Shown: positions 1 through 64,000 of the stretch, piece after piece
Layout of the letters: each line of letters begins with the position of its first letter
How positions within the stretch are numbered: position 1 is the stretch's first letter
Assembly: GCA_025451295.1 (NCBI GenBank)
Contig: JANWKQ010000168.1
Location: 911 to 64,910, forward strand
Source of the DNA: Flavobacteriales bacterium
Lineage (GTDB): Bacteria > Bacteroidota > Bacteroidia > CAIKAF01
Direction: 5' to 3'
DNA: 64,000 bases
Made by a program: the position numbers and the translations under genes
Notes under the pieces: model-generated
The model's database searches: none
What the model was told of the DNA's origin: nothing
The model's input: the letters and a program-made list of their open reading frames with translations, nothing else

Positions 1-36
1 TCTAAAACATTGCCCTTACTACTAAACCGCTCCAGT

Positions 37-255
37 TTAAAAGAGTGATGGGTATATTTTGTCCCTTCCGCATTCAAATTCAGGGGCCGCAAAATCCGAT
101 AAACTCCTGTGCTCGCCAATAATAGGCACAATACTTACGGTGTTTTTGATCTGAACTCTTGGTTCGAGAAATTTTAGGCATTTCTTGCCGATAAAATGAT
201 CCCTTCCTGAGGGGCCTATTTTATCCATCATTCCCTTTACTTCCATCAGTTTCAC
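37..255 (-). CDS. hypothetical small protein (72 aa)
   Basis: Complete ORF from the track. It sits downstream of the OmpA-like gene's terminator. No recognisable motif. Confidence 0.25.
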   Translation of the reverse strand: MKLMEVKGMMDKIGPSGRDHFIGKKCLKFLEPRVQIKNTVSIVPIIGEHRSLSDFAAPEFECGRDKIYPSLF

Positions 256-334
256 AATTTGGGGTTTTGTTAATATAACGATGGATAGGGTCCAATTGTT
301 GTTGACAAAAATTCTGCTTTATCGCAAAAAAAAA

Positions 335-362
335 GCCTCCCTGACAATCTTGTCAGGGAGGC
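335..362 (-). terminator. Rho-independent terminator for the OmpA-family gene
   Basis: Perfect 13-bp inverted repeat (gcctccctgacaa / ttgtcagggaggc) flanked by an A-run on the plus strand, which gives a T-run on the minus strand. It lies immediately 3' of the 386..2062 ORF. Confidence 0.6.
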
Positions 363-385
363 CTTCTTTGAACCTATAAGTATGA

Positions 386-2062
386 TTAGTTAGTCAAAGA
401 CTTGAAATCACTGTTTTCACGCATTTTCAAGAACTCCAGGTCAGCCTTCGCTTTCGCTTTTAAACTGGCATCTTTAGAGATAGCTGTCTTCAAATTGTCG
501 ATCACAGCCTGGTTGCTATTTGTACGTGCAGCAGCCACAGCTTTCAGATAATAAGAAATTGCTTCGTCTTTTTCAGATGAACCATCAATGATAGCAGGCG
601 CTTTCTCTGGGTTACCAGCAAGCAATTTACCTAAAGCAGCATTGAATGAGTTTTCAGAACCATAAGCACTAACGGCTTCGTTATATTTACCTTGGGTGAT
701 ATAAACGTTACCCATGTTATGGTTGTTTTCCTGAGAACCTGATCCTTGTTTGTAGTAGCTGATTGCCTGAGTTTTGTCGCCTTTCAGCATATAAACCGCA
801 CCAATGTTATTTTTGATACCTTTTTCAGAACCGGCAATTTTCTCAGCTTTCTGGAATTCAGTTAAAGCTTCGTTTAATTTACCTTGTTTAGCATAGATGA
901 TACCGATGTTATTGTTAGCTCTCCAGTCAGATGGGAATTGGCTGGCAGTGCTTTGCAATACGGTGATCTTAGTAGCATCATCTGTGATCAAAGTTTCAAC
1001 AGTATAAAGAAGTTCTTCTAAGGTTAATTTCTTAGGATTGTTCTTAGCCAGATCAGTTAACTCAGCAGCTGTTTTTTGTCTTTCAGTGATGATTAAAGTA
1101 ATCTCAGACTTACGTAATGGAGAAAGTAATTCTTTTTCGAACTGATTGTAAGAAGCATTTCCTGCAGATTTTAACTCTGAGTTCTTAGCACCACCTTTGA
1201 TTTTATTAACCAAATCATCTTTACCAGTAAAGTTAGCTTTGCTAGCCAAAGAATTCAAACCAGCCAGGTCTTCACCGTTTCCTTTACCGGAAATGGTTAC
1301 AGTAAGCTTTTTGCCTTTGATATATCCATCAAGATATTTTTTCACTTCGTCAGCACGCTTGGTAGAAAGCTCATTGTTTTTGCCTTCTTCACCGTCTGGA
1401 GAAGCCCATCCGTTTACATCAAGAGATTTAAAGGTTCCACCATCTTTGATCTGGAAATCAACAAAAGAGTTGAAAGTTCCTTTAGACACTGAATCTTTTT
1501 CAGATGGACGGATGTTGAAACTATTGTATGGGAAGAACATGCTTACTTTTCTTGTAAGTGTAATTGGTCCGTAGTTATGTTTACCATAAACGAACTTCTC
1601 ATCTTTCTTCAACAATAAAGGAGTGATGATCGTTCCTAAGCAAATAGGATCTTTGGTCATTACAGTTCCTTTTTCTTTACCTTTCATATAACCTACACCC
1701 TTTACATGTAGCTCAGCTTCTTCCATTCCTGCAACATAAGGAATTTTAGAATTGTACTTAACAGTACCACCTGACCAGCTAAGTGTTTGACCACTTCCGT
1801 CAGCTTTTTCACCTTTTACTGCTAAAGTCTTAAATGCCTTCTCTCCTCCTTTGTATTTTAATACAGGAGTAAGATCTGCAGTACCTTTTTTAGGCATGGT
1901 TTTCTTTGGATACTCGGCAGTAATAGTTACCTCAATCGAGTCGGCCTTGTACTCTAGTGGGCAAGGCACCACTTTGTACTTAATTTTGTCTAAGTTAAAC
2001 TTGGCGCAACCAAATGTTAAAACTGAGGCTGCTACCAATAATCCAATGTTTCTGAGCTTCAT
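386..2062 (-). CDS. OmpA-family lipoprotein with C-terminal TPR repeats
   Basis: Lipoprotein-type signal (…LTFGC). Central OmpA_C peptidoglycan-binding motif (GWASPDG…NNELSTKRADEV). C-terminal TPR-like repeats (NIGIIYAKQGKLNEAL…). Confidence 0.7.
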   Translation of the reverse strand: MKLRNIGLLVAASVLTFGCAKFNLDKIKYKVVPCPLEYKADSIEVTITAEYPKKTMPKKGTADLTPVLKYKGGEKAFKTLAVKGEKADGSGQTLSWSGGTVKYNSKIPYVAGMEEAELHVKGVGYMKGKEKGTVMTKDPICLGTIITPLLLKKDEKFVYGKHNYGPITLTRKVSMFFPYNSFNIRPSEKDSVSKGTFNSFVDFQIKDGGTFKSLDVNGWASPDGEEGKNNELSTKRADEVKKYLDGYIKGKKLTVTISGKGNGEDLAGLNSLASKANFTGKDDLVNKIKGGAKNSELKSAGNASYNQFEKELLSPLRKSEITLIITERQKTAAELTDLAKNNPKKLTLEELLYTVETLITDDATKITVLQSTASQFPSDWRANNNIGIIYAKQGKLNEALTEFQKAEKIAGSEKGIKNNIGAVYMLKGDKTQAISYYKQGSGSQENNHNMGNVYITQGKYNEAVSAYGSENSFNAALGKLLAGNPEKAPAIIDGSSEKDEAISYYLKAVAAARTNSNQAVIDNLKTAISKDASLKAKAKADLEFLKMRENSDFKSLTN

Positions 2063-2167
2063 ATATATTTTAGTTTGTAGGTTCAGGTTGCGAAAATACT
2101 ATATTTTTCAAATATAAAAGCAGAAATAGAAAATATTTGAAAATTTCACCGGGTTTTTGATAAGATT

Positions 2168-2800
2168 CTATAAGTCAAATATATATAGCCCTAATGGACG
2201 TGCTTTTTGAATTTCAGTCCGGATGCGTTCAAAATAGGATAAATCCGCCACAAAGTCCTTATTGGAGGTGTTGATCAGTAAAACCGGGATATCAGGCTCT
2301 GTCCTGAAAGCCTCCATATAATTCCTTTGGAGATTTTCGAGGTACTCATCCTTGATATTTAATTCATATGGCCGACCTCTTTTTTTAATATTTTTTTGAA
2401 GATCCTGTACGGAACTGTTGAGATAAACGATGAGGTCTGGTTTGGGAAAACTGTCAAATATGAGGTAGAATAATTTATGGAATAACTGGTACTCGTGTTC
2501 GGGCAGGTTTACCTTGGCAAAAAGCAAAGATTTAAGAATATAATAATCTGCTACCACAATCGGATTGAACAGATCCGATTTGACGAGAATCTTTTTTAAC
2601 TGCTCAAACCTTTCTCCCAGAAAAGAAAGCTCCAAGGGGAAAGCATATTTTTCAGGGTTTTCATAGAACAATGGCAAAAAGGAATTTTCAGCAAATTCCT
2701 CCAGCATTAATCTGGCATCCCATTCCCTGGCAAGCATGGTAGCCAGGGTAGTTTTGCCGGCTCCGATATTACCTTCTATGACGATGAATTGATTTTTCAT
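2168..2800 (-). CDS. deoxynucleoside kinase
   Basis: P-loop IEGNIGAGKTT near the N-terminus. dNK-family length and motifs. Confidence 0.8.
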   Translation of the reverse strand: MKNQFIVIEGNIGAGKTTLATMLAREWDARLMLEEFAENSFLPLFYENPEKYAFPLELSFLGERFEQLKKILVKSDLFNPIVVADYYILKSLLFAKVNLPEHEYQLFHKLFYLIFDSFPKPDLIVYLNSSVQDLQKNIKKRGRPYELNIKDEYLENLQRNYMEAFRTEPDIPVLLINTSNKDFVADLSYFERIRTEIQKARPLGLYIFDL

Positions 2801-3282
2801 TGCTGATTGATCTTACTTTCATCTTCACATTCAGTTAAAAGTGTTCGCATCGTTTTATCCAGTTTGGGATGTACAAAGTCTGGCATGATCTCCACTAATG
2901 GTACCAGACAAAATTTACGTAAATGTAATCGGGGGTGGGGAATGAAAAGATGATCTTCTTCGATGATTTCCTGATCAAAAAAAAGAATGTCTATATCTAT
3001 ATCCCGATCTGAATAGGTGGTTGCTGCAGTTCTTGTTCTCCCCAATTTATTTTCAATTGATAAACAATCCGTCAATACCTGTTGTGGATTATTTTTGGTT
3101 TCAACAACAACGACCTGGTTGTAAAACAGGTTATCACTTTCAAAGCCCCAGGCGTTGGAAGTATAAACGGATGATATACCAAACAATTCATACCCCAATT
3201 CCCTGAAACGGATTAAGCAATTTTTAAAAGTGTTGGTAACATCCCCTGTGTTTCCACCCAATATGAGCACTGCATGATGCAT
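2797..3282 (-). CDS. folK: 2-amino-4-hydroxy-6-hydroxymethyldihydropteridine pyrophosphokinase (HPPK)
   Basis: HPPK signature (ILGGNTGD…, DIDIDILFF…, HPR…FVL.PL.EI). 4-nt overlap with the upstream gene. Confidence 0.85.
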   Translation of the reverse strand: MHHAVLILGGNTGDVTNTFKNCLIRFRELGYELFGISSVYTSNAWGFESDNLFYNQVVVVETKNNPQQVLTDCLSIENKLGRTRTAATTYSDRDIDIDILFFDQEIIEEDHLFIPHPRLHLRKFCLVPLVEIMPDFVHPKLDKTMRTLLTECEDESKINQQ

Positions 3283-3345
3283 TCAGTATACCAATTTAGT
3301 AAGCATAACACCAACAAAGTTAGGTAAAAAATTCTGGAGGATATA

Positions 3346-4392
3346 CTAGTGCTTATTGGCCAACTGGCCACAAGCGGCATCAATATCTTTCCCTCGGCTT
3401 CGGCGGACGTTTACAATGACATTCCTGCTTTCGAGATAGGCAATAAAAGCCTCCGTTTTTTGCTTGGAAGCCTGTTCAAAATATCCGTTCTCAATCGGAT
3501 TGTATTCGATCACATTTACTTTACATGGAATATGTTTGCAATAATCCGCTAACTCTTTTGCGTCAGAGATATCATCATTAAAATCTTTGAAAATAATGTA
3601 TTCGTATGTGACCCTTGTTCCCGTTTTTTCATAAAAATATTTGAGGGCATCGGCCAGCAACTCTAATGGATTACTGTCGTTAATACTCATGAGCTTTGAA
3701 CGCTTTTCATTATTGGCAACATGTAATGACAGGGCCAGATTAAATTTCACCTGGTCATCAGCCATTTTTACGATCATCTTTGCAATGCCGCTTGTACTTA
3801 AAGTGATCCTTTTGGGTGACATACCTAAGGCATCCGGGGACGAGATAAGAGAGATACTCTCCATTACATTTTTATAGTTGAGCAGTGGTTCACCCATACC
3901 CATATAAACAATGTTGGAAAGTGGCAGCTGATAATTTTGTTTAGCCTGGTTATTAAGATTCACCACCTGATCGAAAATTTCGTCAGGTGTAAGGTTACGG
4001 ATCATTTTAAGTCTCGCGGTGGCGCAAAATTTACAGTCAAGGCTGCAGCCAACCTGCGAAGAAATACATGCTGTCATTCTTTTAGGGGTGGGAATAAGCA
4101 CACCCTCCACCACCTTTCCATCGTGGAGGGAAAAGGCGGATTTAATGGTCTTGTCTTTACTTTTTTGTGAGGTGAGGGTCTCCAGTTGGTGGATGGTAAA
4201 GTTATCTTCCAGAAATTGGCGTAACGGCTTGGATACATTGCTCATGGCCTCAAAACTCACCACATGTTTTTGCCAAAGCCATTGGTAAACCTGGTCGGCT
4301 CTGAAAGATTTTTCGCCCTTTTCAATAAAAAGCGTTTTTAGTTCATCTTTGTCAAAGCTTCGTATATTTGGCTTTATGTCTGCGGATGCCAT
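3346..4392 (-). CDS. rlmN: 23S rRNA/tRNA (adenine-C2)-methyltransferase RlmN (radical SAM)
   Basis: CxxxCxxC radical-SAM motif (GCSLDCKFCAT). RlmN-family N-terminus and length. Confidence 0.9.
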   Translation of the reverse strand: MASADIKPNIRSFDKDELKTLFIEKGEKSFRADQVYQWLWQKHVVSFEAMSNVSKPLRQFLEDNFTIHQLETLTSQKSKDKTIKSAFSLHDGKVVEGVLIPTPKRMTACISSQVGCSLDCKFCATARLKMIRNLTPDEIFDQVVNLNNQAKQNYQLPLSNIVYMGMGEPLLNYKNVMESISLISSPDALGMSPKRITLSTSGIAKMIVKMADDQVKFNLALSLHVANNEKRSKLMSINDSNPLELLADALKYFYEKTGTRVTYEYIIFKDFNDDISDAKELADYCKHIPCKVNVIEYNPIENGYFEQASKQKTEAFIAYLESRNVIVNVRRSRGKDIDAACGQLANKH

Positions 4393-4398
4393 AGGGCA

Positions 4399-4431
4399 AA
4401 TTTACGATTTACGATCTTGGATTTACGATTA
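4399..4431. repeat. heptanucleotide tandem repeat (ATTTACG-like, ~4-5 units) filling the 49-bp divergent rlmN/DUF4440 intergenic region
   Basis: Reads atttacg atttacg atcttgg atttacg atta directly in the sequence. Confidence 0.5.
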
Positions 4432-4441
4432 ATACAGATAT

Positions 4442-4861
4442 ATGAGAGCTTTTTTGTTATTTATTATGTTTGGTATGGCGGTTGGATCGATAAAGGCACA
4501 ATCAGTTGAAACGACCCTCACCGGCATTATGAAGATCCAGTCGGACGCCTGGAACAATGGTGATGTTGACGGATTTATGAAATATTACTGGAATGATCCT
4601 GAGTTGCGGTTTGTGTCTGCATATGGTGTTTCTAAAGGTTGGCAGCAGGTGTACGACAATTATAAGGCCTCATATCCTGATAAGAAAGCAATGGGTTTTC
4701 TTACTTTTGACAACCTGGTGTTTGACAAGATGAATACCAAAATGTATATGGTAACGGGTAGTTGGCATTTGCAAAAAGAGGCAGAGGCAGGAGGATGGTT
4801 TACGCTGATCTTTAAAAAATTTAAAAAAGACTGGCTGATCATTTATGATCATACCAGCTAA
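4442..4861 (+). CDS. secreted SnoaL/NTF2-like (DUF4440-like) protein
   Basis: Signal peptide. W/Y-rich NTF2-like pattern (YWNDPELRFV…). Confidence 0.5.
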   Translation: MRAFLLFIMFGMAVGSIKAQSVETTLTGIMKIQSDAWNNGDVDGFMKYYWNDPELRFVSAYGVSKGWQQVYDNYKASYPDKKAMGFLTFDNLVFDKMNTKMYMVTGSWHLQKEAEAGGWFTLIFKKFKKDWLIIYDHTS

Positions 4862-4895
4862 ACAATAATCAACTCAAATAATTGTTATTATTGCA

Positions 4896-5294
4896 ATGGT
4901 TTTTAACATGGTCACTAAAGTCACAGAGGGTATAGAAGTATCGGTAGATACGATCTACGAGGAAGGTCAATCAAGACCTACTGACCGTCTGTATTTGTTT
5001 TCATACCATGTTACCATCGAAAACCGTACACCGGAAAAAGTACAATTACTTCGTCGCTATTGGCAGATCTTCGACAGCAATGGAGAATACAGGGAAGTGG
5101 AAGGTCCTGGTGTAGTGGGGGAGCAGCCGATCTTGCTGCCTGGTGAAAAATATTCCTACGAATCTTTCTGCAATCTTAAAACGGATATGGGAAAAATGAA
5201 AGGGACATATACCTTCGAAAGATTGAAGGACAGAAAAATGTTCATCGCCGAAATCCCGGAGTTTAAAATGATTGTTCCCAGCAAATTGAATTAA
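4896..5294 (+). CDS. apaG: ApaG (DUF525) protein
   Basis: Conserved GVVGEQP.L.PGE..Y.S motif typical of ApaG. Confidence 0.8.
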   Translation: MVFNMVTKVTEGIEVSVDTIYEEGQSRPTDRLYLFSYHVTIENRTPEKVQLLRRYWQIFDSNGEYREVEGPGVVGEQPILLPGEKYSYESFCNLKTDMGKMKGTYTFERLKDRKMFIAEIPEFKMIVPSKLN

Positions 5295-5317
5295 AAATCT
5301 GAAACGTATTCAAATAA

Positions 5318-5350
5318 AAAAGGCGTTTATATGAACGCCTTTTGATTTTA
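5318..5350. terminator. bidirectional hairpin terminator between apaG (+) and the SDR gene (-)
   Basis: aaggcgtt…aacgcctt stem followed by a T-rich tract, with an A-run upstream. Confidence 0.5.
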
Positions 5351-5363
5351 ACATAGTTGCAAT

Positions 5364-6359
5364 CTATTTCTTCTTCGGATCCAGCATGCCTTCTTCTTTC
5401 ACCCATTTCAAAGTAGGTTCAAGAATTTCACGTGCACCGCGGAACTGAACACCTAATTCTTCTTTTGCTTTTGTATTATCTACAAACCAGTATTTAACCG
5501 CATAAGGAATAACAGCCGGTTCAAAACCAAAACCAATTCCAAATGTTTTGCTGAACCAGGCAAGTCTCATCAGCATTCCCCTTCCAATTGGTTTGATCGG
5601 TTTTTCCACACCCAATAACTCCAATGATACTTTGGCCAGATCGTTAAACTCCATGTTATCACTACCCAAAATATATCTTTCTCCGCTTTTTCCTTTTTCA
5701 AAAGCAGCAACAATTCCATTCGCTACATCATCAACATAAACAATAGAAGTTCCACCTTCTGCCAGTTGAACCGTTTTGGTAGTGGCAAAATCGATCAGGT
5801 TACCACAGGTAATTTTATCATAATCATATGGGCCATATACTTCAGTAGGGTTTACAATCGTAATGGGTTGACCCGCTTTGGATCTTTCAATACAATATTC
5901 TTCTACTTCTTTTTTGGCATGCGCATAAGTATAATGCTTGTTCTTTGGTAAAGTAAGAGGTGATTTTTCGTTCAGGATTACTTTCTCATCTGTTCCATCA
6001 ATAGCGGTGGATGAACTTACATATACCACTTTTATATTTCCATTTTCTTTGGCTGCATCCAACACTTTTTTGGATCCTTCAATAACCACCATCGGCATTT
6101 TTGATGATTTAATATCTTTCCAGTTGGATAAACTGGCGAGATGAATAACACCCGTACAACCTTTCATGCCCTCTTTTAGTGAATTGGCATCTGTAATATC
6201 GCCATCGAATCTTTCGAATTTCAATGTATCAATCCTGCGGGTATTGGTTGTTTTTCGAAGCAGGCATTTTACCTCATAGCCGTTTTCCAACAATTGTTTT
6301 ACTACACGGCTTCCTATGAATCCGGCGCCTCCTGTTACAAAAATTTTTCCTTTACTCAT
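5364..6359 (-). CDS. NAD-dependent epimerase/dehydratase-family reductase (extended SDR)
   Basis: N-terminal Rossmann motif TGGAGFIGS. Co-oriented with, and 74 bp downstream of, the Spt-like gene. Confidence 0.8.
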   Translation of the reverse strand: MSKGKIFVTGGAGFIGSRVVKQLLENGYEVKCLLRKTTNTRRIDTLKFERFDGDITDANSLKEGMKGCTGVIHLASLSNWKDIKSSKMPMVVIEGSKKVLDAAKENGNIKVVYVSSSTAIDGTDEKVILNEKSPLTLPKNKHYTYAHAKKEVEEYCIERSKAGQPITIVNPTEVYGPYDYDKITCGNLIDFATTKTVQLAEGGTSIVYVDDVANGIVAAFEKGKSGERYILGSDNMEFNDLAKVSLELLGVEKPIKPIGRGMLMRLAWFSKTFGIGFGFEPAVIPYAVKYWFVDNTKAKEELGVQFRGAREILEPTLKWVKEEGMLDPKKK

Positions 6360-6432
6360 GATTTAGTTATTTATTTTTTGGTTGACAAATATACGTGTTT
6401 AGTTACTTTCCTTCCAAGGGTTAACCCTGATA

Positions 6433-7809
6433 TTATCCAACGGTTTGTTTTGGAAATGAAACATCTGCGTAATCTTTCCTGATCCTGGAGAGGTGTTCTG
6501 CCGTTTTGGTTACTGCAAAGCTGAGTTCTTCTTCCGTATGGTCACAGGTAATAAAGAACCTAAGTCTTGCTTCCTCTTCTGCTACTGCGGGATATAAAAT
6601 AGGTTGAACATTAATACCATCCAGAAAAAGAGCATTAGCTAATAACAAAGCATGGGCAGAGTTACCAGTAATAACCGGCACAACAGCCGAATCCTTGCTT
6701 GGTCCGGTATTAATTCCTTCTTCGTTGCACAATTTAATGAATAAGGTCGCATTGGTAACCGCTTTTACACCTCTCCAACCTTCCGTCTTCATGATTTTTG
6801 CGGCAGCCAGGGCAGCGCCTGCATTCTGTGGGGTAATTCCTACACTATAAACAAAACCAGGGGTATTATATTTTAAATAATCCACCAATACTTTTTTCCC
6901 TGCAATATATCCACCGCAACTGGCATAGGATTTACTAAAAGTACACATCCACATATCTACCTCATCGCGTTTAACGTTGTGATAATCGCCAACACCTAAA
7001 CCATTCGGGCCAATTACCCCCATCGAATGAGCTTCATCCATAAATAACAGGCAATTGTATTTCTTTTTTATTTCTATCAATCGCGGAAGATTACAAATAT
7101 CACCATCCATGCTAAAAACACCTTCTGTAGCAATCAATACTCTTTCGTAATCGTTGCGAACTTCCGCAAGAATTTTTTCCAATTCATCTAAATTTTCATG
7201 TGGATATGCAATTCTTCTTGCGCCGGATAAAAGACAACCTTCAATAATAGAATTATGTGCCAATGAATCATAGATCACCAGATCTTTACCTGCCCGTAGG
7301 ATATGGCCAATGATTGTTACATTCGTTGCGTGACCACTTACTAAAACGATTGCATCTTCCACCTGGTGAAGCTCGGCAATTGTTTTTTCCAATTCAAGGT
7401 GAATCGGTCTTTCACCGGTAGCAATTCTACTGGCGCTAACCGATGTCCCAAATTTATCTGCGGCATCCTTTGCACCTTGTGTAACCCTTGGGTCACCACT
7501 CATTCCAGTATAGTTATAACTGGAGAAGCTGATGTATTCTTTACCGCCGATTCGGGTTTTATCATTTACAATACCCTCATTAACCCGAAAATACGGATTC
7601 TCAACGTGCAACATTTCGAGGGTCTTATACTGGTTGGCCAGGGTTTGTACCTCAGGCCATTGATTGAAATCTGCAAATTTTGATGTGTCCTTATCTGCGG
7701 TTTCAGTAGTGGTGCTCAAGGTAGTAGCGGTCTTTACCGCCTTTTCCTTCATCATCTTTTTTAAAAGCTCCCTTTTCTCTTCAATCGACAGATTTTTGTT
7801 ATCCGACAT
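6433..7809 (-). CDS. alpha-oxoamine synthase-family acyltransferase (serine palmitoyltransferase / cysteate-C-fatty-acyltransferase-like)
   Basis: AONS/Spt-family PLP fold (…SYNYTGMSGDPRV…, FSKS lysine motif…). About 45-aa N-terminal extension. Confidence 0.8.
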   Translation of the reverse strand: MSDNKNLSIEEKRELLKKMMKEKAVKTATTLSTTTETADKDTSKFADFNQWPEVQTLANQYKTLEMLHVENPYFRVNEGIVNDKTRIGGKEYISFSSYNYTGMSGDPRVTQGAKDAADKFGTSVSASRIATGERPIHLELEKTIAELHQVEDAIVLVSGHATNVTIIGHILRAGKDLVIYDSLAHNSIIEGCLLSGARRIAYPHENLDELEKILAEVRNDYERVLIATEGVFSMDGDICNLPRLIEIKKKYNCLLFMDEAHSMGVIGPNGLGVGDYHNVKRDEVDMWMCTFSKSYASCGGYIAGKKVLVDYLKYNTPGFVYSVGITPQNAGAALAAAKIMKTEGWRGVKAVTNATLFIKLCNEEGINTGPSKDSAVVPVITGNSAHALLLANALFLDGINVQPILYPAVAEEEARLRFFITCDHTEEELSFAVTKTAEHLSRIRKDYADVSFPKQTVG

Positions 7810-7900
7810 AGCTTAAAAATTTTCAGCGAAGCTATGAATTTTTGAGGAAACTGGAAAGTATGGAAGGAGGTTTAAATAGCTGACAATCAATACTAAAACC

Positions 7901-8659
7901 TTAATTGTTCAACCGTATTCCTTTCCCCTCCAAATAAATAGTATGATTTAAGTAAACGACCGAATTTTTTGTTCTATAATCAATTTCATTGGTTTCGATG
8001 TAGATCACATCAAACAAGTTCCCCTCTTCAAGCTTACCGTAGTCAAACTTCACATATATAAACTCTCCAGGACTTAAGGTTTTTTTCGGAATGGTTATAT
8101 TGGCTTCCTTGCTTAAGGTTTCAATCGAAGTTATCACCAGCTCTTCTTCACCTTCGTTCCAGCATTTTAGTAAACGTATTCCTGAATCTTCATCAACATC
8201 AACGATTCCAAAATCAATGTCACCAGTTTCAAGTTCAGGATGAGGCTTTTCTTTTACTTTTCCAAAAACATAGATATCATATTTCTGATAAATAGGTCGT
8301 CCAGTGCAAAAACTATCTATGATCTCGTTGGTTTCAATCGTGATAATTTCATTGAGGTTCCCACGGTATTCAGTTTTACATCGGATAAGAATCACACCTG
8401 TATCTCCTGGGGCTATTGTATCCGTTGTGGTTTGATAGTCGGTGAAAAATTCTTCCGGGTATTCTACGGTCAAAGGAAATTTACCTGAATTTAAGTATTG
8501 GAGCTCGTATCTGCATTCGGCCACATCATCATATACATTCCCAAAATCGATGGTATCTGTTTCGGGTTGAAAATTATTCTGAGCGATGACGTTACTATCG
8601 AGGATAATAAATCCTATAAAAAGTGTCAATGGTTTAAATATGAATGACAATTTCATCAT
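7901..8659 (-). CDS. secreted DUF1573-like protein (tandem paralog)
   Basis: Signal peptide. Two-repeat architecture paralogous to 8656..9396, sharing the motif FGIVDVDEDSGIRLLK / FGSVYGDEDSGIRLYE. Confidence 0.5.
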   Translation of the reverse strand: MMKLSFIFKPLTLFIGFIILDSNVIAQNNFQPETDTIDFGNVYDDVAECRYELQYLNSGKFPLTVEYPEEFFTDYQTTTDTIAPGDTGVILIRCKTEYRGNLNEIITIETNEIIDSFCTGRPIYQKYDIYVFGKVKEKPHPELETGDIDFGIVDVDEDSGIRLLKCWNEGEEELVITSIETLSKEANITIPKKTLSPGEFIYVKFDYGKLEEGNLFDVIYIETNEIDYRTKNSVVYLNHTIYLEGKGIRLNN

Positions 8660-9396
8660 TTTAAAAGTATGTTTCCAGTTACGGAAATATCCAGGGTTAA
8701 AAACTCAAGTGGAAATACATTGATCGCCTGATTGGTGCCGATACTGATGTTAGCTTCAAATGTACCGGTCTTCTTCATATTGTAAATGATCTTTACATAG
8801 CCTGTTTCATTGGGTTTGATAACGCTTGGGGTTTCGGCTGTTAGGTATTGATTTGTTGAGGTCACTTCACCAAAGATGAGGTCTTTGGTACCTTCATTTG
8901 TCACTTCATACAAACGTATTCCCGAATCTTCATCTCCATACACACTGCCAAAATAAATGCGATTGTATTGGTATGATTGGATATAAGGCCCGGGGGGCGA
9001 CAAAACTTTTCCAAGAACTTTGACCGTATGTGATTTATAGATCGGATATCCTTCGCAATGCATGCTGTCGATCTCATTGGTAGTAATCGTGATCGTTTTA
9101 TTAATGGGGCCTATTCTTGTAATATTATATTTTACTTTTATTACACCAGATTTTCCGGGCGGAAATGGTTCCCTAGGCCAATATGGAACAAGACAGCCAC
9201 AGGATGATTTTACTTCGTGGAAAACCAGCGGTTCATTTCCTGTATTGGTAAATTCCAGATGACGAACACCCGAGTCAAGATCGGAATATATCGTCCCAAA
9301 ATCAATCACATCTTTAGCCGTGAATACCGGACCTGATTGTGCATTCAAGATAATTTGCACTACAATGGTCAGAAAGAATAATGCTGCATTTTTCAC
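8656..9396 (-). CDS. secreted DUF1573 protein
   Basis: DUF1573-type SCGC motif (KSSCGCLVPYW). Signal peptide. 4-nt ATGA overlap with the downstream paralog. Confidence 0.6.
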   Translation of the reverse strand: MKNAALFFLTIVVQIILNAQSGPVFTAKDVIDFGTIYSDLDSGVRHLEFTNTGNEPLVFHEVKSSCGCLVPYWPREPFPPGKSGVIKVKYNITRIGPINKTITITTNEIDSMHCEGYPIYKSHTVKVLGKVLSPPGPYIQSYQYNRIYFGSVYGDEDSGIRLYEVTNEGTKDLIFGEVTSTNQYLTAETPSVIKPNETGYVKIIYNMKKTGTFEANISIGTNQAINVFPLEFLTLDISVTGNILLK

Positions 9397-9506
9397 CTCG
9401 GTTTTTCTTTCGAAAATAGCGAATGTGAACTTTATCAGACTATTTTTTGGAACGGTTAACCCTTGTTTAACCTTCGTTGGGAAATTTTTAAGAAAAAACC
9501 TGCAAA

Positions 9507-9535
9507 AAAAGACCTGTTCATCGAACAGGTCTTTT
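9507..9535. terminator. bidirectional hairpin terminator 3' of rng
   Basis: agacctgttc…gaacaggtct stem with A/T runs on both sides. Confidence 0.5.
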
Positions 9536-9556
9536 TTATATACGTTATTGTATTAG

Positions 9557-11131
9557 TTATAACACTTCTTCTCCCGTTGGATCCATAAAACGGTATTCCA
9601 GGAACTGGAAGGCATCACGAGGTTCAATAGTGAATTTATTTCCATATTTCTTCAACCAGTCTTTATAAGTACTTTTCTTCGAAAAGAACCCTCCGGTGGT
9701 TTTCTTGATATAAGCATCCACATAAGGATGTACGAGTAACTGCAAAGGTGTTTTGACCTTCGGATCTTTACAAAGATTATTCAGTTTGATCTCGATCTCG
9801 TCTATAATAACCACGGTAGGTCCAACTTTTCCGGTTCCTTTGCAGGAAGGACATACCTCATTTACCTCAATATTTATCTGCGGACGAACCCTTTCACGGG
9901 TGATCTGGATCAATCCAATCTTACTTGGTGGAAGTACGTTATGTTTAGCTTTATCTTCCTTCATTACTTCCCGCATCTTCTTGAACAGGATTTTCTTATG
10001 TTCCATGCGGTACATGTCAATAAAATCTACGACAATGATCCCGCCCATATCTCTAAGCCGAAGCTGACGTCCGATTTCCATCGCTGCTTCCAGGTTAACG
10101 GCCAGGGCACTTGCTTCCTGTGATTCAGATGATTTTACATTGTTGCCACTATTCACATCAATTACATGCAGCGCTTCGGTATGTTCAATAATAAGATAGG
10201 CCCCACTTTTCATCGGGACCTGCTTGCCAAAAAGCGATTTGATCTGACGGGTTATTCCAAAATGTTCGAATATCGGAACCCGACCGTTGAACAATTTCAC
10301 ATCCTTTTCTTTGTCAGGAAAGGTTCTATGTACGTATTCTTTAATATCTCCAAAATACTTTGGATCGTTTACATGTATATTTTCGAAGGTAAAATTCTTG
10401 TTTACCATATCTCTTAACATGGTAGTGGTGCGATTTTTTTCGCCAAGTACTTTTGAAGGGGCTTTTCCCTGGGAGATCATTTTATGCATCGATTCCCAAC
10501 GATCCTTCAGTTCATTCAGATCTTTTTCAATTTCTTCAAGGGATAGGTTTTCCGCTGCCGTGCGTAAAATGGCTCCAAAATTTTTGGGAAGAATGGACTG
10601 CATTATTTTTTTGAGCCGGTCTCTTTCTGAGGCTTCCCGGATTTTACTGGATACTGACACTTTATCGGAGAATGGGACCAGTACTATATGTCTGCCTGGC
10701 AAAGCCATTTCGCAGCTGAGTCTGGGTCCTTTTTGAGAGATGGGTTCTTTGGCAATCTTTACCAGCACATAGTTGCCAGCCTTGAGGATGTCACCAATTT
10801 TTCCATCTTTTCTTATTTCTTCCTCGTACTTGAAGTACATCAGGTTCGAGGTCTTTTGTTTTCCGGAAATTGTTTCCTGTACGTATTTGTTAAGAGAACG
10901 AATGTCGGGTCCGAGATCTAAATAATGCAGAAATGCATCCTTTTCGTATCCAACATCAATAAATGCCGCATTTAAGTTTGGGATTACCCTGGAAACCTTA
11001 GCCAGGTAATAGTCTCCCACATTAAAAGCGTAATTATTTTTTTCCCTGTTCAGCTCTACCAGCTCCTTTTCTCTAAGCAGCGCTATGGAAACTTCATCCG
11101 GAGAAACGTTTACAATTAAGTCGTTGCTCAC
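9557..11131 (-). CDS. rng: ribonuclease G/E family (Rne/Rng)
   Basis: S1 domain followed by the RNase E/G catalytic domain. About 520 aa, typical of RNase G. Confidence 0.85.
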   Translation of the reverse strand: MSNDLIVNVSPDEVSIALLREKELVELNREKNNYAFNVGDYYLAKVSRVIPNLNAAFIDVGYEKDAFLHYLDLGPDIRSLNKYVQETISGKQKTSNLMYFKYEEEIRKDGKIGDILKAGNYVLVKIAKEPISQKGPRLSCEMALPGRHIVLVPFSDKVSVSSKIREASERDRLKKIMQSILPKNFGAILRTAAENLSLEEIEKDLNELKDRWESMHKMISQGKAPSKVLGEKNRTTTMLRDMVNKNFTFENIHVNDPKYFGDIKEYVHRTFPDKEKDVKLFNGRVPIFEHFGITRQIKSLFGKQVPMKSGAYLIIEHTEALHVIDVNSGNNVKSSESQEASALAVNLEAAMEIGRQLRLRDMGGIIVVDFIDMYRMEHKKILFKKMREVMKEDKAKHNVLPPSKIGLIQITRERVRPQINIEVNEVCPSCKGTGKVGPTVVIIDEIEIKLNNLCKDPKVKTPLQLLVHPYVDAYIKKTTGGFFSKKSTYKDWLKKYGNKFTIEPRDAFQFLEYRFMDPTGEEVL

Positions 11132-11176
11132 GGTAGTATTTTTTATTAAACCAGTTCTTTGTTTATCAGAATGTGG

Positions 11177-11302
11177 CTTAGATTAATAATTTACGACAAT
11201 AAAAGGGGGTTATTTCTTCTTTTTATGTCTGTTTTTACGCAATCTCTTTTTTCTTTTATGCGTATTCATTTTAGCTCTTTTTCTTTTTTTACCACTTGGC
11301 AT
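11177..11302 (-). CDS. small, highly basic 41-aa protein (MPSGKKRKRAKMNTHKRKKRLRKNRHKKEEITPFYCRKLLI)
   Basis: Hand translation of a sub-threshold ORF lying between the TPR gene and the rng start. Extreme K/R content, like ribosome-associated small proteins. Not in the ORF track (<60 aa). Confidence 0.4.
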
Positions 11303-11305
11303 AAA

Positions 11306-12163
11306 TCAATTCATTTTAGTGTTTGACATTTTTTTTAAATCTTCTAAGTAAATATCCAGTTGTATTTTTACTTCTTCATCTTTTAAAAGGCCGCGATACT
11401 GTAGCAGATATTTTTCTGCATTTTCCATATCTCCCATTTTTGCGTAGGTATCACCAATGTAAAAATAGGCTTCATCCAGTTTCGGATCGATTTTCAACGC
11501 CTGTTGAAATCTTTCTATAGCCTTAGAAAACTGGCCCGAAAGTACTGAAAAATGGCCTAACTGCAAAATAGCCCGGGTGTTGGTAGAGTCCTTCGCAACG
11601 ATATCTTTCAGCATCAGTACACCCTGCATTGGATTTTGAGGATCAGGGGCCATCATCCAACAGCTGGCCAGATCAATCTGAGCATCAATATTTTCTGGAT
11701 TGGTCTGTAGGATCTTGATATATATTTGTTTGGCTTCATCATAAGCCCAGGGTTTATCTTCGGGTTTAAGAAACTCGCCAACCTGCATAAATCGCTGTCC
11801 TGCCATCATATAATCATCCATTTTTCCACTCAGTTCCGCCTTGTCCTTTGCATAAACTGCTGAAACTGCCGGTCTCATGTTTTTATCCCAAAACACAATG
11901 ATGGAATCCAGCCATTGGATTTTTTCCGGTCCGCTGGAAGACCCAAACTTCATTTCAAAACCATTGATAACAGCCAGTTCCGTTTTTTTCATGCTGTTTT
12001 TCACCTCAGTGATCTGTGCCTGGATGTCTGCTTTGGTCTCTTTTGTTTGTTGTTGATGGAGTTTGGAAACTGAATATTTTTTTGGAGCGACGACCAACGC
12101 AACAAATATGGTAATGGATATCACCAGGATCACAATTTGCAAAACAAGACCTTTTACTGACAT
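11306..12163 (-). CDS. membrane-anchored TPR-repeat protein
   Basis: N-terminal TM helix. TPR-like repeats toward the C-terminus. Confidence 0.6.
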   Translation of the reverse strand: MSVKGLVLQIVILVISITIFVALVVAPKKYSVSKLHQQQTKETKADIQAQITEVKNSMKKTELAVINGFEMKFGSSSGPEKIQWLDSIIVFWDKNMRPAVSAVYAKDKAELSGKMDDYMMAGQRFMQVGEFLKPEDKPWAYDEAKQIYIKILQTNPENIDAQIDLASCWMMAPDPQNPMQGVLMLKDIVAKDSTNTRAILQLGHFSVLSGQFSKAIERFQQALKIDPKLDEAYFYIGDTYAKMGDMENAEKYLLQYRGLLKDEEVKIQLDIYLEDLKKMSNTKMN

Positions 12164-12289
12164 GTTCGAGCTATTTCCCTTGATGGGAGGCCAAAGGTAG
12201 CAAATATAGCGGAAGGTGGTAAAAGGTCAACATTCCACAATTTTTGCTGCTGGTATAAATAAAGTTTAGATTGTTTTAGGAGTCACGGC

Positions 12290-12574
12290 CTATTTTACTC
12301 TTTTCTTCACCTGGTTAACGAAAGATTTCGCCGGCTTGAAAGAGGGAATGTTGTGGGCTGGAATTACAATTGTAGTATTTTTTGAAATGTTCCGTCCTTT
12401 TTTCTCAGCACGTTTTTTTACTACAAAACTTCCGAAGCCTCTGAGATAAACATTACTTCCGTTCATCATTGACTCTCTGATAGTCTTCATGAAAGACTCA
12501 ACTGTGGCCTGAACTGCAACCTTTTCAATTCCTGTAGTTTCAGAAATTTTATTTACGATATCCGCCTTTGTCAT
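12290..12574 (-). CDS. HU/IHF-family DNA-binding protein
   Basis: HU fold motifs (…GFGSF…KKRAE…). 94 aa. Confidence 0.85.
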   Translation of the reverse strand: MTKADIVNKISETTGIEKVAVQATVESFMKTIRESMMNGSNVYLRGFGSFVVKKRAEKKGRNISKNTTIVIPAHNIPSFKPAKSFVNQVKKRVK

Positions 12575-12660
12575 AGCTTTTGAGTTTATTTGGGTTTACT
12601 AATTGGATTAAAGTGAGTTAATTGTTTAACTAATATAAGGTTAAAACAATTCGGTTTACA

Positions 12661-13761
12661 TTGTTGTTTGCTTTTTTTAATATGATATTCAGTACTAAAA
12701 TAGTTAATTGGTATTACAAAAACAAGCGGGAACTTCCATGGCGACAAGAAGTTAATCCATATCACATTTGGCTCAGTGAGGTCATATTGCAACAAACAAG
12801 GGTCAGTCAGGGCCTTCCCTATTATTTTCGCTTCATTAAAAATTATCCAACTATCAGTGATTTGGCCCAAGCCGACGAAAAAAAAATCTTAAAGGACTGG
12901 CAGGGGCTGGGATATTATAGCCGGGCCCGAAACCTGCATTCTGCCGCAAAAACCATCGTAAAAAAGCATAAAGGCATATTTCCTAAAACGTTTCAGGAAA
13001 TTCTTGAGTTGGAGGGAATTGGTCCCTATACTGCTGCGGCTATTTCGAGTGTGGCCTTTAATCTTCCTCATCCCGCAGTTGACGGCAATGTACAGCGGGT
13101 TATTTCAAGAATATTCGGCATTGAAAGTCCCGTAAACAGTACCATTGGTAAAAAAGAAATTGAATCAGTTCTGGAAGAGATCTTCGATAAAAAGCGGCCC
13201 GGGGATTTTAACCAGGCCATCATGGAATTTGGGGCCTTGCATTGCAAACCTCAGCAACCGCACTGTCCTACCTGTCCATTTGCCGGGGAATGTTTTGCAC
13301 TCAAACATAAAAAAGTAAATATTTTGCCGGTCAAAGAAAAAAAGGCAAAAGTAAAAACCAGGTATTTTTTATATATAGTTCCTCAACAAGGCAAAAAAGA
13401 ATTTGTGGCTCAAAGAACGGAGAAGGATATCTGGAAGAATCTTTTTGAATTCCCATTGATCGAACTGGATGAATCTTTGCTGATGCCGGATGAAAAGATG
13501 ATAAAGGAGATCCTGCAGGGTAAAAAATGTCCTCCAGCATGGAAGATCAAAAAAGGGAGCTATAAGATCAAACATATTTCAAGCGAATACAAACATGTGC
13601 TAACTCACAGGATCATTTATGCCAGGTTTGTTGGCCTTGAAATGGACCAGTCATTTCGTCCCGGAAAAAACTGGATCGCAAAACCGATTCATGATCACGA
13701 ACAGTTTGCCTTTCCTGTATTGATACAAAATTATATAGATGATCGTGAGAAGGGGAAATAG
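12661..13761 (+). CDS. mutY: A/G-specific adenine DNA glycosylase MutY
   Basis: HhH-GPD glycosylase motifs (LPWR…, GIGPYTAAAI). [4Fe-4S] Cys cluster (CxxxxxxCxxCPxxxxC). C-terminal NUDIX-like domain. Confidence 0.85.
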   Translation: MLFAFFNMIFSTKIVNWYYKNKRELPWRQEVNPYHIWLSEVILQQTRVSQGLPYYFRFIKNYPTISDLAQADEKKILKDWQGLGYYSRARNLHSAAKTIVKKHKGIFPKTFQEILELEGIGPYTAAAISSVAFNLPHPAVDGNVQRVISRIFGIESPVNSTIGKKEIESVLEEIFDKKRPGDFNQAIMEFGALHCKPQQPHCPTCPFAGECFALKHKKVNILPVKEKKAKVKTRYFLYIVPQQGKKEFVAQRTEKDIWKNLFEFPLIELDESLLMPDEKMIKEILQGKKCPPAWKIKKGSYKIKHISSEYKHVLTHRIIYARFVGLEMDQSFRPGKNWIAKPIHDHEQFAFPVLIQNYIDDREKGK

Positions 13762-13767
13762 GAGGAA

Positions 13768-15591
13768 TTAGTTTAAATCATCTCCTTTTAACTGATTGAA
13801 ACGTTTTCTGGCTTCAACAGAATAAATACTGTCTTTATGATCCTTGATGATCTTTTTATAGCATTCCGCTGCCTTGTCAGGGTTGTTCAATTTTCTTTCA
13901 TACAGGTCACCCATTTTGAACAACGCATCATCTGCTAAAATATCAAACTCATATTTGGTGGCCACTTCTTCGAAATAGATAACTGCTTTTTCATAGTCAC
14001 CCTTCTTTAAGGATACTTCAGCTTTCTTATATTTTACATCGTCCATTACCGAATGGTAAGGATATTTTGTTTCAATGGAATCCAGACATTTCATACTCAA
14101 CTCAAGCTGATTCTGATAAAAATACAGATCAGCCCGTGCATATATTGCAAGCACATCATAGGTAGTATCAAGTCCCGAAATATCCATTATGAGCATCGAT
14201 AAAGCAATGGCATCATTTGATATTAACTTCGAGGTAGAAGCTTTGAGAACATCCATTTGAGTTTGGGCCCATTCAAATTCACAACGATAAAAAGAAAGCT
14301 TGGCATTTTTGAATTTTGCTTCCTGTCCGATCAGGTCGTTTTTATAATCTTTTTCGATTTGTCCATATAATAAGGAGGGTTCCCACATATCTCCCTGAAG
14401 AATGAGAATATCTGCTAACTCCATTTTTGCTTTTGCCAGTTCTTCTGGTTTTCCAATGTTTCGATTCACGATCTCCTTGAGTCTCACCACCCCATTCTCC
14501 GGCTTGTGAAGATAAAATGCCTGCAGATGACTCAGTTCAATGTTTAATTGGATCGCATGATCCTGTGTCAGCAATTCTTCAATGGAAATGAGATATTCGT
14601 TTTCGAGATTCAGCAAATCAGTTTCGGAAGCAGAAAAATCTTCGGTGAGCATTCGATACCTGGTACTCAGGTAATTCATTTTCGCATCGTAATAAAAAGT
14701 GGCCTGTGGTCCTAGACTAATAATATATTCATAGCATTTGAGTGCAATATCATATTTACGATTTTCCAGACAGATGTTTGAAAGTTGAGCGATCCTGGCA
14801 CCATCTTCTTTTAATCTTTTGTCAATGGCTTTTGTTTGGATAAAAGCTCCTTCGTAATTTTTTTGCTGAAGCATTAACCAGATCAGCAGATCAGAATAAG
14901 TAACATCCGTTGGATTCTTTTGTATTTCCTTCAGTACAGCTTCTCTGAAAATGGTGTTGAGCTGACTATCCGGATTATCATCCAGAATGGTTAGTAAGGC
15001 ACTTTTCAAAGGTTCAATTTCAAACGGATCAACTTTTAGCACATCGAGTAATTCGTTGGTCATTTTCTCATAATCATTATTTACTGCGTACAACTCAGCC
15101 AGACTATAATGGAAGCTGGGAAGATCTCCCACTGTTTTCCGGCCCTTTAAAAAAGTTTCAATTGCATATTGATTTTCACCGATCAGTAAAAAAGCTGATG
15201 CCAGTTCTTCCACCTGATCAGCGTAAGGATTCATATCCTTGATGGCATCATCAAAAATTGTCTTGGCTTTTTTAGTATCTCCGGTATTCCGATAAAATTC
15301 ACCCAGATCAATTTTATAGGTTTGCTGCCGGGGAAAATCTTTTGCCTGTTTTTTAATGACTTTTTCCGCCTCTTTTAAATTATCAAGTTTAATGAGACAA
15401 TCTACATAATTCTTATAGTAGATTTTATTTTTGCCTTCGTTCTTATAAAATTTTTCGTAAAAAGGCAGTGCCTTCTCATATTCGCCATTTTTCAAATATT
15501 CATTGGCCAATTGTTCTTCCTGGTAAGTTTGGCAGAATCCCGGAACTGTAATTCCGATAAAAAGTATGAATATGGATAATGTCTTTTTCAT
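13768..15591 (-). CDS. secreted TPR-repeat protein
   Basis: Signal peptide. Many TPR-like repeats along 607 aa. Confidence 0.65.
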   Translation of the reverse strand: MKKTLSIFILFIGITVPGFCQTYQEEQLANEYLKNGEYEKALPFYEKFYKNEGKNKIYYKNYVDCLIKLDNLKEAEKVIKKQAKDFPRQQTYKIDLGEFYRNTGDTKKAKTIFDDAIKDMNPYADQVEELASAFLLIGENQYAIETFLKGRKTVGDLPSFHYSLAELYAVNNDYEKMTNELLDVLKVDPFEIEPLKSALLTILDDNPDSQLNTIFREAVLKEIQKNPTDVTYSDLLIWLMLQQKNYEGAFIQTKAIDKRLKEDGARIAQLSNICLENRKYDIALKCYEYIISLGPQATFYYDAKMNYLSTRYRMLTEDFSASETDLLNLENEYLISIEELLTQDHAIQLNIELSHLQAFYLHKPENGVVRLKEIVNRNIGKPEELAKAKMELADILILQGDMWEPSLLYGQIEKDYKNDLIGQEAKFKNAKLSFYRCEFEWAQTQMDVLKASTSKLISNDAIALSMLIMDISGLDTTYDVLAIYARADLYFYQNQLELSMKCLDSIETKYPYHSVMDDVKYKKAEVSLKKGDYEKAVIYFEEVATKYEFDILADDALFKMGDLYERKLNNPDKAAECYKKIIKDHKDSIYSVEARKRFNQLKGDDLN

Positions 15592-15601
15592 TTTTTTCTT
15601 T

Positions 15602-15752
15602 GGGCGCCTTTACCGGTGTTTCGCTGTATCTTTTGTTGTTGCTATTAACTGTGTTGTCGATTTGGAGCAAAGACGGACAATTGTCCGTCTCTACATACGG
15701 CTACTAAATTATTTTAATGGCAACAACAAAAGGATGCCGCTTCACCCCGGGG
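15602..15752 (+). repeat. copy A of a dispersed intergenic repeat family
   Basis: Motif 1 (ccggtgtttcgctgtatcttttgttgttgct). Central perfect palindrome (agacggacaattgtccgtct). Motif 2 (caaaaggatgccgcttc). Shares motifs 1 and 2 with copies at ~24.5 kb and ~39.0 kb. Confidence 0.5.
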
Positions 15753-15807
15753 CGCTACCGTAAATATACTAAGCATTAACGTAAAACATGAAAACCTGTT
15801 GCTGCGG

Positions 15808-17079
15808 TTAAGATATTTTATCGAACCCGCAGAAGGCCTGCAGCACTTTGGGAATATTGATACCGTCACTTACCTGGTAGTTTTCAAGAATGCCAGCCAT
15901 GATCCTTGGAAGCGCTAAAGCACTGCCATTGAGGGTATGGGCTAGTTGTGGCTTCTCATTTCCGTCCCGGTATCGAAGCTTTAAACGGTTGGATTGAAAT
16001 GATTCAAAATTCGAAACGGAACTTACCTCAAGCCATCTTTGCTGTGCGGTACTATATACTTCAAAATCATAGGTCATAGCGGAGGTGAAGCCCATATCTC
16101 CACCACATAAGCGAAGGATCCGATAAGGAAGCTCCAGCTTATCCAATAGTGCTGCTACATGCTCCACCATTTCTTCCAGAGCGGGATAGCTTTTTTCTGG
16201 ATGCTGGATCTGAACGATCTCCACCTTATCAAATTGATGAAGCCTGTTAAGTCCTCGAACATCCTTACCATAAGAACCTGCTTCTCTCCTGAAACAGGGC
16301 GTATAGCCCGTTAACTTAATGGGCAGATCCTCTGCTTTTACAATTTCATCTCGGAATAAATTGGTCAGTGGAACCTCAGCCGTAGGAATTAAATAGAGAT
16401 TATCTACACCCACATGGTACATTTGTCCTTCCTTATCAGGAAGCTGACCGGTACCATATCCGCTGTCTTCATTTACCATATGCGGAACCTGGTGTTCCAC
16501 ATAACCCGCTTTTGTATTCTCATCAAGAAAAAAATTGATGAGTGCTCTTTGAAGCTTGGCGGCTTTTCCAATATAAACTGGAAAACCTGCACCGGTAATT
16601 TTTACCCCTAGTTCAAAATTGATGAGGTTATATTTTGTGGTGAGTTCCCAATGGGGAAGATTGTTATTCCCAAGTTCGGGGATCTTTCCGGATTGACGTA
16701 CCTCCTGGTTATCCTCTGCGCCTTTTCCCTCTGGTACTAGTGAGTAGGGAGCATTTGGGATGGTGTATAAATGTTGAAGGAGTTGTTGTTCGGCTTCGGC
16801 CTGAGCTACCTCGAGTTGTTTAATATTTTCTTTAATGGAAGTTACTTTCGCTTTGGCAGCTTCGGCTTCTTCTTTTTTTCCTGACTGCATAAGAGATCCA
16901 ATCATTTTAGATGCAGTATTGGCTTCAGCTAAAAGTTGATCGGATTGTTGCTGGGCCTTACGGCGGGCTTCATCGAGTTCCAATGCCTTTGTTACTGCCT
17001 CTTCCGCATTGATGTTCCTCTTTTTCAACCGGCTGATCGCCTCCTCCTTGTGATCCTTTAAATATTGTATCTGCAACAT
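15808..17079 (-). CDS. serS: seryl-tRNA synthetase
   Basis: N-terminal coiled coil plus class II aaRS core. 423 aa. Confidence 0.95.
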   Translation of the reverse strand: MLQIQYLKDHKEEAISRLKKRNINAEEAVTKALELDEARRKAQQQSDQLLAEANTASKMIGSLMQSGKKEEAEAAKAKVTSIKENIKQLEVAQAEAEQQLLQHLYTIPNAPYSLVPEGKGAEDNQEVRQSGKIPELGNNNLPHWELTTKYNLINFELGVKITGAGFPVYIGKAAKLQRALINFFLDENTKAGYVEHQVPHMVNEDSGYGTGQLPDKEGQMYHVGVDNLYLIPTAEVPLTNLFRDEIVKAEDLPIKLTGYTPCFRREAGSYGKDVRGLNRLHQFDKVEIVQIQHPEKSYPALEEMVEHVAALLDKLELPYRILRLCGGDMGFTSAMTYDFEVYSTAQQRWLEVSSVSNFESFQSNRLKLRYRDGNEKPQLAHTLNGSALALPRIMAGILENYQVSDGINIPKVLQAFCGFDKIS

Positions 17080-17397
17080 AAAGCCTTCAGAATTTGTTGG
17101 CGAAAATAGGAAAGGAATACGGATTTTTTAGAGAATTCCGGTTTTTTAAGGAGTTTTTCTATGCAATAATTATGTAATATACTGGCATCTAAAATATTGA
17201 TAATTAAAAAATTAACAAACGGAGATAAGCTGTCAACATGTAATGGATTTGAAAGAGGTTGAACTATGGGGTGTAGGGGGGCGTATATTTGGTTATAGAA
17301 ATTGATTTCAACACCAGTTGAATAAAAATAAAAATCTGACGCGTTCTTTTTTCATATAATAGTTAAGTGGTAAATAGGCAAGATTTGCCGTAGGTGT

Positions 17398-17436
17398 AAA
17401 AAAGCCCTGGAGATATTCAGGGCTTTTTTTTGTGCA
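17398..17436 (+). terminator. orphan Rho-independent terminator in the serS/polyprenyl-synthase divergent region
   Basis: agccctg…cagggct hairpin followed by a T8 run. No ORF of 60 aa or more lies upstream on the plus strand. Confidence 0.5.
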
Positions 17437-17588
17437 ATTGGTTCGACGGCCGGTGAATCAGCCATACCGATATTTCATCATGGGTTAAAGTGGCGAAGGA
17501 AAGTGCCCTAATAATTCCTAAAAATAAACTTGCTGATATACAATTACGTAGGTTAATAGGATAGTTTTACGATATTTGCTGAGGTACG

Positions 17589-18572
17589 ATGTCTTTTCAA
17601 AATAAATACGAGGTGCTTAAAAGCTATGTGGATGAGGAGCTGAACAAGCTTAAGCATATTCACAGTGATAATCCAAAGCTTTATGAACCCCTGAGCTATA
17701 TGATAGAACTGGGGGGCAAACGCCTTCGACCTGTTTTAACCTTGTTATCGTGTGAAGCATTTGGAGGAAGGGCAGAGCATGCCATCCATCCTGCGCTTGG
17801 GCTTGAAGTATTCCATAATTTCTCATTGATACATGATGATATTATGGATAATGCGCCTACACGTCGCGGAAAACCAACGGTACACGAGAAATGGGGAGTG
17901 AACATGGGCATTTTGAGTGGTGATCTCTTGCTTATTAAATCATACGAACTCATCAGTGTAGTTCATCCTGCGGTGCTGGCGAAGGTTTTTAAAATATTCA
18001 ATCAGACCGCTATTATGGTTTGCGAAGGCCAGCAAAAGGACATGGATTTCGAAAAAAGAGAATTGGTGGACGAGGAAGAATATCTGCGGATGATCTTATT
18101 GAAAACCGGTGTTTTGTTGGGGGCTGCTTTGCAAATTGGTGCACTCGCCGGTGGAGCTTCAGATGCCGATGCAAAAAGCATGTATGAATTTGGTTGCGAA
18201 ATTGGAGTTGCTTTCCAAATAAAAGATGACTGGCTCGATACTTTTGGTGAAGAAGAAAAAGTGGGTAAACGAATTGGCGGAGATATTGTGGAAGGGAAGA
18301 AAACGATGCTTATGATCAAAGCCAAAGAACTGGCGAACGAACTTCAATCTCAAAAAATTTACAAACTCTATTCAAACGGGGCCACTGAGGAACAAAGAAT
18401 AACAGGTGTACTTGAGGTATATGATGAATTGAAGATCCGTGATATTTGCAAAGCCGAGATTTATAAACATTACCAGGTTGCTTTGTTAAAACTCGATTCC
18501 GTAAGTATGACTCCGGAATTTAAATCTTACTTCAGATCGTTTGCGGAATATTTGATCGAAAGAGATTTTTAG
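17589..18572 (+). CDS. polyprenyl diphosphate synthase (trans-isoprenyl diphosphate synthase)
   Basis: First DDxxD motif (LIHDDIMD) and second (KDDWLD). Confidence 0.85.
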   Translation: MSFQNKYEVLKSYVDEELNKLKHIHSDNPKLYEPLSYMIELGGKRLRPVLTLLSCEAFGGRAEHAIHPALGLEVFHNFSLIHDDIMDNAPTRRGKPTVHEKWGVNMGILSGDLLLIKSYELISVVHPAVLAKVFKIFNQTAIMVCEGQQKDMDFEKRELVDEEEYLRMILLKTGVLLGAALQIGALAGGASDADAKSMYEFGCEIGVAFQIKDDWLDTFGEEEKVGKRIGGDIVEGKKTMLMIKAKELANELQSQKIYKLYSNGATEEQRITGVLEVYDELKIRDICKAEIYKHYQVALLKLDSVSMTPEFKSYFRSFAEYLIERDF

Positions 18573-18586
18573 AATATTTATATCCG

Positions 18587-19543
18587 CTATTTTCGCATCA
18601 GAAGATCCTTAACCGTCTCGTCCAGATTCGGATGATCAAATACAAAACCGGCATTCAATAATTTTTTTACAGATACCCGATTGCCTTTAAGCACAATTTG
18701 TGCCTGTTCGCCCAACAACATTTTCAAAATAAAACCGGGAACTGGAAAAGGCCAGACAGGTTTTTTAATTGCCTTGCCGATGGATCGGGTAAGAGCATTG
18801 TTCGTAACAGGATTGGGAGAAACAGCATTGTAAATACCGGTCATTTTTTTTTCTTCGATACCTTTTAAAAAAACAGAAACCAGGTCATCAATATGGATCC
18901 ATGGAACGATTTGGTTGCCTGAACCTAACGGAGCGCCCATCAACATTCTCACTGGCTTTGCCATTTCAACCAATGCACCGGATTGATCGGACAACACCAC
19001 CCCAATGCGCAATGTAAGCACATCTATATGGGAGGCGAATAAAGGTGTTAGCTCATTTTCCCATTTGTTGGTAAGCTCAGCCAGAAAATCTTTTCCGGCC
19101 TGATCTTCTTCTGTAAACTCGGCATTATTATCCTTGAATCCATAGTATCCGATGGCACTGGCCTGGATGAATTTTTGAACCGGTAAATTATTTTTCAATA
19201 TACAATCAATCAATAATTGGGTGGAGTTAAGACGGCTGTTGATCAATTCTTCTTTTCTTTTTGGCGTCCATTTTCCTTTTCCAACATTTGCCCCTGCGAG
19301 GTTGATCACAAAATCAGTTTGTGAAAAAGCCTCCATGTCTATTCGTTTTTTTTCAGGATCCCATTCATAGGTTGGAATGCTTTGCGCTGTTTTTTTTCGA
19401 CCTAACCATTTTACCTGAAAGCCTAGCTGAAGAAGTTTCTCTGAAAGTGCTTTCCCTACCAGTCCTGAACCTCCAGCTATGAGAACTGTTTTAGACATTA
19501 TGATTTTTTGATCTATATTTATTGCATCACAAATTAAGATCAA
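18587..19543 (-). CDS. TIGR01777/YfcH-family NAD-dependent epimerase-like protein
   Basis: GGSGLVG Rossmann motif. C-terminal DUF1731-like region. Confidence 0.75.
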   Translation of the reverse strand: MILICDAINIDQKIIMSKTVLIAGGSGLVGKALSEKLLQLGFQVKWLGRKKTAQSIPTYEWDPEKKRIDMEAFSQTDFVINLAGANVGKGKWTPKRKEELINSRLNSTQLLIDCILKNNLPVQKFIQASAIGYYGFKDNNAEFTEEDQAGKDFLAELTNKWENELTPLFASHIDVLTLRIGVVLSDQSGALVEMAKPVRMLMGAPLGSGNQIVPWIHIDDLVSVFLKGIEEKKMTGIYNAVSPNPVTNNALTRSIGKAIKKPVWPFPVPGFILKMLLGEQAQIVLKGNRVSVKKLLNAGFVFDHPNLDETVKDLLMRK

Positions 19544-19917
19544 AATTCAGCAACGTGCTACCGGAAGTCTGGCAAAAGGAAATAATTAACATTCACACAG
19601 CGGTTGATTGGGTGGAAGAAACCAGTCGGCAACTAATTCGGGATTTCACAATGGTTGGAATAGCATTGGACTTTAAAACCTTTACAGAAGATCGCTACAG
19701 GGATCTTTTTGACCAGGCCAGATCTGTTATTATAGGGCTCTATGAAAAAGATCATCACCAGTTTTTAAATCTGTTATACAGAATTGATCTGCCTGAATCA
19801 GAACTCAGACAACTTTTGCAATCCTTTAGGCCGCCTGAACTGTATGATCGGATAACTGAATTTATCCTGAGAAGGGAGTTTTTGAAGGTTGTGATCCGCC
19901 ACCGGTATAGCCATTAG
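19522..19917 (+). CDS. hypothetical protein
   Basis: ORF of 131 aa. Its start overlaps the divergent upstream gene, so the true start may be internal (MVGIALD…). Confidence 0.35.
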   Translation: MHHKLRSKFSNVLPEVWQKEIINIHTAVDWVEETSRQLIRDFTMVGIALDFKTFTEDRYRDLFDQARSVIIGLYEKDHHQFLNLLYRIDLPESELRQLLQSFRPPELYDRITEFILRREFLKVVIRHRYSH

Positions 19918-19976
19918 AGCTGTAAATCAAGAATAACCAGACGGATTTTGCTATTTTTGATCATTATCTTTACTGC

Positions 19977-22900
19977 TTGAAGTATAACCTCACATTTGGG
20001 ATCTTATGCATAACTACCTGGTTGGGGGGCTTCTTATTGACCCAGCTCAAAAAGGATGAGAATTATTTCGACAAGCAAACCAAAAAAATTGAAACCTCAC
20101 TCCGCCAAAAAGAGGCCTATACCAATGATATCCTCCCTAAAATAGCCGACGATCTTCAAAAATACCCCAAGGACCGATCGTTCGAGATTTTCAATAAATA
20201 CCAGGATGAATTCAAAAAACATCCGGATATCCATGTATATGGATATCATAATGACTCCCTGATCTTCTGGACTTCGGGAAGTGTATTGGTTCCTTACCTC
20301 ACCTTTGATGAGGATTTTGTTCAACCGGTAGCAAAAATGAAAAACGGATGGTATCGGTTCATTAAATACCAAAAGGATAGTTTGAAAATGCTTGGTCTCA
20401 TTCTTGTGAAGAACGAATTTGCTATCAACAATAAATATCTCGATAAACACTTTAACACTGCCTTTGATGTAAAGGAATCAGCAAATTTGTTTACCGACTC
20501 TTTAAAACAAACCCACCAGGTATTCGACAATAAAAATAAATACCTTTTTTCTATTGAGTTTAAAAAGCGGGACCAGAATGTGATCATTTATGAAACCGGT
20601 GCCTCGGTATTTTATTTTCTATCAATTCTGTTTTCACTTATATTCATTTATTCACTTAAAAGTTATCCATTTTTTAAGAAACACCGGACTTTATATGTGA
20701 TCACGTTGATTTTTTCCGTTGGACTCATCCGGTTCTTATGTCTAAAATATCAATGGCCCGCCTTGCTTTACAAGCAACCTGTATTCAGCCCTGAGTTATT
20801 TGCTTCTTCACGGTGGTTGCCAAGCTTAGGTGATTTTATTCTGCATGCGGTTGGACTTACTTTCATTATTTTTGGTGTAGCATTAACCTACCAGTCAAGG
20901 CGTATCAATGCAAGCAGTCGTTCCGTAAAAAAATATTTATATCTGGTTCTCATAGCCTTTGCATCTGCATTCAGTGGGTTGGGAGTTACCTTTCTTTTCG
21001 AAAAACTGGTGCTCGACTCCAACATTTCATTCGACCTGGCGAATTTATTGGTTCTCGACTTGTATAGCTTTCTTGGGTTTTCGCTGATCACTTTTTTATT
21101 GCTCAACTTTCTGGTCATCATTTATGCCCTCTGCCGGCAACTTGTCAGAAGCCGGGTCATTAGGTTTTATGAATGTGTCGTTTTTTATACCCTGGCTTAC
21201 GGTGTTTTTGGGTTGATCATTTATCGGGATGGTATTTTAAATATTATTCCCCCCATCATTTTATATCTGCTGAACATTTCGGTTCTCAATATTAATTATA
21301 AGCGAAAACATGTTTTCAACTTTTATAATTTTGCTCCTATCATTTTTCTGTTTACCATTTTTAGTACGTATACTTTATTCACCCTCAACAAAGCCAAGGA
21401 AAGACTCCACCGCCAGAATCTTGCCTTTAAGATCTCTGATGAACAGGATTATATTACCGAATACTTATTCACCGAAACGGTAGAAGAACTCAAAAACGAC
21501 AAGATTGTTGAACAACTCCTTTTCGATGGGTCCGTAACTATTGATAATGAAATAAGGTATCCGAACGAACTATTTGACCGGATCGCCAAAAAATATTTTG
21601 GAGGTTACTATACCAAATATTCGCTTTTTATTACACCCTTCAGTATGCAGGATTATGAAAATCTTGGAAACCCGGAAAAATCGGATGAACAACTGGAGTA
21701 CTATGAAAACGTGATTGAATTTAATGGAAAAAATACATCTGCCCCCGGTTTATTTTTTATAGACAATAATTATGGAAAAGTAAATTATATTGGTAAGATC
21801 GAGTTTATTCGCCAGAATTTCGACATGTCGATTGAGAAAAAATACATCTATATCGAATTTGTATCCAAAATTGTTACCCAGGAAACCGGATTTCCTCAAC
21901 TTCTTCTTGACGATAAGATCACCAAACCGGTTGATCTAAGTGGATATTCATACTCTATCTATAAAGGCAATAAGCTCACCGTTTTTGGAGGAGAGTTTAT
22001 TTATCCGCTCAATTCACAGGAAATGAATGTGCCTGTAACGGATATTCAATACATAAGTAAGAATGGATACAATCACCTGGTTTACCGAACGCCAACCGGA
22101 AAGATCATTATTGTAAGTAAAAAGAATTCATCTCTTCAGGAGTTCTTTAGTCCGTTTGCCTATATGCTTATTTATTTTTCAGCCATTTTATTGTTTTATA
22201 TCCTTTATCGGTTTATCGTTCTCCGAGACCGGAAAAGCTTTCAGATCAATTTTAAAACGAGGATCCAGGTCTCTATACTTTTCATTTTACTTGTCTCCTT
22301 ACTCGTTGTTGGTATTGGAATCAATAATTATGTGATCACCCAATTCAATAAAAAGAACAAGTTGAATCTTCGTGAGAAGTCAAACTCTATATTACTCGAA
22401 TTTAAATCCCGTATCGAAGGAATGCCTGATGAGGAGGTAAACCCTGATTATATTAAATATGTACTTGAAAAACTTTCTACGATATTTTTTACAGATATTA
22501 ATTTCTATCATGCCAATGGAAACCTGCTGACTTCATCCCGAGAAAGTATTTATAATGAGGGATTTTTGTCGAGACAGATGAACCCAAAGGCCTTCCAGGA
22601 AATGACCATTAACAAGCAGGCATTCTATATGCAAAGCGAGAAGATTGGAAGCTTCGATTATTTAAGTGTCTATGCTGTGTTCCGAAATAATAGCAACGAG
22701 GTTAAGGGTTACATTAATCTGCCATATTTCCTCCGTCAAAAAGAATTGAAGGAAGATCTTGCATCTTCCCTGTTAAGCATGATCAATGTGTTTTCCCTGC
22801 TCATCGCCATTTCGATGATTATAACATTTATCATCGCCAGCAGATTAACAGAGCCTTTAACGGTATTACAGGAGAAGCTTGGTCAGATAAGGATTGGAAG

Positions 22901-23699
22901 AAAGAATGAGATCATCGAGTATGCCAAAAACGACGAGATCGGAAGTTTAGTAACTGAATATAACCGTATGATCATTGAGCTTGAAAAGAGTGCTGATCTG
23001 CTGGCTAAATCGGAAAGAGAAATTGCATGGCGGGAAATGGCCAAGCAGGTGGCGCATGAGGTAAAAAATCCGCTAACCCCGATGAAGTTGAGCGTTCAAT
23101 ATTTGCTGAAGGCATGGGATGATAAACAACCTGATTTTGAAGATAGGTTACGCAGATTCAAGGATGCGATGATCATGCAGATCGAAACATTGTCGAATAT
23201 TGCATCTGAATTCTCCTATTTTGCAAAAATGCCAGTGGCTATTCGTCAGGAAGCAAATGTGGCCGATCTGTTGGAAAGCTGTCTTGATTTTTACCGGAAC
23301 AATGAGGGTGACGTAAAAATTGATTTCAAAAATTATCTTTCCGGAAAAACTCCAATGGTATTACTCGATAAGGACCAGATGCTCCGGGTGTTCAATAATA
23401 TCATACGGAATGCCATCCAATCGATCCCCGGTGACCGTGAGGGCAGGATATTGATCGAACTGAAGGAAACGGAGTTAAAATATATTATTTCTGTTACCGA
23501 TAATGGTGTAGGCATCCAGGAGGATATACGGGATAAGATCTTCTCGCCTAACTTTACAACGAAGAACTCCGGGATGGGTCTCGGACTTGCTATGACCAAA
23601 ACCATTTTGGAAAATATGGATGGAAACATTTATTTTGATACCCACCAGGATGAAGGAACTACTTTTTATATTGAACTAAACAAACTAACTATTATTTGA
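19977..23699 (+). CDS. large multi-pass membrane sensor histidine kinase
   Basis: Many predicted TM segments. C-terminal HisKA H-box (AHEVKNPL) and HATPase_c (DNGVGI…GMGLGL). No adjacent response regulator. Confidence 0.8.
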   Translation: MKYNLTFGILCITTWLGGFLLTQLKKDENYFDKQTKKIETSLRQKEAYTNDILPKIADDLQKYPKDRSFEIFNKYQDEFKKHPDIHVYGYHNDSLIFWTSGSVLVPYLTFDEDFVQPVAKMKNGWYRFIKYQKDSLKMLGLILVKNEFAINNKYLDKHFNTAFDVKESANLFTDSLKQTHQVFDNKNKYLFSIEFKKRDQNVIIYETGASVFYFLSILFSLIFIYSLKSYPFFKKHRTLYVITLIFSVGLIRFLCLKYQWPALLYKQPVFSPELFASSRWLPSLGDFILHAVGLTFIIFGVALTYQSRRINASSRSVKKYLYLVLIAFASAFSGLGVTFLFEKLVLDSNISFDLANLLVLDLYSFLGFSLITFLLLNFLVIIYALCRQLVRSRVIRFYECVVFYTLAYGVFGLIIYRDGILNIIPPIILYLLNISVLNINYKRKHVFNFYNFAPIIFLFTIFSTYTLFTLNKAKERLHRQNLAFKISDEQDYITEYLFTETVEELKNDKIVEQLLFDGSVTIDNEIRYPNELFDRIAKKYFGGYYTKYSLFITPFSMQDYENLGNPEKSDEQLEYYENVIEFNGKNTSAPGLFFIDNNYGKVNYIGKIEFIRQNFDMSIEKKYIYIEFVSKIVTQETGFPQLLLDDKITKPVDLSGYSYSIYKGNKLTVFGGEFIYPLNSQEMNVPVTDIQYISKNGYNHLVYRTPTGKIIIVSKKNSSLQEFFSPFAYMLIYFSAILLFYILYRFIVLRDRKSFQINFKTRIQVSILFILLVSLLVVGIGINNYVITQFNKKNKLNLREKSNSILLEFKSRIEGMPDEEVNPDYIKYVLEKLSTIFFTDINFYHANGNLLTSSRESIYNEGFLSRQMNPKAFQEMTINKQAFYMQSEKIGSFDYLSVYAVFRNNSNEVKGYINLPYFLRQKELKEDLASSLLSMINVFSLLIAISMIITFIIASRLTEPLTVLQEKLGQIRIGRKNEIIEYAKNDEIGSLVTEYNRMIIELEKSADLLAKSEREIAWREMAKQVAHEVKNPLTPMKLSVQYLLKAWDDKQPDFEDRLRRFKDAMIMQIETLSNIASEFSYFAKMPVAIRQEANVADLLESCLDFYRNNEGDVKIDFKNYLSGKTPMVLLDKDQMLRVFNNIIRNAIQSIPGDREGRILIELKETELKYIISVTDNGVGIQEDIRDKIFSPNFTTKNSGMGLGLAMTKTILENMDGNIYFDTHQDEGTTFYIELNKLTII

Positions 23700-23703
23700 T
23701 TGT

Positions 23704-24486
23704 ATGGCTTATAAAAATTTATTGATCGACATAGAAAACGGGATCGCATTGGTGACCATTAATCGCCCTGACAAACTCAATGCCTTGAACATAGAAACCA
23801 TTGCAGAGCTGAGTGAAGCTTTGGGATCACTTGATAAGGATACTTCCGTAAATGTTTTGATCATTACAGGATCTGGTGAAAAAGCATTTGTTGCCGGAGC
23901 AGATATTTCTGAGTTTACAAATTTTAATCCGGAGCAGGGAAAGAAAATGAGTGCCGATGGTCATGTAAAATTATTTGACAAGATGGAAAAAATGACCAAG
24001 CCAGTCATTGCAGCCGTCAATGGTTTTGCATTGGGAGGTGGATTAGAACTAGCCATGTCTGCTCATATCCGGATTGCATCTGACAATGCTAAACTTGGAT
24101 TGCCAGAAGTTTCTTTGGGTGTAATTCCAGGCTATGGAGGAACACAACGTTTACCACAATTGGTTGGTAAGGGTAGAGCGGCCGAGATGATCTTTACCGC
24201 ACAAATGATATCAGCAGCTGACGCAGAAAAATATGGACTGGTGAATAGGGTGGTTGCACAAGCCGATCTTATAACGACATGCAAAGAGCTGGCCGGAAAG
24301 ATCCTGAAAAATTCTCCGACAGCAATCAGTCATGCAATTGTTTCATTGAATGCGGCCTTCACTGATGGAGTGAATGGTTTTCATATTGAGATCGAAGAAT
24401 TTGGTAAATGTTTCGATTCGGGTGATTTTAAAGAAGGGACTGCGGCATTCCTTGAAAAACGAAAACCTGATTTTAAAGGAAATTAG
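23704..24486 (+). CDS. enoyl-CoA hydratase/isomerase (crotonase family)
   Basis: Crotonase-fold motifs (AAVNGFALGGGLELAM). Confidence 0.85.
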   Translation: MAYKNLLIDIENGIALVTINRPDKLNALNIETIAELSEALGSLDKDTSVNVLIITGSGEKAFVAGADISEFTNFNPEQGKKMSADGHVKLFDKMEKMTKPVIAAVNGFALGGGLELAMSAHIRIASDNAKLGLPEVSLGVIPGYGGTQRLPQLVGKGRAAEMIFTAQMISAADAEKYGLVNRVVAQADLITTCKELAGKILKNSPTAISHAIVSLNAAFTDGVNGFHIEIEEFGKCFDSGDFKEGTAAFLEKRKPDFKGN

Positions 24487-24490
24487 ATTA

Positions 24491-24531
24491 TTGACGAATG
24501 ACGATTTACGAGTGACGATTGGCTGACGCCA
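24491..24531. repeat. heptanucleotide tandem repeat (TGACGAN-like, ~4-5 units)
   Basis: Reads tgacgaa tgacgat ttacgag tgacgat tggctga. It shares the 10-mer cgatttacga with the 4.4-kb repeat. Confidence 0.45.
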
Positions 24532-24621
24532 GAATTCGATTTGTTTGGGCGGCTTTTCCCGCTATCCGCTATATCTTTTGCTGAGCAAAAGGATGCCGCT
24601 CCTATCGCGGCCGCTGGCGTC
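24523..24621 (+). repeat. copy B (short form) of the dispersed intergenic repeat family
   Basis: Motif 1 (cgctatatcttttgctg) is directly fused to motif 2 (caaaaggatgccgct). Bounded by a perfect 8-bp inverted repeat (gacgccag…ctggcgtc). Lies between convergent genes. Confidence 0.5.
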
Positions 24622-27509
24622 TATACTTCAATATTTTCGTAAGCTTCAATGGCTATACAGGAACAAATAAGATTTCTGTCGCCGTATGCATCATCAATCC
24701 TTGATACTGGTGGCCAGAATTTATTTTCTTCAGTAAACTTTACAGGGAACGCTGCTTTTTTACGGCTATAAGGATAGTTCCAGTCATCCGAAGTAACAAC
24801 CAGCGAAGTATGTGGTGCATTTTTTAGTACATTGAGTTCAGCCGTATACTTTCCATTTTCAATTTCACTTATTTCATTCCGGATACTGATCAACGCATCG
24901 CAGAATTTATCCAATTCCTCTTTCGATTCGCTTTCAGTTGGTTCGATCATCAATGTTCCGGCAACCGGGAAAGAAACAGTCGGCGCATGAAATCCATAAT
25001 CCATCAATCTCTTGGCAATATCGATCACCTCAACACCTGCGGTCTTTTTAAAATTTCTGCAATCCACAATAAATTCGTGAGCCACCCTTCCGCTTTTTCC
25101 GCTGTAGAGGATCGGATAATGCTGACTGATCCTTTCCTTCATGTAATTAGCATTCAATATGGCCATTTTTGTACAAGCGGTTAAACCCTCTGCTCCCAGC
25201 ATTTTTATATATCCGTAAGAGATTAGCAGGATCAATGAACTTCCCCATGGTGCTGCAGATACCGCCGGAATTCCTTTTTCTCCTCCTGTTTTGATCAATA
25301 CATGGGATGGAAGAAAAGGTGCCAGGTGTGATTTTACACCAATCGGTCCCATACCAGGTCCGCCTCCCCCATGAGGGATTGCAAAAGTCTTATGTAAATT
25401 TAAGTGACAAACATCTGCACCAATTCTTGCCGGACTTGTAAGTCCAACCTGAGCGTTCATATTTGCTCCATCCATATAAACCTGTCCGCCATTTGCATGG
25501 ATGATCTCCGTTACTTCCATAATGGTTTCTTCATATACTCCATGAGTGGATGGATAAGTAACCATTAATGCGCTTAGCTGATCCTTATATTTTTCTGCTT
25601 TTTCTTTCAGATCGGTCATGTCAATATTTCCCAATTCATCACACTTCACAACTACCACATTCAATCCAGCCATTACTGCACTTGCCGGATTTGTTCCATG
25701 CGCCGAAGAAGGAATAAGTACAATATTTCTATGATGATCCCCGCGGGATTCGTGATATGCCTTGATTACCAGAAGGCCCGCAAATTCTCCCTGTGCGCCT
25801 GAATTCGGCTGAAGAGAAATGGCGTCAAACCCGGTAATTTCAGCAAGATCTTTCTCCAATATTTCAATCACTTCCTGATAACCTGCCGCCTGTTCTTTCG
25901 GAACAAAAGGATGAAGCTGATTGAATTTCGGCCAACTCAATGGGATCATTTCACTGGCGGCATTTAATTTCATGGTGCAGGAGCCTAAAGAGATCATGCT
26001 AAAGTTAAGTGCAATGTCTTTCGACTCCAGTTTCTTAATATAACGCATCAACTCCGATTCACTGTGATGACTGTTAAAGACCGGATGGGTCATAAATGTT
26101 GAAGTTCTTTTCAGATCTTTTGAGATCGACACAGTTGCTTTTTCCATGTCATCCAAACTAACAGGGGCAATATTTTTTCCTGATACCGAACCAAAACACC
26201 CGATCAAAGCATTCAGGTCTTCATCAGATGTAACCTCATCCACCGACATGGTTATTATTCCGTTTGATCCATAAAAAAGATTGCATTCATTTTTATAGGT
26301 GGCATCTTTTATTTTTTGATAAAGGCCATTGTCCATTACTTCAATAGAAATCGTATCGAAAAAATGATCCGAGGTAGTTTTAAAGCCGAGCTCATTTAAT
26401 TTTGTCCTTAACAAACTTGCTTTTTTATGAACGGACGTGGCAATGTTGGTAATTCCTTTTGGTCCATGATAAACCGCATACATTGATGCCATAATCGCCA
26501 GCAATGCCTGAGCCGTGCAAATATTGGATGTGGCTTTGTCTCTCCGGATATGTTGTTCCCTGGTTTGTAGTGACATTCTTAATGCAGGCTTTCCTTTGGA
26601 ATCCACTGAAACCCCAATAATTCTTCCGGGAATATGACGCTGATATTCTTTTTTAGTTGCAAAGAAAGCTGCATGTGGGCCTCCATAACCCATCGGAACA
26701 CCAAACCTTTGTGAATTTCCAACAACAATATCCGCTCCCCATTCGCCGGGTGCTGTAAGCAGAGCCAGACTTAAAAGATCAGTTGCAACTGTAACTACTA
26801 TATTTTTTTCTTTTGCTTTTTTTACGAGGTCAGCATAGTTTTTTACCGACCCGTCCATATCCGTATACTGCAATAAAAGGCCAAAATAAGAACCATTCAC
26901 ATCCAGTTTATCGAGAGAACTGATCACCAACTCAATCCCTAAATGACTGGCCCTTGATTTTAATACATCAATGGTTTGGATAAATACTTTATCGGAAACA
27001 AAGAATTTATTGACCCCGTTTTTTTCGGCCTCCCGGGATCTCATATGAAAGGACATTCCCATGGCTTCAGCCGCTGCGGTTCCCTCATCAAGTAAAGAGG
27101 CATTGGCGAGTTCCATTCCTGTAAGATCCATTACGACTGTCTGAAAGTTAAGGATCGCTTCCATCCTTCCCTGTGCAATCTCAGCCTGATAAGGCGTATA
27201 AGCAGTGTACCATCCTGGATTTTCAAAAATATTTCTTAAGATCGGTGAAGGCGTAATGGTTCCATAATAACCCTGACCAATAAAATTTCTGTATAAAAGA
27301 TTTTTCTGAGCAATATGCCTGATATGCTTTAGGTATTCATGCTCATGCATTCCGGCTTCAATTTTTAACCCTTTACGGTTTCGGATCTTTTCCGGAACGA
27401 TCTGATCCACCAAATGATCCACCGATTCCACCTTCAGCACATCAATCATTTCATTTATTTCACCTTCATCAGATCCAAGATGGCGTGGTATAAAATTTGA
27501 ACTTTGCAT
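24621..27509 (-). CDS. gcvP: glycine dehydrogenase (decarboxylating), glycine cleavage P protein
   Basis: 962-aa single-chain GcvP with both PLP-dependent halves. Confidence 0.95.
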   Translation of the reverse strand: MQSSNFIPRHLGSDEGEINEMIDVLKVESVDHLVDQIVPEKIRNRKGLKIEAGMHEHEYLKHIRHIAQKNLLYRNFIGQGYYGTITPSPILRNIFENPGWYTAYTPYQAEIAQGRMEAILNFQTVVMDLTGMELANASLLDEGTAAAEAMGMSFHMRSREAEKNGVNKFFVSDKVFIQTIDVLKSRASHLGIELVISSLDKLDVNGSYFGLLLQYTDMDGSVKNYADLVKKAKEKNIVVTVATDLLSLALLTAPGEWGADIVVGNSQRFGVPMGYGGPHAAFFATKKEYQRHIPGRIIGVSVDSKGKPALRMSLQTREQHIRRDKATSNICTAQALLAIMASMYAVYHGPKGITNIATSVHKKASLLRTKLNELGFKTTSDHFFDTISIEVMDNGLYQKIKDATYKNECNLFYGSNGIITMSVDEVTSDEDLNALIGCFGSVSGKNIAPVSLDDMEKATVSISKDLKRTSTFMTHPVFNSHHSESELMRYIKKLESKDIALNFSMISLGSCTMKLNAASEMIPLSWPKFNQLHPFVPKEQAAGYQEVIEILEKDLAEITGFDAISLQPNSGAQGEFAGLLVIKAYHESRGDHHRNIVLIPSSAHGTNPASAVMAGLNVVVVKCDELGNIDMTDLKEKAEKYKDQLSALMVTYPSTHGVYEETIMEVTEIIHANGGQVYMDGANMNAQVGLTSPARIGADVCHLNLHKTFAIPHGGGGPGMGPIGVKSHLAPFLPSHVLIKTGGEKGIPAVSAAPWGSSLILLISYGYIKMLGAEGLTACTKMAILNANYMKERISQHYPILYSGKSGRVAHEFIVDCRNFKKTAGVEVIDIAKRLMDYGFHAPTVSFPVAGTLMIEPTESESKEELDKFCDALISIRNEISEIENGKYTAELNVLKNAPHTSLVVTSDDWNYPYSRKKAAFPVKFTEENKFWPPVSRIDDAYGDRNLICSCIAIEAYENIEV

Positions 27510-27657
27510 AGAAATAAGAGATAAAAGTTTGTCTTCTCAAAAAGGAGAGCAAATTTACATTAATTCGTCAATTATTTTAGGATTTCCGAATGAAACCGGC
27601 AAAACCTTTGAAGGTTACGAAAAAACAGTTAGATTCGTGCTGTCTGTATTAGTAAAT

Positions 27658-28443
27658 ATGGTTAGAAAACTCATCATTATCGCCCTTGCTTTTTCTTGGG
27701 TAACCCAGGCCAAAAGTCAGGATATATTGCTTACCTTAACCGGGAAAGAAGTGCCCTGTATAATCGAAAAGGTAGATACATTTTTTGTCTTCTATACATC
27801 CCTTGGTCCGTTAAAAGCGGTCGAAAAATCATCAGTTCTTAAGATCACACCTCAAAAACTCTTGATGAAGGGTGGTTCTGAAAGAAATGTGGTCTTTGAC
27901 TTAGCCGCTTATGATGTTAACGGACCTTATCTCTATTACAGAGAAAAAGTGGATTCAAAAAGAAAAGACCGGTACAATTATTTTTCCTGCACCACTATTA
28001 GCTTCGATACCCTTTTACCTTATCAGGATACTATATTTCTTTCCAAGCGGGAAAAGGTATTGTATGCCCAGGATAGCCTGCACAAGAAATTTGAATTCAG
28101 CATCGAAGAACAAAGAGCCTATACCTATGGAAGAAGATCGGCCCGGAGAAATTTCGTCAGCCCATGGAGTACCATAGGTGGTGTAGCCACCGGTTTTTTT
28201 GGCGGCTTTGCCTTGCCTTTTTTCTATGGTGCGGGGCCTGCGGTGGTATATTGCAGCATCAACGCATCTATTAAACCTAAGATGGGTGCAACTGATCCAC
28301 AGGATGCGGACTTCGTTACCAATGACTATTTTATCGAAGGCTATCGAAGCCAGGCCCAGTTACTCAAGGTTCAGAATTCGGTGCTGGGTGCTATCCCGGC
28401 ACTGGCTGTGGGAATCGTGACCCGGCTTTTTATAGCTCAATAA
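27658..28443 (+). CDS. hypothetical secreted/membrane protein
   Basis: Signal peptide at the internal Met. C-terminal Gly-rich TM segments. The track ORF starts further upstream, at 27529. Confidence 0.45.
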   Translation: MVRKLIIIALAFSWVTQAKSQDILLTLTGKEVPCIIEKVDTFFVFYTSLGPLKAVEKSSVLKITPQKLLMKGGSERNVVFDLAAYDVNGPYLYYREKVDSKRKDRYNYFSCTTISFDTLLPYQDTIFLSKREKVLYAQDSLHKKFEFSIEEQRAYTYGRRSARRNFVSPWSTIGGVATGFFGGFALPFFYGAGPAVVYCSINASIKPKMGATDPQDADFVTNDYFIEGYRSQAQLLKVQNSVLGAIPALAVGIVTRLFIAQ

Positions 28444-28453
28444 AAATCAATCT

Positions 28454-29728
28454 ATGCATTTCGAATTTTCCGAAGAATTTGCGGTAAGCCAGGATCAATA
28501 CGATACACTTGCAGCTTACAGGAACCGGTTTCACTTTCCATTGATCCATGGGAAGAAGGCGATCTATTTTACCGGTAATTCCTTAGGACTTCAGCCTGAC
28601 AAAGCAGAGGAATATATTTTACAGGAAATGGAGGATTGGAAAAAATTTGGAGTGGAAGGACATTTCCAGGCGAAAAATCCATGGTTCAGTTATCATGAAC
28701 CTTTTGCAAAATTATTGGCACCCATTGTTGGAGCCAAGGAATCTGAAGTAGTTGCGATGGGATCGCTTACCAATAATTTACATTTGCTGATGGTATCTTT
28801 TTATCGTCCTACATCTACCCGTTATAAAATTCTGAGTGAGCAAAAAGCATTTCCTTCTGATCTGTATGCATTGGATAGTCAGGCCCGGTTTCATGGCTTC
28901 GATCCAAAGGATGCGGTGGTGGAAATTGGTCCGAGGGAGGGTGAAACGTATATCCGGAATGATGATGTGATCGCCAAAATACAGGAGCTTGGAGATAGTC
29001 TGGCGCTTGTAATGATGGGAGGAGTCAATTTTTACACTGGTCAACTTTTTGACATGGGAAAAATCACAGAGGTTGGCCATTCAAATGGTGCGGTGGTGGG
29101 TTTTGACCTGGCGCATGCAGCCGGAAATGTATCCTTACAATTAAATGCATGGAAAGTTGATTTCGCTGCATGGTGCAGTTATAAATATTTAAATAGTGGT
29201 CCGGGTAGCGTAGCTGGAATTTATGTTTATGAAAAACATCATACAGATGGATCATTGCCCCGTTTAAATGGATGGTGGGGAAATAAGGCTGATTCCAGAT
29301 TTAAAATGGAAAGATCGTTTCGTGCTTTTGAAACGGCAGAAGCATGGCAACTTTCGAATGCACCGGTTTTTTCGATGGCGATCCACCGAGCTTCACTTGA
29401 AATATTTAATGAGGCGGGCATGGATGCGTTGGTGGAGAAATCAAGAAAACTGTCAGGTTATACACATACCGTAATAGAAAAAATAAATGCGGATGCAGGT
29501 GAAGAACTCATCCAGGTGATTACACCTACGGATCAGCATGAACGTGGTTGTCAGGTTTCGATGGTGATGAAAAAAAACGGACGCATGGTTTTTGATGCCT
29601 TGTTAAAAAACGGGATCTTAACCGATTGGCGGGAACCGGATGTGATCCGGATTGCACCGGTACCACTTTATAATTCTTTTAAAGATGTATTTGATTTTTA
29701 TTCAACCCTTCGAAAAATATTATTATGA
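28454..29728 (+). CDS. kynU: kynureninase
   Basis: PLP-lysine motif WCSYKYLNSGPG. Class V aminotransferase fold. Confidence 0.85.
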   Translation: MHFEFSEEFAVSQDQYDTLAAYRNRFHFPLIHGKKAIYFTGNSLGLQPDKAEEYILQEMEDWKKFGVEGHFQAKNPWFSYHEPFAKLLAPIVGAKESEVVAMGSLTNNLHLLMVSFYRPTSTRYKILSEQKAFPSDLYALDSQARFHGFDPKDAVVEIGPREGETYIRNDDVIAKIQELGDSLALVMMGGVNFYTGQLFDMGKITEVGHSNGAVVGFDLAHAAGNVSLQLNAWKVDFAAWCSYKYLNSGPGSVAGIYVYEKHHTDGSLPRLNGWWGNKADSRFKMERSFRAFETAEAWQLSNAPVFSMAIHRASLEIFNEAGMDALVEKSRKLSGYTHTVIEKINADAGEELIQVITPTDQHERGCQVSMVMKKNGRMVFDALLKNGILTDWREPDVIRIAPVPLYNSFKDVFDFYSTLRKILL

Positions 29729-29787
29729 ACCGATCCTGACGGTTACCGTCAGGAGAGCTCACGAATACAATAAAAAATAAAAACAAT

Positions 29788-30471
29788 ATGAGTAAAAAAA
29801 TTGCAGTGATCTTATCCGGTTGCGGAGTTTTTGATGGTTCAGAAATTAACGAAGCTGTTTTTAGTTTATTAGCTATTACAGAAAATGGTGGAACTTATCA
29901 ATGTTTTGCGCCGGATGTGGAACAACATCATGTGCTGAATCACATCACGGGTGATGAAATGCCGGAGAAAAGAAATGTACTTGTTGAATCTGCGAGAATT
30001 GCACGTGGAAATGTGCAGGCTTTAAATACGTATGATCCAAAAAATTTCGATGGTCTGGTAATCCCAGGAGGATTTGGTGCTGCAAAAAATCTTACGAAAT
30101 GGGCATTTAGCGGCCCCGAAGGAGAGATCAATGCGGATGTAAAAAAAGCGATTGTGGAAACCGTTCATTCAAAAAAACCGGTAGTGGGTTTATGTATGGG
30201 TCCCACAGTGATTGCCAAAGCATTGGAAGGAAGTGGGATTGCTTCGCATCTGACGGTCGGTTCTACTTCCGAAGCTTCTCCATATGATATAGCTGCCATT
30301 AGTGGTGGAATGGAAAAAACAGGGGCAGTGGCAGAAATGAAAACGATCAACGAAATTTTGGTTGACAAAACGAATAAGATCATTACAGCACCATGTTATA
30401 TGATGGAGGCTGATATAGCACAGATCAGGAGGAATGTGAAGCAGGCTGTGGATGCTATGTTTGATTTTTGA
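29788..30471 (+). CDS. elbB: DJ-1/PfpI-family glyoxalase ElbB
   Basis: N-terminal KIAVILSGCGVFDGSE signature. DJ-1/PfpI fold. Confidence 0.8.
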   Translation: MSKKIAVILSGCGVFDGSEINEAVFSLLAITENGGTYQCFAPDVEQHHVLNHITGDEMPEKRNVLVESARIARGNVQALNTYDPKNFDGLVIPGGFGAAKNLTKWAFSGPEGEINADVKKAIVETVHSKKPVVGLCMGPTVIAKALEGSGIASHLTVGSTSEASPYDIAAISGGMEKTGAVAEMKTINEILVDKTNKIITAPCYMMEADIAQIRRNVKQAVDAMFDF

Positions 30472-30512
30472 TTTTTTATCTTAACTTTGCCCTCCCTTAA
30501 AACGGATAGTTT

Positions 30513-30585
30513 GGTGCGGTAGCTCAGTTGGTAGAGCAAAGGACTGAAAATCCTTGTGTCGCCGGTTCGATCCCGGCCCACACCA
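30513..30585 (+). tRNA. tRNA-Phe (anticodon GAA)
   Basis: Cloverleaf readable by eye: D-arm AGCTCAGTTGGTAGAGC, anticodon loop CTGAAAA, T-arm GCCGGTTCGATCCCGGC. Seven-bp acceptor stem with one C-A mismatch. CCA not encoded. Confidence 0.85.
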
Positions 30586-30591
30586 CAGATT

Positions 30592-30622
30592 TGGCCCCCT
30601 ATCGGGGGCCATTTTTTTTTGT
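30592..30622 (+). terminator. Rho-independent terminator after tRNA-Phe
   Basis: ggccccc tatc gggggcc hairpin followed by T9. Confidence 0.65.
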
Positions 30623-30836
30623 GAACCCTGATTGAAGCAGCAGTAGCCCGCTGACACCAAAGGCTTGAGGGAGGTTTTGTAGGCCGACTGCAGGGACTAA
30701 AGCGAAAAGCCGTTGCAGGCGACAAGCAAAGAGGGTGGTGGTGTGGCCTTCTAAAAAACATATCACAATAAATAAGCCGTATTATGGTTAATATTGCGGT
30801 GCATTTTCACCTTTTTATCCAGAACCACTTGTTGTT

Positions 30837-31577
30837 GTGAAACTATTAGCCATAGACAGAGGGAATTCAAGAACCAAAACCGCACTTCAAACGGGGCACT
30901 CAGAATTTGAATACCAGGTTTTTGAGAATGATCCGGAAGATAGCCTGTTGTTATACATTCGAAGCATTTCGTTTGATGCCGCCATCATGAGCACGGTGGC
31001 CGCGGATAATCTTAAAAAAACATCTGAATACTTACAATCAAAAGGATTTTTTCTCCTGGTTGATCCTCATACATCCCTCCCATTGAAAAATGAATATGCT
31101 ACTCCTGAAACGCTGGGTACAGATCGTATTACCGGAGCAATAGGTGCATGGAAACAAATGGGAGAGAGAGATGTTTTATTGGTGGATGCAGGAACCTGCA
31201 TGAATTACGAATTCGTGATAAATAACATCTATCAGGGCGGGGCTATATCACCCGGACTTCGGATGCGGTTAAAGGCGATGCATGATTATACGGGTAAATT
31301 GCCTTTGCTTGAGGTACCGGATAGCAGCATTGAATTGATCGGCAAATCAACTTCCGGTTGTATGGCTTCCGGAGCTGTACTTGGTCTATGCAGGGAGATA
31401 GAGGGATTTGCGAATGAATATGAGAAAAGATATCCGGGAATAGCAATGGTATTAAGCGGTGGAGATGCCCCGTTTTTGGGCAAATACCTAAAAAATGGCA
31501 TCTTTGCACTCCATAAAGAGGTCGTATTGATAGGGTTGATGGAAATTTTGAAATTTAATCTGAATGCAAAAAACTAA
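30837..31577 (+). CDS. coaX: type III pantothenate kinase
   Basis: N-terminal LAIDRGNSRTK. ASKHA fold. Probable GTG start. Confidence 0.85.
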   Translation: MKLLAIDRGNSRTKTALQTGHSEFEYQVFENDPEDSLLLYIRSISFDAAIMSTVAADNLKKTSEYLQSKGFFLLVDPHTSLPLKNEYATPETLGTDRITGAIGAWKQMGERDVLLVDAGTCMNYEFVINNIYQGGAISPGLRMRLKAMHDYTGKLPLLEVPDSSIELIGKSTSGCMASGAVLGLCREIEGFANEYEKRYPGIAMVLSGGDAPFLGKYLKNGIFALHKEVVLIGLMEILKFNLNAKN

Positions 31578-33030
31578 GGTCGTACTTTTTATTCTTGGAT
31601 TTTTCTGCCTGGTTCAGATCAGCCGTGCTCAATTCGATACACAGAGTCCTTATTCGTATTATGGAATTGGTATACCCATGGGCAATACATTGCAAAATGG
31701 ATTTGCCATGGGTGGTGTGTCTCATGCTTTAAGAGATTCTGCTTGTCTGAATTATTATAATCCTGCTTCGTATAGCAGTATAGATGTTACGCAACTCAAC
31801 TTTGGATTTGAAGGAAATTTTTTAACGCGAATTGATCAGGGGCAAACTTTCAGGAATAACAATGTATTGATCAACCAATTTGGATTGGGAATCCCTCTCA
31901 TGCATAAAAATAGATTTTTAAACTGGGGAATGTTTTTGGGGTATGCTCCCTATGCACAGGTGGGATACCGGCTCGAAGAGTCAGATTCCATTCTGATCAA
32001 TCCAAATGACACAAGCAAAGTATTGGCTGTTTATCGGTATACAGGTACTGGCGGATTGAACCGGCTAACCTGGGGAAATGGATTTCAATTCGGAAAAAAT
32101 TTCAGTCTCGGATTTAATTTCCATTATATTTTCGGGACTTCTAACCGGAGCCGAACATTGGATCTTCCGGCAAGCCAGGGGTATCTAAGTTCAAGAGTGG
32201 ATGAAAAAACCCGGGTGAATGCATTTTCATTTGATATAGGAGCACAGGGCTATTTTAATATTAAGAGAAAAAGATATACGTCTCCCCGGAGGATTACGAT
32301 CGAAAAAAAGGATGAGAATGGGAAAGTGATTTCCCGTAGGGATTCAGTTGTATCAAATGATAAGCGTAGTTATGATTTTAATGCTCCGTTTCGATTTATC
32401 ATCGGAGGAACTTTTAATTACGGAAGTTCTTTTAATGCCGATTTTGAACAACTCGGGATACAATATCTATCAGGAAGTTTTAATGTTCCGGTGGATACTT
32501 TTCTGTTAAATCCGAATCAAACAGGTAATATTACATTACCACATGGTTTTGGTGGAGGATTTGCATTGGTGAATCCCAGGATCTGGCAGGTAACGGCTGA
32601 TTTTAATTATAGACTCTGGAATGATTTCCGTTATTTCGATCAACCAGGATTGGTTTTTAATAACAGTTTGAGTGTTCATGTTGGCAGTGAGTATACTCCC
32701 TACTTTTCCAACAGGGATAGTGGCAGGAGAAGATTCTTTAAAAATCTTGTATTCAGATTAGGTGGAAGGTACCAAAATCGTTTTTACCAGCCTGATGGTA
32801 ATCCGGTTGATGAGGTGGCGGTTAGTTTTGGTCTCGGCTTGCCCTTTGGTTTTGAAAAAAGTTATGATGTGAATTTAACTCAGAAGATCATTGTTTCACA
32901 TATCAATCTCGGATTCGAAGGAGGATTTGCCAATAGCAGAAACAATGGTGTGGTAAATGAGACTTTTTTCAGGTTTAGTATATCCATTGCTTTAAGGGAT
33001 AAGTGGTTCAGGAAGTTTTTCTACAATTAA
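31564..33030 (+). CDS. hypothetical outer-membrane beta-barrel-like protein
   Basis: Signal peptide. Alternating aromatic and Gly-rich beta-strand pattern. C-terminal aromatic residue. Confidence 0.5.
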   Translation: MQKTKVVLFILGFFCLVQISRAQFDTQSPYSYYGIGIPMGNTLQNGFAMGGVSHALRDSACLNYYNPASYSSIDVTQLNFGFEGNFLTRIDQGQTFRNNNVLINQFGLGIPLMHKNRFLNWGMFLGYAPYAQVGYRLEESDSILINPNDTSKVLAVYRYTGTGGLNRLTWGNGFQFGKNFSLGFNFHYIFGTSNRSRTLDLPASQGYLSSRVDEKTRVNAFSFDIGAQGYFNIKRKRYTSPRRITIEKKDENGKVISRRDSVVSNDKRSYDFNAPFRFIIGGTFNYGSSFNADFEQLGIQYLSGSFNVPVDTFLLNPNQTGNITLPHGFGGGFALVNPRIWQVTADFNYRLWNDFRYFDQPGLVFNNSLSVHVGSEYTPYFSNRDSGRRRFFKNLVFRLGGRYQNRFYQPDGNPVDEVAVSFGLGLPFGFEKSYDVNLTQKIIVSHINLGFEGGFANSRNNGVVNETFFRFSISIALRDKWFRKFFYN

Positions 33031-33044
33031 TCCAACATAAATTC

Positions 33045-33593
33045 ATGTCATATAAATTTCTAAAAAAATTTATATTCGGTTGTACCTGTTTCTTCGCAAT
33101 TATTTCCTTTTCATGTAAAAATGATCTGGATAAGGTAAGGGTCGACATGGGAGAAAAAATACCGCTGGCGATCACTAAAAATTTTATTTCCTTGTTCAGC
33201 GATAGCGGAAAGGTTATTTTGAAAATCGAAGCACCCCTTCGAAAAGATTATATGGAAGATGAGTTTTACAGCGAGCTGCCCGAAGGGATCAAGGTTACTT
33301 TTTTTGATATGAATGATAAGATCATTGCAAATCTCACAGCCGATTATGCTATCATCAAAGGTTCCGGAATGTTTGTGCAGGGGCATGTAAGGATGAAGAG
33401 CAAAGAAAACGGTTTGCTATCGACCGAATCGTTGTTGTGGAACAGCGAAAAAAAGGAAATTACCACGATCGATGCGGTAGAGATCCGGCAGGAAAAAAAA
33501 CGCATCATAGGTCAGGGTCTCTGGGCCAAGCAAGATTTTAGTCAATACCAAATGACAGTTGTTACCGGAACCTTCCCCATTTCAGATAATTAG
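33045..33593 (+). CDS. LptC-like periplasmic protein (membrane-anchored)
   Basis: Size (~180 aa). N-terminal anchor. Sits upstream of a CorC/GldE-like gene, as commonly seen in Bacteroidota. Identity is tentative. Confidence 0.35.
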   Translation: MSYKFLKKFIFGCTCFFAIISFSCKNDLDKVRVDMGEKIPLAITKNFISLFSDSGKVILKIEAPLRKDYMEDEFYSELPEGIKVTFFDMNDKIIANLTADYAIIKGSGMFVQGHVRMKSKENGLLSTESLLWNSEKKEITTIDAVEIRQEKKRIIGQGLWAKQDFSQYQMTVVTGTFPISDN

Positions 33594-33705
33594 AATTCAG
33601 TGTTTTCTTTGCGCCTTAGCGTCTCCGCGGTGAAACTTACATAGTTCAATAAATCACCAGGACTATCAAAAAAAATCCTTACTTTGTGGTAGCATATTTT
33701 CGTCA

Positions 33706-34989
33706 ATGAACCAGGAGGTTATTTTATTCTTGCTTTTTCTGTCGGTACTGTTGTCAGCATTTTTTGCCGGCACGGAAATGGCTTTTGTGTCAAGCAACAA
33801 GTTCAAGGTAGAGCTCGATAAAAACAAGGATAATTTTACAGGGAAACTATTAGGGATCGTTACACGCAGTCCATCAAAATTTATTGGTACCATGCTTGTG
33901 GGTAACAGCATATCGCTGGTGGTATTTGGGGTGATGGCTGCTCTTTTGCTCGAACCTCCGGTTGAAAAACTTTTTATTCTCTGGTTTGAAAAGGCGCCTA
34001 AGGTAATGGTGATCATTACACAAACAGTTATTTCTACTTTTTTTATTCTCATCACGGCAGAATTTTTACCGAAGGTGATCTCAAGTTTGAATCCGAACCG
34101 GTTCTTAAATCTATTTGTTTTACCCACTACCTTTTTTTATTACCTGTTTCAGTTACCTGTTTTTATCGTTGTTTTTATCTCGAAAAATATTCTGATGCTG
34201 TTTAAGGTAAAAATGAAGGAGGAAGAGATCACTTTCGAAAAAACGGATCTGAACTATTATCTCCGCCAGGTTACTAATTCGGGGACACATACAAAAGTGG
34301 AAGTGGAGAATGAGGTAAAGATCCTGCAAAACGTATTGGATTTTCCCAGTGTAAGAGCCAGGGATTGCATGGTTCCTAGAACAGAGATTGTTGGTATCGA
34401 ACAAAATGCCTCTATTGAAGATCTTAAAAAAGTCTTCCTCGATTCCGGACATAGCAAGATACTGGTCTATCGTGATTCAATTGACGATATCATCGGATTT
34501 GTGCATAGCTATGGTCTTTTTAAAAATCCAAAAGATTTTAAGGAGCTTATTATGCCTATTATGATCGTACCGGAAACCATGTTTGTAAAAGATATCCTTA
34601 CCCAGTTTGGTCAGCAACGCAGAAGCATTTCAGTGGTGGTGGATGAGTATGGAGGCACTGCGGGTATCATCAATATGGAGGATATCATCGAGCAGATCTT
34701 TGGGGAGATCGATGATGAAATGGATACTGAAGAAACAGTGCAGAAAAAAATCTCCGAAAATGAATATCTGTTTTCAGCCAGGCTTGAAATTGATTATCTG
34801 AATGATGAATATCATTTGAATCTGCCTGAAAGTGAGGAGTATACGACTTTGGCTGGAATGATCCTGGCCTTTAATGAGAACCTACCACAGGAAGGTGATG
34901 AGATCGAGGTCAGAAACTTCAAGTTTTTAATCAATCAGGTGAGTGAAACCCGTATTGAAGAAGTAAGCCTTTATATTCGCAAAGATTAG
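33706..34989 (+). CDS. CNNM/CorC-HlyC family membrane protein (GldE homolog; DUF21 + CBS pair + CorC_HlyC)
   Basis: Four N-terminal TM helices (DUF21), a CBS pair, and a C-terminal CorC_HlyC transporter-associated domain. Confidence 0.8.
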   Translation: MNQEVILFLLFLSVLLSAFFAGTEMAFVSSNKFKVELDKNKDNFTGKLLGIVTRSPSKFIGTMLVGNSISLVVFGVMAALLLEPPVEKLFILWFEKAPKVMVIITQTVISTFFILITAEFLPKVISSLNPNRFLNLFVLPTTFFYYLFQLPVFIVVFISKNILMLFKVKMKEEEITFEKTDLNYYLRQVTNSGTHTKVEVENEVKILQNVLDFPSVRARDCMVPRTEIVGIEQNASIEDLKKVFLDSGHSKILVYRDSIDDIIGFVHSYGLFKNPKDFKELIMPIMIVPETMFVKDILTQFGQQRRSISVVVDEYGGTAGIINMEDIIEQIFGEIDDEMDTEETVQKKISENEYLFSARLEIDYLNDEYHLNLPESEEYTTLAGMILAFNENLPQEGDEIEVRNFKFLINQVSETRIEEVSLYIRKD

Positions 34990-34995
34990 GCTGTG

Positions 34996-35110
34996 CTATC
35001 CGGTGTTTCGCTAAACTCTCCTGCTCAAACGTAGGCTCATTCATCCTGCCATCCAGTTATTCCGCCTGCGCTATATAAGGGCTTGCAAGGCATTCGCTCT
35101 GCATTTGAGC
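34996..35110 (+). repeat. possible degenerate copy C of the intergenic repeat family
   Basis: Shares the 13-mer ccggtgtttcgct with copy A. Weaker motif-2-like caaggcattcgct. Confidence 0.3.
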
Positions 35111-35242
35111 TGCGGTGGACCAACACGGTAGCAGTTTTCAGATCAAAAAATCGTCTAAAGGCCTTATTTACGGGTCATTTTATCATCAAAAAGTGTATAT
35201 TCGTGCCTATTTTTTACAAACCAGGGGCATTGTAAAAACAGC

Positions 35243-37414
35243 ATGTCCCGCAAATTTTTGTTGCAAATGGCAATTATCGGAAGCATAAGAAAAAGAGGAA
35301 CTTTAATTGTAGTGATTGTTGGACTTTCACTGGGAGCATTTATTCTTGGGGGTGCCCAGAACCTTTTTGTGACCAACAATAATACGGTGGCATCTTTTAA
35401 CGGTAATAAATTTCCCGTTGAAAAATATCAGCAACAATTAGAAGAAAAGAAAGCATTCGTAAGCATGCTCAATCCAGGAATGGAATTGGACGAAGCAACC
35501 GAGGATGCTTTGAAAGATGAAGTATGGGAAGATTTGCTCAGACAATTTGTCTACGAAAAACAATATTCAGTGGTAGGTTTAAAAATCGGTGAAGAAGAAT
35601 TAAACGACCTTTTTGTTGGAGAAACAGTAGACCCAAGCATTAAACAGCAGTTTGTAAATCAACAGACCGGAAAATTCGATCCGAACCTGGTACAGCAATA
35701 TGCCCAACAGTTTGAAGATGCCAGCCAGGTGCCACAGGATAAAATAGATGAGTGGAATGCAAGAAAAGCTTATTGGGGTTATTTGCAGAATAAAATAAAG
35801 AACGATCGTTACTCTAATAAATACATGAACATGGTTACCAAAGGCTTATATGTAACCACGAAGGAAGCCAGTTCGATGTATAAAGCGAATAATGATAGGG
35901 CCAATGTTCGTTTTGTTGTAAAACCATATTCTACCATCGCTGATAGCACGATTTCATTTACCGAGGAAGAACTGGTTAATTTCTTTAAGGAGCATAAATA
36001 TAGAATGCGTTCAAAAAAATCCAAGAGCATTAAGTATGGAGTGTTCTTATCGATCCCAACTGTTGGTGATACGGCTGCATTGAGAAGCAACATCATAAAA
36101 CTAAGAGATGAGCTGGCCACTACGGATGATGATACGCTTTTTGTTGCTCAGAATTCAGAAGAATCACCCGAGCCTGTTTTCGTAAAGAAAAATGTGATCA
36201 ATAAAGACCTCGATAGTTTATTGTTTGATGCCCCAACAGGAACGGTAGCTGGGCCTTTTATTGAGAATGGATATTTTCTGATAGGTAAAAAGCTGATCGA
36301 AAGATTCCAACCTGATTCATGTAAGGCGCGTCATATTCTTATACAGCCAACAGAAAATAGTGAAGCGGCAGTAGGAATTGCCCAAAAATTACAGGACAGT
36401 ATTTATAATGTCTTAAAAGCTGACATGTCTAAGTTTGCCGAGCTCGCTGCTAAATTCTCAAAAGATGGCAGTGCAAAGGATACCGGTAACTTAGGATGGT
36501 TTGGTAAAGGACAAATGGTAGCAGAATTCAACGATTCCTGTTTCATGGGTAAAAAGGGTGATTTAAAAAAGGTAACCAGTCAGTTTGGGTATCATATCAT
36601 TTTGATCCTCGATCAAACGGCCCCTGTAAAAGAATCTCAGATAGCGATGGTTGTTAAGGCCATTAAGCCAAGTGAAGAAACCAAAAAAGTACAATATAAC
36701 CTGGCCAACGAAATGGCGTATGGCAAGCCTACTGATAAAAAAGCAGATGTGGTGAAGTACATGGATGATTTTGCGAAGAAGAATAATATCATCTATCGTG
36801 ATGAAGCTTCCATAACAGAAGCTACGAAGAATATTCTCAATATGCCGAATACCAAACAGATCGTGAAATGGGCATTAGGCGCCAAGCGTGGAGATGTCTC
36901 TGATATTTTTGAATCGGATGATAATTATATTGTAGCCGTGGTGAATGCGAATCGTCCTGAAGGTATTCCTGCACTGAATGATGTTAGAGATGATGTAATT
37001 GCGGCATTCCGTCGTCACAAAAAAGCGGAAAAATTCATTGGTGAATTTAACTCAGCTTTGGCGATGAGTAAAACGATCGATGCGCTTTCATCAGCGCTTA
37101 AATTGAATATTGGAACTGCAGCGGATATTTCATTCGGAAGTTATTTTATTCCGGGAGCCGGTATTGAACCAGCTTTAATGGGAACGATCTTCGGATTAAA
37201 ACAAGGCATGCTCAGCAAACCGGTTGAAGGAAATAGTGGTGTATTTGTGGTGGTGGTAGATAAGTTTACGGCGGCACCTGTTTTGCCCGACTATAGTCAG
37301 ATGAAAAGCGATGTAAGTAAGTCTTATGGAAAAAGCAGAATGCAGGATATCATCAATGCCATTAAGGAAAAAGCGAATGTAAAAGACAATCGTTATAAGT
37401 TTGATATATTCTAA
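35243..37414 (+). CDS. PpiD/SurA-like peptidylprolyl isomerase (parvulin domain)
   Basis: N-terminal membrane anchor. SurA_N-like region. PpiC rotamase motifs (ARHILIQ…GNLGWFGKGQMV…GYHIILI). Confidence 0.8.
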   Translation: MSRKFLLQMAIIGSIRKRGTLIVVIVGLSLGAFILGGAQNLFVTNNNTVASFNGNKFPVEKYQQQLEEKKAFVSMLNPGMELDEATEDALKDEVWEDLLRQFVYEKQYSVVGLKIGEEELNDLFVGETVDPSIKQQFVNQQTGKFDPNLVQQYAQQFEDASQVPQDKIDEWNARKAYWGYLQNKIKNDRYSNKYMNMVTKGLYVTTKEASSMYKANNDRANVRFVVKPYSTIADSTISFTEEELVNFFKEHKYRMRSKKSKSIKYGVFLSIPTVGDTAALRSNIIKLRDELATTDDDTLFVAQNSEESPEPVFVKKNVINKDLDSLLFDAPTGTVAGPFIENGYFLIGKKLIERFQPDSCKARHILIQPTENSEAAVGIAQKLQDSIYNVLKADMSKFAELAAKFSKDGSAKDTGNLGWFGKGQMVAEFNDSCFMGKKGDLKKVTSQFGYHIILILDQTAPVKESQIAMVVKAIKPSEETKKVQYNLANEMAYGKPTDKKADVVKYMDDFAKKNNIIYRDEASITEATKNILNMPNTKQIVKWALGAKRGDVSDIFESDDNYIVAVVNANRPEGIPALNDVRDDVIAAFRRHKKAEKFIGEFNSALAMSKTIDALSSALKLNIGTAADISFGSYFIPGAGIEPALMGTIFGLKQGMLSKPVEGNSGVFVVVVDKFTAAPVLPDYSQMKSDVSKSYGKSRMQDIINAIKEKANVKDNRYKFDIF

Positions 37415-37433
37415 ACGAAGAATTTATTTTTTA

Positions 37434-37462
37434 AAAAGCCTCTCCGAACAAGAGAGGCTTTT
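37434..37462. terminator. bidirectional terminator between ppiD-like (+) and pgeF (-)
   Basis: agcctctc…gagaggct hairpin followed by a T-run, with an A-run upstream. Confidence 0.55.
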
Positions 37463-38251
37463 TTATTTTAGCATGATACAGGAGGCAAATCTTCCCGTCT
37501 TGTTTTTAAAATAACGGGCTGAATAAAAAGTCTCATGATTTTTAAAAGTGCAAAGGCCTGAGATCTCAATATTATTTTCCGGGACACCGTGGTTGATCAA
37601 CCAGGTTTTGTTGGCCAGCCAAAGATCCACATGTGCTTTATCACCGTGGTAATTGGAAATAAGATCCGAAGAATTCGCAAATGCATTTTTAACTGCTTCG
37701 ATCACTTCCGGACCCACTTCATAGTTTTCAGCACAAATGGAAGGACCGATCCCTGCAAGAATATTTTCCGGTTGTGAATTGAATTCTGTTTTCAACGCAG
37801 ATACTACTTTATCTACAATCCCATTTACAGTTCCTTTCCAGCCTGCATGGATCGAAGCAACCACTTTTTCTTTTTTATCAAACAAGAGAATGGGTACACA
37901 ATCTGCACCCAAAGCGGCAATGGCCATATTTTCTTCAGCAGTGATCAATGCATCGTTGTTCTCACGGGTATCGCGAAAGTTTTTTTCGGTAATAATTTTA
38001 TAATTGGTAGAATGGGTTTGTTTTTGAAAAACCAGTCTTTCAAAAGGTACTCCCATAAATCCGGCTAATCTTCTGCGGTTCTCCTCCACGTAGTTTAAAT
38101 GATCTTCCACCCCATAACCCAGATTCAACGAATCGGCATATCCTTCGGATATTCCACCTTTCCGGGTGGAGATAGCGTGTCGGATGCTGCTTTGATCTAA
38201 TAAGTTCTCAAATTGAAATACTTCCAGATGGGTTTCTTTGTTTAATTTCAT
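37463..38251 (-). CDS. pgeF: peptidoglycan editing factor PgeF (YfiH/DUF152, laccase-domain protein)
   Basis: Conserved His/Cys residues and family length. Confidence 0.8.
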   Translation of the reverse strand: MKLNKETHLEVFQFENLLDQSSIRHAISTRKGGISEGYADSLNLGYGVEDHLNYVEENRRRLAGFMGVPFERLVFQKQTHSTNYKIITEKNFRDTRENNDALITAEENMAIAALGADCVPILLFDKKEKVVASIHAGWKGTVNGIVDKVVSALKTEFNSQPENILAGIGPSICAENYEVGPEVIEAVKNAFANSSDLISNYHGDKAHVDLWLANKTWLINHGVPENNIEISGLCTFKNHETFYSARYFKNKTGRFASCIMLK

Positions 38252-38937
38252 TCTGCTTCTTTCAATAGTTTTTCCACCACCTGTCTTACGCCTTCGCTGG
38301 CTTTCATTTCGTAGGTTTCCATTTTTTGTATTCCACTTACTTCAGGAATTTTTCGGTCAATAATGATCTTTCTTTTTTCCGCTGGAGCATAGGTTAGGAT
38401 CCCGGCAGCCGGATAAACCTGGAGACTGGTTCCTACCACCATAATGATCTCAGCATTCACAACCTCTTTTAGTGCAACGGACATCATCGGCACATCTTCC
38501 CCAAACCAAACGATATGTGGTCTAAGCTGACTTCCTTTACCACACTTGTCACCTAACTTGATGTCCTCTTTCCAATCGTACACCAGAGATTCATCCAACG
38601 TACTTCTCACTTTCAACAGTTCACCATGTAAATGAATAATGTTTTTTGAGCCGGCTCTTTCATGAAGATCATCTACGTTTTGAGTAACGATCACTACCTC
38701 ATATTTCGCTTCGAGATTTACGAGGAGTTTGTGGGCATCATTGGGTTCTACTTCACGTAATTGTTTTCTTCGTAAGTTGTAAAACTCAAGCACCAACTCT
38801 TTGTTCTTATGCCAGCCTTGTGGTGATGCCACTTCCATAATATCATGCCCTTCCCATAAACCACCGGCATCCCGAAATGTTTTAATCCCGCTTTCTTCAC
38901 TAATACCCGCTCCGGTTAATACAACAATTTTTTTCAT
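38248..38937 (-). CDS. cobB: NAD-dependent protein deacylase (Sir2 family)
   Basis: GAGIS…G…FR Sir2 motif. Zn-ribbon cysteines. Confidence 0.85.
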   Translation of the reverse strand: MKKIVVLTGAGISEESGIKTFRDAGGLWEGHDIMEVASPQGWHKNKELVLEFYNLRRKQLREVEPNDAHKLLVNLEAKYEVVIVTQNVDDLHERAGSKNIIHLHGELLKVRSTLDESLVYDWKEDIKLGDKCGKGSQLRPHIVWFGEDVPMMSVALKEVVNAEIIMVVGTSLQVYPAAGILTYAPAEKRKIIIDRKIPEVSGIQKMETYEMKASEGVRQVVEKLLKEAE

Positions 38938-38984
38938 GGATCAACTTTGATGGATAAAGTTACAAATAATCTCCAATGGCATAG

Positions 38985-39128
38985 GGATAGAAGCGGCATC
39001 CTTTTTATTGCTTCCCAAAACCATTTTCGATGCAGCAGTACAGACGTGCCCTGGCACGTCTCCTCAAATTGACGAAACTACGCGAACAGCAATAAAAAGA
39101 TATAGCGAATAGCCCGTTGCGCCATAGC
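38985..39128 (-). repeat. copy D of the dispersed intergenic repeat family (inverted orientation)
   Basis: On the minus strand it contains motif 1 (ttcgctatatctttttattgctg), the palindrome (agacgtgccagggcacgtct) and motif 2 (gcaataaaaaggatgccgcttc), in the same order and spacing as copy A. Confidence 0.5.
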
Positions 39129-39163
39129 TAAAGGCGAGGCGAGGAGGGAGGCGCAATGCCCAT

Positions 39164-39187
39164 AAAAAAGCCCCTCCGAAAAGGGGC
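39164..39187 (-). terminator. terminator for the 39213..39917 gene
   Basis: gcccctccgaaaaggggc hairpin with a T-run on the minus strand. Confidence 0.5.
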
Positions 39188-39212
39188 CTGTTACTCTATC
39201 ACAAATCAAACA

Positions 39213-39917
39213 TTATTTTTCCTGGAGGTCATCATCAAATCCTTTATCACCACCCTTTTTCTTCCGTTCACCTTTTTTATTCTTTCTATACTCCTTTATT
39301 AGTTTGATCTGATCTTCCGATAGAATTTTCTTAACACCTTCTTTTTTATCTTCATTAATGACTTTCATCGCATTCTTCATTCCATCAGTACCCAGATCGT
39401 TGGCACAAAAAGCCGCTTTTTTTCTGGTAGCCAGATCTGTCAACAAAACCTTCATGTCATTACGTTGGTTTCCGGTGAATTTTACAATTTCATCTATTTG
39501 ATCGAGGCGATGATCAATCCTCTCATCCAGACTACCTCCTTTTTTATGATCCTGTTTTTTACCTTTATGTTCCGCCTTCTTTTCTTTTAAATGTGTTTTC
39601 AAAAGTTTCACCTGGTCATTCGATAGGATTTTTTTTACACCCGCTTTTTTCTCTTTCTGAATATCCTTCATTGCATTTTTCATTCCTGCCGAACCTATTT
39701 CGTTGGTACAAAAGGCATCTTTCTTCTTTTTGGCAAGATCTGTAAGCAAGATCTTCAGATCGTTTCGCTGTGTGCCGGTAAATTTGACCACTTCATCCAT
39801 TTTATCAAGGCGGCGATCCACCCGGTCTTCTATAGTTCCACCACCGCGGTGATGCTGGCTGAAGCTAAAGGCTACCATACCAAGGAATACTGCTATACTT
39901 AATGTTAACCGTTTCAT
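39213..39917 (-). CDS. secreted Lys-rich protein with two ~100-aa internal repeats, LTXXQ/Spy-CpxP-like
   Basis: Signal peptide. Internal duplication (…RLDKMDEVVKFTGTQRNDLKILLTDLAKKKKDAFC… versus …RLDQIDEIVKFTGNQRNDMKVLLTDLATRKKAAFC…). LS(N/E)DQ motifs resemble LTXXQ. Confidence 0.45.
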   Translation of the reverse strand: MKRLTLSIAVFLGMVAFSFSQHHRGGGTIEDRVDRRLDKMDEVVKFTGTQRNDLKILLTDLAKKKKDAFCTNEIGSAGMKNAMKDIQKEKKAGVKKILSNDQVKLLKTHLKEKKAEHKGKKQDHKKGGSLDERIDHRLDQIDEIVKFTGNQRNDMKVLLTDLATRKKAAFCANDLGTDGMKNAMKVINEDKKEGVKKILSEDQIKLIKEYRKNKKGERKKKGGDKGFDDDLQEK

Positions 39918-40027
39918 CTTTATTCGTTTTAGTTTAGGGATTGGATGGTCGAAAATCCAAAAGGTTTAATGGGTGGCTGTGAAAATAAATTAAAAACTCC
40001 GCCTCGCCAGAGTTTTGGAGTATTTTA

Positions 40028-40363
40028 TTAATTGCCGCGATCCAGGCGTTTGTTTCTTTTTTTACGAAGATTTGTTTTTGGTTTTGCTTTGGCTTGGATC
40101 CGGTTTTTTTTGATCCTGTGAGTTGATGCTTTCTTTTGATTACGCGTTATATAAGCATTGGTATTTCCATTCTGCTTGGTTCTGCCATGCGAATTGAACC
40201 TGTTCTTGGCTGAATGTTTTACATGTTTATTTGTTTTTAAAGTATTTGGACCTTTTCTGGTATTTAAACAAGGGTTTCCAAAATTAGATCCAACCTGCGC
40301 CGTGGCAACAACCATTGTGAATAAGGTAACGAGAAGAATGGCTAAAAGGGATTTAGTTTTCAT
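40028..40363 (-). CDS. small secreted, extremely basic (K/R/N-rich) protein
   Basis: Signal peptide MKTK…TAQ followed by a low-complexity basic region. Confidence 0.4.
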   Translation of the reverse strand: MKTKSLLAILLVTLFTMVVATAQVGSNFGNPCLNTRKGPNTLKTNKHVKHSAKNRFNSHGRTKQNGNTNAYITRNQKKASTHRIKKNRIQAKAKPKTNLRKKRNKRLDRGN

Positions 40364-40399
40364 GACTCAACTTTTCATAGGGAATCCAAATTGCGTGCC

Positions 40400-40435
40400 A
40401 AAAGAAAACGCCGGGTTGTTCCGGCGTTTGTATGA
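40400..40435 (-). terminator. terminator for the His/Cys-rich protein gene
   Basis: aacgccgg…ccggcgtt hairpin followed by a T-rich tract on the minus strand. Confidence 0.5.
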
Positions 40436-40457
40436 TCTGTTTTATGAAGTTCAATGT

Positions 40458-40790
40458 TTAGTCGTCATCGTGTTTGCAGCATTTTCCTTTGTGATTATCA
40501 TGATCGTTTTTACACTTATGCTTGTGTTTATCACAATGTTTATGCTTGTGTTTACAACAACTATCGTGGTTATGACCATGATTGGAGCAGTAATTATTAT
40601 TATTTGAATAGTTATCTGAACAGCATCCTGAATTGTTACTGTAAAAGATTCCTGTATTACTGTTAGGCGTGGTGCCTAAGGAGAGGGTGGAGCTGAAACC
40701 TCCAGCTACTGTAATAGAGATCTGGGCGGTAGAGGTTGTGCTGGTGAGCAACAACATACACATAGCGGCAAAAAGAACTTTGGTTTTCAT
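40458..40790 (-). CDS. small secreted His/Cys/Lys-rich protein (putative metal-binding)
   Basis: Signal peptide MKTK…TAQ. C-terminal CCSDN…CCKHKHKHCDKHKHKCKNDHDNHKGKCCKHDDD. TAnnTTTG-like promoter motif upstream. Confidence 0.5.
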   Translation of the reverse strand: MKTKVLFAAMCMLLLTSTTSTAQISITVAGGFSSTLSLGTTPNSNTGIFYSNNSGCCSDNYSNNNNYCSNHGHNHDSCCKHKHKHCDKHKHKCKNDHDNHKGKCCKHDDD

Positions 40791-40857
40791 AAATGCAAGC
40801 TTTTGAAAACTAAGTCAAATTATATGCCAAAGGAAACCTATTGTTCACAGAACCGAT

Positions 40858-42201
40858 TTAGGAATGGGATAATAGGTGTAGGATCTTTTCTTCCACTTCC
40901 ATGCTATTCCATTTTTCGGCCAGATTGGGCATTTTCATTACCTGGGCCATGATGGCGTTTTGATAATCCCCTTTTTGCAAAGCATACTCATATGAAAAAT
41001 CACTGAAGGTAACCATCGAGTACAGAGGTACCCATTTATCTGGATGCTTTTGATAGAACCAGCCTTCTATTTTTTTCTGAAGTAAAAAATCAGGGTCAGC
41101 AGTCAAATCACGCATTTCAATAAAATTTCGCAAGGCAAGTTCCGCTACCGAATCTGCATTGGGTTTTCTTGATTTTCCAAAGGCTTCGAAAAAATTCTCA
41201 AACTTATTGAGATGTTCATCCAACATCTGATCGAAAACAAAACAATCTTCAAATCCAGCATTCATGCCTTGTCCGTAAAAGGGAACCACGGCATGAGCTG
41301 CATCTCCCATAAGAACTACAGAATCCTTATAATGCCATGGATAGCAGCGAATGGTTTGAAGCGCAGAGGTTGGATGATTTAAAAATTGCTCCATGAAATC
41401 CGGAAGGTGAGGGATCACATCAGGGAAATAATATTGAAAGAACCCTAGAATATCCCGTTCTGTTTTTAAAGACTGAAAAGAAACTTTCCCTTCCCATCCT
41501 AAAAATAATGTACAGGTAAAACTTCCATCAATATTTGGCAGGGCGATCAGCATAAAATCTTCCCTTGGCCATATATGTAAGGTGTTTGGATCCATTTTAT
41601 GGGATCCGTCTTCATTCGCTTCGATATGAAGTTCTTTGTATCCATGATCGATATAGTCCTGCGAATAATCAAAACGTTCGTTGAACATGAGGCGATGTCG
41701 CACAGCGGAAAAAGCCCCATCTGTGCCGATGAGATGTTCGTAAACATGCGACATTTCTTCACCAGTTATATCATTTTTGAAGTACGCAGTTTTGTTTTCC
41801 AGATCGATGTTTGCACAACGGGCATCAAAATGCATGGTCGTCTGTTCGTATTTGTCGGCGATTTGCAATAAGGTTCTGTTGAGTTCTCCCCTCGATACGC
41901 TATAGATCGCTTCACCTTCTTTACCATAAGGTTGAAAGGTTAAATTCCCATGTATATCATGCATGGTCCTTTTATACATCGGGATCGCAATTTCACGGAT
42001 GGTTTCTTCAGCACCAACTTTCCGCAGGGCTTTCCATGCCCGGTTACTCACAGCCAGATTGATGGATCTTCCCTGATAAATATCAGCGTTCCGGATATCC
42101 GGTCTTCTTTCAAACAGATCAACCCTGAATCCGCGTTGTGCTAAAAAAACAGATTGTAAGGCTCCAACCAGTCCCCCGCCAACAATGGTAAAATTTTTCA
42201 T
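40858..42201 (-). CDS. kmo: kynurenine 3-monooxygenase (FAD-dependent)
   Basis: N-terminal FAD-binding GxGxxG (IVGGGLVGAL). KMO-length flavoprotein monooxygenase. The track start at 42276 is probably an over-extension. Confidence 0.8.
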   Translation of the reverse strand: MKNFTIVGGGLVGALQSVFLAQRGFRVDLFERRPDIRNADIYQGRSINLAVSNRAWKALRKVGAEETIREIAIPMYKRTMHDIHGNLTFQPYGKEGEAIYSVSRGELNRTLLQIADKYEQTTMHFDARCANIDLENKTAYFKNDITGEEMSHVYEHLIGTDGAFSAVRHRLMFNERFDYSQDYIDHGYKELHIEANEDGSHKMDPNTLHIWPREDFMLIALPNIDGSFTCTLFLGWEGKVSFQSLKTERDILGFFQYYFPDVIPHLPDFMEQFLNHPTSALQTIRCYPWHYKDSVVLMGDAAHAVVPFYGQGMNAGFEDCFVFDQMLDEHLNKFENFFEAFGKSRKPNADSVAELALRNFIEMRDLTADPDFLLQKKIEGWFYQKHPDKWVPLYSMVTFSDFSYEYALQKGDYQNAIMAQVMKMPNLAEKWNSMEVEEKILHLLSHS

Positions 42202-42297
42202 TTTTGTTCTTTCTGTTACAAATATAACAAGTCCGTAAACAAAAAAGCATCCTGACCAATGGTCAGGATGCCCCACTTTCAGAGTAGGTTGGTGTAC

Positions 42298-43728
42298 TTA
42301 CTCAGTGATCGCAAAAAACTCTACATCCGCGTAGCCATGGCTTCCGCTTGAAATAGGTTGTAGCGTATAGTTAATGTTTGATACAGAAAAAGTAGTCGAA
42401 GTAACATAACCATCCGCCGTAACCAATGTGGGTGCAACCACAGAAGAAACTGATACCGAAAGATCAGATAGGGTCCCGTTGGCAATATACCATTTTCCGT
42501 CGATCTGAGTATATTCCGACCAGGTTTCTCCCAATAGGATCAGTTGGCCATTGTACGAAAGAATTGCTTCTACTCGTTCTCCACATTTTTCATCCGACAC
42601 TTCACCCGTAAAGAAATTGTATTGGCTGATCAGATTACCATTTAAATCCATCTTAAGAAAACATCCGTCTCCCCATTGGCCGGTATCATATCCATCGAAG
42701 CTTCCTTTCCCACCAACATAGATCGTATTATTAATCACCCGTAAGCAGGAAATATTATTCCGGTCGTTGTTGAGACCCTGGAATTTTTTTGACCAAACCA
42801 GGTTACCACTATTATCTATCTTTAGAATTCCCATATAAGTGGATACACCTCTCAGATCAGCTCCAAGATAAAGATCGCCGGTGGCGTCTACTTCCATATC
42901 CGTTATACGGCCAGCCCATCCTACATCTACCTTTTTACACCAGTCCAGAGTGGCTCCACCAGAAGATAACTTCATCACAAATCCTGAATTATTACTTCCT
43001 GCCCATCCTGCGATATAAATATTATTTCCATCCGGTGAACGAACCACATAACCGCGATCATTATACCCAGGTGAAGGATCAATACCAACCGTTGTATTGG
43101 GATCAACAGTTCCATTGGAAGCATCCATAATAAGTAGAAAGACCATTCCTTCTTCAGAAGTTGTACCTGCACCTGTGCTTCCGGTAACAAAAACTTTTCC
43201 ACCGGCAACATCCAGGGAATAGGCCTTGGCACTGCTACTCGATACCGCCGAGCTGGTTGCCTTCCAGAATTTTTGCCAGATCACGGTTCCAGATCCACTC
43301 ATTTTGGTAATGAATACCTCGTTGTAACCTTGACTGGATGCTCCTGTGATGTATACATCTCCACTGGCATCCACCGCTACACATCTTGATCCACCACCAC
43401 CCTGCGAAATTCCATTTTCTCCCGGTGAAGGCATCCAATCTTGTGCTCCTCCATCAAAGGACTTTGACCACGAAACAGTTTTGGTATTGAAATTAACTTT
43501 AGTGAGAAAGATATTTCCCTGGTAACCATCAGGAAGTGTAGAACCGGTGAAATAAATATTTCCACTGTTGTCAATCACAGCTCCGGAAAAATCATCATCA
43601 TCTGGTGATCCCCAACATCCATTCCAGTCGGTTGTGAAATCTGCTTTGGTATGGTTACCTCCAAAAGGATCGCAGGAGGAAAATAAAATAGGGGCTAGAA
43701 AGCCCAACAAATGAATAATTTTTTTCAT
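42298..43728 (-). CDS. lipoprotein with SBBP-type beta-propeller repeats
   Basis: Lipobox LFSSC. Repeated D(A/N)(S/T)G(N/D)(I/L)Y(I/L)(T/A)G motifs. Confidence 0.55.
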   Translation of the reverse strand: MKKIIHLLGFLAPILFSSCDPFGGNHTKADFTTDWNGCWGSPDDDDFSGAVIDNSGNIYFTGSTLPDGYQGNIFLTKVNFNTKTVSWSKSFDGGAQDWMPSPGENGISQGGGGSRCVAVDASGDVYITGASSQGYNEVFITKMSGSGTVIWQKFWKATSSAVSSSSAKAYSLDVAGGKVFVTGSTGAGTTSEEGMVFLLIMDASNGTVDPNTTVGIDPSPGYNDRGYVVRSPDGNNIYIAGWAGSNNSGFVMKLSSGGATLDWCKKVDVGWAGRITDMEVDATGDLYLGADLRGVSTYMGILKIDNSGNLVWSKKFQGLNNDRNNISCLRVINNTIYVGGKGSFDGYDTGQWGDGCFLKMDLNGNLISQYNFFTGEVSDEKCGERVEAILSYNGQLILLGETWSEYTQIDGKWYIANGTLSDLSVSVSSVVAPTLVTADGYVTSTTFSVSNINYTLQPISSGSHGYADVEFFAITE

Positions 43729-43837
43729 AGTTGATTTTTTATGGAATAAATATACCCCACGAAGCCCTGTTAGGATGGACAATATTGGCACAATGCACAC
43801 AAAAAAGGGTGAATGACAGAAATACGAAGGTGAGATT

Positions 43838-44644
43838 TTAGACGGCTACATTGTATTCTCTCAATGCATCATTCAGGGATGTTTTGGTATCTGTACTTTC
43901 TTTTCTTTTTCCAATGATCAATGCACAGGGAACCTGAAAATCTCCGGCATTGAATTTTTTAGTATAACTTCCTGGGATCACCACGGATCTTTCTGGAACA
44001 TAACCTTTATACTCGATGGGCTCATTGCCACTTACGTCAATAATTTTTGTTGACATCGTGAGTACCACATTAGCGCCAAGTACGGCTTCTTTTCCAACCC
44101 TTACACCTTCAACAACAATACAACGTGAACCAATAAAAGCACTATCCTCGATGATCACAGGTGCAGCCTGAACGGGTTCCAGTACACCACCCAATCCAAC
44201 TCCGCCACTCAGGTGAACATGTTTTCCAACCTGTGCACAACTACCAACGGTGGCCCAGGTATCAACCATGGTGCCGGCATCTACATATGCCCCAATATTT
44301 ACAAATGATGGCATACAAATAACTCCGCTTGAAACGTATGATCCATAACGGATCACAGAACCGGGAACGGTTCGGATGCCAGATTTTTCCATGCCCGTTT
44401 TTAAAGGAATCTTGTCAAAATATTGTTCGGGACCCTCCTGCATGATCTTCATTGGCATAATAGGGAAATAGAGGATCACTGCCTTTTTTATCCATTCATT
44501 TACCTGCCATCCGTTAGCAACAGGTTCGGCCACGCGGATCTCGCCTTTATCCAAAAGTTCAATAACCTCTTTGATGGTTTTTTGTATGGAACTTTCTTTC
44601 AAAAGTTCACGGTTATTCCAGGCTTGTTCGATGATGTCTTTCAT
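43838..44644 (-). CDS. dapD: 2,3,4,5-tetrahydropyridine-2,6-dicarboxylate N-succinyltransferase
   Basis: Hexapeptide-repeat left-handed beta-helix. DapD-type N-terminus. Confidence 0.85.
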   Translation of the reverse strand: MKDIIEQAWNNRELLKESSIQKTIKEVIELLDKGEIRVAEPVANGWQVNEWIKKAVILYFPIMPMKIMQEGPEQYFDKIPLKTGMEKSGIRTVPGSVIRYGSYVSSGVICMPSFVNIGAYVDAGTMVDTWATVGSCAQVGKHVHLSGGVGLGGVLEPVQAAPVIIEDSAFIGSRCIVVEGVRVGKEAVLGANVVLTMSTKIIDVSGNEPIEYKGYVPERSVVIPGSYTKKFNAGDFQVPCALIIGKRKESTDTKTSLNDALREYNVAV

Positions 44645-44684
44645 GAATATATATATTCCTCCGTCGCAGCAGAGTGGCTCAAAG

Positions 44685-46094
44685 TTAATTTTTCAATTCT
44701 AATAAAGCAACATTCTCCACATGATGGGTATGTGGAAACATATCCACGGGTTGAGACCTGATCACATCGTATTTTTCGACTAATATGGCTATATCTCTTG
44801 CCTGTGTTGCAGGATTACAACTTACATAGACGATTCGTTTCGGTGCTATTTCCAGGATTTTTTTTACCACATCTTCATGCATCCCTGCTCTGGGTGGATC
44901 AGTAATGATTACGTCGGGTTTGCCATGTGTCTGTATAAATTCATCATTTAACACATCCTTCATATCACCCGCATAAAAATCGGTATTGGTAATTCCGTTG
45001 AGGTCTGCATTGATCTTTGCATCCTTGATCGCATCTTCTACGTATTCTATACCTACTACCTTTTTTGTCTTATCAGCCAGATAACAGGCAATCGATCCGG
45101 TTCCGGTATAGAGATCGTACACCAATTCGTTACCCGTTAACCGGGCAAAGTCTTTGGTGATTGAATAAAGTTCAATGGCCTGTTTGGTATTTGTTTGAAA
45201 AAATGATTTGGGGCCGATCTTGAATTGTAAATGTCCGAATTCTTCAACAATATGATCCTTTCCCTTAAACACTTCTATTGGGAGATCTCCATAGGTGTCG
45301 TTTTTCTTTTGGTTGATGACATATAAAAGTGAATCGATGAAAGGAGAGGTCGTTGAGATATATTCCATCAGGTTTCTAAGTTGATCATTCAACTGTTCCC
45401 CAAAAATAACCAGGACCATCCATTCACCTTTTTTAGTTACCCGGATCATGATATTTCGCAAAGCTCCGGAAAACTCATGAACATTAAAAAAACTTATGGA
45501 ATTGCTGAGTGCATATTTTTTTACGGCATTCCTGATCTCATTGTGTACATCATTCATGAGATGACAGGTCTGGATGTCCAGAATTTTATCAAACTTTCCC
45601 GGGATATGAAAACCCAATGCCTCCGGATCCTTCATTTCTTCTCCGCTTTGTATTTCTTCTGTAGTAAGCCAGCGTTTGAAGGAAAAAGTATATTCCAGTT
45701 TGTTTCTGTAATGATATTCATTGACAGATCCTTTGATCGGCAAAAATTCCTGGATGTCAAATTTACCGATCCTGCTAAGTTGATCTTTTACCTGTTGTTC
45801 CTTAAATTTCAATTGTTCTGGATAAGGCATGTGTTGCCATTTACATCCTCCGCAAACCCCAAAATGCTGGCAGACAGGTTCCGATCTGAGCACCGATTTT
45901 TTTAAAAATTGCACCACCGTTCCTTCGGCATGATTCCGACGGTCTTTACCGAGTCTCACGTTTACAACATCGCCCGGGGCTGTGTATGGCACAAAGATCA
46001 CCTTGCCTTCATGTTTGCCAATCGATTTTCCTTCAGCCGCTACTTCGATGATCTCCAGATCTTCGATTATTTTTTCTTTCTTTTTCTTAGCCAC
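44685..46094 (-). CDS. rlmD: 23S rRNA (uracil-C5)-methyltransferase RlmD
   Basis: TRAM domain. 4Fe-4S Cys cluster (CQHFGVCGGCKWQH). SAM-MTase motifs. Confidence 0.85.
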   Translation of the reverse strand: MAKKKKEKIIEDLEIIEVAAEGKSIGKHEGKVIFVPYTAPGDVVNVRLGKDRRNHAEGTVVQFLKKSVLRSEPVCQHFGVCGGCKWQHMPYPEQLKFKEQQVKDQLSRIGKFDIQEFLPIKGSVNEYHYRNKLEYTFSFKRWLTTEEIQSGEEMKDPEALGFHIPGKFDKILDIQTCHLMNDVHNEIRNAVKKYALSNSISFFNVHEFSGALRNIMIRVTKKGEWMVLVIFGEQLNDQLRNLMEYISTTSPFIDSLLYVINQKKNDTYGDLPIEVFKGKDHIVEEFGHLQFKIGPKSFFQTNTKQAIELYSITKDFARLTGNELVYDLYTGTGSIACYLADKTKKVVGIEYVEDAIKDAKINADLNGITNTDFYAGDMKDVLNDEFIQTHGKPDVIITDPPRAGMHEDVVKKILEIAPKRIVYVSCNPATQARDIAILVEKYDVIRSQPVDMFPHTHHVENVALLELKN

Positions 46095-46238
46095 AGGGAC
46101 AAAGATAACAATCTGAGCGGTCGCCTACAGTACACGGGTTTATTTCCCCAAAGAAAAACCCCTCACAACAAATGCTGCAAAGGGTTATCTATGATGAAAG
46201 CAAGATCTGGTTAAGGCATGGGTGCCATGTTCACAAAA

Positions 46239-46670
46239 TCAAAAAGCGGAAACCCATTTTTTATTTGCTTCATCATACCTAAAGAAATTATCCACGGTTT
46301 TAAAGGCGTTTACCACGGCCTCCTTTTTGTTTTCGGGTGTTAGCTTTGGCTGATACATGTTCTGATTGTTCATTTTGGCAGATGCGACCGTATAACCAAC
46401 CGTGCTAACACCGGAACTTACTACCGCTCCACCGATGCCTCCAAATATTCCTCCAAATACACGGGCAATTCCCCGAATGAGGCTGTATATGATCCCCTGC
46501 TTTACGCTCGATTTAACTGCCGTTTGTACAATCTGGTTTTGATCCATGGTTACTTGTCCAAATGCCTGTATCGGGTCTTTGCCATCAACCTGGAAGGTAC
46601 AACGTACCATATGGGTTTCCCAGGTTTCCTGTTTAAGGATTGGTTGAATGTTTTCATACGTAATTTCCAT
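46239..46670 (-). CDS. hypothetical protein with glycine-zipper TM segment
   Basis: GGIFGGIGGAVVSSGVS motif. Start chosen at the internal Met to avoid overlapping the upstream gene. Confidence 0.4.
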   Translation of the reverse strand: MEITYENIQPILKQETWETHMVRCTFQVDGKDPIQAFGQVTMDQNQIVQTAVKSSVKQGIIYSLIRGIARVFGGIFGGIGGAVVSSGVSTVGYTVASAKMNNQNMYQPKLTPENKKEAVVNAFKTVDNFFRYDEANKKWVSAF

Positions 46671-46699
46671 AAGTATATATTTTAAATGTGAACAGTTTT

Positions 46700-48286
46700 T
46701 TATTTTTTGATACATTCCTCTGAGAACCATACAGAGCTATCATATTCTCCCCATCTTTGAAACATGGTAGAGGCATAACCTGATCCACCACTACTTGTAT
46801 TTTGTTGTGAGAAAAGAATATCAATTTCAAAACATAAATTGGTCTTGGTGTTTTGAATGATACCCTTTCCATTGATGGTTCTGCTAAGGATCACGCCCCA
46901 GAAATTTCGTTGATAGGTCCAGTCGTTATCAAGAACAACCACTTTCAGCACTTTTTCATCAGCCCTTTTACTGTTGTCGATCATGCTAAATGCATCTGGA
47001 ACAAGTTGTGTATGGTTATTTACCCAGGAGAACTTGGGACATAACTTTTTCAATAAATTGGTTTTATCCGCTTCGGTTACGTTGAGTTCAAATTCACCAG
47101 TAGCAATTTCCTTTACTTCGCTGATGCTGGCATTCCATGTATTTAGATAATCAATGCTCATCACTGCTTTGAACTTATGTTTTCCGGCGCTTGCTTTTAC
47201 CAAAGCTTTAGCGAAATTGTAAACTGCGGCCATATTGGTCTCGGTTACCTCCATCGGAGCTACACCAATTTCCCATGAAGTTCTTGATTTGGCAGTTTCG
47301 TCCAGAAGGTCAGTTGATAACGTCGTTATATATTTTCCATCGAGATAATAAGCGACATCGTAACTCGTAATCGTTCCTGCAACACCAAGATCGGCTGACA
47401 TGTTGTGAATAGACTGTGGCAAATAAACCCTTGAATAGATCCCTTCAGACAATCCACCAAAAGAAGTTTTAAATGAAGAGGAAGCAGCATTGTCTCCGAT
47501 CACCGCATTCGAGAAGACGATCTTATTCAGATTTTGTTTATGAGCATCTCCTTTAATTCCATTGTCACCCGTCTTTTTGAATTTTTCATTGATCACCTCA
47601 CCAAAATTGGTGAGCATGTCTTTTCTGTAAGTATCGATCTGATCGTTCTCAACCTTTAAAGAAAACTCACCGGAGCTGAATGTTTTGCCCGATTTAAATA
47701 CCTGTTTACTAAGTTCACTGTCCCATTCTTCTTTTCCGGATTCCAACGAGACTTTCATCTTATAGGTTCCTTCAGAAATTTTACCACTTAAAGTGATAAA
47801 CATGTCCCTGAATAAACCCTCAATAAAATAGGTCATGATCGACATTTTACGATCAGTTAAGGTGGCTTCCGTTAATCCTTTGATATCTTTAAAAGAAGCA
47901 GAAGTAGCCAATATGTTCAGATCGAGACTATAAGTTTCGGCAAAATAAATGGCGAGTACTTCATCTTCTGCTTTAAAGTCCTGATATGCTAATGTAAGTC
48001 CATTACAGGTAACCGATGCACGAATATGTTCGTCTGACGGAATTTGGCCGGTTGGTTTTTCGGTAAACATAAACTGCACATATACAGGCTCGCCCAGCGA
48101 AAAACTGGTCACAGGATTCGTGCCCGCCATTTCATTGTAGAATTTGGCTGTATTACTTGAAGGGGCTTCATAAACAGCATCAGAAGTATTTTGGGCAAAC
48201 AGGCTGCTACCAATAATACAAGCAAACAGGATTGAAGTCGATCGTAATTGTGCGATTCTTTTCATAGTGTTGATTGATTTTTTCAT
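46700..48286 (-). CDS. hypothetical secreted protein (528 aa)
   Basis: Signal peptide. No recognisable domain. Confidence 0.5.
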   Translation of the reverse strand: MKKSINTMKRIAQLRSTSILFACIIGSSLFAQNTSDAVYEAPSSNTAKFYNEMAGTNPVTSFSLGEPVYVQFMFTEKPTGQIPSDEHIRASVTCNGLTLAYQDFKAEDEVLAIYFAETYSLDLNILATSASFKDIKGLTEATLTDRKMSIMTYFIEGLFRDMFITLSGKISEGTYKMKVSLESGKEEWDSELSKQVFKSGKTFSSGEFSLKVENDQIDTYRKDMLTNFGEVINEKFKKTGDNGIKGDAHKQNLNKIVFSNAVIGDNAASSSFKTSFGGLSEGIYSRVYLPQSIHNMSADLGVAGTITSYDVAYYLDGKYITTLSTDLLDETAKSRTSWEIGVAPMEVTETNMAAVYNFAKALVKASAGKHKFKAVMSIDYLNTWNASISEVKEIATGEFELNVTEADKTNLLKKLCPKFSWVNNHTQLVPDAFSMIDNSKRADEKVLKVVVLDNDWTYQRNFWGVILSRTINGKGIIQNTKTNLCFEIDILFSQQNTSSGGSGYASTMFQRWGEYDSSVWFSEECIKK

Positions 48287-48565
48287 GCTTTCAATTTTTA
48301 TTATGTGGTAAAACTAACGTGTGATTCCATGAATAGTCCGTGATATATGGTTGTTGGTAGGTTTGAATAGGGTAAATGGCCGCTTTTCAAAGGTGAATGA
48401 ATTTGGCTACTTCTGTGGTAATTTTCATGTGACTCAGAACGGTTTTATCCGTCGCCTTAAAAAAGATGCCATTCATCATTTTATTCATACCATTCACCCT
48501 TATTCGAAAAAGCTTCATGAACAATGATGGTAATATTGTTTCTATAAACTTTAAAAGTCTAGCTC

Positions 48566-48931
48566 ATGAAAAAAGTATTCGTATTTCTTTTTGTTTTTTC
48601 TGCCTTTCAAATGATGGGGTTTTCCCAGATCAAAGGAGACAAGGTGGAGGTCTTGTGGAATAGTAAATGGTATCCTTCAACCGTACTTGAAGTGAAAGGT
48701 TCTACATGGAAGATCCATTATGATGGATATGGTGACACATTTGATGAATGGGTTGACCAGGATAGAATAAGAACAACTTATAAAAAAGGTGATAAAATCC
48801 AGGTTTCGTCGAGTTCAGTCTGGTACAAGGCCACAATACTTGAGGTGAGTGGAAGTAAATACAAGATCCATTATGATGGTTGGGCGGATAGTTGGGATGA
48901 ATGGGTTACCACGGACAGAATGAAAAAATAA
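48566..48931 (+). CDS. secreted protein with two tandem Tudor-like domains
   Basis: Signal peptide. Two repeats GDK(V/I).V.W….WY.(S/A)T(V/I)LEV.GS.(W/Y)KIHYDG(Y/W).D..DEWV..DR. Confidence 0.5.
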   Translation: MKKVFVFLFVFSAFQMMGFSQIKGDKVEVLWNSKWYPSTVLEVKGSTWKIHYDGYGDTFDEWVDQDRIRTTYKKGDKIQVSSSSVWYKATILEVSGSKYKIHYDGWADSWDEWVTTDRMKK

Positions 48932-48940
48932 AAAATAAAA

Positions 48941-48968
48941 ACACCTCAAAGAGGTGTTTTTTTTATCT
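48941..48968 (+). terminator. Rho-independent terminator
   Basis: acacctc aaa gaggtgt hairpin followed by T8. Confidence 0.6.
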
Positions 48969-49026
48969 CTTTCCTAATAATTGCTGGTTGTACAAAAAAA
49001 ACTACTTTTAATGCACCAAACGAACG

Positions 49027-51186
49027 ATGAGGAAAATTCGACCATTTGTTTTGACCTTTATTGGGTTTTTAGTCCAGTTAAATTTTTTATCTGCTCAGTT
49101 TGGGGATGTAGATAGTCTGGAGCGGGTATTGGCAGGTGGGAGTTTGCAACCGAAGGAAAAAGTACCGGTACTCCTGAAGTTATCAGACCTTTATCTTTCC
49201 CGGAACCATACAGTGGCATTTTCATATGCCAGTCAGGCAGTTTCGATATCAAAAAACTTAGGTGACAATAGTTTACTGGGATTTTCATATAGATCTCTTG
49301 GGAATTGCTATTCATATAGCGGAAATTATGATTCAACTGTTTTTTTTCTGAACCTGGCCTTAAAATATAACCCTGAGGATGTGACTGCCTTGTATTATCT
49401 CGGGCAGAATGAATGGTATAATGGCACAGAGGACAATTGTATTCTCTACTACGCAAAGGCAGAAAAGATTTGTTTGAAAAAAAACGATCTTAAAAACCTG
49501 GCTATTGTATATTATAGTCTGGCGGATTATTATCGGTATACGCAAAGAGATTCTTTGTCCGATTATTACGTTTCAATATCTATCATGATACTCGAAAAAT
49601 CAAATTTGTATGGTGACCTGGCAACAGCCTATAATATTAAAGCTGAAATGTATAGGACCAGAGGAGAGTATAAAATGGCCCTGGAAACCTATATTAAAAC
49701 CGCTAAGCTAGCCTATCAGGTGTTGGATTCAACAAGAATTGGTTATTGTTTTAGCCGGATGGGAAATATCTATTATATGCAAAACGATTTTGTACTTGCA
49801 GAGAAGTTTCTCATTCGAAGTCTGGATATTGCTGAAAAAGTAAAAGGACGTAATCTCGAGCTTTTCTGCTTAAAGACATTAACAGATATGTTTTCTAACA
49901 TGAGAAACACAGAGAAGTGTCTTTATTATGCGAACCTATGTATACAAGTGGGTAGAGAAATGAAGGAAGAATCGGCCATTAGTCTCGCTTATTCATCATT
50001 GAGCACATTGTATTATGGAATGGGTCTGGTGGATTCTGCCAGATCATATGCGGATAAATCATATAAGCTTGCCATCGAGAACAATGATCCTATTAATATG
50101 CTCAACTCAATTCTCAATATTATCCCTATTGAATTTGATGCAGGAAATTATACTAAGGTTGTACAGCTTACCGGGGAAGGTATAGAACTGGCAAAATTTA
50201 CCGAAACGATGGAGCATTTAAGAGATTTGTATAAATTTCAATACCGGGCCTATGAAAAACTAGGTGATAAAACAGCCTCCTTCGAAGCGTTTGATCAATA
50301 CAGAATGTACGAGGACTCCTTAAGCAACGATAATGTGCAACTGGGGATGAAAGAAAGTGAACTGGAGATGAATTATCAGGACAAACATCTCGCAGATACG
50401 CTTGTCTATATTGAAAATTCTCAAAAAGCACGCCAGGAAATTCTGCTTCAAAAGCAACGGTCGAAATATACGTTAGCCATTGGAGTGATTGTTGCTATTT
50501 TGTTATCGATCATTATTTTTATTATCTGGAGTACGAGCCGTAAACGAAAAAAACTGAATTTATCTCTGTCTGAATCAAATCACGACAAGGAGCTTTTATT
50601 AAAGGAGATCCATCATCGGGTAAAAAATAGTCTTCAGGTGGTATCAAGTTTGTTGAATCTTCAAAAAACACAAACAAATAAGAAGAAATTCGATGAACTT
50701 ATTGATGAAAGTCAGATCAAGATTGCCAATATTGCGATCGTACATGAATTACTTTATCAATCCAGTTCATTTAAAAAGATCAACCTGAAGCAATATATAG
50801 ATAAACTTGGCGAACATGTGTTAAAAACACTGGGAGATCCTAACAAGCATATAACGATTACAAATGTTACCGGAGATGTTGAGATCAGCCTTGAGAAAAG
50901 TGTGCCTTTGGCTTTGGTGGTCAACGAAATTATTACCAATAGCGTAAAGTATGCCTTTAATGAAAAGAAAGAGGGGAATATTCGCATTGAATGCAGGAAG
51001 AACCAGGAAACGATCGAGGTGAGGATAGCTGACAATGGATCCGGCATGGCAAAAGAGCAACTCAATAATGAACAGGGTATAGGGATGACACTTATTCAGG
51101 GTTTTGTAAAACAATTAAAGGGCGAATTGACCTATGGAAATGAGAATGGATGTTTTTTTGTATTTTCATTCCCTGATACCAACTAA
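49027..51186 (+). CDS. sensor histidine kinase (periplasmic TPR sensor, HisKA_2-type kinase)
   Basis: Signal peptide. TPR repeats. One TM helix. HisKA_2 H-box (HHRVKNSLQVVSSLLNLQ). HATPase. Confidence 0.8.
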   Translation: MRKIRPFVLTFIGFLVQLNFLSAQFGDVDSLERVLAGGSLQPKEKVPVLLKLSDLYLSRNHTVAFSYASQAVSISKNLGDNSLLGFSYRSLGNCYSYSGNYDSTVFFLNLALKYNPEDVTALYYLGQNEWYNGTEDNCILYYAKAEKICLKKNDLKNLAIVYYSLADYYRYTQRDSLSDYYVSISIMILEKSNLYGDLATAYNIKAEMYRTRGEYKMALETYIKTAKLAYQVLDSTRIGYCFSRMGNIYYMQNDFVLAEKFLIRSLDIAEKVKGRNLELFCLKTLTDMFSNMRNTEKCLYYANLCIQVGREMKEESAISLAYSSLSTLYYGMGLVDSARSYADKSYKLAIENNDPINMLNSILNIIPIEFDAGNYTKVVQLTGEGIELAKFTETMEHLRDLYKFQYRAYEKLGDKTASFEAFDQYRMYEDSLSNDNVQLGMKESELEMNYQDKHLADTLVYIENSQKARQEILLQKQRSKYTLAIGVIVAILLSIIIFIIWSTSRKRKKLNLSLSESNHDKELLLKEIHHRVKNSLQVVSSLLNLQKTQTNKKKFDELIDESQIKIANIAIVHELLYQSSSFKKINLKQYIDKLGEHVLKTLGDPNKHITITNVTGDVEISLEKSVPLALVVNEIITNSVKYAFNEKKEGNIRIECRKNQETIEVRIADNGSGMAKEQLNNEQGIGMTLIQGFVKQLKGELTYGNENGCFFVFSFPDTN

Positions 51187-51188
51187 AA

Positions 51189-51953
51189 ATGACTGATCCA
51201 ATCAACATATTGATCGTGGAAGATGAATTTGCCGTTGCACTGGATGTACAAACCCGGTTGCAGAACATGGGCTTCGGGGTCCTCGGCATTGCTACCAACT
51301 TTGACGAAGCGGTTTCCAAAGCAGCTACTGAAAATCCACATGTGGTCATTATGGACATTAATATTTCAGGTTCAAAAACCGGAATTGACGCTGCCAAAGT
51401 GATCTGGGAAAAATTTGAGATCCCGGTTGTATACCTTACAGGTGTGAATGAGCCCGAGATCATTGAGGAAGCTTTGGCCACAAGACCTATGGGTTATATA
51501 TTGAAGCCATTTAATGATGAGAGTATGAGGAGCCAGCTCATGATCGCCCATCAGCAGAAAAAGTCATTGGAATTTTTACGTGAAAAGGTGAAGCATTATG
51601 AAAATGTGATGAGTACTGTTGTTCCTGACAAACCAAATAAGGATATTTTGTTCATTAAGGACAGCAAACAGATTTTTCAACTTTCCGTTAATGAGATTGC
51701 ATATCTCGAGGCGATGGATAATTATACATTACTATATACGGCCAATAATACCAAATATGTAATTAATGGTTTTCTAAAAGATATTATCGACAAGATTGCC
51801 AATAATAGTATTATCCGGATCCACCGTTCGTATGCGATCGCCAAGCAACATATCAAACAGATTGAGGAAAACACGGTAACTATTGGAGCCAGAATATTAC
51901 CGGTAAGTAAATCGTACCGGGAAAGTTTTTATAGTTCAATTAATCCGATATAG
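51189..51953 (+). CDS. LytTR-family response regulator
   Basis: REC domain (ILIVEDE…D). C-terminal LytTR DNA-binding domain. Confidence 0.85.
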   Translation: MTDPINILIVEDEFAVALDVQTRLQNMGFGVLGIATNFDEAVSKAATENPHVVIMDINISGSKTGIDAAKVIWEKFEIPVVYLTGVNEPEIIEEALATRPMGYILKPFNDESMRSQLMIAHQQKKSLEFLREKVKHYENVMSTVVPDKPNKDILFIKDSKQIFQLSVNEIAYLEAMDNYTLLYTANNTKYVINGFLKDIIDKIANNSIIRIHRSYAIAKQHIKQIEENTVTIGARILPVSKSYRESFYSSINPI

Positions 51954-51954
51954 C

Positions 51955-52446
51955 TTGAATATTTTTCTCATCGGTTTCATGGGTAGCGGAAAATCCACCC
52001 TGGGAAAGGAACTAGCCCAACAACTTCGACGGAGTTTTATTGAAACGGATGATTGGATTGAACGATCTGAGGAAAAAAAGATCAGCGAAATTTTTTCAGA
52101 AAAAGGGGAGACTCATTTCAGGGAAAAGGAGAGCCTTTTTTTGCATCAGCTTCAACTGGTAGATGAATGTATAATAGCCACTGGAGGTGGCATGCCATGT
52201 TATAAAAATAATATGGAGCTTATGAATCAGTTGGGTATGACTATTTGGCTGGATGTGGAGGAAAATATGCTGGTAGAACGATTAAAAAAAGAAAAAAATG
52301 TTCGACCCTTATTGGCGAATGTTGAAAATGTGGAGCAGAAAATTCACGAACTATTGAAAATGAGAAGTCCCTCTTATTCAAAAGCAAAACATATCATTAA
52401 AAACCCAACAGCCAATAATTTGTTGGAATTAATCGCATCCGGATAG
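51955..52446 (+). CDS. aroK: shikimate kinase
   Basis: P-loop GFMGSGKST. Family size. Confidence 0.85.
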   Translation: MNIFLIGFMGSGKSTLGKELAQQLRRSFIETDDWIERSEEKKISEIFSEKGETHFREKESLFLHQLQLVDECIIATGGGMPCYKNNMELMNQLGMTIWLDVEENMLVERLKKEKNVRPLLANVENVEQKIHELLKMRSPSYSKAKHIIKNPTANNLLELIASG

Positions 52447-52469
52447 CTATCGGATGGGACAAAGATTTA

Positions 52470-53459
52470 TTAGTGACCCCATTTCACCCAGATGGCTCCC
52501 CAGGTAAAGCCTCCACCGAAGGCGGATAGAATAAGATTGTCGCCCTTTTTCAGTTGACTTTCATAATCCCATAGACAAAGCGGAATAGTTCCACTGGTGG
52601 TGTTGCCATAACGCTGAATGTTCATCATGATCTTGCTTTCGTCCAAACCCATTCGCTGTGCAGTGGCATCAATAATTCTTTTATTCGCCTGGTGTGGAAC
52701 CAACCAGCTGATGTCATCCCCTTTGAGATTATTTTTTTCCATGATCTCGGCACTAACATCCGCCATACCTTTTACGGCAAATTTAAAAACAGCCTGACCT
52801 TCCTGATAAATATAGTGTTCCTTAGCATCCACTGTTTCATGGGTGGGTGGCCGGCGGCTTCCACCTGCTTTTTGATGAAGATGAGTAACCCCTGATCCAT
52901 CACTTTTTAAAATACTATCCAGGATACCAAATCCTTCGGTATTGGGTTCCAATAAAACAGCACCTGCACCATCTCCAAAAAGAATAGAGGTAGAACGATC
53001 GGTATAATCTACAATGCTGCTCATTTTATCAGCTCCAACAACGATTACTTTTTTAAACTGCCCGGCTTCGATAAATTTCGAACCGGTTACCAGTGAAAAT
53101 AAAAACCCGCTGCAGGCGGCATTAATATCATAGCCCCATGAATTGGTTGCACCCACTGCGGAAGAAATAATGTTCGCTGTTGCAGGGAATGTCATATCTG
53201 GGGTAACAGTAGCACAAATTATCAGTTCAATTTCCTTTGGATCAATACCTCTTTTTTTGATCAATCCTTTCACAGCTTCGATGGCCATTACAGATGAGCC
53301 CTGATCTTTTCCTTTTAAAAGTCTTCTCTCTTTGATACCCGTTCTTGAAACGATCCATTCATCATTGGTATCTACCATTTGCTCCAGTTCTTTATTGGTA
53401 AGAACATATTCAGGAACATAACCCTGCACCGCTGTTATGGCTGCAGTTATTTTAGGCAT
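52470..53459 (-). CDS. fabH: 3-oxoacyl-ACP synthase III
   Basis: Cys-His-Asn active site (AACSGF…HQAN…). FabH length. Confidence 0.9.
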
Positions 53460-54399
53460 TCGGTATTGCTTCTTTTAATTTGGCCACAAAACTTTCTTCC
53501 ACAAGTTCCTTGGTAAGTTTGATCATGTTCTTAATGGCTACGGGTGAGCTGATACCATGACCAACCACCACAACTTTGTTGACGCCTAGGATAGGGGATC
53601 CGCCATGTTGCTCGTAATCCATTTTCGCAAAGAAAGGATCGTTTTTGAGTCCTCTTCTAAGTCCGATCTCATAAAACTTTTCAGCAAGTTTAAGAACAAC
53701 ATTTCCTACAAATCCGCTGCAAACGGCTACATCGGTTTTACCATCGAAAAGTTCACGACCTTCAATATTTCCAATGAAGTTTATTTTTTCATATTCGGCC
53801 ATCAACTTGTGAGAAGCAATAGAAAGCTGACTTCCTTTTTCTGGCTCTTCTCCAATATTTATGAGGGCAACTTTGGGGTCTTCAAATTTTAAATGCACTT
53901 CAGCATATGTAGAACCCAGGATAGCAAAATCAAGCAGGTTTTCGGGTTTACAATCTGCGTTGGCACCTACATCCAATAAAATTCCATCTTTTCCATTCAG
54001 ATTGGGTAAGGCGGATAATAAACAAGGCCGTAGATCTTCTCTCAGCAAACCAAGTTTCATCACAGAACCTACAAGCATAGAACCAGAATTTCCTGCACTA
54101 CAGAAACCATCAATCTTGCCTTCCTGAAGAAGGTCAAAACCCTTTACAATAGATGAATTTGGACTTGATGCAATGCTTTTAACAGGTGAGCTTGACATAG
54201 TAATTCCATCAGGTGCATGGAAAAATTCAAATTTATCGGTAGGGCAATTCTCCTTAGCCAGGGCAGCCTTTATTTCTTCTTCATTTCCAATCAATACTAA
54301 GGTGCAGTCGTTGCCAAATTCTTCAAGGGCAAGCATAGCGCCTTTGAGGGTGGATTCCGGGGCGAAGTCCCCACCTAAAATATCAACTCCGATTTTCAT
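53452..54399 (-). CDS. plsX: phosphate acyltransferase
   Basis: PlsX family. Overlaps fabH by 8 nt, the classic arrangement. Confidence 0.9.
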
Positions 54400-54546
54400 T
54401 TTAATTCCAGTATAGATTTATATGGAGCTGTTAAGCGAGCACGAATATATGGAAAGTATATAAATGAGTGGCTACCTGCGTTTAAATAAAAAATAAATCC
54501 GGCAAAACCTGTTGGAAATGCCGGATCAGAAAGAGTTTTGGTCAAA

Positions 54547-54738
54547 TTAAGCCTCCGCTTTTGCTTCAACCACCAGTTTCCCGTTATAATACAGGTTCCC
54601 GTCCACATAATAAGCTCTGTGGCGCTGGTGAACCGTACCTGTTGAATTGCAGGTTGTGAGGCTAGCTGTGGTAGCTTTATAGTGGGTTCTTCTTTTATCC
54701 CTTCTGGTTTTCGATATTTTTCGCTTAGGATGCGCCAT
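54547..54738 (-). CDS. rpmF: 50S ribosomal protein L32
   Basis: MAHPKRKISKTRRDKRRTH N-terminus. Confidence 0.9.
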   Translation of the reverse strand: MAHPKRKISKTRRDKRRTHYKATTASLTTCNSTGTVHQRHRAYYVDGNLYYNGKLVVEAKAEA

Positions 54739-54766
54739 TTTCTGTAGTTTTTAAATTTTAATATCC

Positions 54767-55306
54767 TTATTTCAATTTTTTTAGGGCATCCCACCTGGGA
54801 TCGTCCTTTTTATCTTTTCCTTGCAAATGAGCCATTTTTTCCAAAACCTCCTCATCACAGGGCTTTTCACTTTCTTTCATTTCCGAACAATCCACTTTCC
54901 AAGGCACCGCCAGACAAATGTACTCGTAAATATAAGGCGCCAGGTCAATTTCATATTCTGCCTGCGGAAGTGTAATAATCATTTCATTATCATCTTCCAG
55001 ACTATCGCCAAATTTTACGATCAGTTTATTGTTCGCTTCAACATGTTGGGGAATTTCTGCCAGGCATCTGTCACAAACAGTTCCCATGGTACCCGTATGT
55101 TTAAAGTCAAAGATCATCATCGTAATGTCTTTCATTAAGTCTATATCCATACGGATGTGAACATCGTGAAAGTCATGATCTGTTTCAAACGACTCAAAGA
55201 ACTTGTCTGTTATTTCAAAGCTAAACTGATGCCTTCCCTGCTTTAATCCTTCGTACGGAATAATATATTCAGTATTTTTCTTCACAAAGAGCAAATTGGG
55301 CGACAA
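54767..55306 (-). CDS. yceD: YceD/DUF177 protein
   Basis: CDRC zinc-ribbon-like motif. Conserved position upstream of rpmF. Confidence 0.8.
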   Translation of the reverse strand: MSPNLLFVKKNTEYIIPYEGLKQGRHQFSFEITDKFFESFETDHDFHDVHIRMDIDLMKDITMMIFDFKHTGTMGTVCDRCLAEIPQHVEANNKLIVKFGDSLEDDNEMIITLPQAEYEIDLAPYIYEYICLAVPWKVDCSEMKESEKPCDEEVLEKMAHLQGKDKKDDPRWDALKKLK

Positions 55307-55693
55307 AGATACGATTAATGTTCAAAGTTCAAAGCGCTCAATGTCCAAAACTTCAGCCTTTTCAAGGTTTTTTGGTGTCTTTATGCCGGGCCAACCCGGT
55401 TTTGCAGGTTTCTCAAAATCGAATGAACATTGCGATTGGCGCTGGTTTTCTGGGAGGGCCTACAACTGCTGCAAGGCCAACTCCTGCCGTCTTTCGCTTG
55501 AGCCCTTGTTCTGCATACCCCACAGTTCTATGTGCCGGATGATATTTCGGACCTTTACTCATATGCCTTAAAAACTGTGAGGCCAGCAAAACAAGGGACT
55601 ATCGCTCCACCCGGCTCTCCGCAAGGGTATTTTTGAGGATTTCAAATACCATTTTAAAAACCCTTAGCGTTATATATGTAAACATCACGGCGT

Positions 55694-56620
55694 ATGAAAA
55701 CAATCACCCTCCCAATCATTGCATTTCTGTTCATTACAGGACTGGCCTCTGCTCAAAAAAATCATAAAGAAATCTCTTTTAAAAAGAACAAAACCACCGG
55801 AACTTACATGGATCTTAAAAAGATCGAGTCTTTTTTTTCTTACATCCCTATGCAAAGCTATCAGATGCCTGACAATCGGATCGTATCGGTCAAAAGTTTT
55901 TATATGTTACGTTTTGAGGTGCCTAATATGATGTATCATATGTTTATGGATGATTTGGCGTTTGAAGGAAGAACAATGGATTTTAATATGGCCTATCCTG
56001 ATACGAATATCTGGTTCAGCGGATTGAGTCCATATCAGCATTACTATTATCAGCATCAGGCCTATCATGAATATCCGGTATTGGGTGTTTCGCGGGAAGG
56101 AGTGAATTTGTTTTGTTCATGGCTTGAGGAAAAAATAAAAATACTTTCACCAAAAGAATGGAGGAATAAAAAAATAAGTATCCGCCTGCCTTCCGAGGCC
56201 GAATGGATGATTGCTGCATCCGGTGATATAAACAATGCAGTGTATGCATGGAAGGGCTCTTATATGCGATATCCATCCGGGATCTGGCAGGGAGACTACA
56301 TGGCGAATTTTTGCAAGATAAACGATAGCGAGATCATCCGCGATGAAAATGGAAAACTAACTGTTGAATCTACAACTAGTTTTGCCGGAAGTCTTGATGA
56401 TAATGCGTACATCACATCACCGGTTATTTGCTATTGGCCAAATGGATATGGGTTATACAATATGTGTGGCAACGTAAGAGAAATGGTGCAGGAAGAGGGT
56501 TTTACAAAAGGCGGAGGATGGATCGATCCGGGAAGCGAATTAAAGATTACCGCCAGAAATACATATCAAAAAGAAGGATTTCCCTGTGAAGGTTTCAGAG
56601 TTGTTATTATGTTGGAATAG
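55694..56620 (+). CDS. formylglycine-generating-enzyme (FGE/SUMF1) family protein
   Basis: Signal peptide. FGE-sulfatase motifs (NMCGNVREMV…GGGW). Confidence 0.75.
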   Translation: MKTITLPIIAFLFITGLASAQKNHKEISFKKNKTTGTYMDLKKIESFFSYIPMQSYQMPDNRIVSVKSFYMLRFEVPNMMYHMFMDDLAFEGRTMDFNMAYPDTNIWFSGLSPYQHYYYQHQAYHEYPVLGVSREGVNLFCSWLEEKIKILSPKEWRNKKISIRLPSEAEWMIAASGDINNAVYAWKGSYMRYPSGIWQGDYMANFCKINDSEIIRDENGKLTVESTTSFAGSLDDNAYITSPVICYWPNGYGLYNMCGNVREMVQEEGFTKGGGWIDPGSELKITARNTYQKEGFPCEGFRVVIMLE

Positions 56621-56628
56621 CAGCGACT

Positions 56629-57765
56629 TTACTCCTTGTCCTCGATAAACGGCTCGTCTTGTGCTTTAAGTAATTCTCCACTTAAAGTTTTCAGCGGATT
56701 TTTCGTAAGCTCTTTATTGTTGGTCCGCGTCAAATAAAGGTCTGCTGCCAGATACAATGCATCTCTGAAAGAGGTTACATCCGCCTTATCTTTTCCTACC
56801 AGATCAAAACCTGGTCCATGATCCGGTGATGTTCGAATGAAATTCAATCCTGCGGTATAATTTACACCACCAATACCGGCGAGTGTTTTAAATGGTACCA
56901 ATCCCTGGTCATGATACATGGCCAGAATGCCATCATAATTTTTAAAATTACCTGATGCAAAAAAACCATCCGCCGCAAACGGACCCATTACCAACATGTT
57001 TTTTTCTTTCAACGTCTCAATGGCAGGTATAATAATTTCTGCTTCTTCATTTCCGAATTTTCCATGATCCCCGGCATGCGGATTTAAGGCAAGAACGGCA
57101 ATCTTAGGTTTTGAAATAGAGAAATCCCGTACCAATGTTTCTTTTAAAAGTTGTGCTTTTTTTATAATATTTTATTTGGTGAGAGATGCCGTGATCTTAC
57201 TAATACCAACATGTCCGGTAACCAATGCCACCCTCAGATTTTCATGTACCATGAGCATCAATGATTCTTTTCCGGCTTTATCGGCAAAATATTCTGTATG
57301 CCCTGCAAAAGAAAAACCTACTTTTTCAAGATTTGATTTATCGATCGGAGCTGTTACCAATCCATGAATTTTTCCGGCCACCAGATCCGCTGTGCCAGCT
57401 TCGAGACTCATCACCGCATATTTTGCACCGGTTTCATTGGAAACTCCGGGATCTATTTTGGCTTCTTCCTGCCATACATTGATGAGATTTACTTTTCCAG
57501 CCTGTGCTTCTTCAACTGTTCTAATCGCATGGTAAACGAAATTTTCGGCAGTACACATTTTTTTATAAAAAGAAAATACACGTGCTGAGCCATAAATAAC
57601 AGGAGTAAAAGTTTCAAGAATATCCGGCTCCTCAAAAGTTTTCAGGATCAATTCAGGACCAATTCCATTAAAATCCCCCAGGGTAATTCCAATCTTTATT
57701 TTATTCTGCCCTGTTGCCTTATTCATCATACCAATGAGCTTTTTACTTGAGTTTATTGAGTACAA
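56629..57765 (-). pseudogene. pdxA: 4-hydroxythreonine-4-phosphate dehydrogenase PdxA interrupted by a single in-frame TAA
   Basis: ORFs 57172..57765 (N-terminal half) and 56629..57135 (C-terminal half, with LNPHAGD) are in the same frame. They are separated by TAA at 57172..57174. Read-through gives …SLTK*NIIKKAQLLKETLVRDF…, a plausible PdxA linker. Confidence 0.7.
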
Positions 57766-59164
57766 ACTGGGTTAATAGTCTAACGCCAGCTCCTGTTCCA
57801 ATCACAGTTCTATATCCTCTTGGAGAATCCAGTAATGCGTTTGAAATATCCAAGTGGATCCATGGATAGCCCACAAAATGTTCCAGGAATTTTCCTGCTG
57901 TAATTGCACCAGCTTTAGGTCCACCTATATTTTTTATATCTGCTATATTTGATTTGAGCAAATCTCCATATTCGTCCCATAACGGAAATTTTACAAGCCT
58001 TTCATACACATCAAAACCGGCTTTTTCAAGTTTGCTGAATTCATCCGTCGCATTTTTTTCCATTCCTACAATCCCCATTTCTCCAATAGCAGCAACCGCT
58101 GCTCCGGTTAAGGTAGCAAGATCAATCACCAGCTCAGGATCATATTTTTTTGCATAATGTAGTGCATCTGCCAGAATAAGCCGTCCTTCTGCATCTGTAT
58201 TCATTACTTCCACCGTTTTTCCGCTTGCCATCGTGAGAATATCGCTTACGACAATGGCATTCCCATCAATCCTGTTATCCGTTGCGGGGATTAAACCAAT
58301 TACATGGTAGGGTAATTTTGATTTAGCAATAGCGTATAAGGCACCTACCACCGCAGCGGCTCCTGCCATATCTCCCTTCATTTGCTCCATAGAAGGCGAT
58401 GGCTTCAGACTAATTCCGCCGGTATCGAAAACCACTCCTTTACCTACAAAGATCAGCGGATTTTTATTAGCTGGTTTGGCCGGCTTATATTCCAGTATAT
58501 TAAATGTGGGTGTATCTTCACTGCCTTTATTTACTCCCAGCAGACCTCCCATTTTTAAACTTTCAATTTTTTTCCGCGTAAAATATTCAAATTTAAAACC
58601 TGCCTTTTTAGAAAGCTTTTCAATTTCTTTACTCAGTTTTTCTGCTGTTAAATAACATACAGGCTCATTTACCAGTGTACGGGCTGCAAAAGTACCTTCT
58701 ATCAGATTGGAGAGCACTTCAACTTCCTTTTTCTCGATCTTTCCTACCAGGGTTATTTTTTTGAAACGGAATTTACCTGGTTTAGAAAAATACTTATCGA
58801 ACTGGTAAGCGGTTAGTGCAAGACCTTCTGCAAGGGTTAAGGCAGCCCGGGCCGAAACAACACCATCAATATGGACCTCGTTCTGATGAAAACTCTTCAG
58901 TTGTGCATAGATCCTTGATCCATGAAGACGCATCTTTTCTAAACCTCCTGGGGTATTTATATCTGCCAGTTTTACCAGGTAATAGAAAGATTCGTAACGA
59001 TTGATGAATACCATTTCTTTGGCATCTTTACCCGAAAATTCCTTCTTAATAAATGCGGTCTCTTTTTTATCGAATTTGTAGTTTTTGAGGCATTTTAGCT
59101 CAGCATCTGCAATGATAATGTTTGACGAAAGGCGTTTGGTGGCCAGTTCGAATTTGATCTCCAT
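57743..59164 (-). CDS. pepA: leucyl aminopeptidase (M17)
   Basis: NTDAEGRL motif. M17 C-terminal catalytic domain. Confidence 0.9.
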   Translation of the reverse strand: MEIKFELATKRLSSNIIIADAELKCLKNYKFDKKETAFIKKEFSGKDAKEMVFINRYESFYYLVKLADINTPGGLEKMRLHGSRIYAQLKSFHQNEVHIDGVVSARAALTLAEGLALTAYQFDKYFSKPGKFRFKKITLVGKIEKKEVEVLSNLIEGTFAARTLVNEPVCYLTAEKLSKEIEKLSKKAGFKFEYFTRKKIESLKMGGLLGVNKGSEDTPTFNILEYKPAKPANKNPLIFVGKGVVFDTGGISLKPSPSMEQMKGDMAGAAAVVGALYAIAKSKLPYHVIGLIPATDNRIDGNAIVVSDILTMASGKTVEVMNTDAEGRLILADALHYAKKYDPELVIDLATLTGAAVAAIGEMGIVGMEKNATDEFSKLEKAGFDVYERLVKFPLWDEYGDLLKSNIADIKNIGGPKAGAITAGKFLEHFVGYPWIHLDISNALLDSPRGYRTVIGTGAGVRLLTQFVLNKLK

Positions 59165-59221
59165 ATTCTTTAAAATTAAGCAAATCTAAGAAATCCTGCC
59201 GGTTTTATTATCTTTATCCTG

Positions 59222-59692
59222 ATGAAGAACATCGAACTAAAGCTGGTTTTTTCGGAATATGAACTGTCTGAACTTTCTGATGATGATAAAAATCTCTATG
59301 CCAGAGCCATGGATGCTGCGAAGGCCGCTTATGCTCCTTATTCTGGGTTTAGCGTTGGAGCCGCCTGTTTGTTGGATAATGGTGAAATTTTTACCGCCAA
59401 TAACCAGGAAAATGCAGCCTATCCCTCTGGTTTGTGTGCCGAGAGAACATTGTTATTTTTCGTAGGGGCTAACCGGCCCGATCAAACAATTGTAAAACTC
59501 ATGGTGGTGATCAAATCAAAGCTGAAAGATGCTAAAAAAGTTTATTCACCTTGTGGAGCTTGCCGTCAGGTAATGGCTGAATATCAAAACCGCCAGAGTC
59601 ATCCCATTCAACTGATATTTGAATCAGGAGAGAACAAGGTGCTTGTATGCAACAAAGTCGATGATCTGCTACCCTATATTTTCCGATTTTAA
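59222..59692 (+). CDS. cdd: cytidine deaminase
   Basis: Zinc-binding C(A)E…PCG(A)CRQ motifs. Confidence 0.85.
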   Translation: MKNIELKLVFSEYELSELSDDDKNLYARAMDAAKAAYAPYSGFSVGAACLLDNGEIFTANNQENAAYPSGLCAERTLLFFVGANRPDQTIVKLMVVIKSKLKDAKKVYSPCGACRQVMAEYQNRQSHPIQLIFESGENKVLVCNKVDDLLPYIFRF

Positions 59693-59704
59693 ACAGGGCC
59701 TTTA

Positions 59705-59800
59705 AGACCCAACCAGGAAGAAGCGGCCCGAAACCGGAGGCGCCTGCAAGGCGGCCCGAAGGGCGGCACCCGGAGGGTGAGGAAAGGCCGCCCAAATACG
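59705..59800. other. GC-rich intergenic element with degenerate ~25-nt direct repeats (gcggcccgaa…)
   Basis: aagcggcccgaaaccggaggcgcc, then aaggcggcccgaagggcggcaccc, then complementary ggccgccc. It stands out sharply in an AT-rich context. Confidence 0.3.
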
Positions 59801-59932
59801 CTGTAAATCTCCAAGTATTATTATACCTTTGTTACCTATTATACTGGTTATATGGCTAAAGAAACATTGGCTCCTGCAGTAAAATCGAAAACCTAATTTT
59901 CGAAAGAACAATACCTTAAATGGTATGAGGAT

Positions 59933-60880
59933 ATGCTCATGTGGAGAAAAATTGAAGAGAAAGCAGGGCATTTATATATTCAACAAAAAATTCGTGGATT
60001 TTGTCATCTCTATGTTGGACAGGAAGCAGTAGTTGCTGGATCAGCCTCAGCTATTCGTCCTGATGATAATATGATTACGGGTTATAGAAATCACGTTCAT
60101 CCATTGTCAAAAGGGATGCATCCGAAATACATGATGGCTGAATTATTTGGAAAATCAACAGGGTGTTCCAAAGGGAATGGTGGTTCGATGCACATGTTCA
60201 GCAAGGAATTAAGATTTTTTGGAGGACATGGTATTGTAGGTGGACAAATTCCGCTGGGTGCAGGTCTTGCATTCGGAGATAAATTTGCAGGGAACGATCG
60301 CATCACACTTTGTTATATGGGTGATGGTGCTGTAAGACAAGGTGCCTTGCATGAAACATTTAATCTCGCCATGTTGTGGAAACTACCTGTGATATTTATT
60401 ATCGAAAATAATATGTATGCGATGGGAACTTCCGTTGAAAGAAGTTCGAATGTACATGATCTGTATAAGCTGGGAGCTGCTTATGAAATGCCAAGTTTCC
60501 AGGTGGATGGAATGAAACCAGAAACCATGCATGATGCCGTAGTTGAAGCAGCAACGAGAGCCAGAAAAGGAGACGGACCTACTTTATTGGAGGTAAAAAC
60601 ATATCGCTATAAAGGACATTCAATGAGTGATCCTCAAAAATACCGAAGTAAAGAAGAGGTAGAAGATTATAAGGAGGAAGATCCGATCTTATGGACCTTA
60701 AGTGTGATCCAGAAAAATAAATGGGCAACAGAGAAAGAAATTGATGCGATTGAGGAAAGGGTGAATGCATTGGTGGAAGAGAGTGTGAAGTTTGCAGAAG
60801 AATCTCCATTTCCGGATGCATCGGAATTGTACAAACAAGTTTATATTGAAGAAAATTATCCGTTTATACGGGAAGATTAA
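59933..60880 (+). CDS. pdhA: pyruvate dehydrogenase E1 alpha subunit (TPP-dependent); in-frame TAA upstream truncates the conserved N-terminus
   Basis: TPP-binding motifs (GDGA…N). A 14-codon ORF (59852, MAKETLAPAVKSKT) is followed by TAA at 59894 and then by in-frame FSKEQYLKWYEDM, a motif conserved in PdhA N-termini. Confidence 0.8.
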   Translation: MLMWRKIEEKAGHLYIQQKIRGFCHLYVGQEAVVAGSASAIRPDDNMITGYRNHVHPLSKGMHPKYMMAELFGKSTGCSKGNGGSMHMFSKELRFFGGHGIVGGQIPLGAGLAFGDKFAGNDRITLCYMGDGAVRQGALHETFNLAMLWKLPVIFIIENNMYAMGTSVERSSNVHDLYKLGAAYEMPSFQVDGMKPETMHDAVVEAATRARKGDGPTLLEVKTYRYKGHSMSDPQKYRSKEEVEDYKEEDPILWTLSVIQKNKWATEKEIDAIEERVNALVEESVKFAEESPFPDASELYKQVYIEENYPFIRED

Positions 60881-60902
60881 CCAATAACGAAATTTAGATA
60901 CG

Positions 60903-62147
60903 ATGGCAGAAATCGTTAGAATGCCGAAGCTGAGTGATACAATGACAGAAGGAACTGTCGCAGCCTGGCATAAAAAAGTAGGAGATAAAGTAAAAACCGG
61001 CGATCTGTTAGCCGAAATTGAAACCGACAAGGCCACAATGGAATTTGAAAGTTTCCAGGACGGCGTTTTGCTGTATGTCGGTATTGAAAAAGGTGGCAGT
61101 GCTCCTATTGATTCTATTCTGGCTATTTTAGGGAAAGAAGGCGAAGACTATAAAGCTTTACTTGAAGGAGAAAAATCAAAACCAGCTGCTAACGAGGAAA
61201 AAACGGAAAAGAAGGAAGAAAAGGTGGAAGCATCTTCTTCAGGCAAAACGGAAACTACAACTATTGTAGAAACTGCCATCGCTACTACTGCCATAGCCGC
61301 AACGTCAAATGGCAATGGTCGGATCAAGGCCTCTCCTTTGGCAAAAGCATTGGCAAAAAATAAGGGTGTTAATCTTTCAATGGTAAAAGGAAGTGGTGAC
61401 GGAGGAAGGATCATTAAAAAAGATATTGAGAATTTTAAAGGAGGTGGAAGTGCACTTACTGCCACTGAATCATTTACGGAAGTGGCGGTTTCACAAATGC
61501 GCAAAACCATTGCCCGCCGGTTAACTGAAAGCAAAAATGGTGCACCTCATTTTTACCTTACCATGTCGATCGATATGGACAATGCCATTGCATCGAGAAA
61601 AGCTTATAACGAACTTACCGGGGAAAAGATCTCCTTCAATGATATCGTGATCAAGGCTGTTGCGATGTCGTTAAGAAAAAATCCAAATGTAAATTCTTCA
61701 TGGCTGGGTGATAAGATCAGGTATAATCAGCATATTCATATCGGAGTAGCTGTTGCTATTCCAGATGGTCTCGTGGTTCCGGTTGTGAAATTTGCAGATC
61801 ATAAATCTTTTTCGGAAATATCTACGGAGGTAAGGGCATTGGCTGCTAAAGCCAAGGATAAAAAGATCCAGCCTGCAGATATGGAAGGAAATACGTTTTC
61901 CATATCGAACTTAGGAATGTTCGGTATTGATGAATTTACGGCGATTATTAACCCACCTGATGCCTGCATATTGGCGGTTGGTGGAATCAGTGAGGAACCG
62001 GTGGTAAAGAATGGAGCTGTTGTTCCGGGCAATATCATGAAGGTAACGTTAAGTTGTGATCATCGTGTGGTTGATGGTGCAACCGGTGCAGAATTCTTAC
62101 GTACATTGAAGTTGATGTTAGAAAATCCAGTGTTGATGTTTGTATAA
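60903..62147 (+). CDS. dihydrolipoyllysine-residue acetyltransferase (2-oxo acid dehydrogenase E2)
   Basis: Lipoyl domain (ETDKATME). Ala/Thr-rich linker. E3-binding domain. Catalytic DHRVVDGA. Confidence 0.85.
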   Translation: MAEIVRMPKLSDTMTEGTVAAWHKKVGDKVKTGDLLAEIETDKATMEFESFQDGVLLYVGIEKGGSAPIDSILAILGKEGEDYKALLEGEKSKPAANEEKTEKKEEKVEASSSGKTETTTIVETAIATTAIAATSNGNGRIKASPLAKALAKNKGVNLSMVKGSGDGGRIIKKDIENFKGGGSALTATESFTEVAVSQMRKTIARRLTESKNGAPHFYLTMSIDMDNAIASRKAYNELTGEKISFNDIVIKAVAMSLRKNPNVNSSWLGDKIRYNQHIHIGVAVAIPDGLVVPVVKFADHKSFSEISTEVRALAAKAKDKKIQPADMEGNTFSISNLGMFGIDEFTAIINPPDACILAVGGISEEPVVKNGAVVPGNIMKVTLSCDHRVVDGATGAEFLRTLKLMLENPVLMFV

Positions 62148-62167
62148 TGCAGAACTATGTAGTTTTA

Positions 62168-62467
62168 TTGTTTGATGTAAGTGGGGGAGAGTTTTTGGTA
62201 ATTCTGCTTTTTATTCTCATGTTTTTTGGAAGTAAAAGTATTCCTGATTTGGCCCGTGGGTTAGGAAAAGGATATCGTCAGTTGAAGGATGCCAGCAACA
62301 GCATTAAAAGAGAGATACAGAGCAGCAGTGGAGAAATTGGGTCATTAAAACGACCTTTGGATCAGCATCTGGAAGATATTAATAAAAGTCTGAATGATGT
62401 AGACAAGGATATTAAGAAGGATATGGGAAAACTGGATCAGGATTTAAATGAAGATTTAAATAAGTAA
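62168..62467 (+). CDS. tatA: twin-arginine translocase TatA/E
   Basis: FDVSGGEFLVILLFILMFFGSKSIPDLARGLGKG matches the TatA TM plus amphipathic helix. A TTG start is likely. Confidence 0.7.
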   Translation: MFDVSGGEFLVILLFILMFFGSKSIPDLARGLGKGYRQLKDASNSIKREIQSSSGEIGSLKRPLDQHLEDINKSLNDVDKDIKKDMGKLDQDLNEDLNK

Positions 62468-62471
62468 ATTA

Positions 62472-62960
62472 TTGTTGAGTTTTATGAGGAAAACATGGAT
62501 TGTTGTTTTAATTATTTCTGTCTCCAGTTTTTTTGTGGCCTGTGGTGTTAAATCAGCTTTTAAAAATGAGAATAACGCTTTCGGAAACCCCAAATCAGCT
62601 GCTACAAAATATTTGAAATGTCTGTTGAAAAAAGACTATGACAAAGCGAAGACATTGGCTACTAAAGAAACCGCATCTAATCTGGATATGATGAAAGTGC
62701 TGGGAACGGATTTTGGATTGACAGAAGTAAAAGACGTTAAATGTTTTGTAAATGGGAATACTGCTACCTGTACCTTTTGCTGTACCAAGGATACTTCTTT
62801 TAAGGAGCTGAAGATGATCAATGAGGGTGGCAAATGGCTGGCGCACCAACCCAAAGAAATGCCTCCTATAGATACTACGGCTACTGAGGAGTATAATGAT
62901 GAATATAGTACTCCAAAAACCCCGGAGGATATGGAAAAAAGACGTATGCAAAACCGTTAA
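62472..62960 (+). CDS. lipoprotein, paralog 1 of 3 (NTF2-like small lipoprotein family)
   Basis: Lipobox (FVACG). Conserved ...NAFGNPKS.ATKYL.CL.KKDYDKAKTLAT.ET….ATCTFCCTKDTSFKELKM..EGGKWLAHQPKE. Confidence 0.6.
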   Translation: MLSFMRKTWIVVLIISVSSFFVACGVKSAFKNENNAFGNPKSAATKYLKCLLKKDYDKAKTLATKETASNLDMMKVLGTDFGLTEVKDVKCFVNGNTATCTFCCTKDTSFKELKMINEGGKWLAHQPKEMPPIDTTATEEYNDEYSTPKTPEDMEKRRMQNR

Positions 62961-62972
62961 AATAAAAACAGC

Positions 62973-63446
62973 ATGAAAAAAAGACTTTCAATTATTTCCG
63001 TTGGCCTTATCCTGGTTATCTTGGTTGGATGTGGTGTAAAATTCTCCTTCAACAATAATGAGAATTCCTTTGGGAATCCCAAATCGGTAGCTACCAAATA
63101 TCTAACCTGCCTGATGAAGAAAGACTATGATAAAGCCAAAACGTTGGCTACCCCAGAAACTGCTCAAAACCTTAGTATGATGCAATCCATGGGTGCAGAT
63201 TTTGGACTCACAGTGGTGAAGGATGTAAAATGTATTGTAAGCGGAAATGAAGCCACCTGTACTTTTTGCTGTACAAAAGATACTTCGTTTAAAGAACTTA
63301 AAATGAGAAAAGAAGGAGGAAAATGGTTGGCACATCAACCGAAGGAAACGCCGCCTATTGATAACGAAGATAATAATAGCAATACCGATTACCTTACACC
63401 CAAATCGGCCGAGGACATGGAAAAGAATCGCCAGAAAAACCGTTAA
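62973..63446 (+). CDS. lipoprotein, paralog 2 of 3
   Basis: About 70% identical to its neighbours. Lipobox LVGCG. Confidence 0.6.
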   Translation: MKKRLSIISVGLILVILVGCGVKFSFNNNENSFGNPKSVATKYLTCLMKKDYDKAKTLATPETAQNLSMMQSMGADFGLTVVKDVKCIVSGNEATCTFCCTKDTSFKELKMRKEGGKWLAHQPKETPPIDNEDNNSNTDYLTPKSAEDMEKNRQKNR

Positions 63447-63457
63447 AATAAAACTGT

Positions 63458-63916
63458 ATGAAAAAAAGACTTTCCATTATTTCGATCAGCCTTATCCTGG
63501 TTGTATTGATTGGATGTGGTATGAAATTCTCATTCAACAATAATGAGAATTCTTTTGGGAATCCCAAATCGGTAGCTACAAAATATTTAACCTACCTGAT
63601 GCAGAAGAATTATGACAAGGCTAAAACGATTGCTACCAAAGAAACAGCAGCCAATCTTGATATGATGAATTCCCTGGGGACCGATTTTGGGATCACGGTG
63701 GTAAAGAATGTGGTTTGCAAAGTAAAAAACGATGAAGCTACCTGTACTTTTTGTTGTACGAAGGATACTTCCTTTAAAGAACTTAAGATGAGAAAAGAGG
63801 GAGGTCAATGGCTTGCACATCAACCCAAAGAAACACCACCCTCAAATGACGATAACAATAATTATTCCACACCGAGATCAGCTGAGGAGATTGAAAGAGG
63901 TCGTCAGAACCGTTAA
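63458..63916 (+). CDS. lipoprotein, paralog 3 of 3
   Basis: About 70% identical to its neighbours. Lipobox LIGCG. Confidence 0.6.
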   Translation: MKKRLSIISISLILVVLIGCGMKFSFNNNENSFGNPKSVATKYLTYLMQKNYDKAKTIATKETAANLDMMNSLGTDFGITVVKNVVCKVKNDEATCTFCCTKDTSFKELKMRKEGGQWLAHQPKETPPSNDDNNNYSTPRSAEEIERGRQNR

Positions 63917-64000
63917 GAGAAAAACTACTTTCGTTTGGCCCATTTGATACTTGCTTAAGTGGATCCACTCTTCATTTTAATCTATTGTGCATCAGAATTC

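Follow-up and report, generated by a model that had tools for sequence, protein, structure and literature searches.

Intergenic repeats of a Flavobacteriales contig are Flavo-1 (RF01705) elements, possibly part of a REP-like hairpin repeat family

What are the short structured repeats that recur between the genes of this Flavobacteriales contig? In the window (the whole 64,000-nucleotide stretch that was analyzed), a first-pass annotation had described three intergenic regions, here copies A, B, and D, sharing two motifs, and had proposed a REP/MITE-like element or a multicopy structured small RNA for which it was aware of no described family. The sharing of the motifs is borne out. Motif 1 (CGCTRTATCTTTT, with at most one mismatch) occurs at 15622, 24567, and, on the minus strand, 39095, against a mean of 0.15 in shuffled sequence (three matches reached in 0/100 shuffles). 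Motif 2 (CAAAAGGATGCCGCT, with at most two mismatches) occurs at 15727 and 24586 on the plus strand and at 38992 on the minus strand, together with one intragenic two-mismatch match (shuffle mean, 0.12; four matches reached in 0/100); both counts are thus far above shuffle expectation. As had also been described, all three copies lie between open reading frames, they occur in both orientations (A and B on the minus strand, D on the plus strand of the window), and they are richer in G+C (0.47, 0.56, and 0.47, respectively) than their flanks (0.37-0.41) and the window average (0.396).

Copies A, B, and D are Flavo-1 elements (Rfam RF01705), a known hairpin family of Bacteroidota. A scan of the window with Rfam 15 returned Flavo-1 matches above the gathering threshold of 42 bits for copies B and D and one below it for copy A (Table 1), the latter with an E value of 8.9e-7 in a 401-nt search and of 1.4e-4 in the whole window. 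Copy A falls below the threshold because its P2 helix reads G-C/U-A instead of A-U/U-A; we accept it as a divergent member of the family, on account of the 14- to 16-mers and the homologous insert common to A and D. Read as reverse complements, motif 1 matches the 3' arm of Flavo-1 and motif 2 the 5' arm, and the supposition that these motifs belonged to no described family was wrong, the family having been published in 2010. The first-pass annotation had itself held that a hit to a known Rfam family would remove the novelty and leave the repeat in place, and this is the outcome: its dispersed, structured, intergenic repeat fits what we find, and only its undescribed status is lost. The host is also of the expected kind. 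The best relatives of the window's SerRS come from Flavobacteriales, Bacteroidales, and other Bacteroidota (62-68% identity), and syntenic relatives encode GldM and Por_Secre_tail proteins. Flavo-1 hosts are Bacteroidota, with a few in Spirochaetota.

The family was first described from 239 sequences, nearly all from Flavobacteria or other Bacteroidetes, and no function was proposed for it (Weinberg et al. 2010, Genome Biol 11:R31; PMC2864571). In the transcriptome of F. psychrophilum, some Flavo-1 matches coincide with transcribed regions, in sense or antisense orientation, and many are found elsewhere, a picture "giving no real clues on function" (PMC9723704). Rfam labels the family "Gene; sRNA" and annotates its stem as variable in length. 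It is also listed among the most abundant "sRNA" families.

Table 1. Flavo-1 copies, their apical tips, and a possible further copy in the window
Feature	Start	End	Strand	Details
Copy A, long Flavo-1 form	15602	15759	-	Rfam match 15606-15757 (-), 38.2 bits; fold -59.4 kcal/mol, z = -6.0
Copy A apical tip	15671	15690		Perfect 20-nt palindrome AGACGGACAATTGTCCGTCT
Copy B, short Flavo-1 form	24525	24621	-	Rfam match 24551-24616 (-), 50.2 bits; own model R1, 70 bits
Possible decayed fourth copy	30620	30720	+	Directly after tRNA-Phe terminator; CUGAUUGAAGCAGC...AAAGCGAAAAGCC
Copy D, long Flavo-1 form	38976	39125	+	Rfam match 38974-39123 (+), 48.2 bits; R1, 59.5 bits
Copy D apical tip	39042	39061		AGACGTGC-CCTG-GCACGTCT; 8-bp arms, 4-nt centre

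Folded on the Flavo-1 strand, all three copies recover the Rfam helices plus an outer stem, P0, which is separated from P1 by a bulge of 4-5 nt on the 3' side. Reading along the minus strand, P0 of copy A pairs GCGCC (15755-15751) with GGCGC (15608-15604) and encloses the core arms and a 75-nt apical insert, and a CCAAAG tail follows it. Copy B pairs GCGGC (24614-24610) with GCCGC (24553-24549) and continues into CCAAAC, so that a CCAAA-type tail follows P0 in both A and B. In copy D, P0 pairs ATGGC (38976-38980) with GCCAT (39121-39125), and P1 pairs GGG with CCC. The ends of copies A and D were set by this outer stem, which places them slightly further out than the limits first given. Between A and D, compensatory changes are seen in P1 and P2.

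What had been called the central part of copies A and D is the 75-nt insertion in the apical loop, as expected of a family annotated with a variable-length stem, and the "central palindromes" are the tips of that stem. The two inserts are homologous, with 45 of 79 aligned columns identical and an alignment score reached in 0/500 shuffles. Both palindromes had been described as perfect; this is true of copy A but not of copy D, whose 4-nt centre is not self-complementary. A tip near-identical to that of copy D (GGACGTGCCCTGGCACGTCT) is present in the site A orthologue of a relative (L234). Copy B, which shows a 1-nt apical gap relative to the Rfam model, is indeed a short form bounded by an 8-bp inverted repeat (GACGCCAG/CTGGCGTC, 24525-24532 and 24614-24621). 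In the fold, these repeats give an extra outermost stem of 8 bp (24621-24614 with 24532-24525; GACGCCAG/CUGGCGUC), which overlaps the gcvP stop codon by one base (the first of the stem, the last of the codon); the genes on either side converge.

The three sites differ in their gene context. Copy A lies 50 nt past the serS stop codon and 14 nt ahead of the ATG of a TPR gene, sense to both, and copy D, set between the intrinsic terminator of the gene at 39213-39917 and the start of a Sir2 gene, runs antisense to the genes on both sides. Directly 3' of copy D, a G+C-rich stretch at 39126-39165 (AGCTAAAGGCGAGGCGAGGAGGGAGGCGCAATGCCCAT) holds an inverted repeat (TTGCGCC/GGCGCAA) lying across the end of the copy. 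This stretch is missing at the same site in four relatives and may have arrived together with copy D.

Two further places in the window were considered as copies. The degenerate copy that had been proposed at 34996-35110 is rejected: a 311-nt search gave no Flavo-1 match even at E<=10, only the shared 13-mer aligns, and the local score of 13 is at chance level, being equalled by 60 of 319 other 200-nt segments. The stretch at 30620-30720, similar to the type whose apical stem reads GUAGCCC...GGGACUA, is possibly what is left of a fourth, decayed copy; its scores (13.3 bits and E 0.18 for R1 with filters off; 15.2 bits and E 0.93 for Rfam in a 191-nt search) are not significant alone. With filters off, R1 gives scores that are too low for long forms because of the 75-nt insert, and it was not used to judge them. 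For the window, the outcome is an annotation: three intergenic Flavo-1 elements and perhaps a decayed fourth. Elsewhere in the window, three tandem paralogous ORFs of 152-162 amino acids, none with a Pfam match, occupy 62472-63916 on the plus strand (unit of ~485 bp, 62-82% DNA identity), and an adjacent pair of paralogous genes at 7901-9396 on the minus strand encodes two DUF1573 (Ig-like) products.

To place the window copies within the family at large, we used the covariance model R1, built from 17 published seeds, copies A, B, and D, and one copy from locus L013, with the inserts of A and D trimmed. It gave 21 matches outside the window in 80 serS-centred Bacteroidota loci (1.5 Mb) and 107 matches in 100/120 metagenome loci fetched by a 5'-arm pattern, so that the wider search suggested by the first-pass annotation yielded about 130 further copies. 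The hairpin covaries strongly in these copies. Among the 107 metagenome copies, standard pairs fill 91% of cells versus 72% in shuffles, and 13 of the 16 pairs change on both sides, which is matched in 0/500 shuffles; slid controls are 38-51% paired. Helices P1-P4 with 3x3 internal loops are supported by covariation in these copies and in A and D of the window. Wobble pairs are rare and favour the annotated strand, G.U outnumbering A.C by 32 to 11 overall and by about 10 to 1 in P1-P3, an asymmetry that may be inflated by R1, whose scoring slightly prefers G.U over A.C. The share of G.U among apical-stem pairs is 7.0% for the sense strand versus 4.6% for the antisense strand.

The outer stem is a property of the family. 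P0 is a perfect 5-bp complement in 74 of 132 copies, versus 23 and 21 in two controls, and comes in 26 distinct paired variants, such as GCGUU/AACGC, GCGAU/AUCGC, GCACU/AGUGC, GGCUU/AAGCC, and CUGUC/GACAG. Neither P0, whose positions are unpaired in the Rfam consensus structure, nor the conserved CC(N)AAA tail belongs to that structure; the real unit is therefore larger than the model. Two types can be told apart by their flanks, type I reading GCGUUA-GGG...CCC-GA-[small hairpin]-NAACGC-CCAAA and type II reading CUAGCC-CNG...CNG-GAAAUAGCUCC-UAAA. A GCTCC motif upstream of type I copies was present in only 5 of 62 and is not general. The conserved core, AGCG/AGCG, is nearly two-fold symmetric (A.G, G-C, C-G, G.A). 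A K-turn reading of the internal loops was rejected on inspection, the loops being symmetric (3x3) and not a 3-nt bulge with tandem G.A pairs.

An almost invariant type I apical module, GCCCACAGCCUGACGAAGGAAGUGCGAGGAC, is found at L023:7255-7333, L035:8873-8951, L050:4345-4423, and on plasmid NC_004703.1 at 18640-18726 (L081:6001-6087). It is common to several Flavobacterium species and to 83 plasmid records of Bacteroides, Phocaeicola, and Parabacteroides, a conservation far beyond that expected of a "variable" stem. The long forms in L117, L132, L133, L129, and L131 (139-145 nt) carry apical inserts unlike those of copies A and D, and several of them hold hairpins of the GAGATACTGAAACAAGTTCAGCAC kind, apparently a further small repeat lodged within the Flavo-1 loop.

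Comparison with related genomes indicates how stable individual copies are. The metagenome relatives of the source organism have SerRS proteins 82-86% identical to that of the window and conserve synteny. At site A, three of four lineages (the window, L234, and L235/L236) carry a copy, always in the same orientation, and L233 does not; one P4 pair takes a different form in each, U-A (window), C-G (L234), or G-C (L235), and double changes are also seen in P1 and P2. Among five lineages, the window alone has a copy at site D, the element being missing in the four relatives. Three Aquimarina species have a Flavo-1 element immediately ahead of serS, and of seven Flavobacterium species, four carry one upstream of the conserved metG promoter, with compensatory differences; in the remaining three, unrelated sequence occupies this site. 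Unrelated sequence also occupies the unfilled sites in the relatives compared at sites A and D, and no clean empty site was recovered among them. Thus, copies are gained and lost between related genomes, and some persist with their pairing maintained. At the metG upstream site of one Flavobacterium (L034, ~7000-7110), a different long palindrome, CATTCCGACGAAGGAGGAATCT...AGATTCCTCCTTCGTCGGAATG, stands where relatives carry Flavo-1 and is followed by an apparent remnant of a Flavo-1 3' arm (GATTGTGTGTAAATAGCCCC), pointing to a second family of repeats in competition for these intergenic niches.

How, then, should the family be read? Taken as genuine small-RNA genes, each copy would be self-transcribed and would act in trans or bind protein as RNA. 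The strong covariation, the excess of G.U over A.C on the annotated strand, an internal-loop type (3x3, purine-rich) characteristic of RNA tertiary or protein-binding motifs, and the retention of pairing by orthologous copies across species would all agree with such genes, and a preprint names Flavo-1, in a bare mention, among unannotated transcribed regions of Leptospira. However, the copies lack promoter and terminator signals of their own: the bacteroidotal -7 motif (TANNTTTG) is spread evenly upstream, with 18 occurrences over 122 copies and no peak at any position, and no U-tract follows the hairpin, T5 coming after only 24 of 128 copies versus A5 after 63. A terminator reading was rejected on the A-rich, not U-rich, 3' flank. 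Since, moreover, the copies number tens per genome in either orientation, come and go between close relatives, and in F. psychrophilum are in many cases not transcribed (PMC9723704), we consider small-RNA genes unlikely. Another reading is a cis-acting leader or UTR element that acts on the translation or stability of a neighbour's mRNA, for example that of aminoacyl-tRNA synthetase genes. Crude ORF calls around 131 distinct copies left 97 classifiable, 23 of them in divergent and 16 in convergent spacers. In the divergent spacers, 18 of 23 copies have their 3' end towards the closer of the two gene starts (p = 0.01), and several copies end 10-25 nt ahead of a start codon, which hints at a 5'-leader role for a subset of copies. 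Sense copies ending 8-26 nt before start codons (copy A and the TPR gene; serS in the three Aquimarina species), an A-rich tail that resembles bacteroidotal translation-initiation regions, and the coincidence of some 5' transcribed regions of F. psychrophilum with Flavo-1 (PMC9723704) point the same way. Yet in co-directional spacers there is no orientation bias (27 sense versus 31 antisense copies, p = 0.69), copy D is antisense on both sides, the metG copies stand upstream of a conserved TAnnTTTG box and so apparently outside the mRNA, and the neighbouring genes have no common function. The apparent link to synthetase genes is an artefact of sampling, serS having been the anchor with which these loci were retrieved. 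As an account of the family, a leader element appears quite improbable.

The dispersal of the element might also be that of a classical MITE, an insertion sequence (IS) deletion derivative whose arms would serve as terminal inverted repeats for a DDE transposase that works on double-stranded DNA. The same ends in short forms of 66-97 nt and long ones of about 150 nt, intergenic placement in both orientations, and presence or absence between relatives are what such an origin would give. Against it, recognition of double-stranded terminal repeats predicts no compensation between arms, no asymmetric conserved loops, and no bias of G.U over A.C. Target-site duplications, which the first-pass annotation had proposed to look for, are not visible at the copy borders, the similarity of near-identical non-orthologous copies ending precisely where P0 begins and behind AACGCC, with no direct repeat in common; the fetched loci contain no IS with ends matching Flavo-1, and very few decayed copies are seen. 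We regard a MITE origin as very improbable. The search for a gene that could mobilize the element covered 2.6 Mb of fetched DNA, in which a scan for HUH/Y1 motifs found one group-1-like gene, not flanked by copies; the single-copy Y1/HUH gene flanked by copies that marks REP/REPIN systems was thus not found there. This gene, at L118:10667-10891 (plus strand), encodes a Y1/HUH (RAYT group-1-like) protein with the motifs NHFH...YVHLNP and lies 6 kb from a Flavo-1 copy. Quentin et al. 2018 (PMC6006769) described "atypical secondary structures" on the flanks of RAYT subclass 2.6, which is specific to Bacteroidetes, and a link to Flavo-1 was considered and rejected, the hairpins of Table S1 in that work (e.g., GCTAGCGCGAGCGTCCCGCTCGTG) being short, simple, and unrelated to Flavo-1 (PMC6006769). 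Genes between closely spaced copies are all housekeeping genes, with no transposase among them.

Flavo-1 also occurs on 83 Bacteroidales plasmid records, and the copy on p5482 is intergenic and lies beside tra genes, where no oriT or origin is annotated; copy B has no plasmid match. Twenty full-length elements (54-74 bits) are present on IMG/VR contigs classed as viral (L202-L232), some of which hold two; these contigs may be phages or prophage-flanking host DNA.

The explanation that we favour, and to which we give an even chance, is that Flavo-1 is a REP-like single-strand hairpin repeat that binds a putative protein. Each copy would be a strand-specific hairpin, folded as single-stranded DNA or in any read-through transcript, and a putative conserved protein would dock on its AGCG/AGCG core, which has near two-fold symmetry. 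Copies are scattered through intergenic DNA irrespective of gene direction and are gained and lost between related genomes, some of them living long at one site under selection for pairing. We infer the protein binding, the single-stranded form that would act, and any means of spread; the reasons for preferring a repeat to RNA genes are the unmodelled outer stem, the random orientation, the lack of promoter and terminator, and the gain and loss of copies beside long-lived ones. Several observations speak against a REP-like repeat: no transposase or cognate gene, no target duplication, and no clean empty site was found in the fetched DNA; the core is conserved across the phylum, unlike the lineage-specific REPs of Proteobacteria; and the G.U excess and conserved purine loops fit RNA equally well. 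The fuller proposal, that Flavo-1 is the REP equivalent of Bacteroidota, a phylum-wide repeat folding on one strand that includes P0 and the CC(N)AAA tail and whose core docks a putative conserved protein, possibly the mobilizing enzyme, is tentative, and we hold its chances to be somewhat below even. For 15 years Flavo-1 has been classified among small-RNA genes; if it is REP-like, the annotation of its hits in thousands of Bacteroidota genomes would change, and a putative binding or mobilizing protein would be indicated.

How do the copies compare with described systems? With Flavo-1 as published (RF01705), those of the window share the core GAUWGNAGCGG ... AGCGRAWAGC, helices P1-P4, 3x3 purine loops, the variable apical stem, the phylum, and the multicopy habit. 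They differ from it, as do most other copies, in carrying P0 and the CC(N)AAA tail, unpaired in the Rfam consensus, and A and D differ further in the long form with a lineage-specific homologous 75-nt insert. The REP/REPIN-RAYT systems of E. coli and Pseudomonas are similarly built of short extragenic palindromes, present in many copies in either orientation and with compensatory changes in the hairpin, all of which we find in Flavo-1; long vertical persistence and the coexistence of singlet and longer forms are further likenesses, as would be strand-specific recognition of the single strand. Unlike REPs, Flavo-1 has no GT[AG]G (or CGTC) foot, its 5' feet being UAGCC or GCGUUA, and no associated RAYT was found in the fetched DNA, while its phylum-wide core, conserved internal loops, and type I side hairpin set it further apart.

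Other families resemble Flavo-1 in size and habit. MITE-like repeats of the enterobacterial and neisserial kind (ERIC/IRU, Correia, RUP, and BOX) are likewise intergenic, 70-150 bp long, and found as full-length and internally deleted forms, and they are often co-transcribed with their neighbours. They have terminal inverted repeats, target duplications (TA for Correia), and little covariation between arms, whereas Flavo-1 covaries and shows no visible duplication. The attC sites of integrons offer another parallel, in that an imperfect hairpin is folded from one strand, with conserved unpaired bases and a terminal structure ranging from a few to more than 100 nt. In contrast, attC sites stand in same-orientation cassette arrays beside an integrase, and Flavo-1 is placed among housekeeping genes, in both orientations.

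Follow-up and report, generated by a model that had tools for sequence, protein, structure and literature searches.

The window analysed here is a 64,000-nucleotide stretch of a contig from an uncultured Flavobacteriales bacterium, and it carries three consecutive minus-strand genes, termed g1, g2 and g3, for exported proteins of unusual composition. The g1 gene (39213–39917) encodes a 234-aa protein with a tandem duplication of a four-helix domain of the Spy/CpxP (LTXXQ) superfamily, g2 (40028–40363) a 111-aa polycationic protein of low complexity, and g3 (40458–40790) a 110-aa protein in which an Asn/Ser-rich middle is followed by a Cys/His/Lys/Asp-rich tail of 57 residues. These calls draw on the open reading frames together with homologues and AF2 models for g1, homologues and purifying selection for g2, and the homologue at locus L006 for g3. 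An earlier sequence-only reading had placed three frames with signal peptides at these coordinates, and both the frames and the compositions it described (a Lys-rich g1, a K/R/N-rich g2 and a His/Cys/Lys-rich tail for g3) are borne out. Each N-terminus comprises a basic n-region, then a hydrophobic core and, after it, SFS↓Q, ATA↓Q or STA↓Q; Gln at the +1 position after the signal peptide is the Bacteroidetes Q-rule (PMC5837995).

A conserved gene beside a variable slot

The three genes lie between genes for a Sir2/CobB deacylase and an FAD monooxygenase of the KMO/VioC type, in agreement with the flanking cobB and kmo genes recognised earlier. A comparison of loci covered 11 distinct lineages and placed g1 immediately behind the KMO-like gene in every one, the order KMO-like gene, slot, g1 being kept throughout (11/11). 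Downstream of g1, cobB and a Cu-oxidase_4 gene follow wherever the sequence reaches, the exception being the L007/L014 lineage; the window and six related lineages then have PpiD next after the Cu-oxidase_4 gene. The slot between the KMO-like gene and g1 is variable: it holds neither g2 nor g3, g2, g3, or both, and both occur together only in the window. The two genes are missing in four to five g1-bearing lineages, which indicates that g1 does not need them; g3 accompanies g1 in two of the 11 lineages, and g1 conservation is kept without it. The view of the three genes as an accessory islet, for which synteny had been proposed as the check, thus holds for the variable g2 and g3 and fails for the conserved g1.

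The G+C content of the three genes (0.37–0.39) is that of the window background (0.396), and composition thus gives no hint that the genes are foreign. Background G+C, conserved synteny and the absence of mobility genes together rule out a foreign or mobile islet. The g1 family is rare; searches with g1 of collections of genome contigs and metagenome contigs returned only two and three loci, respectively, the window's own genome lying outside both collections.

The intergenic repeat noted beside the islet is present and corresponds to the Flavo-1 RNA motif (RF01705), located on the plus strand between g1 and cobB (38974–39123) and possessing a 75-nt insertion in its terminal loop. The motif is missing at all 11 related loci searched, which rules it out as part of a three-gene unit; it is a neighbour of the three genes, with no functional link shown.

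The duplicated domain of g1

The internal duplication reported for g1 is readily apparent, with a domain of ~89 aa repeated in tandem and halves that are 63% identical. The signal peptide spans residues 1–20, and the mature protein, which starts with the Gln of the sequence QHHRGG, contains 21% Lys and has a pI of 9.7. The N-terminal domain (39573–39839, minus strand; residues ~27–115), delineated by alignments and AF2, bears the motifs VKFTGTQ and ILSNDQ and the conserved Cys70; the C-terminal domain (39270–39536, minus strand; residues ~128–216), delineated by alignments, bears VKFTGNQ, ILSEDQ and the conserved Cys171. The AF2 model of the whole protein (pLDDT 78) comprises 2 × 4 helices, and that of the N-terminal domain (pLDDT 92) four helices with both motifs located at helix-helix turns. 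Besides g1 itself, 26 homologues were collected.

Had the LTXXQ-like character attributed to g1 depended on a direct family match, it would not stand: g1 stays below the gathering cut-off of Pfam LTXXQ (PF07813, 24.3 bits) and gives no match to it even at E ≤ 1. The attribution does stand at the superfamily level, through profile methods only. Among close g1 homologues, 17 of 25 match PF07813 below threshold (best E 4e-4). A profile of the g1 domain (A3) retrieved 444 matches at E ≤ 1e-3 from among 1.84 G proteins, many with two to four tandem copies; in a sample of 61 of these, 33 match PF07813 (best 7e-15), 17 match DUF4890 (best 2e-23) and five match Metal_resist. Four proteins that score above the PF07813 gathering cut-off (P0034, P0145, P0160 and P0179) are all found by the A3 profile, with library-wide E values from 4e-16 to 1e-5. 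Alignment of A3 to an alignment of the relatives (A6) by hhalign gave a probability of 99% and an E value of 7e-18 over 80 columns, a comparison that is not independent of the preceding search, as the A6 members were taken from the A3 matches. The narrow g1 profile found no match in the PDB; a widened profile (A5) matched Spy (3OEO, 3O39 and 5WO1; E 1.6e-5 to 3e-4) with both LTXXQ motifs aligned, and E. coli Spy was its only significant PDB match. The two motifs of each g1 domain, FTG(T/N)Q and LS(N/E)DQ, share alignment columns with LTxxQ of the relatives, and both Gln residues are invariant; the first motif reads FTGxQ, not LTxxQ, Phe replacing Leu. At the level of these profile comparisons, homology of g1 to the LTXXQ/Spy superfamily is established.

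Structure comparison did not retrieve this kinship. Foldseek searches of the PDB with the whole-protein and single-domain AF2 models of g1 returned nothing significant, with Spy, CpxP and ZraP not among the matches and unrelated Bacteroides helical proteins scoring best (E 0.06–0.36); the models are of a monomer and might miss a dimer-dependent shape in such a comparison. DUF4890 (PF16231, gathering cut-off 29.7 bits) comprises uncharacterised exported Bacteroidota proteins, and thus resembles g1 in phylum, with similar size and architecture, yet g1 itself has no match to it at E ≤ 1. Two of 25 close homologues do match at that level, and several carry faint precomputed matches. We found no mention of DUF4890 in the literature, so that membership would bring no functional information, and a literature search on LTXXQ proteins in Bacteroidota likewise found nothing relevant.

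Stress induces the periplasmic chaperones Spy and CpxP (PMC6737893). Like Spy, g1 is a small exported protein built entirely of helices, in which each domain bears two (L/F)-(T/S)-x-x-Q motifs at helix-helix turns, and both proteins are apparently stress-regulated. Unlike Spy, g1 fuses two domains in one chain, has FTGxQ as its first motif and is very Lys-rich; it also possesses an invariant Cys in each domain and a 'GMKNAMK' block that is missing in the wider family. CpxP and ZraP are periplasmic stress proteins of the same superfamily. ZraP ties the LTXXQ family to zinc and to sigma-54 control; g1, in contrast, lacks a comparable His-rich metal site, and the sigma-54-like motif at this locus (see below) is found on g2 and g3, not on the LTXXQ protein.

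Two orphan proteins of the variable slot

The mature g2 protein is K/N/R-rich, with a pI of 12.0 and a net charge of about +25; such a polycation would bind polyanionic components of the envelope. Homologues occupy the same position in five other distinct lineages (L003, L005, L008, L011 and L017) and preserve the core GNPCL..KGPNTLKT.KH..RFN.H..NGN...Y and a C-terminal DRGN. The g3 tail contains 11 His, 10 Lys, 9 Cys, 9 Asn and 8 Asp among its 57 residues, and is thus 19% His and 16% Cys. The one g3 homologue, in a Flavobacteriales MAG (L006, 3529–3858), conserves seven of the tail Cys residues. No kinship links the mature part of g2 to that of g3, and both fall on the disordered side of the charge-hydropathy plot.

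Neither protein could be placed in a described family. Together with g1, both lack a significant direct match in Pfam, NCBIfam, PHROGs and PADLOC; g2 has no match in the PDB, and g3 and its L006 homologue have none in Pfam, NCBIfam or the PDB, metallothionein-type families included. Weak matches to GalP_UDP_tr_C, ORF80, Zip, lactococcin 972 and integrase were rejected as composition or coiled-coil noise. Word-indexed homologue searches with g2 and g3 found nothing, the query proteins themselves included, and the homologues described above came to light only when spacers were read at loci that had been fetched via g1.

The status of g2 and g3 as genes is accordingly a question in its own right. 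Public annotation omits both and calls instead an antisense 81-aa ORF on the plus strand (40362–40607); an exact look-up in a collection of 15 billion proteins found that ORF, listed for the same 66,016-bp NCBI contig, and neither g2 nor g3, and both proteins are of low complexity. That g2, g3 or both are chance ORFs opposite a real 81-aa gene is nevertheless hardly credible. The minus-strand frames are conserved as protein: non-synonymous divergence is low and synonymous divergence saturated for both, with pN 0.11–0.35 against pS 0.53–0.87 for g2 and pN 0.17 against pS 0.77 for g3 and its L006 homologue. Signal peptides, terminators and promoter motifs at fixed distance accompany the frames, and g2 homologues are called as genes in four metagenomic assemblies. 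The antisense ORF, for its part, has no cluster relatives, and no overlapping antisense ORF of at least 50 aa accompanies the g3 homologue in L006. Judged by how their sequences have diverged, g2 and g3 are real genes.

A near-identical MKTK…TAQ framing of the g2 and g3 signal peptides had been taken as a hint of common ancestry of their 5′ ends. The 5′ regions are indeed significantly alike (z 6.9), mainly through the shared promoter motif described below. The framing itself is largely generic, because MKTK also starts most g1 homologues and Gln at +1 follows the Q-rule. By our reading of these 5′ regions, the shared promoter motif shows common regulation of g2 and g3, whose 5′ ends may or may not be of common origin.

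Small size, a signal peptide and a patchy distribution, together with the strongly cationic character of g2 and the Cys-rich character of g3, are also what would be expected of secreted antimicrobial or competition peptides, cationic in the one case and bacteriocin-like in the other, encoded beside an unrelated chaperone gene. The only faint family matches, to lactococcin 972 (E 0.16 and 0.69), point the same way and are far below significance. We regard this explanation as quite improbable: nothing for immunity, ABC export or modification is encoded close to the genes at any locus, PADLOC and PHROGs have no matches, and the genes keep a fixed chromosomal position under purifying selection across genomes with saturated synonymous sites. 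Moreover, g2 and g3 possess a Sec signal and no T9SS C-terminal domain, and would hence stay in the periplasm. A RiPP precursor was ruled out for g3 by the Sec signal peptide and the lack of modification enzymes nearby, and a lipoprotein by the absence of a lipobox Cys.

On the basis of its composition, g3 is the best candidate at the locus for a periplasmic metal-binding or redox-buffering protein; its Cys residues could also simply form disulfides in the oxidising periplasm. H. pylori Hpn and the bacterial metallothioneins are His/Cys-rich metal-storage proteins of the cytoplasm. The short, His-dense g3 tail with paired Cys residues (CC...CC) recalls the Hpn type, a likeness that is compositional only; g3 differs in carrying a signal peptide and in lacking homology to any described family.

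Transcription signals and a reading of the three genes

A hairpin followed by a T-run lies behind each stop codon on the minus strand, as had been claimed: at 39168–39189 for g1 (−15 kcal/mol, z −3.0), 39993–40016 for g2 (−9.8 kcal/mol, z −2.5) and 40406–40429 for g3 (−15 kcal/mol, z −3.9), the z-scores relating folding energies to those of shuffles. Hairpins with T-runs, of unrelated sequence, occur behind g1 at every related locus with downstream sequence, and the g3 homologue in L006 is also followed by one. The independent transcription deduced earlier from the terminators gains further support from a conserved promoter-like motif belonging to each gene.

The g1 motif, TTAAACC-N16-ATCCAA (39941–39969, minus strand), ends 23 nt before the ATG. 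In the form TTAAACC-N16-[AGT]TC[ACT][AT]A it recurs at 11 of 11 distinct loci with an invariant 16-nt spacer and a fixed distance to the ATG, within flanks that cannot be aligned. The E. coli sigma-E consensus is GGAACTT-N16-TCAAA (PMC1312014); the g1 motif shares with this ECF-type consensus an AAC-containing −35 box, the 16-nt spacer and a TCAAA-like −10 box. In Flavobacterium psychrophilum the reported ECF motif is of the CGT type, unlike the −10-like box of g1 (ATCMAA). The g1 promoter is thus sigma-E/ECF-like in geometry, which suggests a putative ECF-type factor as the acting sigma factor. This apparent promoter type sets g1 apart from Spy. Spy is under Cpx/Bae control.

Upstream of g2 and g3, the motifs are of the sigma-54-like −24/−12 kind. 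TGGCAC-gcaat-TTGG (40386–40400, minus strand) ends 22 nt before the g2 ATG, and TGGCAT-ataat-TTGA (40815–40829, minus strand) ends 24 nt before that of g3, where it is nearly identical in L006. The pattern TGGCA[CT]-N5-TTG[GA] is positioned 22–24 nt before all seven g2 and g3 genes with upstream sequence, and has no further occurrence at those loci or within the window. A count of TGGCAY-N5-TTG in the window is at chance level (two matches, 1.6 expected); the argument for a sigma-54-like signal is carried by position and by conservation across genomes. Set against TGGCACG-N4-TTGC, the seven motifs have TGGCAC or TGGCAT at −24 and TTG at canonical spacing (7/7), with G or A, not C, as the fourth base. 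No conserved upstream activator-binding site was recognised in the aligned g2 and g3 promoters. The conserved blocks of all three promoters do not fit the Bacteroidetes sigma-A boxes (TTG at −33, TAnnTTTG at −7), which were rejected, and a generic sigma-70 scan was not above chance (seven found, 5.5 expected).

A close parallel is the sigma-54 (SM4) regulon of F. psychrophilum, which shares TGGCAC at −24, TTG at −12, the canonical spacing and, in several sites, a non-C fourth base (PMC9723704). The promoters of that regulon often have TTGT at −12 and lie before genes for chaperones, Skp and exported proteins whose function is unknown; the regulon as a whole spans protein quality control, envelope stress and such exported unknowns (PMC9723704). 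The g2 and g3 motifs differ in the G or A at this fourth position, and were read from sequence alone; they suggest sigma-54 control of both genes.

High osmotic pressure and fresh water both induce sigma-54 promoters of F. psychrophilum, some of which have exported proteins of unknown function downstream (PMC9723704). Such induction would suit g2 and g3 as disordered protectants of the hydrophilin/LEA type, or as polyanion binders, that act against osmotic, cold or desiccation stress, with the Cys and His residues of g3 serving in redox or structure and not in metal binding. The disorder predicted for both mature proteins and their extreme compositions, K/N/R in one and N/S/H/K/D in the other, agree with this possibility. 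Specific binding partners, not bulk action, are instead suggested by the strict conservation of the N-terminal motif in g2 and by the Cys pattern in g3, and we consider the protectant role rather improbable.

The sequence-only reading had proposed a periplasmic metal-buffering or stress module. The stress part is plausible from the promoter types; the metal part has as its basis the composition of g3. In its fullest form, the metal proposal is of one dedicated module, in which g1 would be a ZraP-like zinc-dependent chaperone and g3 a His/Cys sink, co-induced by Zn, Ni or Cu. The superfamily of g1 includes Spy and proteins of the Pfam Metal_resist type, the g3 tail is rich in His and in conserved Cys, and the QHHRGG start of mature g1 is echoed by a few His residues at the N-terminus and in the linker of its homologues. 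E. coli zraP is sigma-54-dependent and zinc-induced, and the sigma-54-like motifs of g2 and g3 would accord with such control. We nevertheless deem a single metal module unlikely. The different promoter motifs on g1 and on g2 and g3 do not make one regulon by sequence; g1 is conserved also in lineages that lack g3; g1 is Lys-rich, not His-rich; and no metal-related family matches g2 or g3. The conserved neighbourhood of the related loci contains no metal transporter, sensor or efflux gene, and at none of these loci is a two-component sensor or a ZraR-like activator a direct neighbour.

Taken together, an envelope-stress set emerges as the most likely reading of the three genes. As a whole, we hold this reading somewhat more probable than otherwise. 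It comprises three monocistronic genes for exported proteins, in which a conserved, duplicated Spy-like g1 is accompanied by the sigma-54-like orphans g2 and g3 in a variable slot. In the corresponding model, Sec and signal peptidase I would export all three proteins to the periplasm. Expressed from a promoter of ECF (sigma-E-like) geometry, g1 would most likely be an ATP-independent periplasmic holdase chaperone, or else a CpxP-like stress adaptor, its two fused domains replacing the two subunits of the Spy dimer. As g2 and g3 share the sigma-54-like −24/−12 promoter, an enhancer-binding activator would probably turn on both at once. The acting sigma factors, the location in the periplasm, a chaperone activity, the binding of metal and a functional link among the three are what we infer from these features.

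A bolder extension, which we judge unlikely and offer as speculation, concerns the slot itself. There, g2, g3 and a third type of gene (L017, 4022–4387) would be the founders of unannotated families of sigma-54-controlled, Sec-exported, disordered micro-proteins. A portable cassette of promoter, leader and signal peptide would be used again each time such a gene emerges or is exchanged at this hot-spot, next to the gene for a Spy-like chaperone; g3 would be a new periplasmic Cys/His metal buffer in Bacteroidota, and g2 a polycation of the envelope that might be a client of the chaperone or its partner.

The conserved promoter motifs of g1 and of g2 and g3 are new here. Current ideas are not overturned by an envelope-stress set whose protein functions are putative; if the reading is true, the Spy/CpxP superfamily reaches the Flavobacteriales as a fusion of two domains that escapes recognition by Pfam, and the ECF-like and sigma-54-like signatures could define envelope-stress regulons in a phylum with poorly known transcription signals. 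The orphan g3 would be a candidate periplasmic metal or redox buffer without described relatives. Standard gene callers would have overlooked two small exported proteins that are conserved and would have called a spurious antisense ORF instead, a concrete instance of the small-protein blind spot.

Gene layout, export signals and neighbourhood

Three minus-strand open reading frames, g1 (39213–39917, 234 aa), g2 (40028–40363, 111 aa) and g3 (40458–40790, 110 aa), lie exactly where the sequence-only reading placed them, flanked by the genes for a Sir2/CobB deacylase (38248–38937) and an FAD monooxygenase of the KMO/VioC type (40858–42201); their G+C content equals that of the window. Each N-terminus combines a basic n-region with a hydrophobic core, with predicted cleavage at SFS/Q (g1), ATA/Q (g2) and STA/Q (g3). 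The MKTK…TAQ framing shared by g2 and g3 is present but generic, because, in Bacteroidetes, signal peptidase I substrates follow a ‘Q-rule’ with Gln at +1 (PMC5837995); most g1 homologues also start with MKTK. The compositions are as unusual as described earlier: mature g1 contains 21% Lys (pI 9.7), mature g2 has a net charge of about +25 (pI 12.0), and the C-terminal 57 residues of g3 hold 11 His, 10 Lys, 9 Cys, 9 Asn and 8 Asp. A hairpin with a T-run lies 3′ of g1, g2 and g3 (−15, −9.8 and −15 kcal/mol; z-scores −3.0, −2.5 and −3.9, respectively), which bears out the claim that each gene possesses its own terminator.

The adjoining intergenic repeat could be identified as a Flavo-1 RNA motif (RF01705; 38974–39123, plus strand) situated between g1 and cobB on the strand opposite to the neighbouring genes, with a 75-nt insertion in the terminal loop. 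A second copy is present in the window (24551–24616, minus strand), and none was found among 11 related loci. Between the KMO-like gene and dapD lies a 500-aa open reading frame with an N-terminal hydrophobic stretch (42298–43800, minus strand). At E ≤ 0.01 Pfam offers nothing for this frame, and the beta-propeller family SBBP alone shows a faint resemblance, at E 0.33. The dapD–TRAM methyltransferase pair (43838–46094, minus strand) is inverted and reordered relative to related loci such as L001, which points to a local rearrangement beside the g1–g3 locus.

A divergent, fused member of the Spy/CpxP superfamily

Direct scans of Pfam and NCBIfam with g1 found nothing, and PF07813, the LTXXQ family to which g1 had been likened, gave no match even at E ≤ 1. 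A homologue search returned 26 relatives in addition to g1 itself; some have two domains and measure ~235 aa, the others have a single domain and measure ~135 aa. The repeat unit of g1 is 89 aa, its two halves are 63% identical, and AlphaFold2 models two four-helix domains (pLDDT 78 for the whole protein, 92 for a single domain). A profile of this domain, run against 1.84 billion representative proteins, retrieved 444 at E ≤ 1e-3, many of them with 2–4 tandem copies. Among 61 of these that were scanned, 33 matched PF07813 (best 7e-15), 17 matched DUF4890, a Bacteroidota exported-protein family (best 2e-23), and 5 matched Metal_resist; four passed the PF07813 gathering cut-off. When the g1 domain family was compared, profile to profile, with PF07813-type relatives drawn from the profile’s own matches, the probability was 99% over 80 columns. 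With a widened profile, E. coli Spy (3OEO, 3O39, 5WO1) was the only significant solved structure, with both LTXXQ motifs aligned; these columns are filled in g1 by VKFTGxQ and ILSxDQ, both located at helix–helix turns in the AlphaFold2 model. Foldseek with either model, whole protein or one domain, retrieved neither Spy nor CpxP, leaving fold identity with them unconfirmed.

Taken together, the profile-based homology and the missing PF07813 match lead us to file g1 as a divergent superfamily member that, by Pfam’s own criterion, is not PF07813; the earlier ‘LTXXQ-like’ label thus holds at the superfamily level only. Three traits set the g1 subfamily apart from the wider LTXXQ family: the first motif carries Phe, each domain has a single invariant Cys, and a GMKNAMK block is present. 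g1 is thus a new, fused variant within a known superfamily. The invariant Cys, in the motif DAFCxNE, are residues 70 (about 39708–39710) and 171 (about 39405–39407); they could be joined in a disulfide, either between domains or between subunits, or serve as metal ligands.

Conserved synteny and a variable slot

We fetched 20 related loci which, with the window, represent 11 distinct lineages. In its complete form, the conserved order runs from a KMO-like monooxygenase through a variable slot to g1, and on to Sir2/CobB, a Cu-oxidase_4 protein and PpiD. The gene directly downstream of the KMO-like gene, slot contents aside, is g1 in 11/11 lineages; the Sir2/CobB and Cu-oxidase_4 genes follow in eight of the nine whose sequence extends far enough, and PpiD is the gene after these in six related lineages as well as in the window. 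The sole break was seen in the L007/L014 lineage, where sulfotransferases, APS kinase, PAPS reductase and a CysN-like GTPase, encoded on metagenomic contigs L014–L016, take the place of cobB. This kept synteny argues that g1 is a conserved chromosomal gene of a narrow group, two ‘Flavobacteriales bacterium’ MAGs among them, rather than part of an accessory islet; the slot contents alone vary. The slot is empty in four lineages (85–114 bp), holds g2 in four (about 450–530 bp) and g3 in one (533 bp), and carries both in the window only (940 bp); in a fifth g2 lineage, L008, the contig begins inside the spacer.

A word-indexed search with g2 and g3 returned nothing, the query itself included, and exact look-ups in a 15-billion-protein collection found neither protein, nor shorter-start versions. 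From the same 66,016-bp NCBI contig, the collection does contain g1, cobB and the KMO-like gene, as well as an 81-aa plus-strand open reading frame (40362–40607) that overlaps the 3′ half of g3 and the g2–g3 spacer in antisense orientation. This frame is the sole member of its cluster, no antisense frame of at least 50 aa overlies the g3 homologue in L006, and it is probably a mis-call. The depositor’s annotation therefore includes a probably spurious antisense frame and misses g2 and g3.

Homologues were obtained by reading the slots of related loci. The g2 relatives (L003, L005, L008, L011 and L017) share a signal peptide, a strongly conserved GNPCL..KGPNTLKTKKH..RFNxH..GNGNxxxY core and a basic tail, with a C-terminal DRG(N/D) in full-length members; the g3 relative, in L006 (MAG CRAIB_MAG100), conserves 7 tail Cys. 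In the claimed frames, synonymous sites are near saturation and non-synonymous divergence is low (pN 0.17 versus pS 0.77 for g3; 0.11–0.35 versus 0.53–0.87 for g2). Judged by this divergence pattern, g2 and g3 are real, unannotated genes. Pfam and the PDB gave no match for either family, and a charge–hydropathy plot places both mature proteins on its disordered side; g2 and g3 represent two uncharacterised, previously undescribed families of small proteins, confined to a narrow lineage.

The L008 g2 homologue (9–275, plus strand) reads NPGIEY instead of NPCLNV and lacks the otherwise conserved Cys; the conserved C-terminal DRGDK lies in another frame (184–324, plus strand), suggesting a frameshift from sequencing error or incipient decay. 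In L017, a 121-aa frame downstream of g1 (4022–4387, plus strand) encodes a small, exported protein of low complexity that represents a third kind, with an MKTKS... signal peptide, its own terminator and an upstream TGGCATAATTATTTC element, whose TGGCAT resembles the motif ahead of g2 and g3. The g1 locus thus collects further genes of this style.

Promoter-like motifs and candidate function

Upstream regions, aligned across all loci, are unalignable outside two motifs. Ahead of g1, TTAAACC-N16-(A/G/T)TC(A/C/T)(A/T)A occurs with an invariant spacer in 11/11 lineages, ending 23–27 nt before the start codon; in geometry it agrees with GGAACTT-N16-TCAAA, the sigma-E consensus of E. coli (PMC1312014). 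Ahead of g2 and g3, TGGCA(C/T)-N5-TTG(G/A) is found in 7/7 genes with upstream sequence, ending 22–24 nt before the ATG. This 14-mer pattern occurs exactly once per locus bearing g2 or g3, in no other locus and nowhere else in the window. It matches the sigma-54 −24/−12 consensus TGGCACG-N4-TTGC save for the last base, at which mapped F. psychrophilum sigma-54 promoters, responsive to blood agar, osmotic pressure and fresh water, likewise vary (TTGT, GTGC) (PMC9723704). The 5′ regions (−60 to +69) of g2 and g3 are significantly similar (z 6.9); that of g1 resembles neither. With the terminators, these motifs suggest a separate promoter and terminator for each gene, in line with the independent transcription proposed earlier. 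We infer sigma-54 for g2 and g3, which look co-regulated, and an ECF factor for g1, which looks separately regulated. Useful as they are, neither the promoter signatures nor the annotation gap is surprising in kind.

The sequence-only reading united the three genes in a single periplasmic metal-buffering or stress module. As a metal module this is the weaker reading: the promoters are of two different types, just 2/11 lineages have g3 alongside g1, and no locus has a linked metal gene. The best reading is an envelope-stress set, because g1 is homologous to Spy and CpxP, which are stress-induced periplasmic chaperones (PMC6737893), all three proteins bear export signals, the promoter signatures are ECF-like (g1) and sigma-54-like (g2, g3), and synteny is conserved beside ppiD, a periplasmic foldase gene. 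Within such an envelope-stress set, g1 would act as an ATP-independent holdase, its two fused domains mimicking the Spy dimer, and g2 and g3 would be disordered proteins of the periplasm that are induced by stress. Metal or redox buffering is the leading guess for g3 alone, owing to its conserved Cys/His tail, and the charge of g2 suggests that it may bind polyanions.

Follow-up and report, generated by a model that had tools for sequence, protein, structure and literature searches.

A single in-frame TAA at a conserved glutamate codon interrupts an otherwise intact pdxA gene in a Flavobacteriales contig

In bacteria, stop codons are decoded as sense when selenocysteine is inserted at UGA or pyrrolysine at UAG, when UGA is read as tryptophan or as glycine in variant codes, and when phages recode TAG or TGA. 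UAA has no role in the selenocysteine and pyrrolysine systems, and we know of no bacterial recoding system or genetic code that reassigns it. Nonsense alleles may also be kept functional by a suppressor tRNA, as are the amber alleles of E. coli K-12 lineages that carry supE. Among the three stops, UAA is the one that is terminated most efficiently. One report gives the same hierarchy for eukaryotes, with UAA as the most efficient stop (PMC5829715).

The pdxA gene described here lies in a 64-kb stretch of a Flavobacteriales contig, which is referred to as the window throughout. It is similar to cases of programmed recoding in that an in-frame stop stands inside a conserved enzyme gene, but the codon is UAA, the major terminator of the window, and the two sites at which it occurs share neither context nor structure nor amino acid. 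Suppressor-maintained alleles of the supE type would be an applicable model if the rest of the genome encodes a suppressor; however, none is present in the 64 kb, and a tRNA that suppresses ochre codons would at the same time read through 59% of the normal terminators in the window. With the bacterial unitary nonsense pseudogenes that NCBI PGAP marks by 'internal stop', the gene shares the change of a conserved sense codon to a stop in one step as well as the ancestral pepA-pdxA synteny. Unlike these, it bears no secondary lesion and no relaxed constraint, so that it would represent either the youngest detectable stage of a pseudogene or no real mutation at all. Compared with the PdxA family (TIGR00557/PF04166), the match is full-length, colinear and above the curated cutoffs, and the invariant residues are kept, whereas the frame is broken at codon 186, which parts His173 from His218 and His273. 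The stop in pdxA is a textbook one-step nonsense lesion of an ordinary kind; it is not evidence of unusual decoding.

Reading the minus strand from 56500 to 57900, with translation of 56629-57732, gave a single frame, ...GISKITASLTK * NIIKKAQLLKETLVRDFSISKPKIAVLALNPHAGD..., in which the internal stop at 57174..57172 is followed by no further stop or frameshift until the terminal TAA at 56631..56629 (Table 1). Both pieces of the gene match the Pfam PdxA profile (PF04166) in colinear order, the upstream piece over profile positions 2-143 (E 4e-30) and the downstream piece over positions 146-286 of 286 (E 2e-62). The joined product reaches 339.4 bits against TIGR00557 pdxA, an equivalog model with a curated cutoff of 290.35 bits, and a homologue with 90% identity (P0001) matches the solved PdxA chains 6XMY, 3LXY, 1PS6 and 1PS7 with E values of 1e-55 to 1e-51. 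The initial sequence-only reading of this DNA had taken the two ORFs for halves of PdxA in the same frame, separated by TAA 57172-57174 only and free of other lesions, and on both counts it was borne out by the translation, the two profiles, the open frame and the absence of indels. Its upstream boundary at 57765, in turn, is a mechanical ORF edge, a TTG within the end of pepA, and not a gene start; pdxA begins at ATG 57729 or 57726 (orthologues begin MNKATG). At the C-terminus, ...FIEDKE, the window and all close orthologues end on the same residue. The first canonical start codon after the internal stop is TTG 57135, which lies 36 nt or 12 codons further on in an A/T-rich stretch and is an invariant Leu codon in the orthologues; on sequence grounds only, it may be considered as a candidate for a working start.

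Table 1. Coordinates of the pdxA and pdhA features and of further genes in the window
Feature	Position	Strand	Remarks
AONS-like aminotransferase, PLP-dependent, intact	6433-7809
GcvP, PLP-dependent, intact	24621-27509	-
Kynureninase, PLP-dependent, intact	28454-29728
Kynurenine 3-monooxygenase, intact	40858-42276
pdxA, 4-hydroxythreonine-4-phosphate dehydrogenase	56629..57729	-	366 codons + terminator, broken at codon 186
Genuine pdxA terminator TAA	56629-56631	-	directly after downstream piece
pdxA downstream piece, codons 187-366	56632..57171	-	with invariant His218, His273, His304
TTG, first canonical start after pdxA stop	57133..57135	-	start of 168-aa gene call
In-frame TAA, pdxA codon 186	57172..57174	-	orthologues Glu (GAA/GAG)
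pdxA upstream piece, codons 1-185	57175..57729	-	with invariant His144 and His173; PF04166, alignment
TACCTTTG, match to Bacteroidetes -7 box TAnnTTTG	59824..59831	+	intergenic comparison
pdhA, pyruvate dehydrogenase E1 alpha	59852..60880	+	ancestral ATG 59852; Pfam E1_dh
In-frame TAA, pdhA codon 15	59894..59896	+	relatives Lys (Asn in one ambiguous alignment)
First ATG past pdhA stop	59933..59935	+	start of 315-aa product P0243

A search of 5.8 billion protein clusters yielded 16 homologues with 82-90% identity to the window PdxA, and each of the 16 is a single chain of 365-366 aa. The best 120 homologues are single polypeptides as well, with lengths of 338-379 aa save for one of 505 aa. This rules out a PdxA that naturally consists of two polypeptides, an alternative the sequence-only reading had allowed for (120 of the 120 best homologues are single chains). 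A split PdxA also occurred in 0 of 7 related loci, and the only near-identical short PdxA in the 5.8 billion clusters was P0121, the gene call from this same contig; other short matches were 55-66% identical, several of them labelled partial. In the alignment, all 16 close homologues have Glu in the column of the stop. Of the 30 aligned homologues in total, about 24 have it, and the others have Asp, Gln, Ser, Thr or Asn. At the DNA level, codon 186 is GAA or GAG in all seven related loci, which comprise the Flavobacteriales MAGs L001, L002 and L003, the metagenome contigs L037, L038 and L039, and the Logan contig L057. As the orthologous codon is GAA/GAG, the lesion corresponds to one G-to-T change (GAA to TAA). 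The comparison with orthologues that had been proposed from the sequence thus returned Glu, a residue one substitution away from TAA. The gene is still at its ancestral position next to pepA (pepA-pdxA synteny).

Among these loci, the record of L002 (CAZUXM010000036.1) bears the title 'uncultured Candidatus Competibacteraceae bacterium', the name of a gammaproteobacterial family, yet the locus is syntenic with the window at 75-81% DNA identity over pdxA-pepA-cdd-pdhA-E2; the contig was probably mis-binned or mislabelled.

Besides the stop, the window PdxA has 0 specific changes at the 206 of 365 columns that are invariant among 16 close relatives. Its 6 singletons, 3 in each half, all fall outside invariant columns; this is within the range of the intact relatives, which carry between 2 and 17 singletons, 0-7 of them at invariant columns. 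The closest DNA is that of L057, with 81% nucleotide identity; measured against it, dN amounts to 0.06 and dS to about 1.5. The N-terminal half (0.061 and 1.6) and the C-terminal half (0.055 and 1.4) agree in these values, with a dN/dS of about 0.04 before as well as after the stop. The length of pdxA is exactly 1098 nt in all seven sequences, with no indels. Of the features that mark a nonsense pseudogene, the window gene accordingly has the stop one substitution away from a conserved sense codon (GAA to TAA) and none of the signs of relaxed selection, such as further stops, indels or changes at invariant sites. From 0 changes at about 480 non-synonymous sites of the invariant columns, we estimate that the neutral divergence since any loss of constraint would be less than about 0.6% (95% bound). 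As there is no sign of decay elsewhere in pdxA, the stop would be young, with an age that lies within the species. The lack of relaxed selection fits nothing but a very recent event or an error, and the total absence of decay is equally predicted by a sequencing error.

The position of the stop within the protein was derived from the AlphaFold model of P0001 (90% identical, pLDDT 86.9). In this model, codon 186 corresponds to the first residue of helix 184-202, and the stop site lies between helix 175-181 and strand 208-212, the latter leading into the NPHAG motif. In 31 sequences, the window PdxA among them, His144, His173, His218 and His273 do not vary. At a constant offset of +7, His173, His218 and His273 are the equivalents of His166, His211 and His266, which we take to be the Zn ligands in E. 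coli PdxA, and His144 presumably is the equivalent of His136 from the metal/active-site set (offset of +8). All residues that are invariant in the family are kept in the window, and what sets its PdxA apart is the interruption of a chain that in family members runs uninterrupted over about 330-370 aa. Since two of the three presumed Zn ligands (His218 and His273) are missing from it, the 185-residue N-terminal fragment alone should be inactive. Restart at TTG 57135 would remove 12 residues (187-198) of helix 184-202, and as judged from the model a working two-piece PdxA is possible only in principle.

The window contains a second in-frame TAA, which the sequence-only reading had described as comparable and located 2.7 kb away in pdhA. 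This stop is real: it follows the ancestral ATG 59852 in frame at 59894-59896 and is 2,720 bp from the TAA in pdxA. The gene matches Pfam E1_dh over profile positions 2-299 of 300 (E 1e-94) and is 88-92% identical to five relatives, all of which begin with MAKET.... At the site of the stop, where AAA (Lys) is changed to TAA, the protein has an N-terminal tail of varying length among relatives, and the product starting from ATG 59933 retains the entire E1_dh domain. The pdhA TAA would have arisen by a separate A-to-T change in this variable tail, and it probably does no more than shift the start to ATG 59933. About 20 nt ahead of the ancestral ATG, TACCTTTG is kept in the window and in five relatives. 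It fits TAnnTTTG, which we take to be the consensus of the Bacteroidetes -7 promoter box, and it may act as a putative -7 promoter element of pdhA. Between cdd and this promoter, positions 59700-59800 form a 100-nt island with 71% G+C, as against 39.6% in the window. The island has no Rfam match (E<=1) and folds no better than shuffled sequences (z -1.0 and 0.0). At the same spot, L001, L003, L037 and L039 have unrelated sequences of differing lengths and mostly raised G+C, and L002 has almost none, so that the island looks like a hypervariable intergenic insert.

TAA terminates 34 of the 57 genes in the window, compared to 15 for TAG and 8 for TGA, and in the genes checked (pdxA, pepA, pdhA and E2) the TAA ends coincide with the orthologous C-termini. 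The internal stop of pdxA is in the context TAA-A, which is also the commonest context of the genuine TAA terminators in the window (17/34). Tandem stop analysis showed no enrichment of back-up stops after TAA-ended genes in the window. The two internal TAAs replace different amino acids, Glu in pdxA and Lys in pdhA, and neither stop is common to any of the relatives. The sole tRNA in the 64-kb window is tRNA-Phe(GAA); a suppressor tRNA was not found there. Rfam scans detected no element near either stop at the gathering level, nor at E<=1 in the leader of pdhA and in the gap at 55.3-55.7 kb; the only matches in these scans were Flavo-1, one tRNA and one chance SmY. A scan for promoters and terminators returned no more matches than it did on shuffled sequence, and our search of the literature turned up nothing specific on nonsense alleles of pdxA or on bacteria that naturally read through UAA. 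A reassigned code would have lost the codon as terminator and would show frequent in-frame cases for one amino acid; TAA is in regular use as terminator, and the in-frame cases number only 2. Recoding of the selenocysteine or pyrrolysine type would involve UGA with a SECIS element or UAG with pyl genes at a conserved site, whereas the codon here is UAA and the orthologues have GAA/GAG. Under the codon usage of the window, a random single-base change is nonsense in 4.8% of cases, and TAA accounts for 47% of the nonsense changes; from GAA and from AAA, TAA is the sole stop that can be reached in one step. It is therefore unremarkable that both stops are TAA. Most likely, the pdxA stop is neither recoded nor read through, and TAA acts as a normal terminator. 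Read-through, one of the options put forward from the sequence, found no support, as TAA ends 34/57 genes, the sites stand for Glu and Lys, the context is TAA-A, and no relative has either stop. The seven-A run soon after the pdxA stop (ATA AAA AAA) was considered and rejected; as it lies downstream and is conserved as Lys-Lys in relatives, it cannot rescue the frame.

The window is 90% coding, and its 57 genes are tightly packed. Pfam profiles are covered from position 1-2 to the end in 20 genes in the 1-39 kb part and in the FGE-sulfatase gene. When ORFs of relatives were compared to the 39-62 kb part by tblastn, the only in-frame stops in real genes were those at 57174 and 59894, and all other starred matches belonged to shadow frames. 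Neither same-frame pairs of adjacent ORFs nor upstream in-frame translations indicated further broken genes, and no frameshifts were seen in the 57 genes. The same genes are free of stops in six related loci (L001-L003 and L037-L039), and pdxA of L057 is intact as well. Because the other genes are intact and frameshifts are absent, the window resembles neither a decaying genome nor an error-prone long-read assembly. In pepA, cdd, pdhA, E2 and tatA, the conserved columns showed no excess of unique changes, although this test is weak at the error rate in question.

Several further features of the window were recorded. Kynureninase and kynurenine 3-monooxygenase together point to a tryptophan-to-NAD (kynurenine) pathway. 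The Flavo-1 RNA family (RF01705) has two matches above the gathering score, with 50.2 and 48.2 bits, at 24551-24616 (-) downstream of gcvP and at 38974-39123 (+) between cobB/Sir2 and the gene for a repeat-containing secreted protein. The latter match spans 150 nt on a model of 76 positions and hence includes a large insertion. At 39213-39917, a 234-aa secreted protein is built from two internally duplicated halves (RRLDKMDEVVKFTGTQRNDLKILLTDLAKKKKDAFC... recurring as HRLDQIDEIVKFTGNQRNDMKVLLTDLATRKKAAFC...) and is 58% conserved in L001. Two small secreted proteins of very low complexity are encoded at 40028-40790, one of them Lys/Arg/Asn-rich and 111 aa long, the other with a His/Cys/Lys/Asp-rich tail (...HGHNHDSCCKHKHKHCDKHKHKCKNDHDNHKGKCCKHDDD) as a possible metal-binding peptide. 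At 62472-63916, three paralogous lipoprotein genes, for products of 162, 157 and 152 aa, stand in tandem on one strand and have the common pattern CGVKF/NNENSFGNPKS...ATCTFCCTKDTSFKELKM...GGKWLAHQPKE; in relatives, they have only a weak single match (33-34%, L037). The 509-nt gap from serS to the polyprenyl synthetase gene (17080-17588), with no ORF above 37 aa and no gathering-level Rfam match, is the largest unexplained non-coding stretch of the window.

We favour the reading that pdxA carries a real, non-functional nonsense allele of recent origin over that of a consensus error, and assign it a probability of about 0.5. A single G-to-T substitution would have converted Glu codon 186 from GAA to TAA, and the ribosome would read this TAA as an ordinary stop. 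The product would be the 185-residue N-terminal fragment, which includes His144 and His173 and lacks His218, His273 and His304. This gene of the DXP-dependent PLP pathway would then be a null allele or a nascent pseudogene and extremely young, and the cell would presumably rely on salvage of B6 vitamers or on cross-feeding. Both the reality of the base, as opposed to a consensus error, and its physiological consequence are inferred. A null pdxA would be costly unless B6 is supplied, because PLP is still needed by three intact PLP-dependent enzymes. Nonsense pseudogenes make up well under 1% of genes, and to find two housekeeping genes with a nonsense codon no more than 2.7 kb apart, among 57 genes, is above this rough expectation. 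A possible, though less likely, explanation is that the stops are consensus or base-call errors in a draft, probably metagenome-assembled contig, and that the true genes are intact with GAA in pdxA and AAA in pdhA. Such an error would account for a pdxA with no other lesion or relaxed constraint; it would agree with the expected need for PdxA function while the PLP enzymes are intact, and with both changes being transversions to T within A/T-rich runs. The evidence also comes from a single 66-kb contig that has been seen once. Both stops are present in the public NCBI contig (66,016 bp) and were not introduced into the window, and the gene calls from that contig, PdxA of 185 aa (P0241) and 168 aa (P0121), PdhA of 315 aa (P0243), PepA and E2, occur once each. 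No second assembly of the same species was found in protein, genome or metagenome collections. The closest full-length PdxA is 90% identical, protein-guided scans gave 83-87% for GTDB genomes and 86% for JGI metagenomes, and metagenome contigs contained no exact match to a 40-mer in which the mutated base was replaced by N. Against an error stands the rate it would demand: with 4.8% of changes being nonsense, two stops imply about 40 substitution errors in 58 kb, or about 7e-4 per base, and the consensus error of short reads is far below this value. Error-prone long reads would give frameshifts, of which there are 0 in 57 genes, and the neighbouring genes have no surplus of unique changes at conserved columns, though the power of this test is low.

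If the mutation is real, enough PdxA might still be made, be it by rare near-cognate read-through, by an ochre suppressor elsewhere in the genome, or by re-initiation at TTG 57135 with fragments that assemble. We regard such a rescue as rather improbable. PLP is required in trace amounts only, PLP-dependent enzymes are kept, a TTG lies 36 nt past the stop in an A/T-rich stretch, and pdhA as a second housekeeping gene has a TAA too. The 180 codons downstream of the stop are constrained like the upstream ones, which a young stop predicts likewise. The efficient termination at UAA noted at the outset argues against this rescue, as do the stop context, which is that of normal terminators, and the lack of enrichment of back-up stops. 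Likewise, neither a suppressor tRNA within the window nor an Rfam element near the stop was found, the TTG restart would cost 12 residues of helix 184-202, and no relative has a split PdxA. It is very improbable that a free-living Flavobacteriales bacterium tolerates UAA in two housekeeping genes with both of them functional, whether through a natural UAA-suppressing tRNA or through re-initiation that gives a two-piece PdxA and a shortened PdhA. Reassignment of TAA to sense, or a PdxA of two natural subunits, would build on the two in-frame TAAs in conserved genes, just two in number. It is effectively refuted by the 34/57 genes that end in TAA, with ends that match orthologous C-termini (pdxA, pepA, pdhA and E2), by Glu at one site and Lys at the other, by homologues that are single chains of 338-379 aa, and by the sense codon in 7 related loci.

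As a result of automatic gene calling, public collections list two PdxA fragments, of 185 and 168 aa, and a truncated PdhA of 315 aa as separate proteins. Should the stop in pdxA be an error, gene callers have made two false proteins from this gene, and the two have already entered public protein collections. The finding is of little importance beyond annotation, and wider interest would arise only if UAA suppression were functional or a split PdxA worked, which is unlikely. Should the base be real, as we favour, the organism would just have lost de novo synthesis of vitamin B6; it would be a community-dependent B6 auxotroph and a small data point on cross-feeding.

Follow-up and report, generated by a model that had tools for sequence, protein, structure and literature searches.

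An in-frame ochre codon near the start of pdhA in a Flavobacteriales genome is very probably an ordinary point substitution

When a conserved housekeeping gene carries a stop codon close to its start, is the gene broken, is the stop decoded, or does translation simply begin farther downstream? This question is raised by pdhA, which encodes the E1-alpha subunit of pyruvate dehydrogenase, in DNA of an uncultured Flavobacteriales lineage. We analyzed a 64-kb stretch of this DNA (hereafter the window, to which all positions refer unless stated otherwise). A first-pass annotation had held that an in-frame TAA cuts off the N terminus of PdhA, that a similar TAA interrupts pdxA nearby, and that the pair hints at a shared cause, with read-through of TAA among the candidates.

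Results

An ochre codon interrupts the pdhA reading frame

Direct reading of the sequence and its in-frame translation revealed that the pdhA frame on the forward strand is opened by an ATG at positions 59852–59854, and the 14 codons that precede the stop (59852–59893) read MAKETLAPAVKSKT. The following codon, number 15 of the gene, is an ochre TAA at 59894–59896, after which the frame continues as FSKEQYLKWYEDM... until it ends at the TAA at 60878–60880. Between the ochre codon and the first downstream ATG at 59933, where the sequence MLMWRK begins, lie 12 stranded codons (59897–59932, encoding FSKEQYLKWYED), and ATG, GTG, TTG, ATT, ATA, and CTG are all absent from them, leaving no possible start codon in this segment. 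The longest conventional ORF, the one that a gene caller would be expected to pick, spans positions 59933–60880 on the forward strand and encodes 315 amino acids, including the GDG...ENN thiamine diphosphate motif. When codon 15 is restored, pdhA comprises 342 codons, 27 of which lie upstream of the 315-amino acid ORF, as the first-pass annotation had stated.

Approximately 20 nt upstream of the ATG at 59852 is the promoter-like sequence TACCTTTG (59824–59831, forward strand), which fits the −7 promoter motif of Bacteroidota (TAnnTTTG) and is thus a putative promoter. This sequence resides within the block TATTATTATA(A/C)CTTTGTTACCTATTATA, which is the conserved part of the pdhA upstream region in four related loci (L001–L004, described below). 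Farther upstream, in the interval that separates pdhA from the cytidine deaminase gene, we noted about 100 nt (59700–59800) with a GC content of 66%, compared with 40% for the genome. This spacer lacks DNA-level conservation in relatives, and blastn alignments break there. We considered whether it might be a structured RNA or a repeat and set this idea aside, because the spacer has no Rfam match, its fold z-score is −1.0, and it is present as a single copy in the window. Note also that the open frame upstream of pdhA in some relatives extends far beyond the true start (positions 10001–10205 of L004 and 2817–3015 of L005), and that one public gene call of 412 amino acids (P0004) is over-extended by approximately 70 residues of non-homologous sequence.

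The Pfam family PF00676 (E1_dh) is matched over model positions 2–299 of 300 (E = 1.4e-94; 317 bits versus a cut-off of 22), beginning at restored residue 27, one residue before the ATG at 59933. The thiamine diphosphate motif GDGAVRQGALHETFNLAMLWKLPVIFIIENN and the loop YRYKGHSMSD are present in the translation, and the GDG-(x)n-NN and YRYxGHSxSD columns are invariant in an alignment of 18 homologues. The window pdhA belongs to the alpha2beta2-type E1-alpha proteins and, apart from its stop, is a normal Flavobacteriales gene. It is followed after 22 nt by an intact gene for the E2 dihydrolipoamide acyltransferase (60903–62147, forward strand) with Biotin_lipoyl, E3_binding, and 2-oxoacid_dh domains and with orthologues in L002–L006; this gene order is common to the relatives. 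Beyond E2, at 62472–63916 on the forward strand, we observed three very similar tandem paralogues of 152–162 amino acids with lipoprotein-like N termini (MKKRLSIIS...VGCG).

Relatives carry a sense codon at the position of the stop

We compared the window with seven Flavobacteriales loci, four of them retrieved by exact-protein look-up (L001–L004), two from species-representative genomes (L005 and L006), and one from a 485-kb metagenome contig (L085). The frame that begins at the conserved pdhA start is interrupted at codon 15 in the window and uninterrupted in all seven relatives, whose PdhA proteins are 342–347 amino acids long, begin with MAKET, and are 89–93% identical to that of the window. 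Their first residues (MAKETLAP, MAKETMAP, or MAKETLNP) are found at the same place as those of the window gene, with the eight residues MAKETLAP identical in L001, L002, and L085. At the position of the TAA, the codon is AAA in two loci (L001 and L002), AAG in four (L003, L005, L006, and L085), and ACC in L004, such that six of the seven relatives have Lys and the remaining one has Thr. The flanks of this codon in L085 (AAATCGAAAACC before it and TTTTCGAAAGAACAATACCT after it) match the window DNA for 12 bases upstream and 20 bases downstream of its AAG. Because the length of pdhA is equal to that in L001, L004, and L085, the lesion is a substitution rather than an indel.

A wider set of homologues gives the same picture. 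The best 120 homologues recovered in a search with the restored PdhA are all at least 331 amino acids long, and the block F-x-K-E-x-Y-L-K-W-Y is present in each of the 12 whose sequences were read. The Y-L-K-W-Y-E-x-M block, which the first-pass annotation had cited as Y-L-x-W-Y-E-x-M and as a conserved feature of E1-alpha N termini, is conserved in the 18 aligned homologues and aligns to human PDHA1. With its coordinates exact and the genes of the relatives uninterrupted, the earlier conclusion that a TAA cuts pdhA, with conserved coding sequence extending beyond the 5' end of the largest ORF, stands.

The closest relatives are still some distance away. DNA identity to them is 73–78%, and the best genome match has 94% protein identity. 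We found no exact-protein matches for the 315-amino acid ORF, cytidine deaminase, E2, or ribosomal protein L32, and an exact 30-mer spanning the pdhA TAA, in which the mutated base was set to N, had no match in metagenome contigs. One of the relatives deserves a comment of its own: the contig of L006 (CAZUXM010000036.1) bears the title "uncultured Candidatus Competibacteraceae," which points to a family of gammaproteobacteria, yet it carries a Flavobacteriales-type pdxA-pepA-cdd-pdhA-E2 locus. Its PdhA is 93% identical to that of the window, and the record is probably a mis-binned contig or a mislabeled bin.

A similar stop interrupts pdxA, and the rest of the window is intact

The companion lesion lies in pdxA, a gene of 366 codons at 56629–57729 on the reverse strand, in which an in-frame TAA at 57172–57174 separates halves matching positions 2–143 and 146–286 of the 286-position Pfam PdxA model. 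As the first-pass annotation had proposed, this stop is genuinely in frame, and each of the six relatives covering that position has Glu there. It would represent a mid-domain change from a Glu codon, GAA, to TAA, the same kind of lesion as that in pdhA, which is 2720 bases away. The pdxA locus should be annotated as one interrupted gene rather than as two ORFs.

We surveyed the remainder of the window by inspecting same-frame neighboring ORFs, overlapping pairs, and large gaps, and by comparing approximately 50 ORFs with Pfam or with orthologues; a few of these ORFs matched no Pfam family. About 55 other genes are intact, as judged by full domain coverage or full-length orthologues, and a tally of 18,194 codons in 50 gene models contains no further in-frame stops. 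We also found no insertion-sequence genes among the scanned ORFs and no convincing case in the window of a short ATG-headed fragment stopped upstream of another gene. Among the Pfam-matching ORFs at 2168–3282, 8656–11182, 15808–17351, 37463–38940, and 46239–48313, suspected frameshifts or truncations proved to be complete, separate genes, a verdict that excludes the ORFs at 17061–17351, 46242–46736, and 46703–48313 because no Pfam family matched them.

One further candidate for an interrupted gene, the same-frame pair at 40858–42297 and 42298–43845 joined by a TAA, was rejected because these are two genes, the second with its own start and an FAD-binding N terminus. An FAD monooxygenase with an N terminus resembling that of kynurenine 3-monooxygenase is encoded at 40858–42276 on the reverse strand, and a kynureninase-like gene is located at 28454–29728 on the forward strand; together they suggest a kynurenine pathway.

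Several other features of the window were recorded during this survey. In the DUF1573 gene (8656–9552, reverse strand), 52 open codons precede the first ATG, GTG, or TTG, and the open frame reaches to within 2 nt of the stop codon of the RNase E/G gene. A spacer of approximately 370 nt (55320–55690) between yceD and an FGE-sulfatase-like gene has a local GC content of 50–55%, contains only small, implausible ORFs, and matches no Rfam family at gathering score. Two matches to the Flavo-1 RNA (RF01705; gathering score 42) are present at 24551–24616 on the reverse strand (50.2 bits) and at 38974–39123 on the forward strand (48.2 bits), the latter spanning 150 nt compared with 76 positions in the model and thus containing a large insertion. 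Finally, a 121-amino acid ORF at 48566–48931 on the forward strand has two matches to Agenet, Tudor-knot, MBT, and chromo-like domains (E about 1e-11). Eukaryotic chromatin readers are the best-known proteins with these folds.

Discussion

Both stops are best explained as undecoded point substitutions

We consider it very probable that the stops in pdhA and pdxA are plain point substitutions that are not decoded. For pdhA, the event would be a lineage-specific change of the Lys codon at position 15 to an ochre codon, either from AAA or, by two successive changes, from AAG. On the coding strands, the changes are A to T in pdhA and G to T in pdxA, and both are length-neutral. Other routes to an internal stop, namely transposon excision footprints, adenine mutagenesis of the diversity-generating retroelement (DGR) type, A-to-I editing, and translational bypass, were considered and rejected on the grounds that the substitutions are length-neutral and that homology runs unbroken through the stop.

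How old are these lesions? The window PdhA is 89–93% identical to the proteins of its relatives, which are 88–93% identical among themselves, and it has private changes at three columns that are invariant in the others. For PdxA, identity to the relatives is 82–86%, compared with 80–93% among the relatives, and the neighboring genes behave alike. Frameshifts, additional stops, and accelerated divergence are absent from both genes. Because the two genes have diverged no faster than their neighbors, the lesions are either very recent or errors in the consensus sequence. Either purifying selection acted on pdhA and pdxA until very recently or the stops are not real.

Within this reading, we regard a very recent real mutation and a consensus error as about equally probable. 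With the codon usage of the window, 4.8% of single-base substitutions create a stop, so two stops imply approximately 40 substitutions per 64 kb; no indel was seen in any gene, which argues against a simple error model. Conversely, pdhA and pdxA are housekeeping genes, which argues against real mutation. Two nonsense codons in such genes are more than is predicted either for a good assembly or for a free-living genome under selection, and finding two at all among some 58 otherwise clean genes is mildly unusual.

The outcome matters mainly for annotation and metabolic inference. If the bases are real, then pyruvate dehydrogenase E1 and the PdxA step of vitamin B6 synthesis would just have been lost or weakened, and the predicted carbon metabolism of the organism and its dependence on others for B6 would change accordingly. 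If the bases are wrong, then the stops flag the quality of the record. The pdhA gene should be annotated as an internal-stop gene from the ATG at 59852 and not as a 315-amino acid coding sequence from 59933. The locus would be of general interest only in the unlikely event of read-through.

TAA probably retains its ordinary meaning in the window

Could the TAA codons nevertheless be decoded at some frequency, by an ochre suppressor tRNA, a context-dependent dual meaning, or leaky termination, such that full-length PdhA and PdxA are produced? This would account for the facts that both stops are TAA, that both occur in housekeeping genes, and that these genes are otherwise intact and have diverged at the pace of their neighbors, as if still expressed. 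We nevertheless judge it very unlikely, because the window gives TAA every appearance of a working terminator. The 58 ORFs of at least 100 amino acids end with TAA in 34 cases, TAG in 14, and TGA in 10, and the FabH, PlsX, M17 peptidase, cytidine deaminase, and PdhA proteins of relatives align to their last residue just before a TAA in the window. In-frame TAA codons number just two in approximately 18,200 codons, they replace different residues (Lys in one gene and Glu in the other), and neither is found in any of the seven relatives. Their contexts through the +4 base, TAAT and TAAA, are the two commonest among ordinary terminators in the window. The sole tRNA gene in the 64 kb is for tRNA-Phe; none with the anticodon UUA, and hence no suppressor, is encoded there, although one may lie elsewhere in the genome. 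These observations also weigh against the read-through that the first-pass annotation had suggested.

A further form of this idea, that the lineage occasionally decodes TAA and has entered an early stage of UAA reassignment, is in our view similarly improbable. A literature search returned only UGA reassignments for bacteria and no bacterial UAA reassignment.

The coincidence of two TAA codons calls for little special explanation. AAA (1108 occurrences) and GAA (947) rank first and second among the codons of the window, and 47% of all stop-creating substitutions would yield TAA, so the probability that both stops are TAA by chance is 0.22, which is unremarkable. By simple arithmetic, two sites placed at random in 64 kb would be no more than 2.72 kb apart with a probability of approximately 0.08. 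The earlier suggestion that two TAA codons within 3 kb hint at a shared cause therefore lacks statistical support.

The stranded codons belong to the protein

It is likewise highly improbable that PdhA natively starts at residue 28, with the MLMWRK sequence encoded from the ATG at 59933, and that the upstream similarity is a non-coding remnant with nothing broken. Such a start is conceivable insofar as ATG codons exist at 59933 and 59939 and the 315-amino acid ORF holds the whole Pfam domain. However, the orthologues do not start at MLMWRK: the best 120 homologues are all at least 331 amino acids long, compared with 315 for this ORF, and the N-terminal block occurs in every one of the 12 read. 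Six residues encoded between the TAA and M28 are retained at positions where the 18-homologue alignment is nearly invariant (F16, K18, E19, Y21, and E26) or invariant (W24). Homology to human PDHA1 (1NI4) begins at query residue 14, and the 12 stranded codons align to PDHA1 residues 30–41. Moreover, the codons before the TAA still read as the conserved start, and the conserved promoter-like block directly precedes them. A remnant would be expected to decay, so the intact codons on both sides of the TAA indicate that this segment is not one.

A structural model is consistent with this conclusion. We used the AlphaFold model of P0001, a protein of the same length as the restored PdhA and 92% identical to it. 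In this model, residues 1–12 are predicted to be disordered and residues 18–43 to form a helix, with a mean pLDDT of 96 for residues 21–30. The 12 stranded codons would cover the first 10 residues of this helix. The TAA would therefore fall at the boundary between tail and core, and M28 would lie in the middle of the helix, an implausible place for a native start.

If the TAA is an undecoded substitution, as we favor, ribosomes that start at 59852 would release a 14-residue peptide, and no full-length E1-alpha would be made. The sole route to a product would then be restart or internal initiation at the ATG at 59933 or at 59939, located 36 and 42 nt past the stop, respectively. Translation initiation in Bacteroidia does not depend on Shine-Dalgarno sequences, and an A at position −3 favors it (PMC6847099). 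Both ATG codons lack this A in the window sequence. A restart product without residues 1–27 would be missing the disordered tail, the six conserved residues listed above, and 10 residues from the start of helix 1. The 315-amino acid ORF does hold the whole Pfam-defined domain, so residual function is possible, and on sequence grounds a product starting at M28 could have some activity. Nevertheless, despite an essentially whole E1_dh domain, such a product is probably weakened or inactive. Early termination in pdhA might also lower expression of the E2 gene downstream.

Highly improbable as well is the idea that both genes became pseudogenes long ago, as part of a reductive decay of the genome like that of a host-restricted symbiont. 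Two nonsense-bearing housekeeping genes within 2.7 kb lend it some appeal. However, both genes are free of the additional damage described above that age should bring, the other checked genes are intact and tightly packed, and the scanned ORFs are devoid of insertion-sequence genes.

Comparison with known systems

Stop codons have been reassigned from UGA to Trp (code 4), from UGA to Gly (code 25), and, in some phages, from UAG to Gln (code 15). The window resembles these systems in that in-frame stops occupy conserved sense positions of housekeeping genes. It differs in that TAA stays the main terminator, the few cases involve two residues, and the relatives lack them; where TAA has become a sense codon, many TAAs would align to one amino acid, whereas here in-frame TAAs occur in two of approximately 58 genes. 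The release-factor genes prfA and prfB, which might be lost or altered under such a code, lie outside the window. The use of TAA as a terminator, the scarcity of in-frame cases, and their ordinary contexts together leave a changed meaning of TAA unsupported.

Programmed recoding comprises the insertion of selenocysteine at UGA with a SECIS element, of pyrrolysine at UAG, and programmed read-through, and its sites are conserved and its signals specific. The shared feature is a stop within a functional frame. In contrast, the codon here is TAA, the relatives have a sense codon at its place (seven of seven for pdhA and six of six for pdxA), and the +4 contexts are not distinctive.

The arrangement also brings to mind termination-reinitiation or internal initiation, since a 14-codon upstream frame stops 36 nt short of an in-frame ATG. 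Because Bacteroidia do without reliance on Shine-Dalgarno sequences (PMC6847099), an internal AUG could be usable in principle. However, neither internal ATG of pdhA has the favorable A at −3 (PMC6847099), the shortened product would lack conserved residues, and nothing indicates that selection shaped this arrangement.

The closest likeness is to bacterial internal-stop pseudogenes and ochre mutations, a class flagged as "internal stop" by annotation pipelines, in which one stop disrupts a gene that has intact orthologues, both flanks remain conserved, and a gene caller reports the longer fragment. Nothing essential differs; the particulars of this case are that pdhA has no further decay and that two lesions occur within 2.7 kb. 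The gene is disrupted relative to intact orthologues, as a pseudogene is, and signs of relaxed selection are absent, so the lesion, if real, is recent. The interrupted pdhA is thus a member of the familiar class of internal-stop genes and is biologically ordinary.
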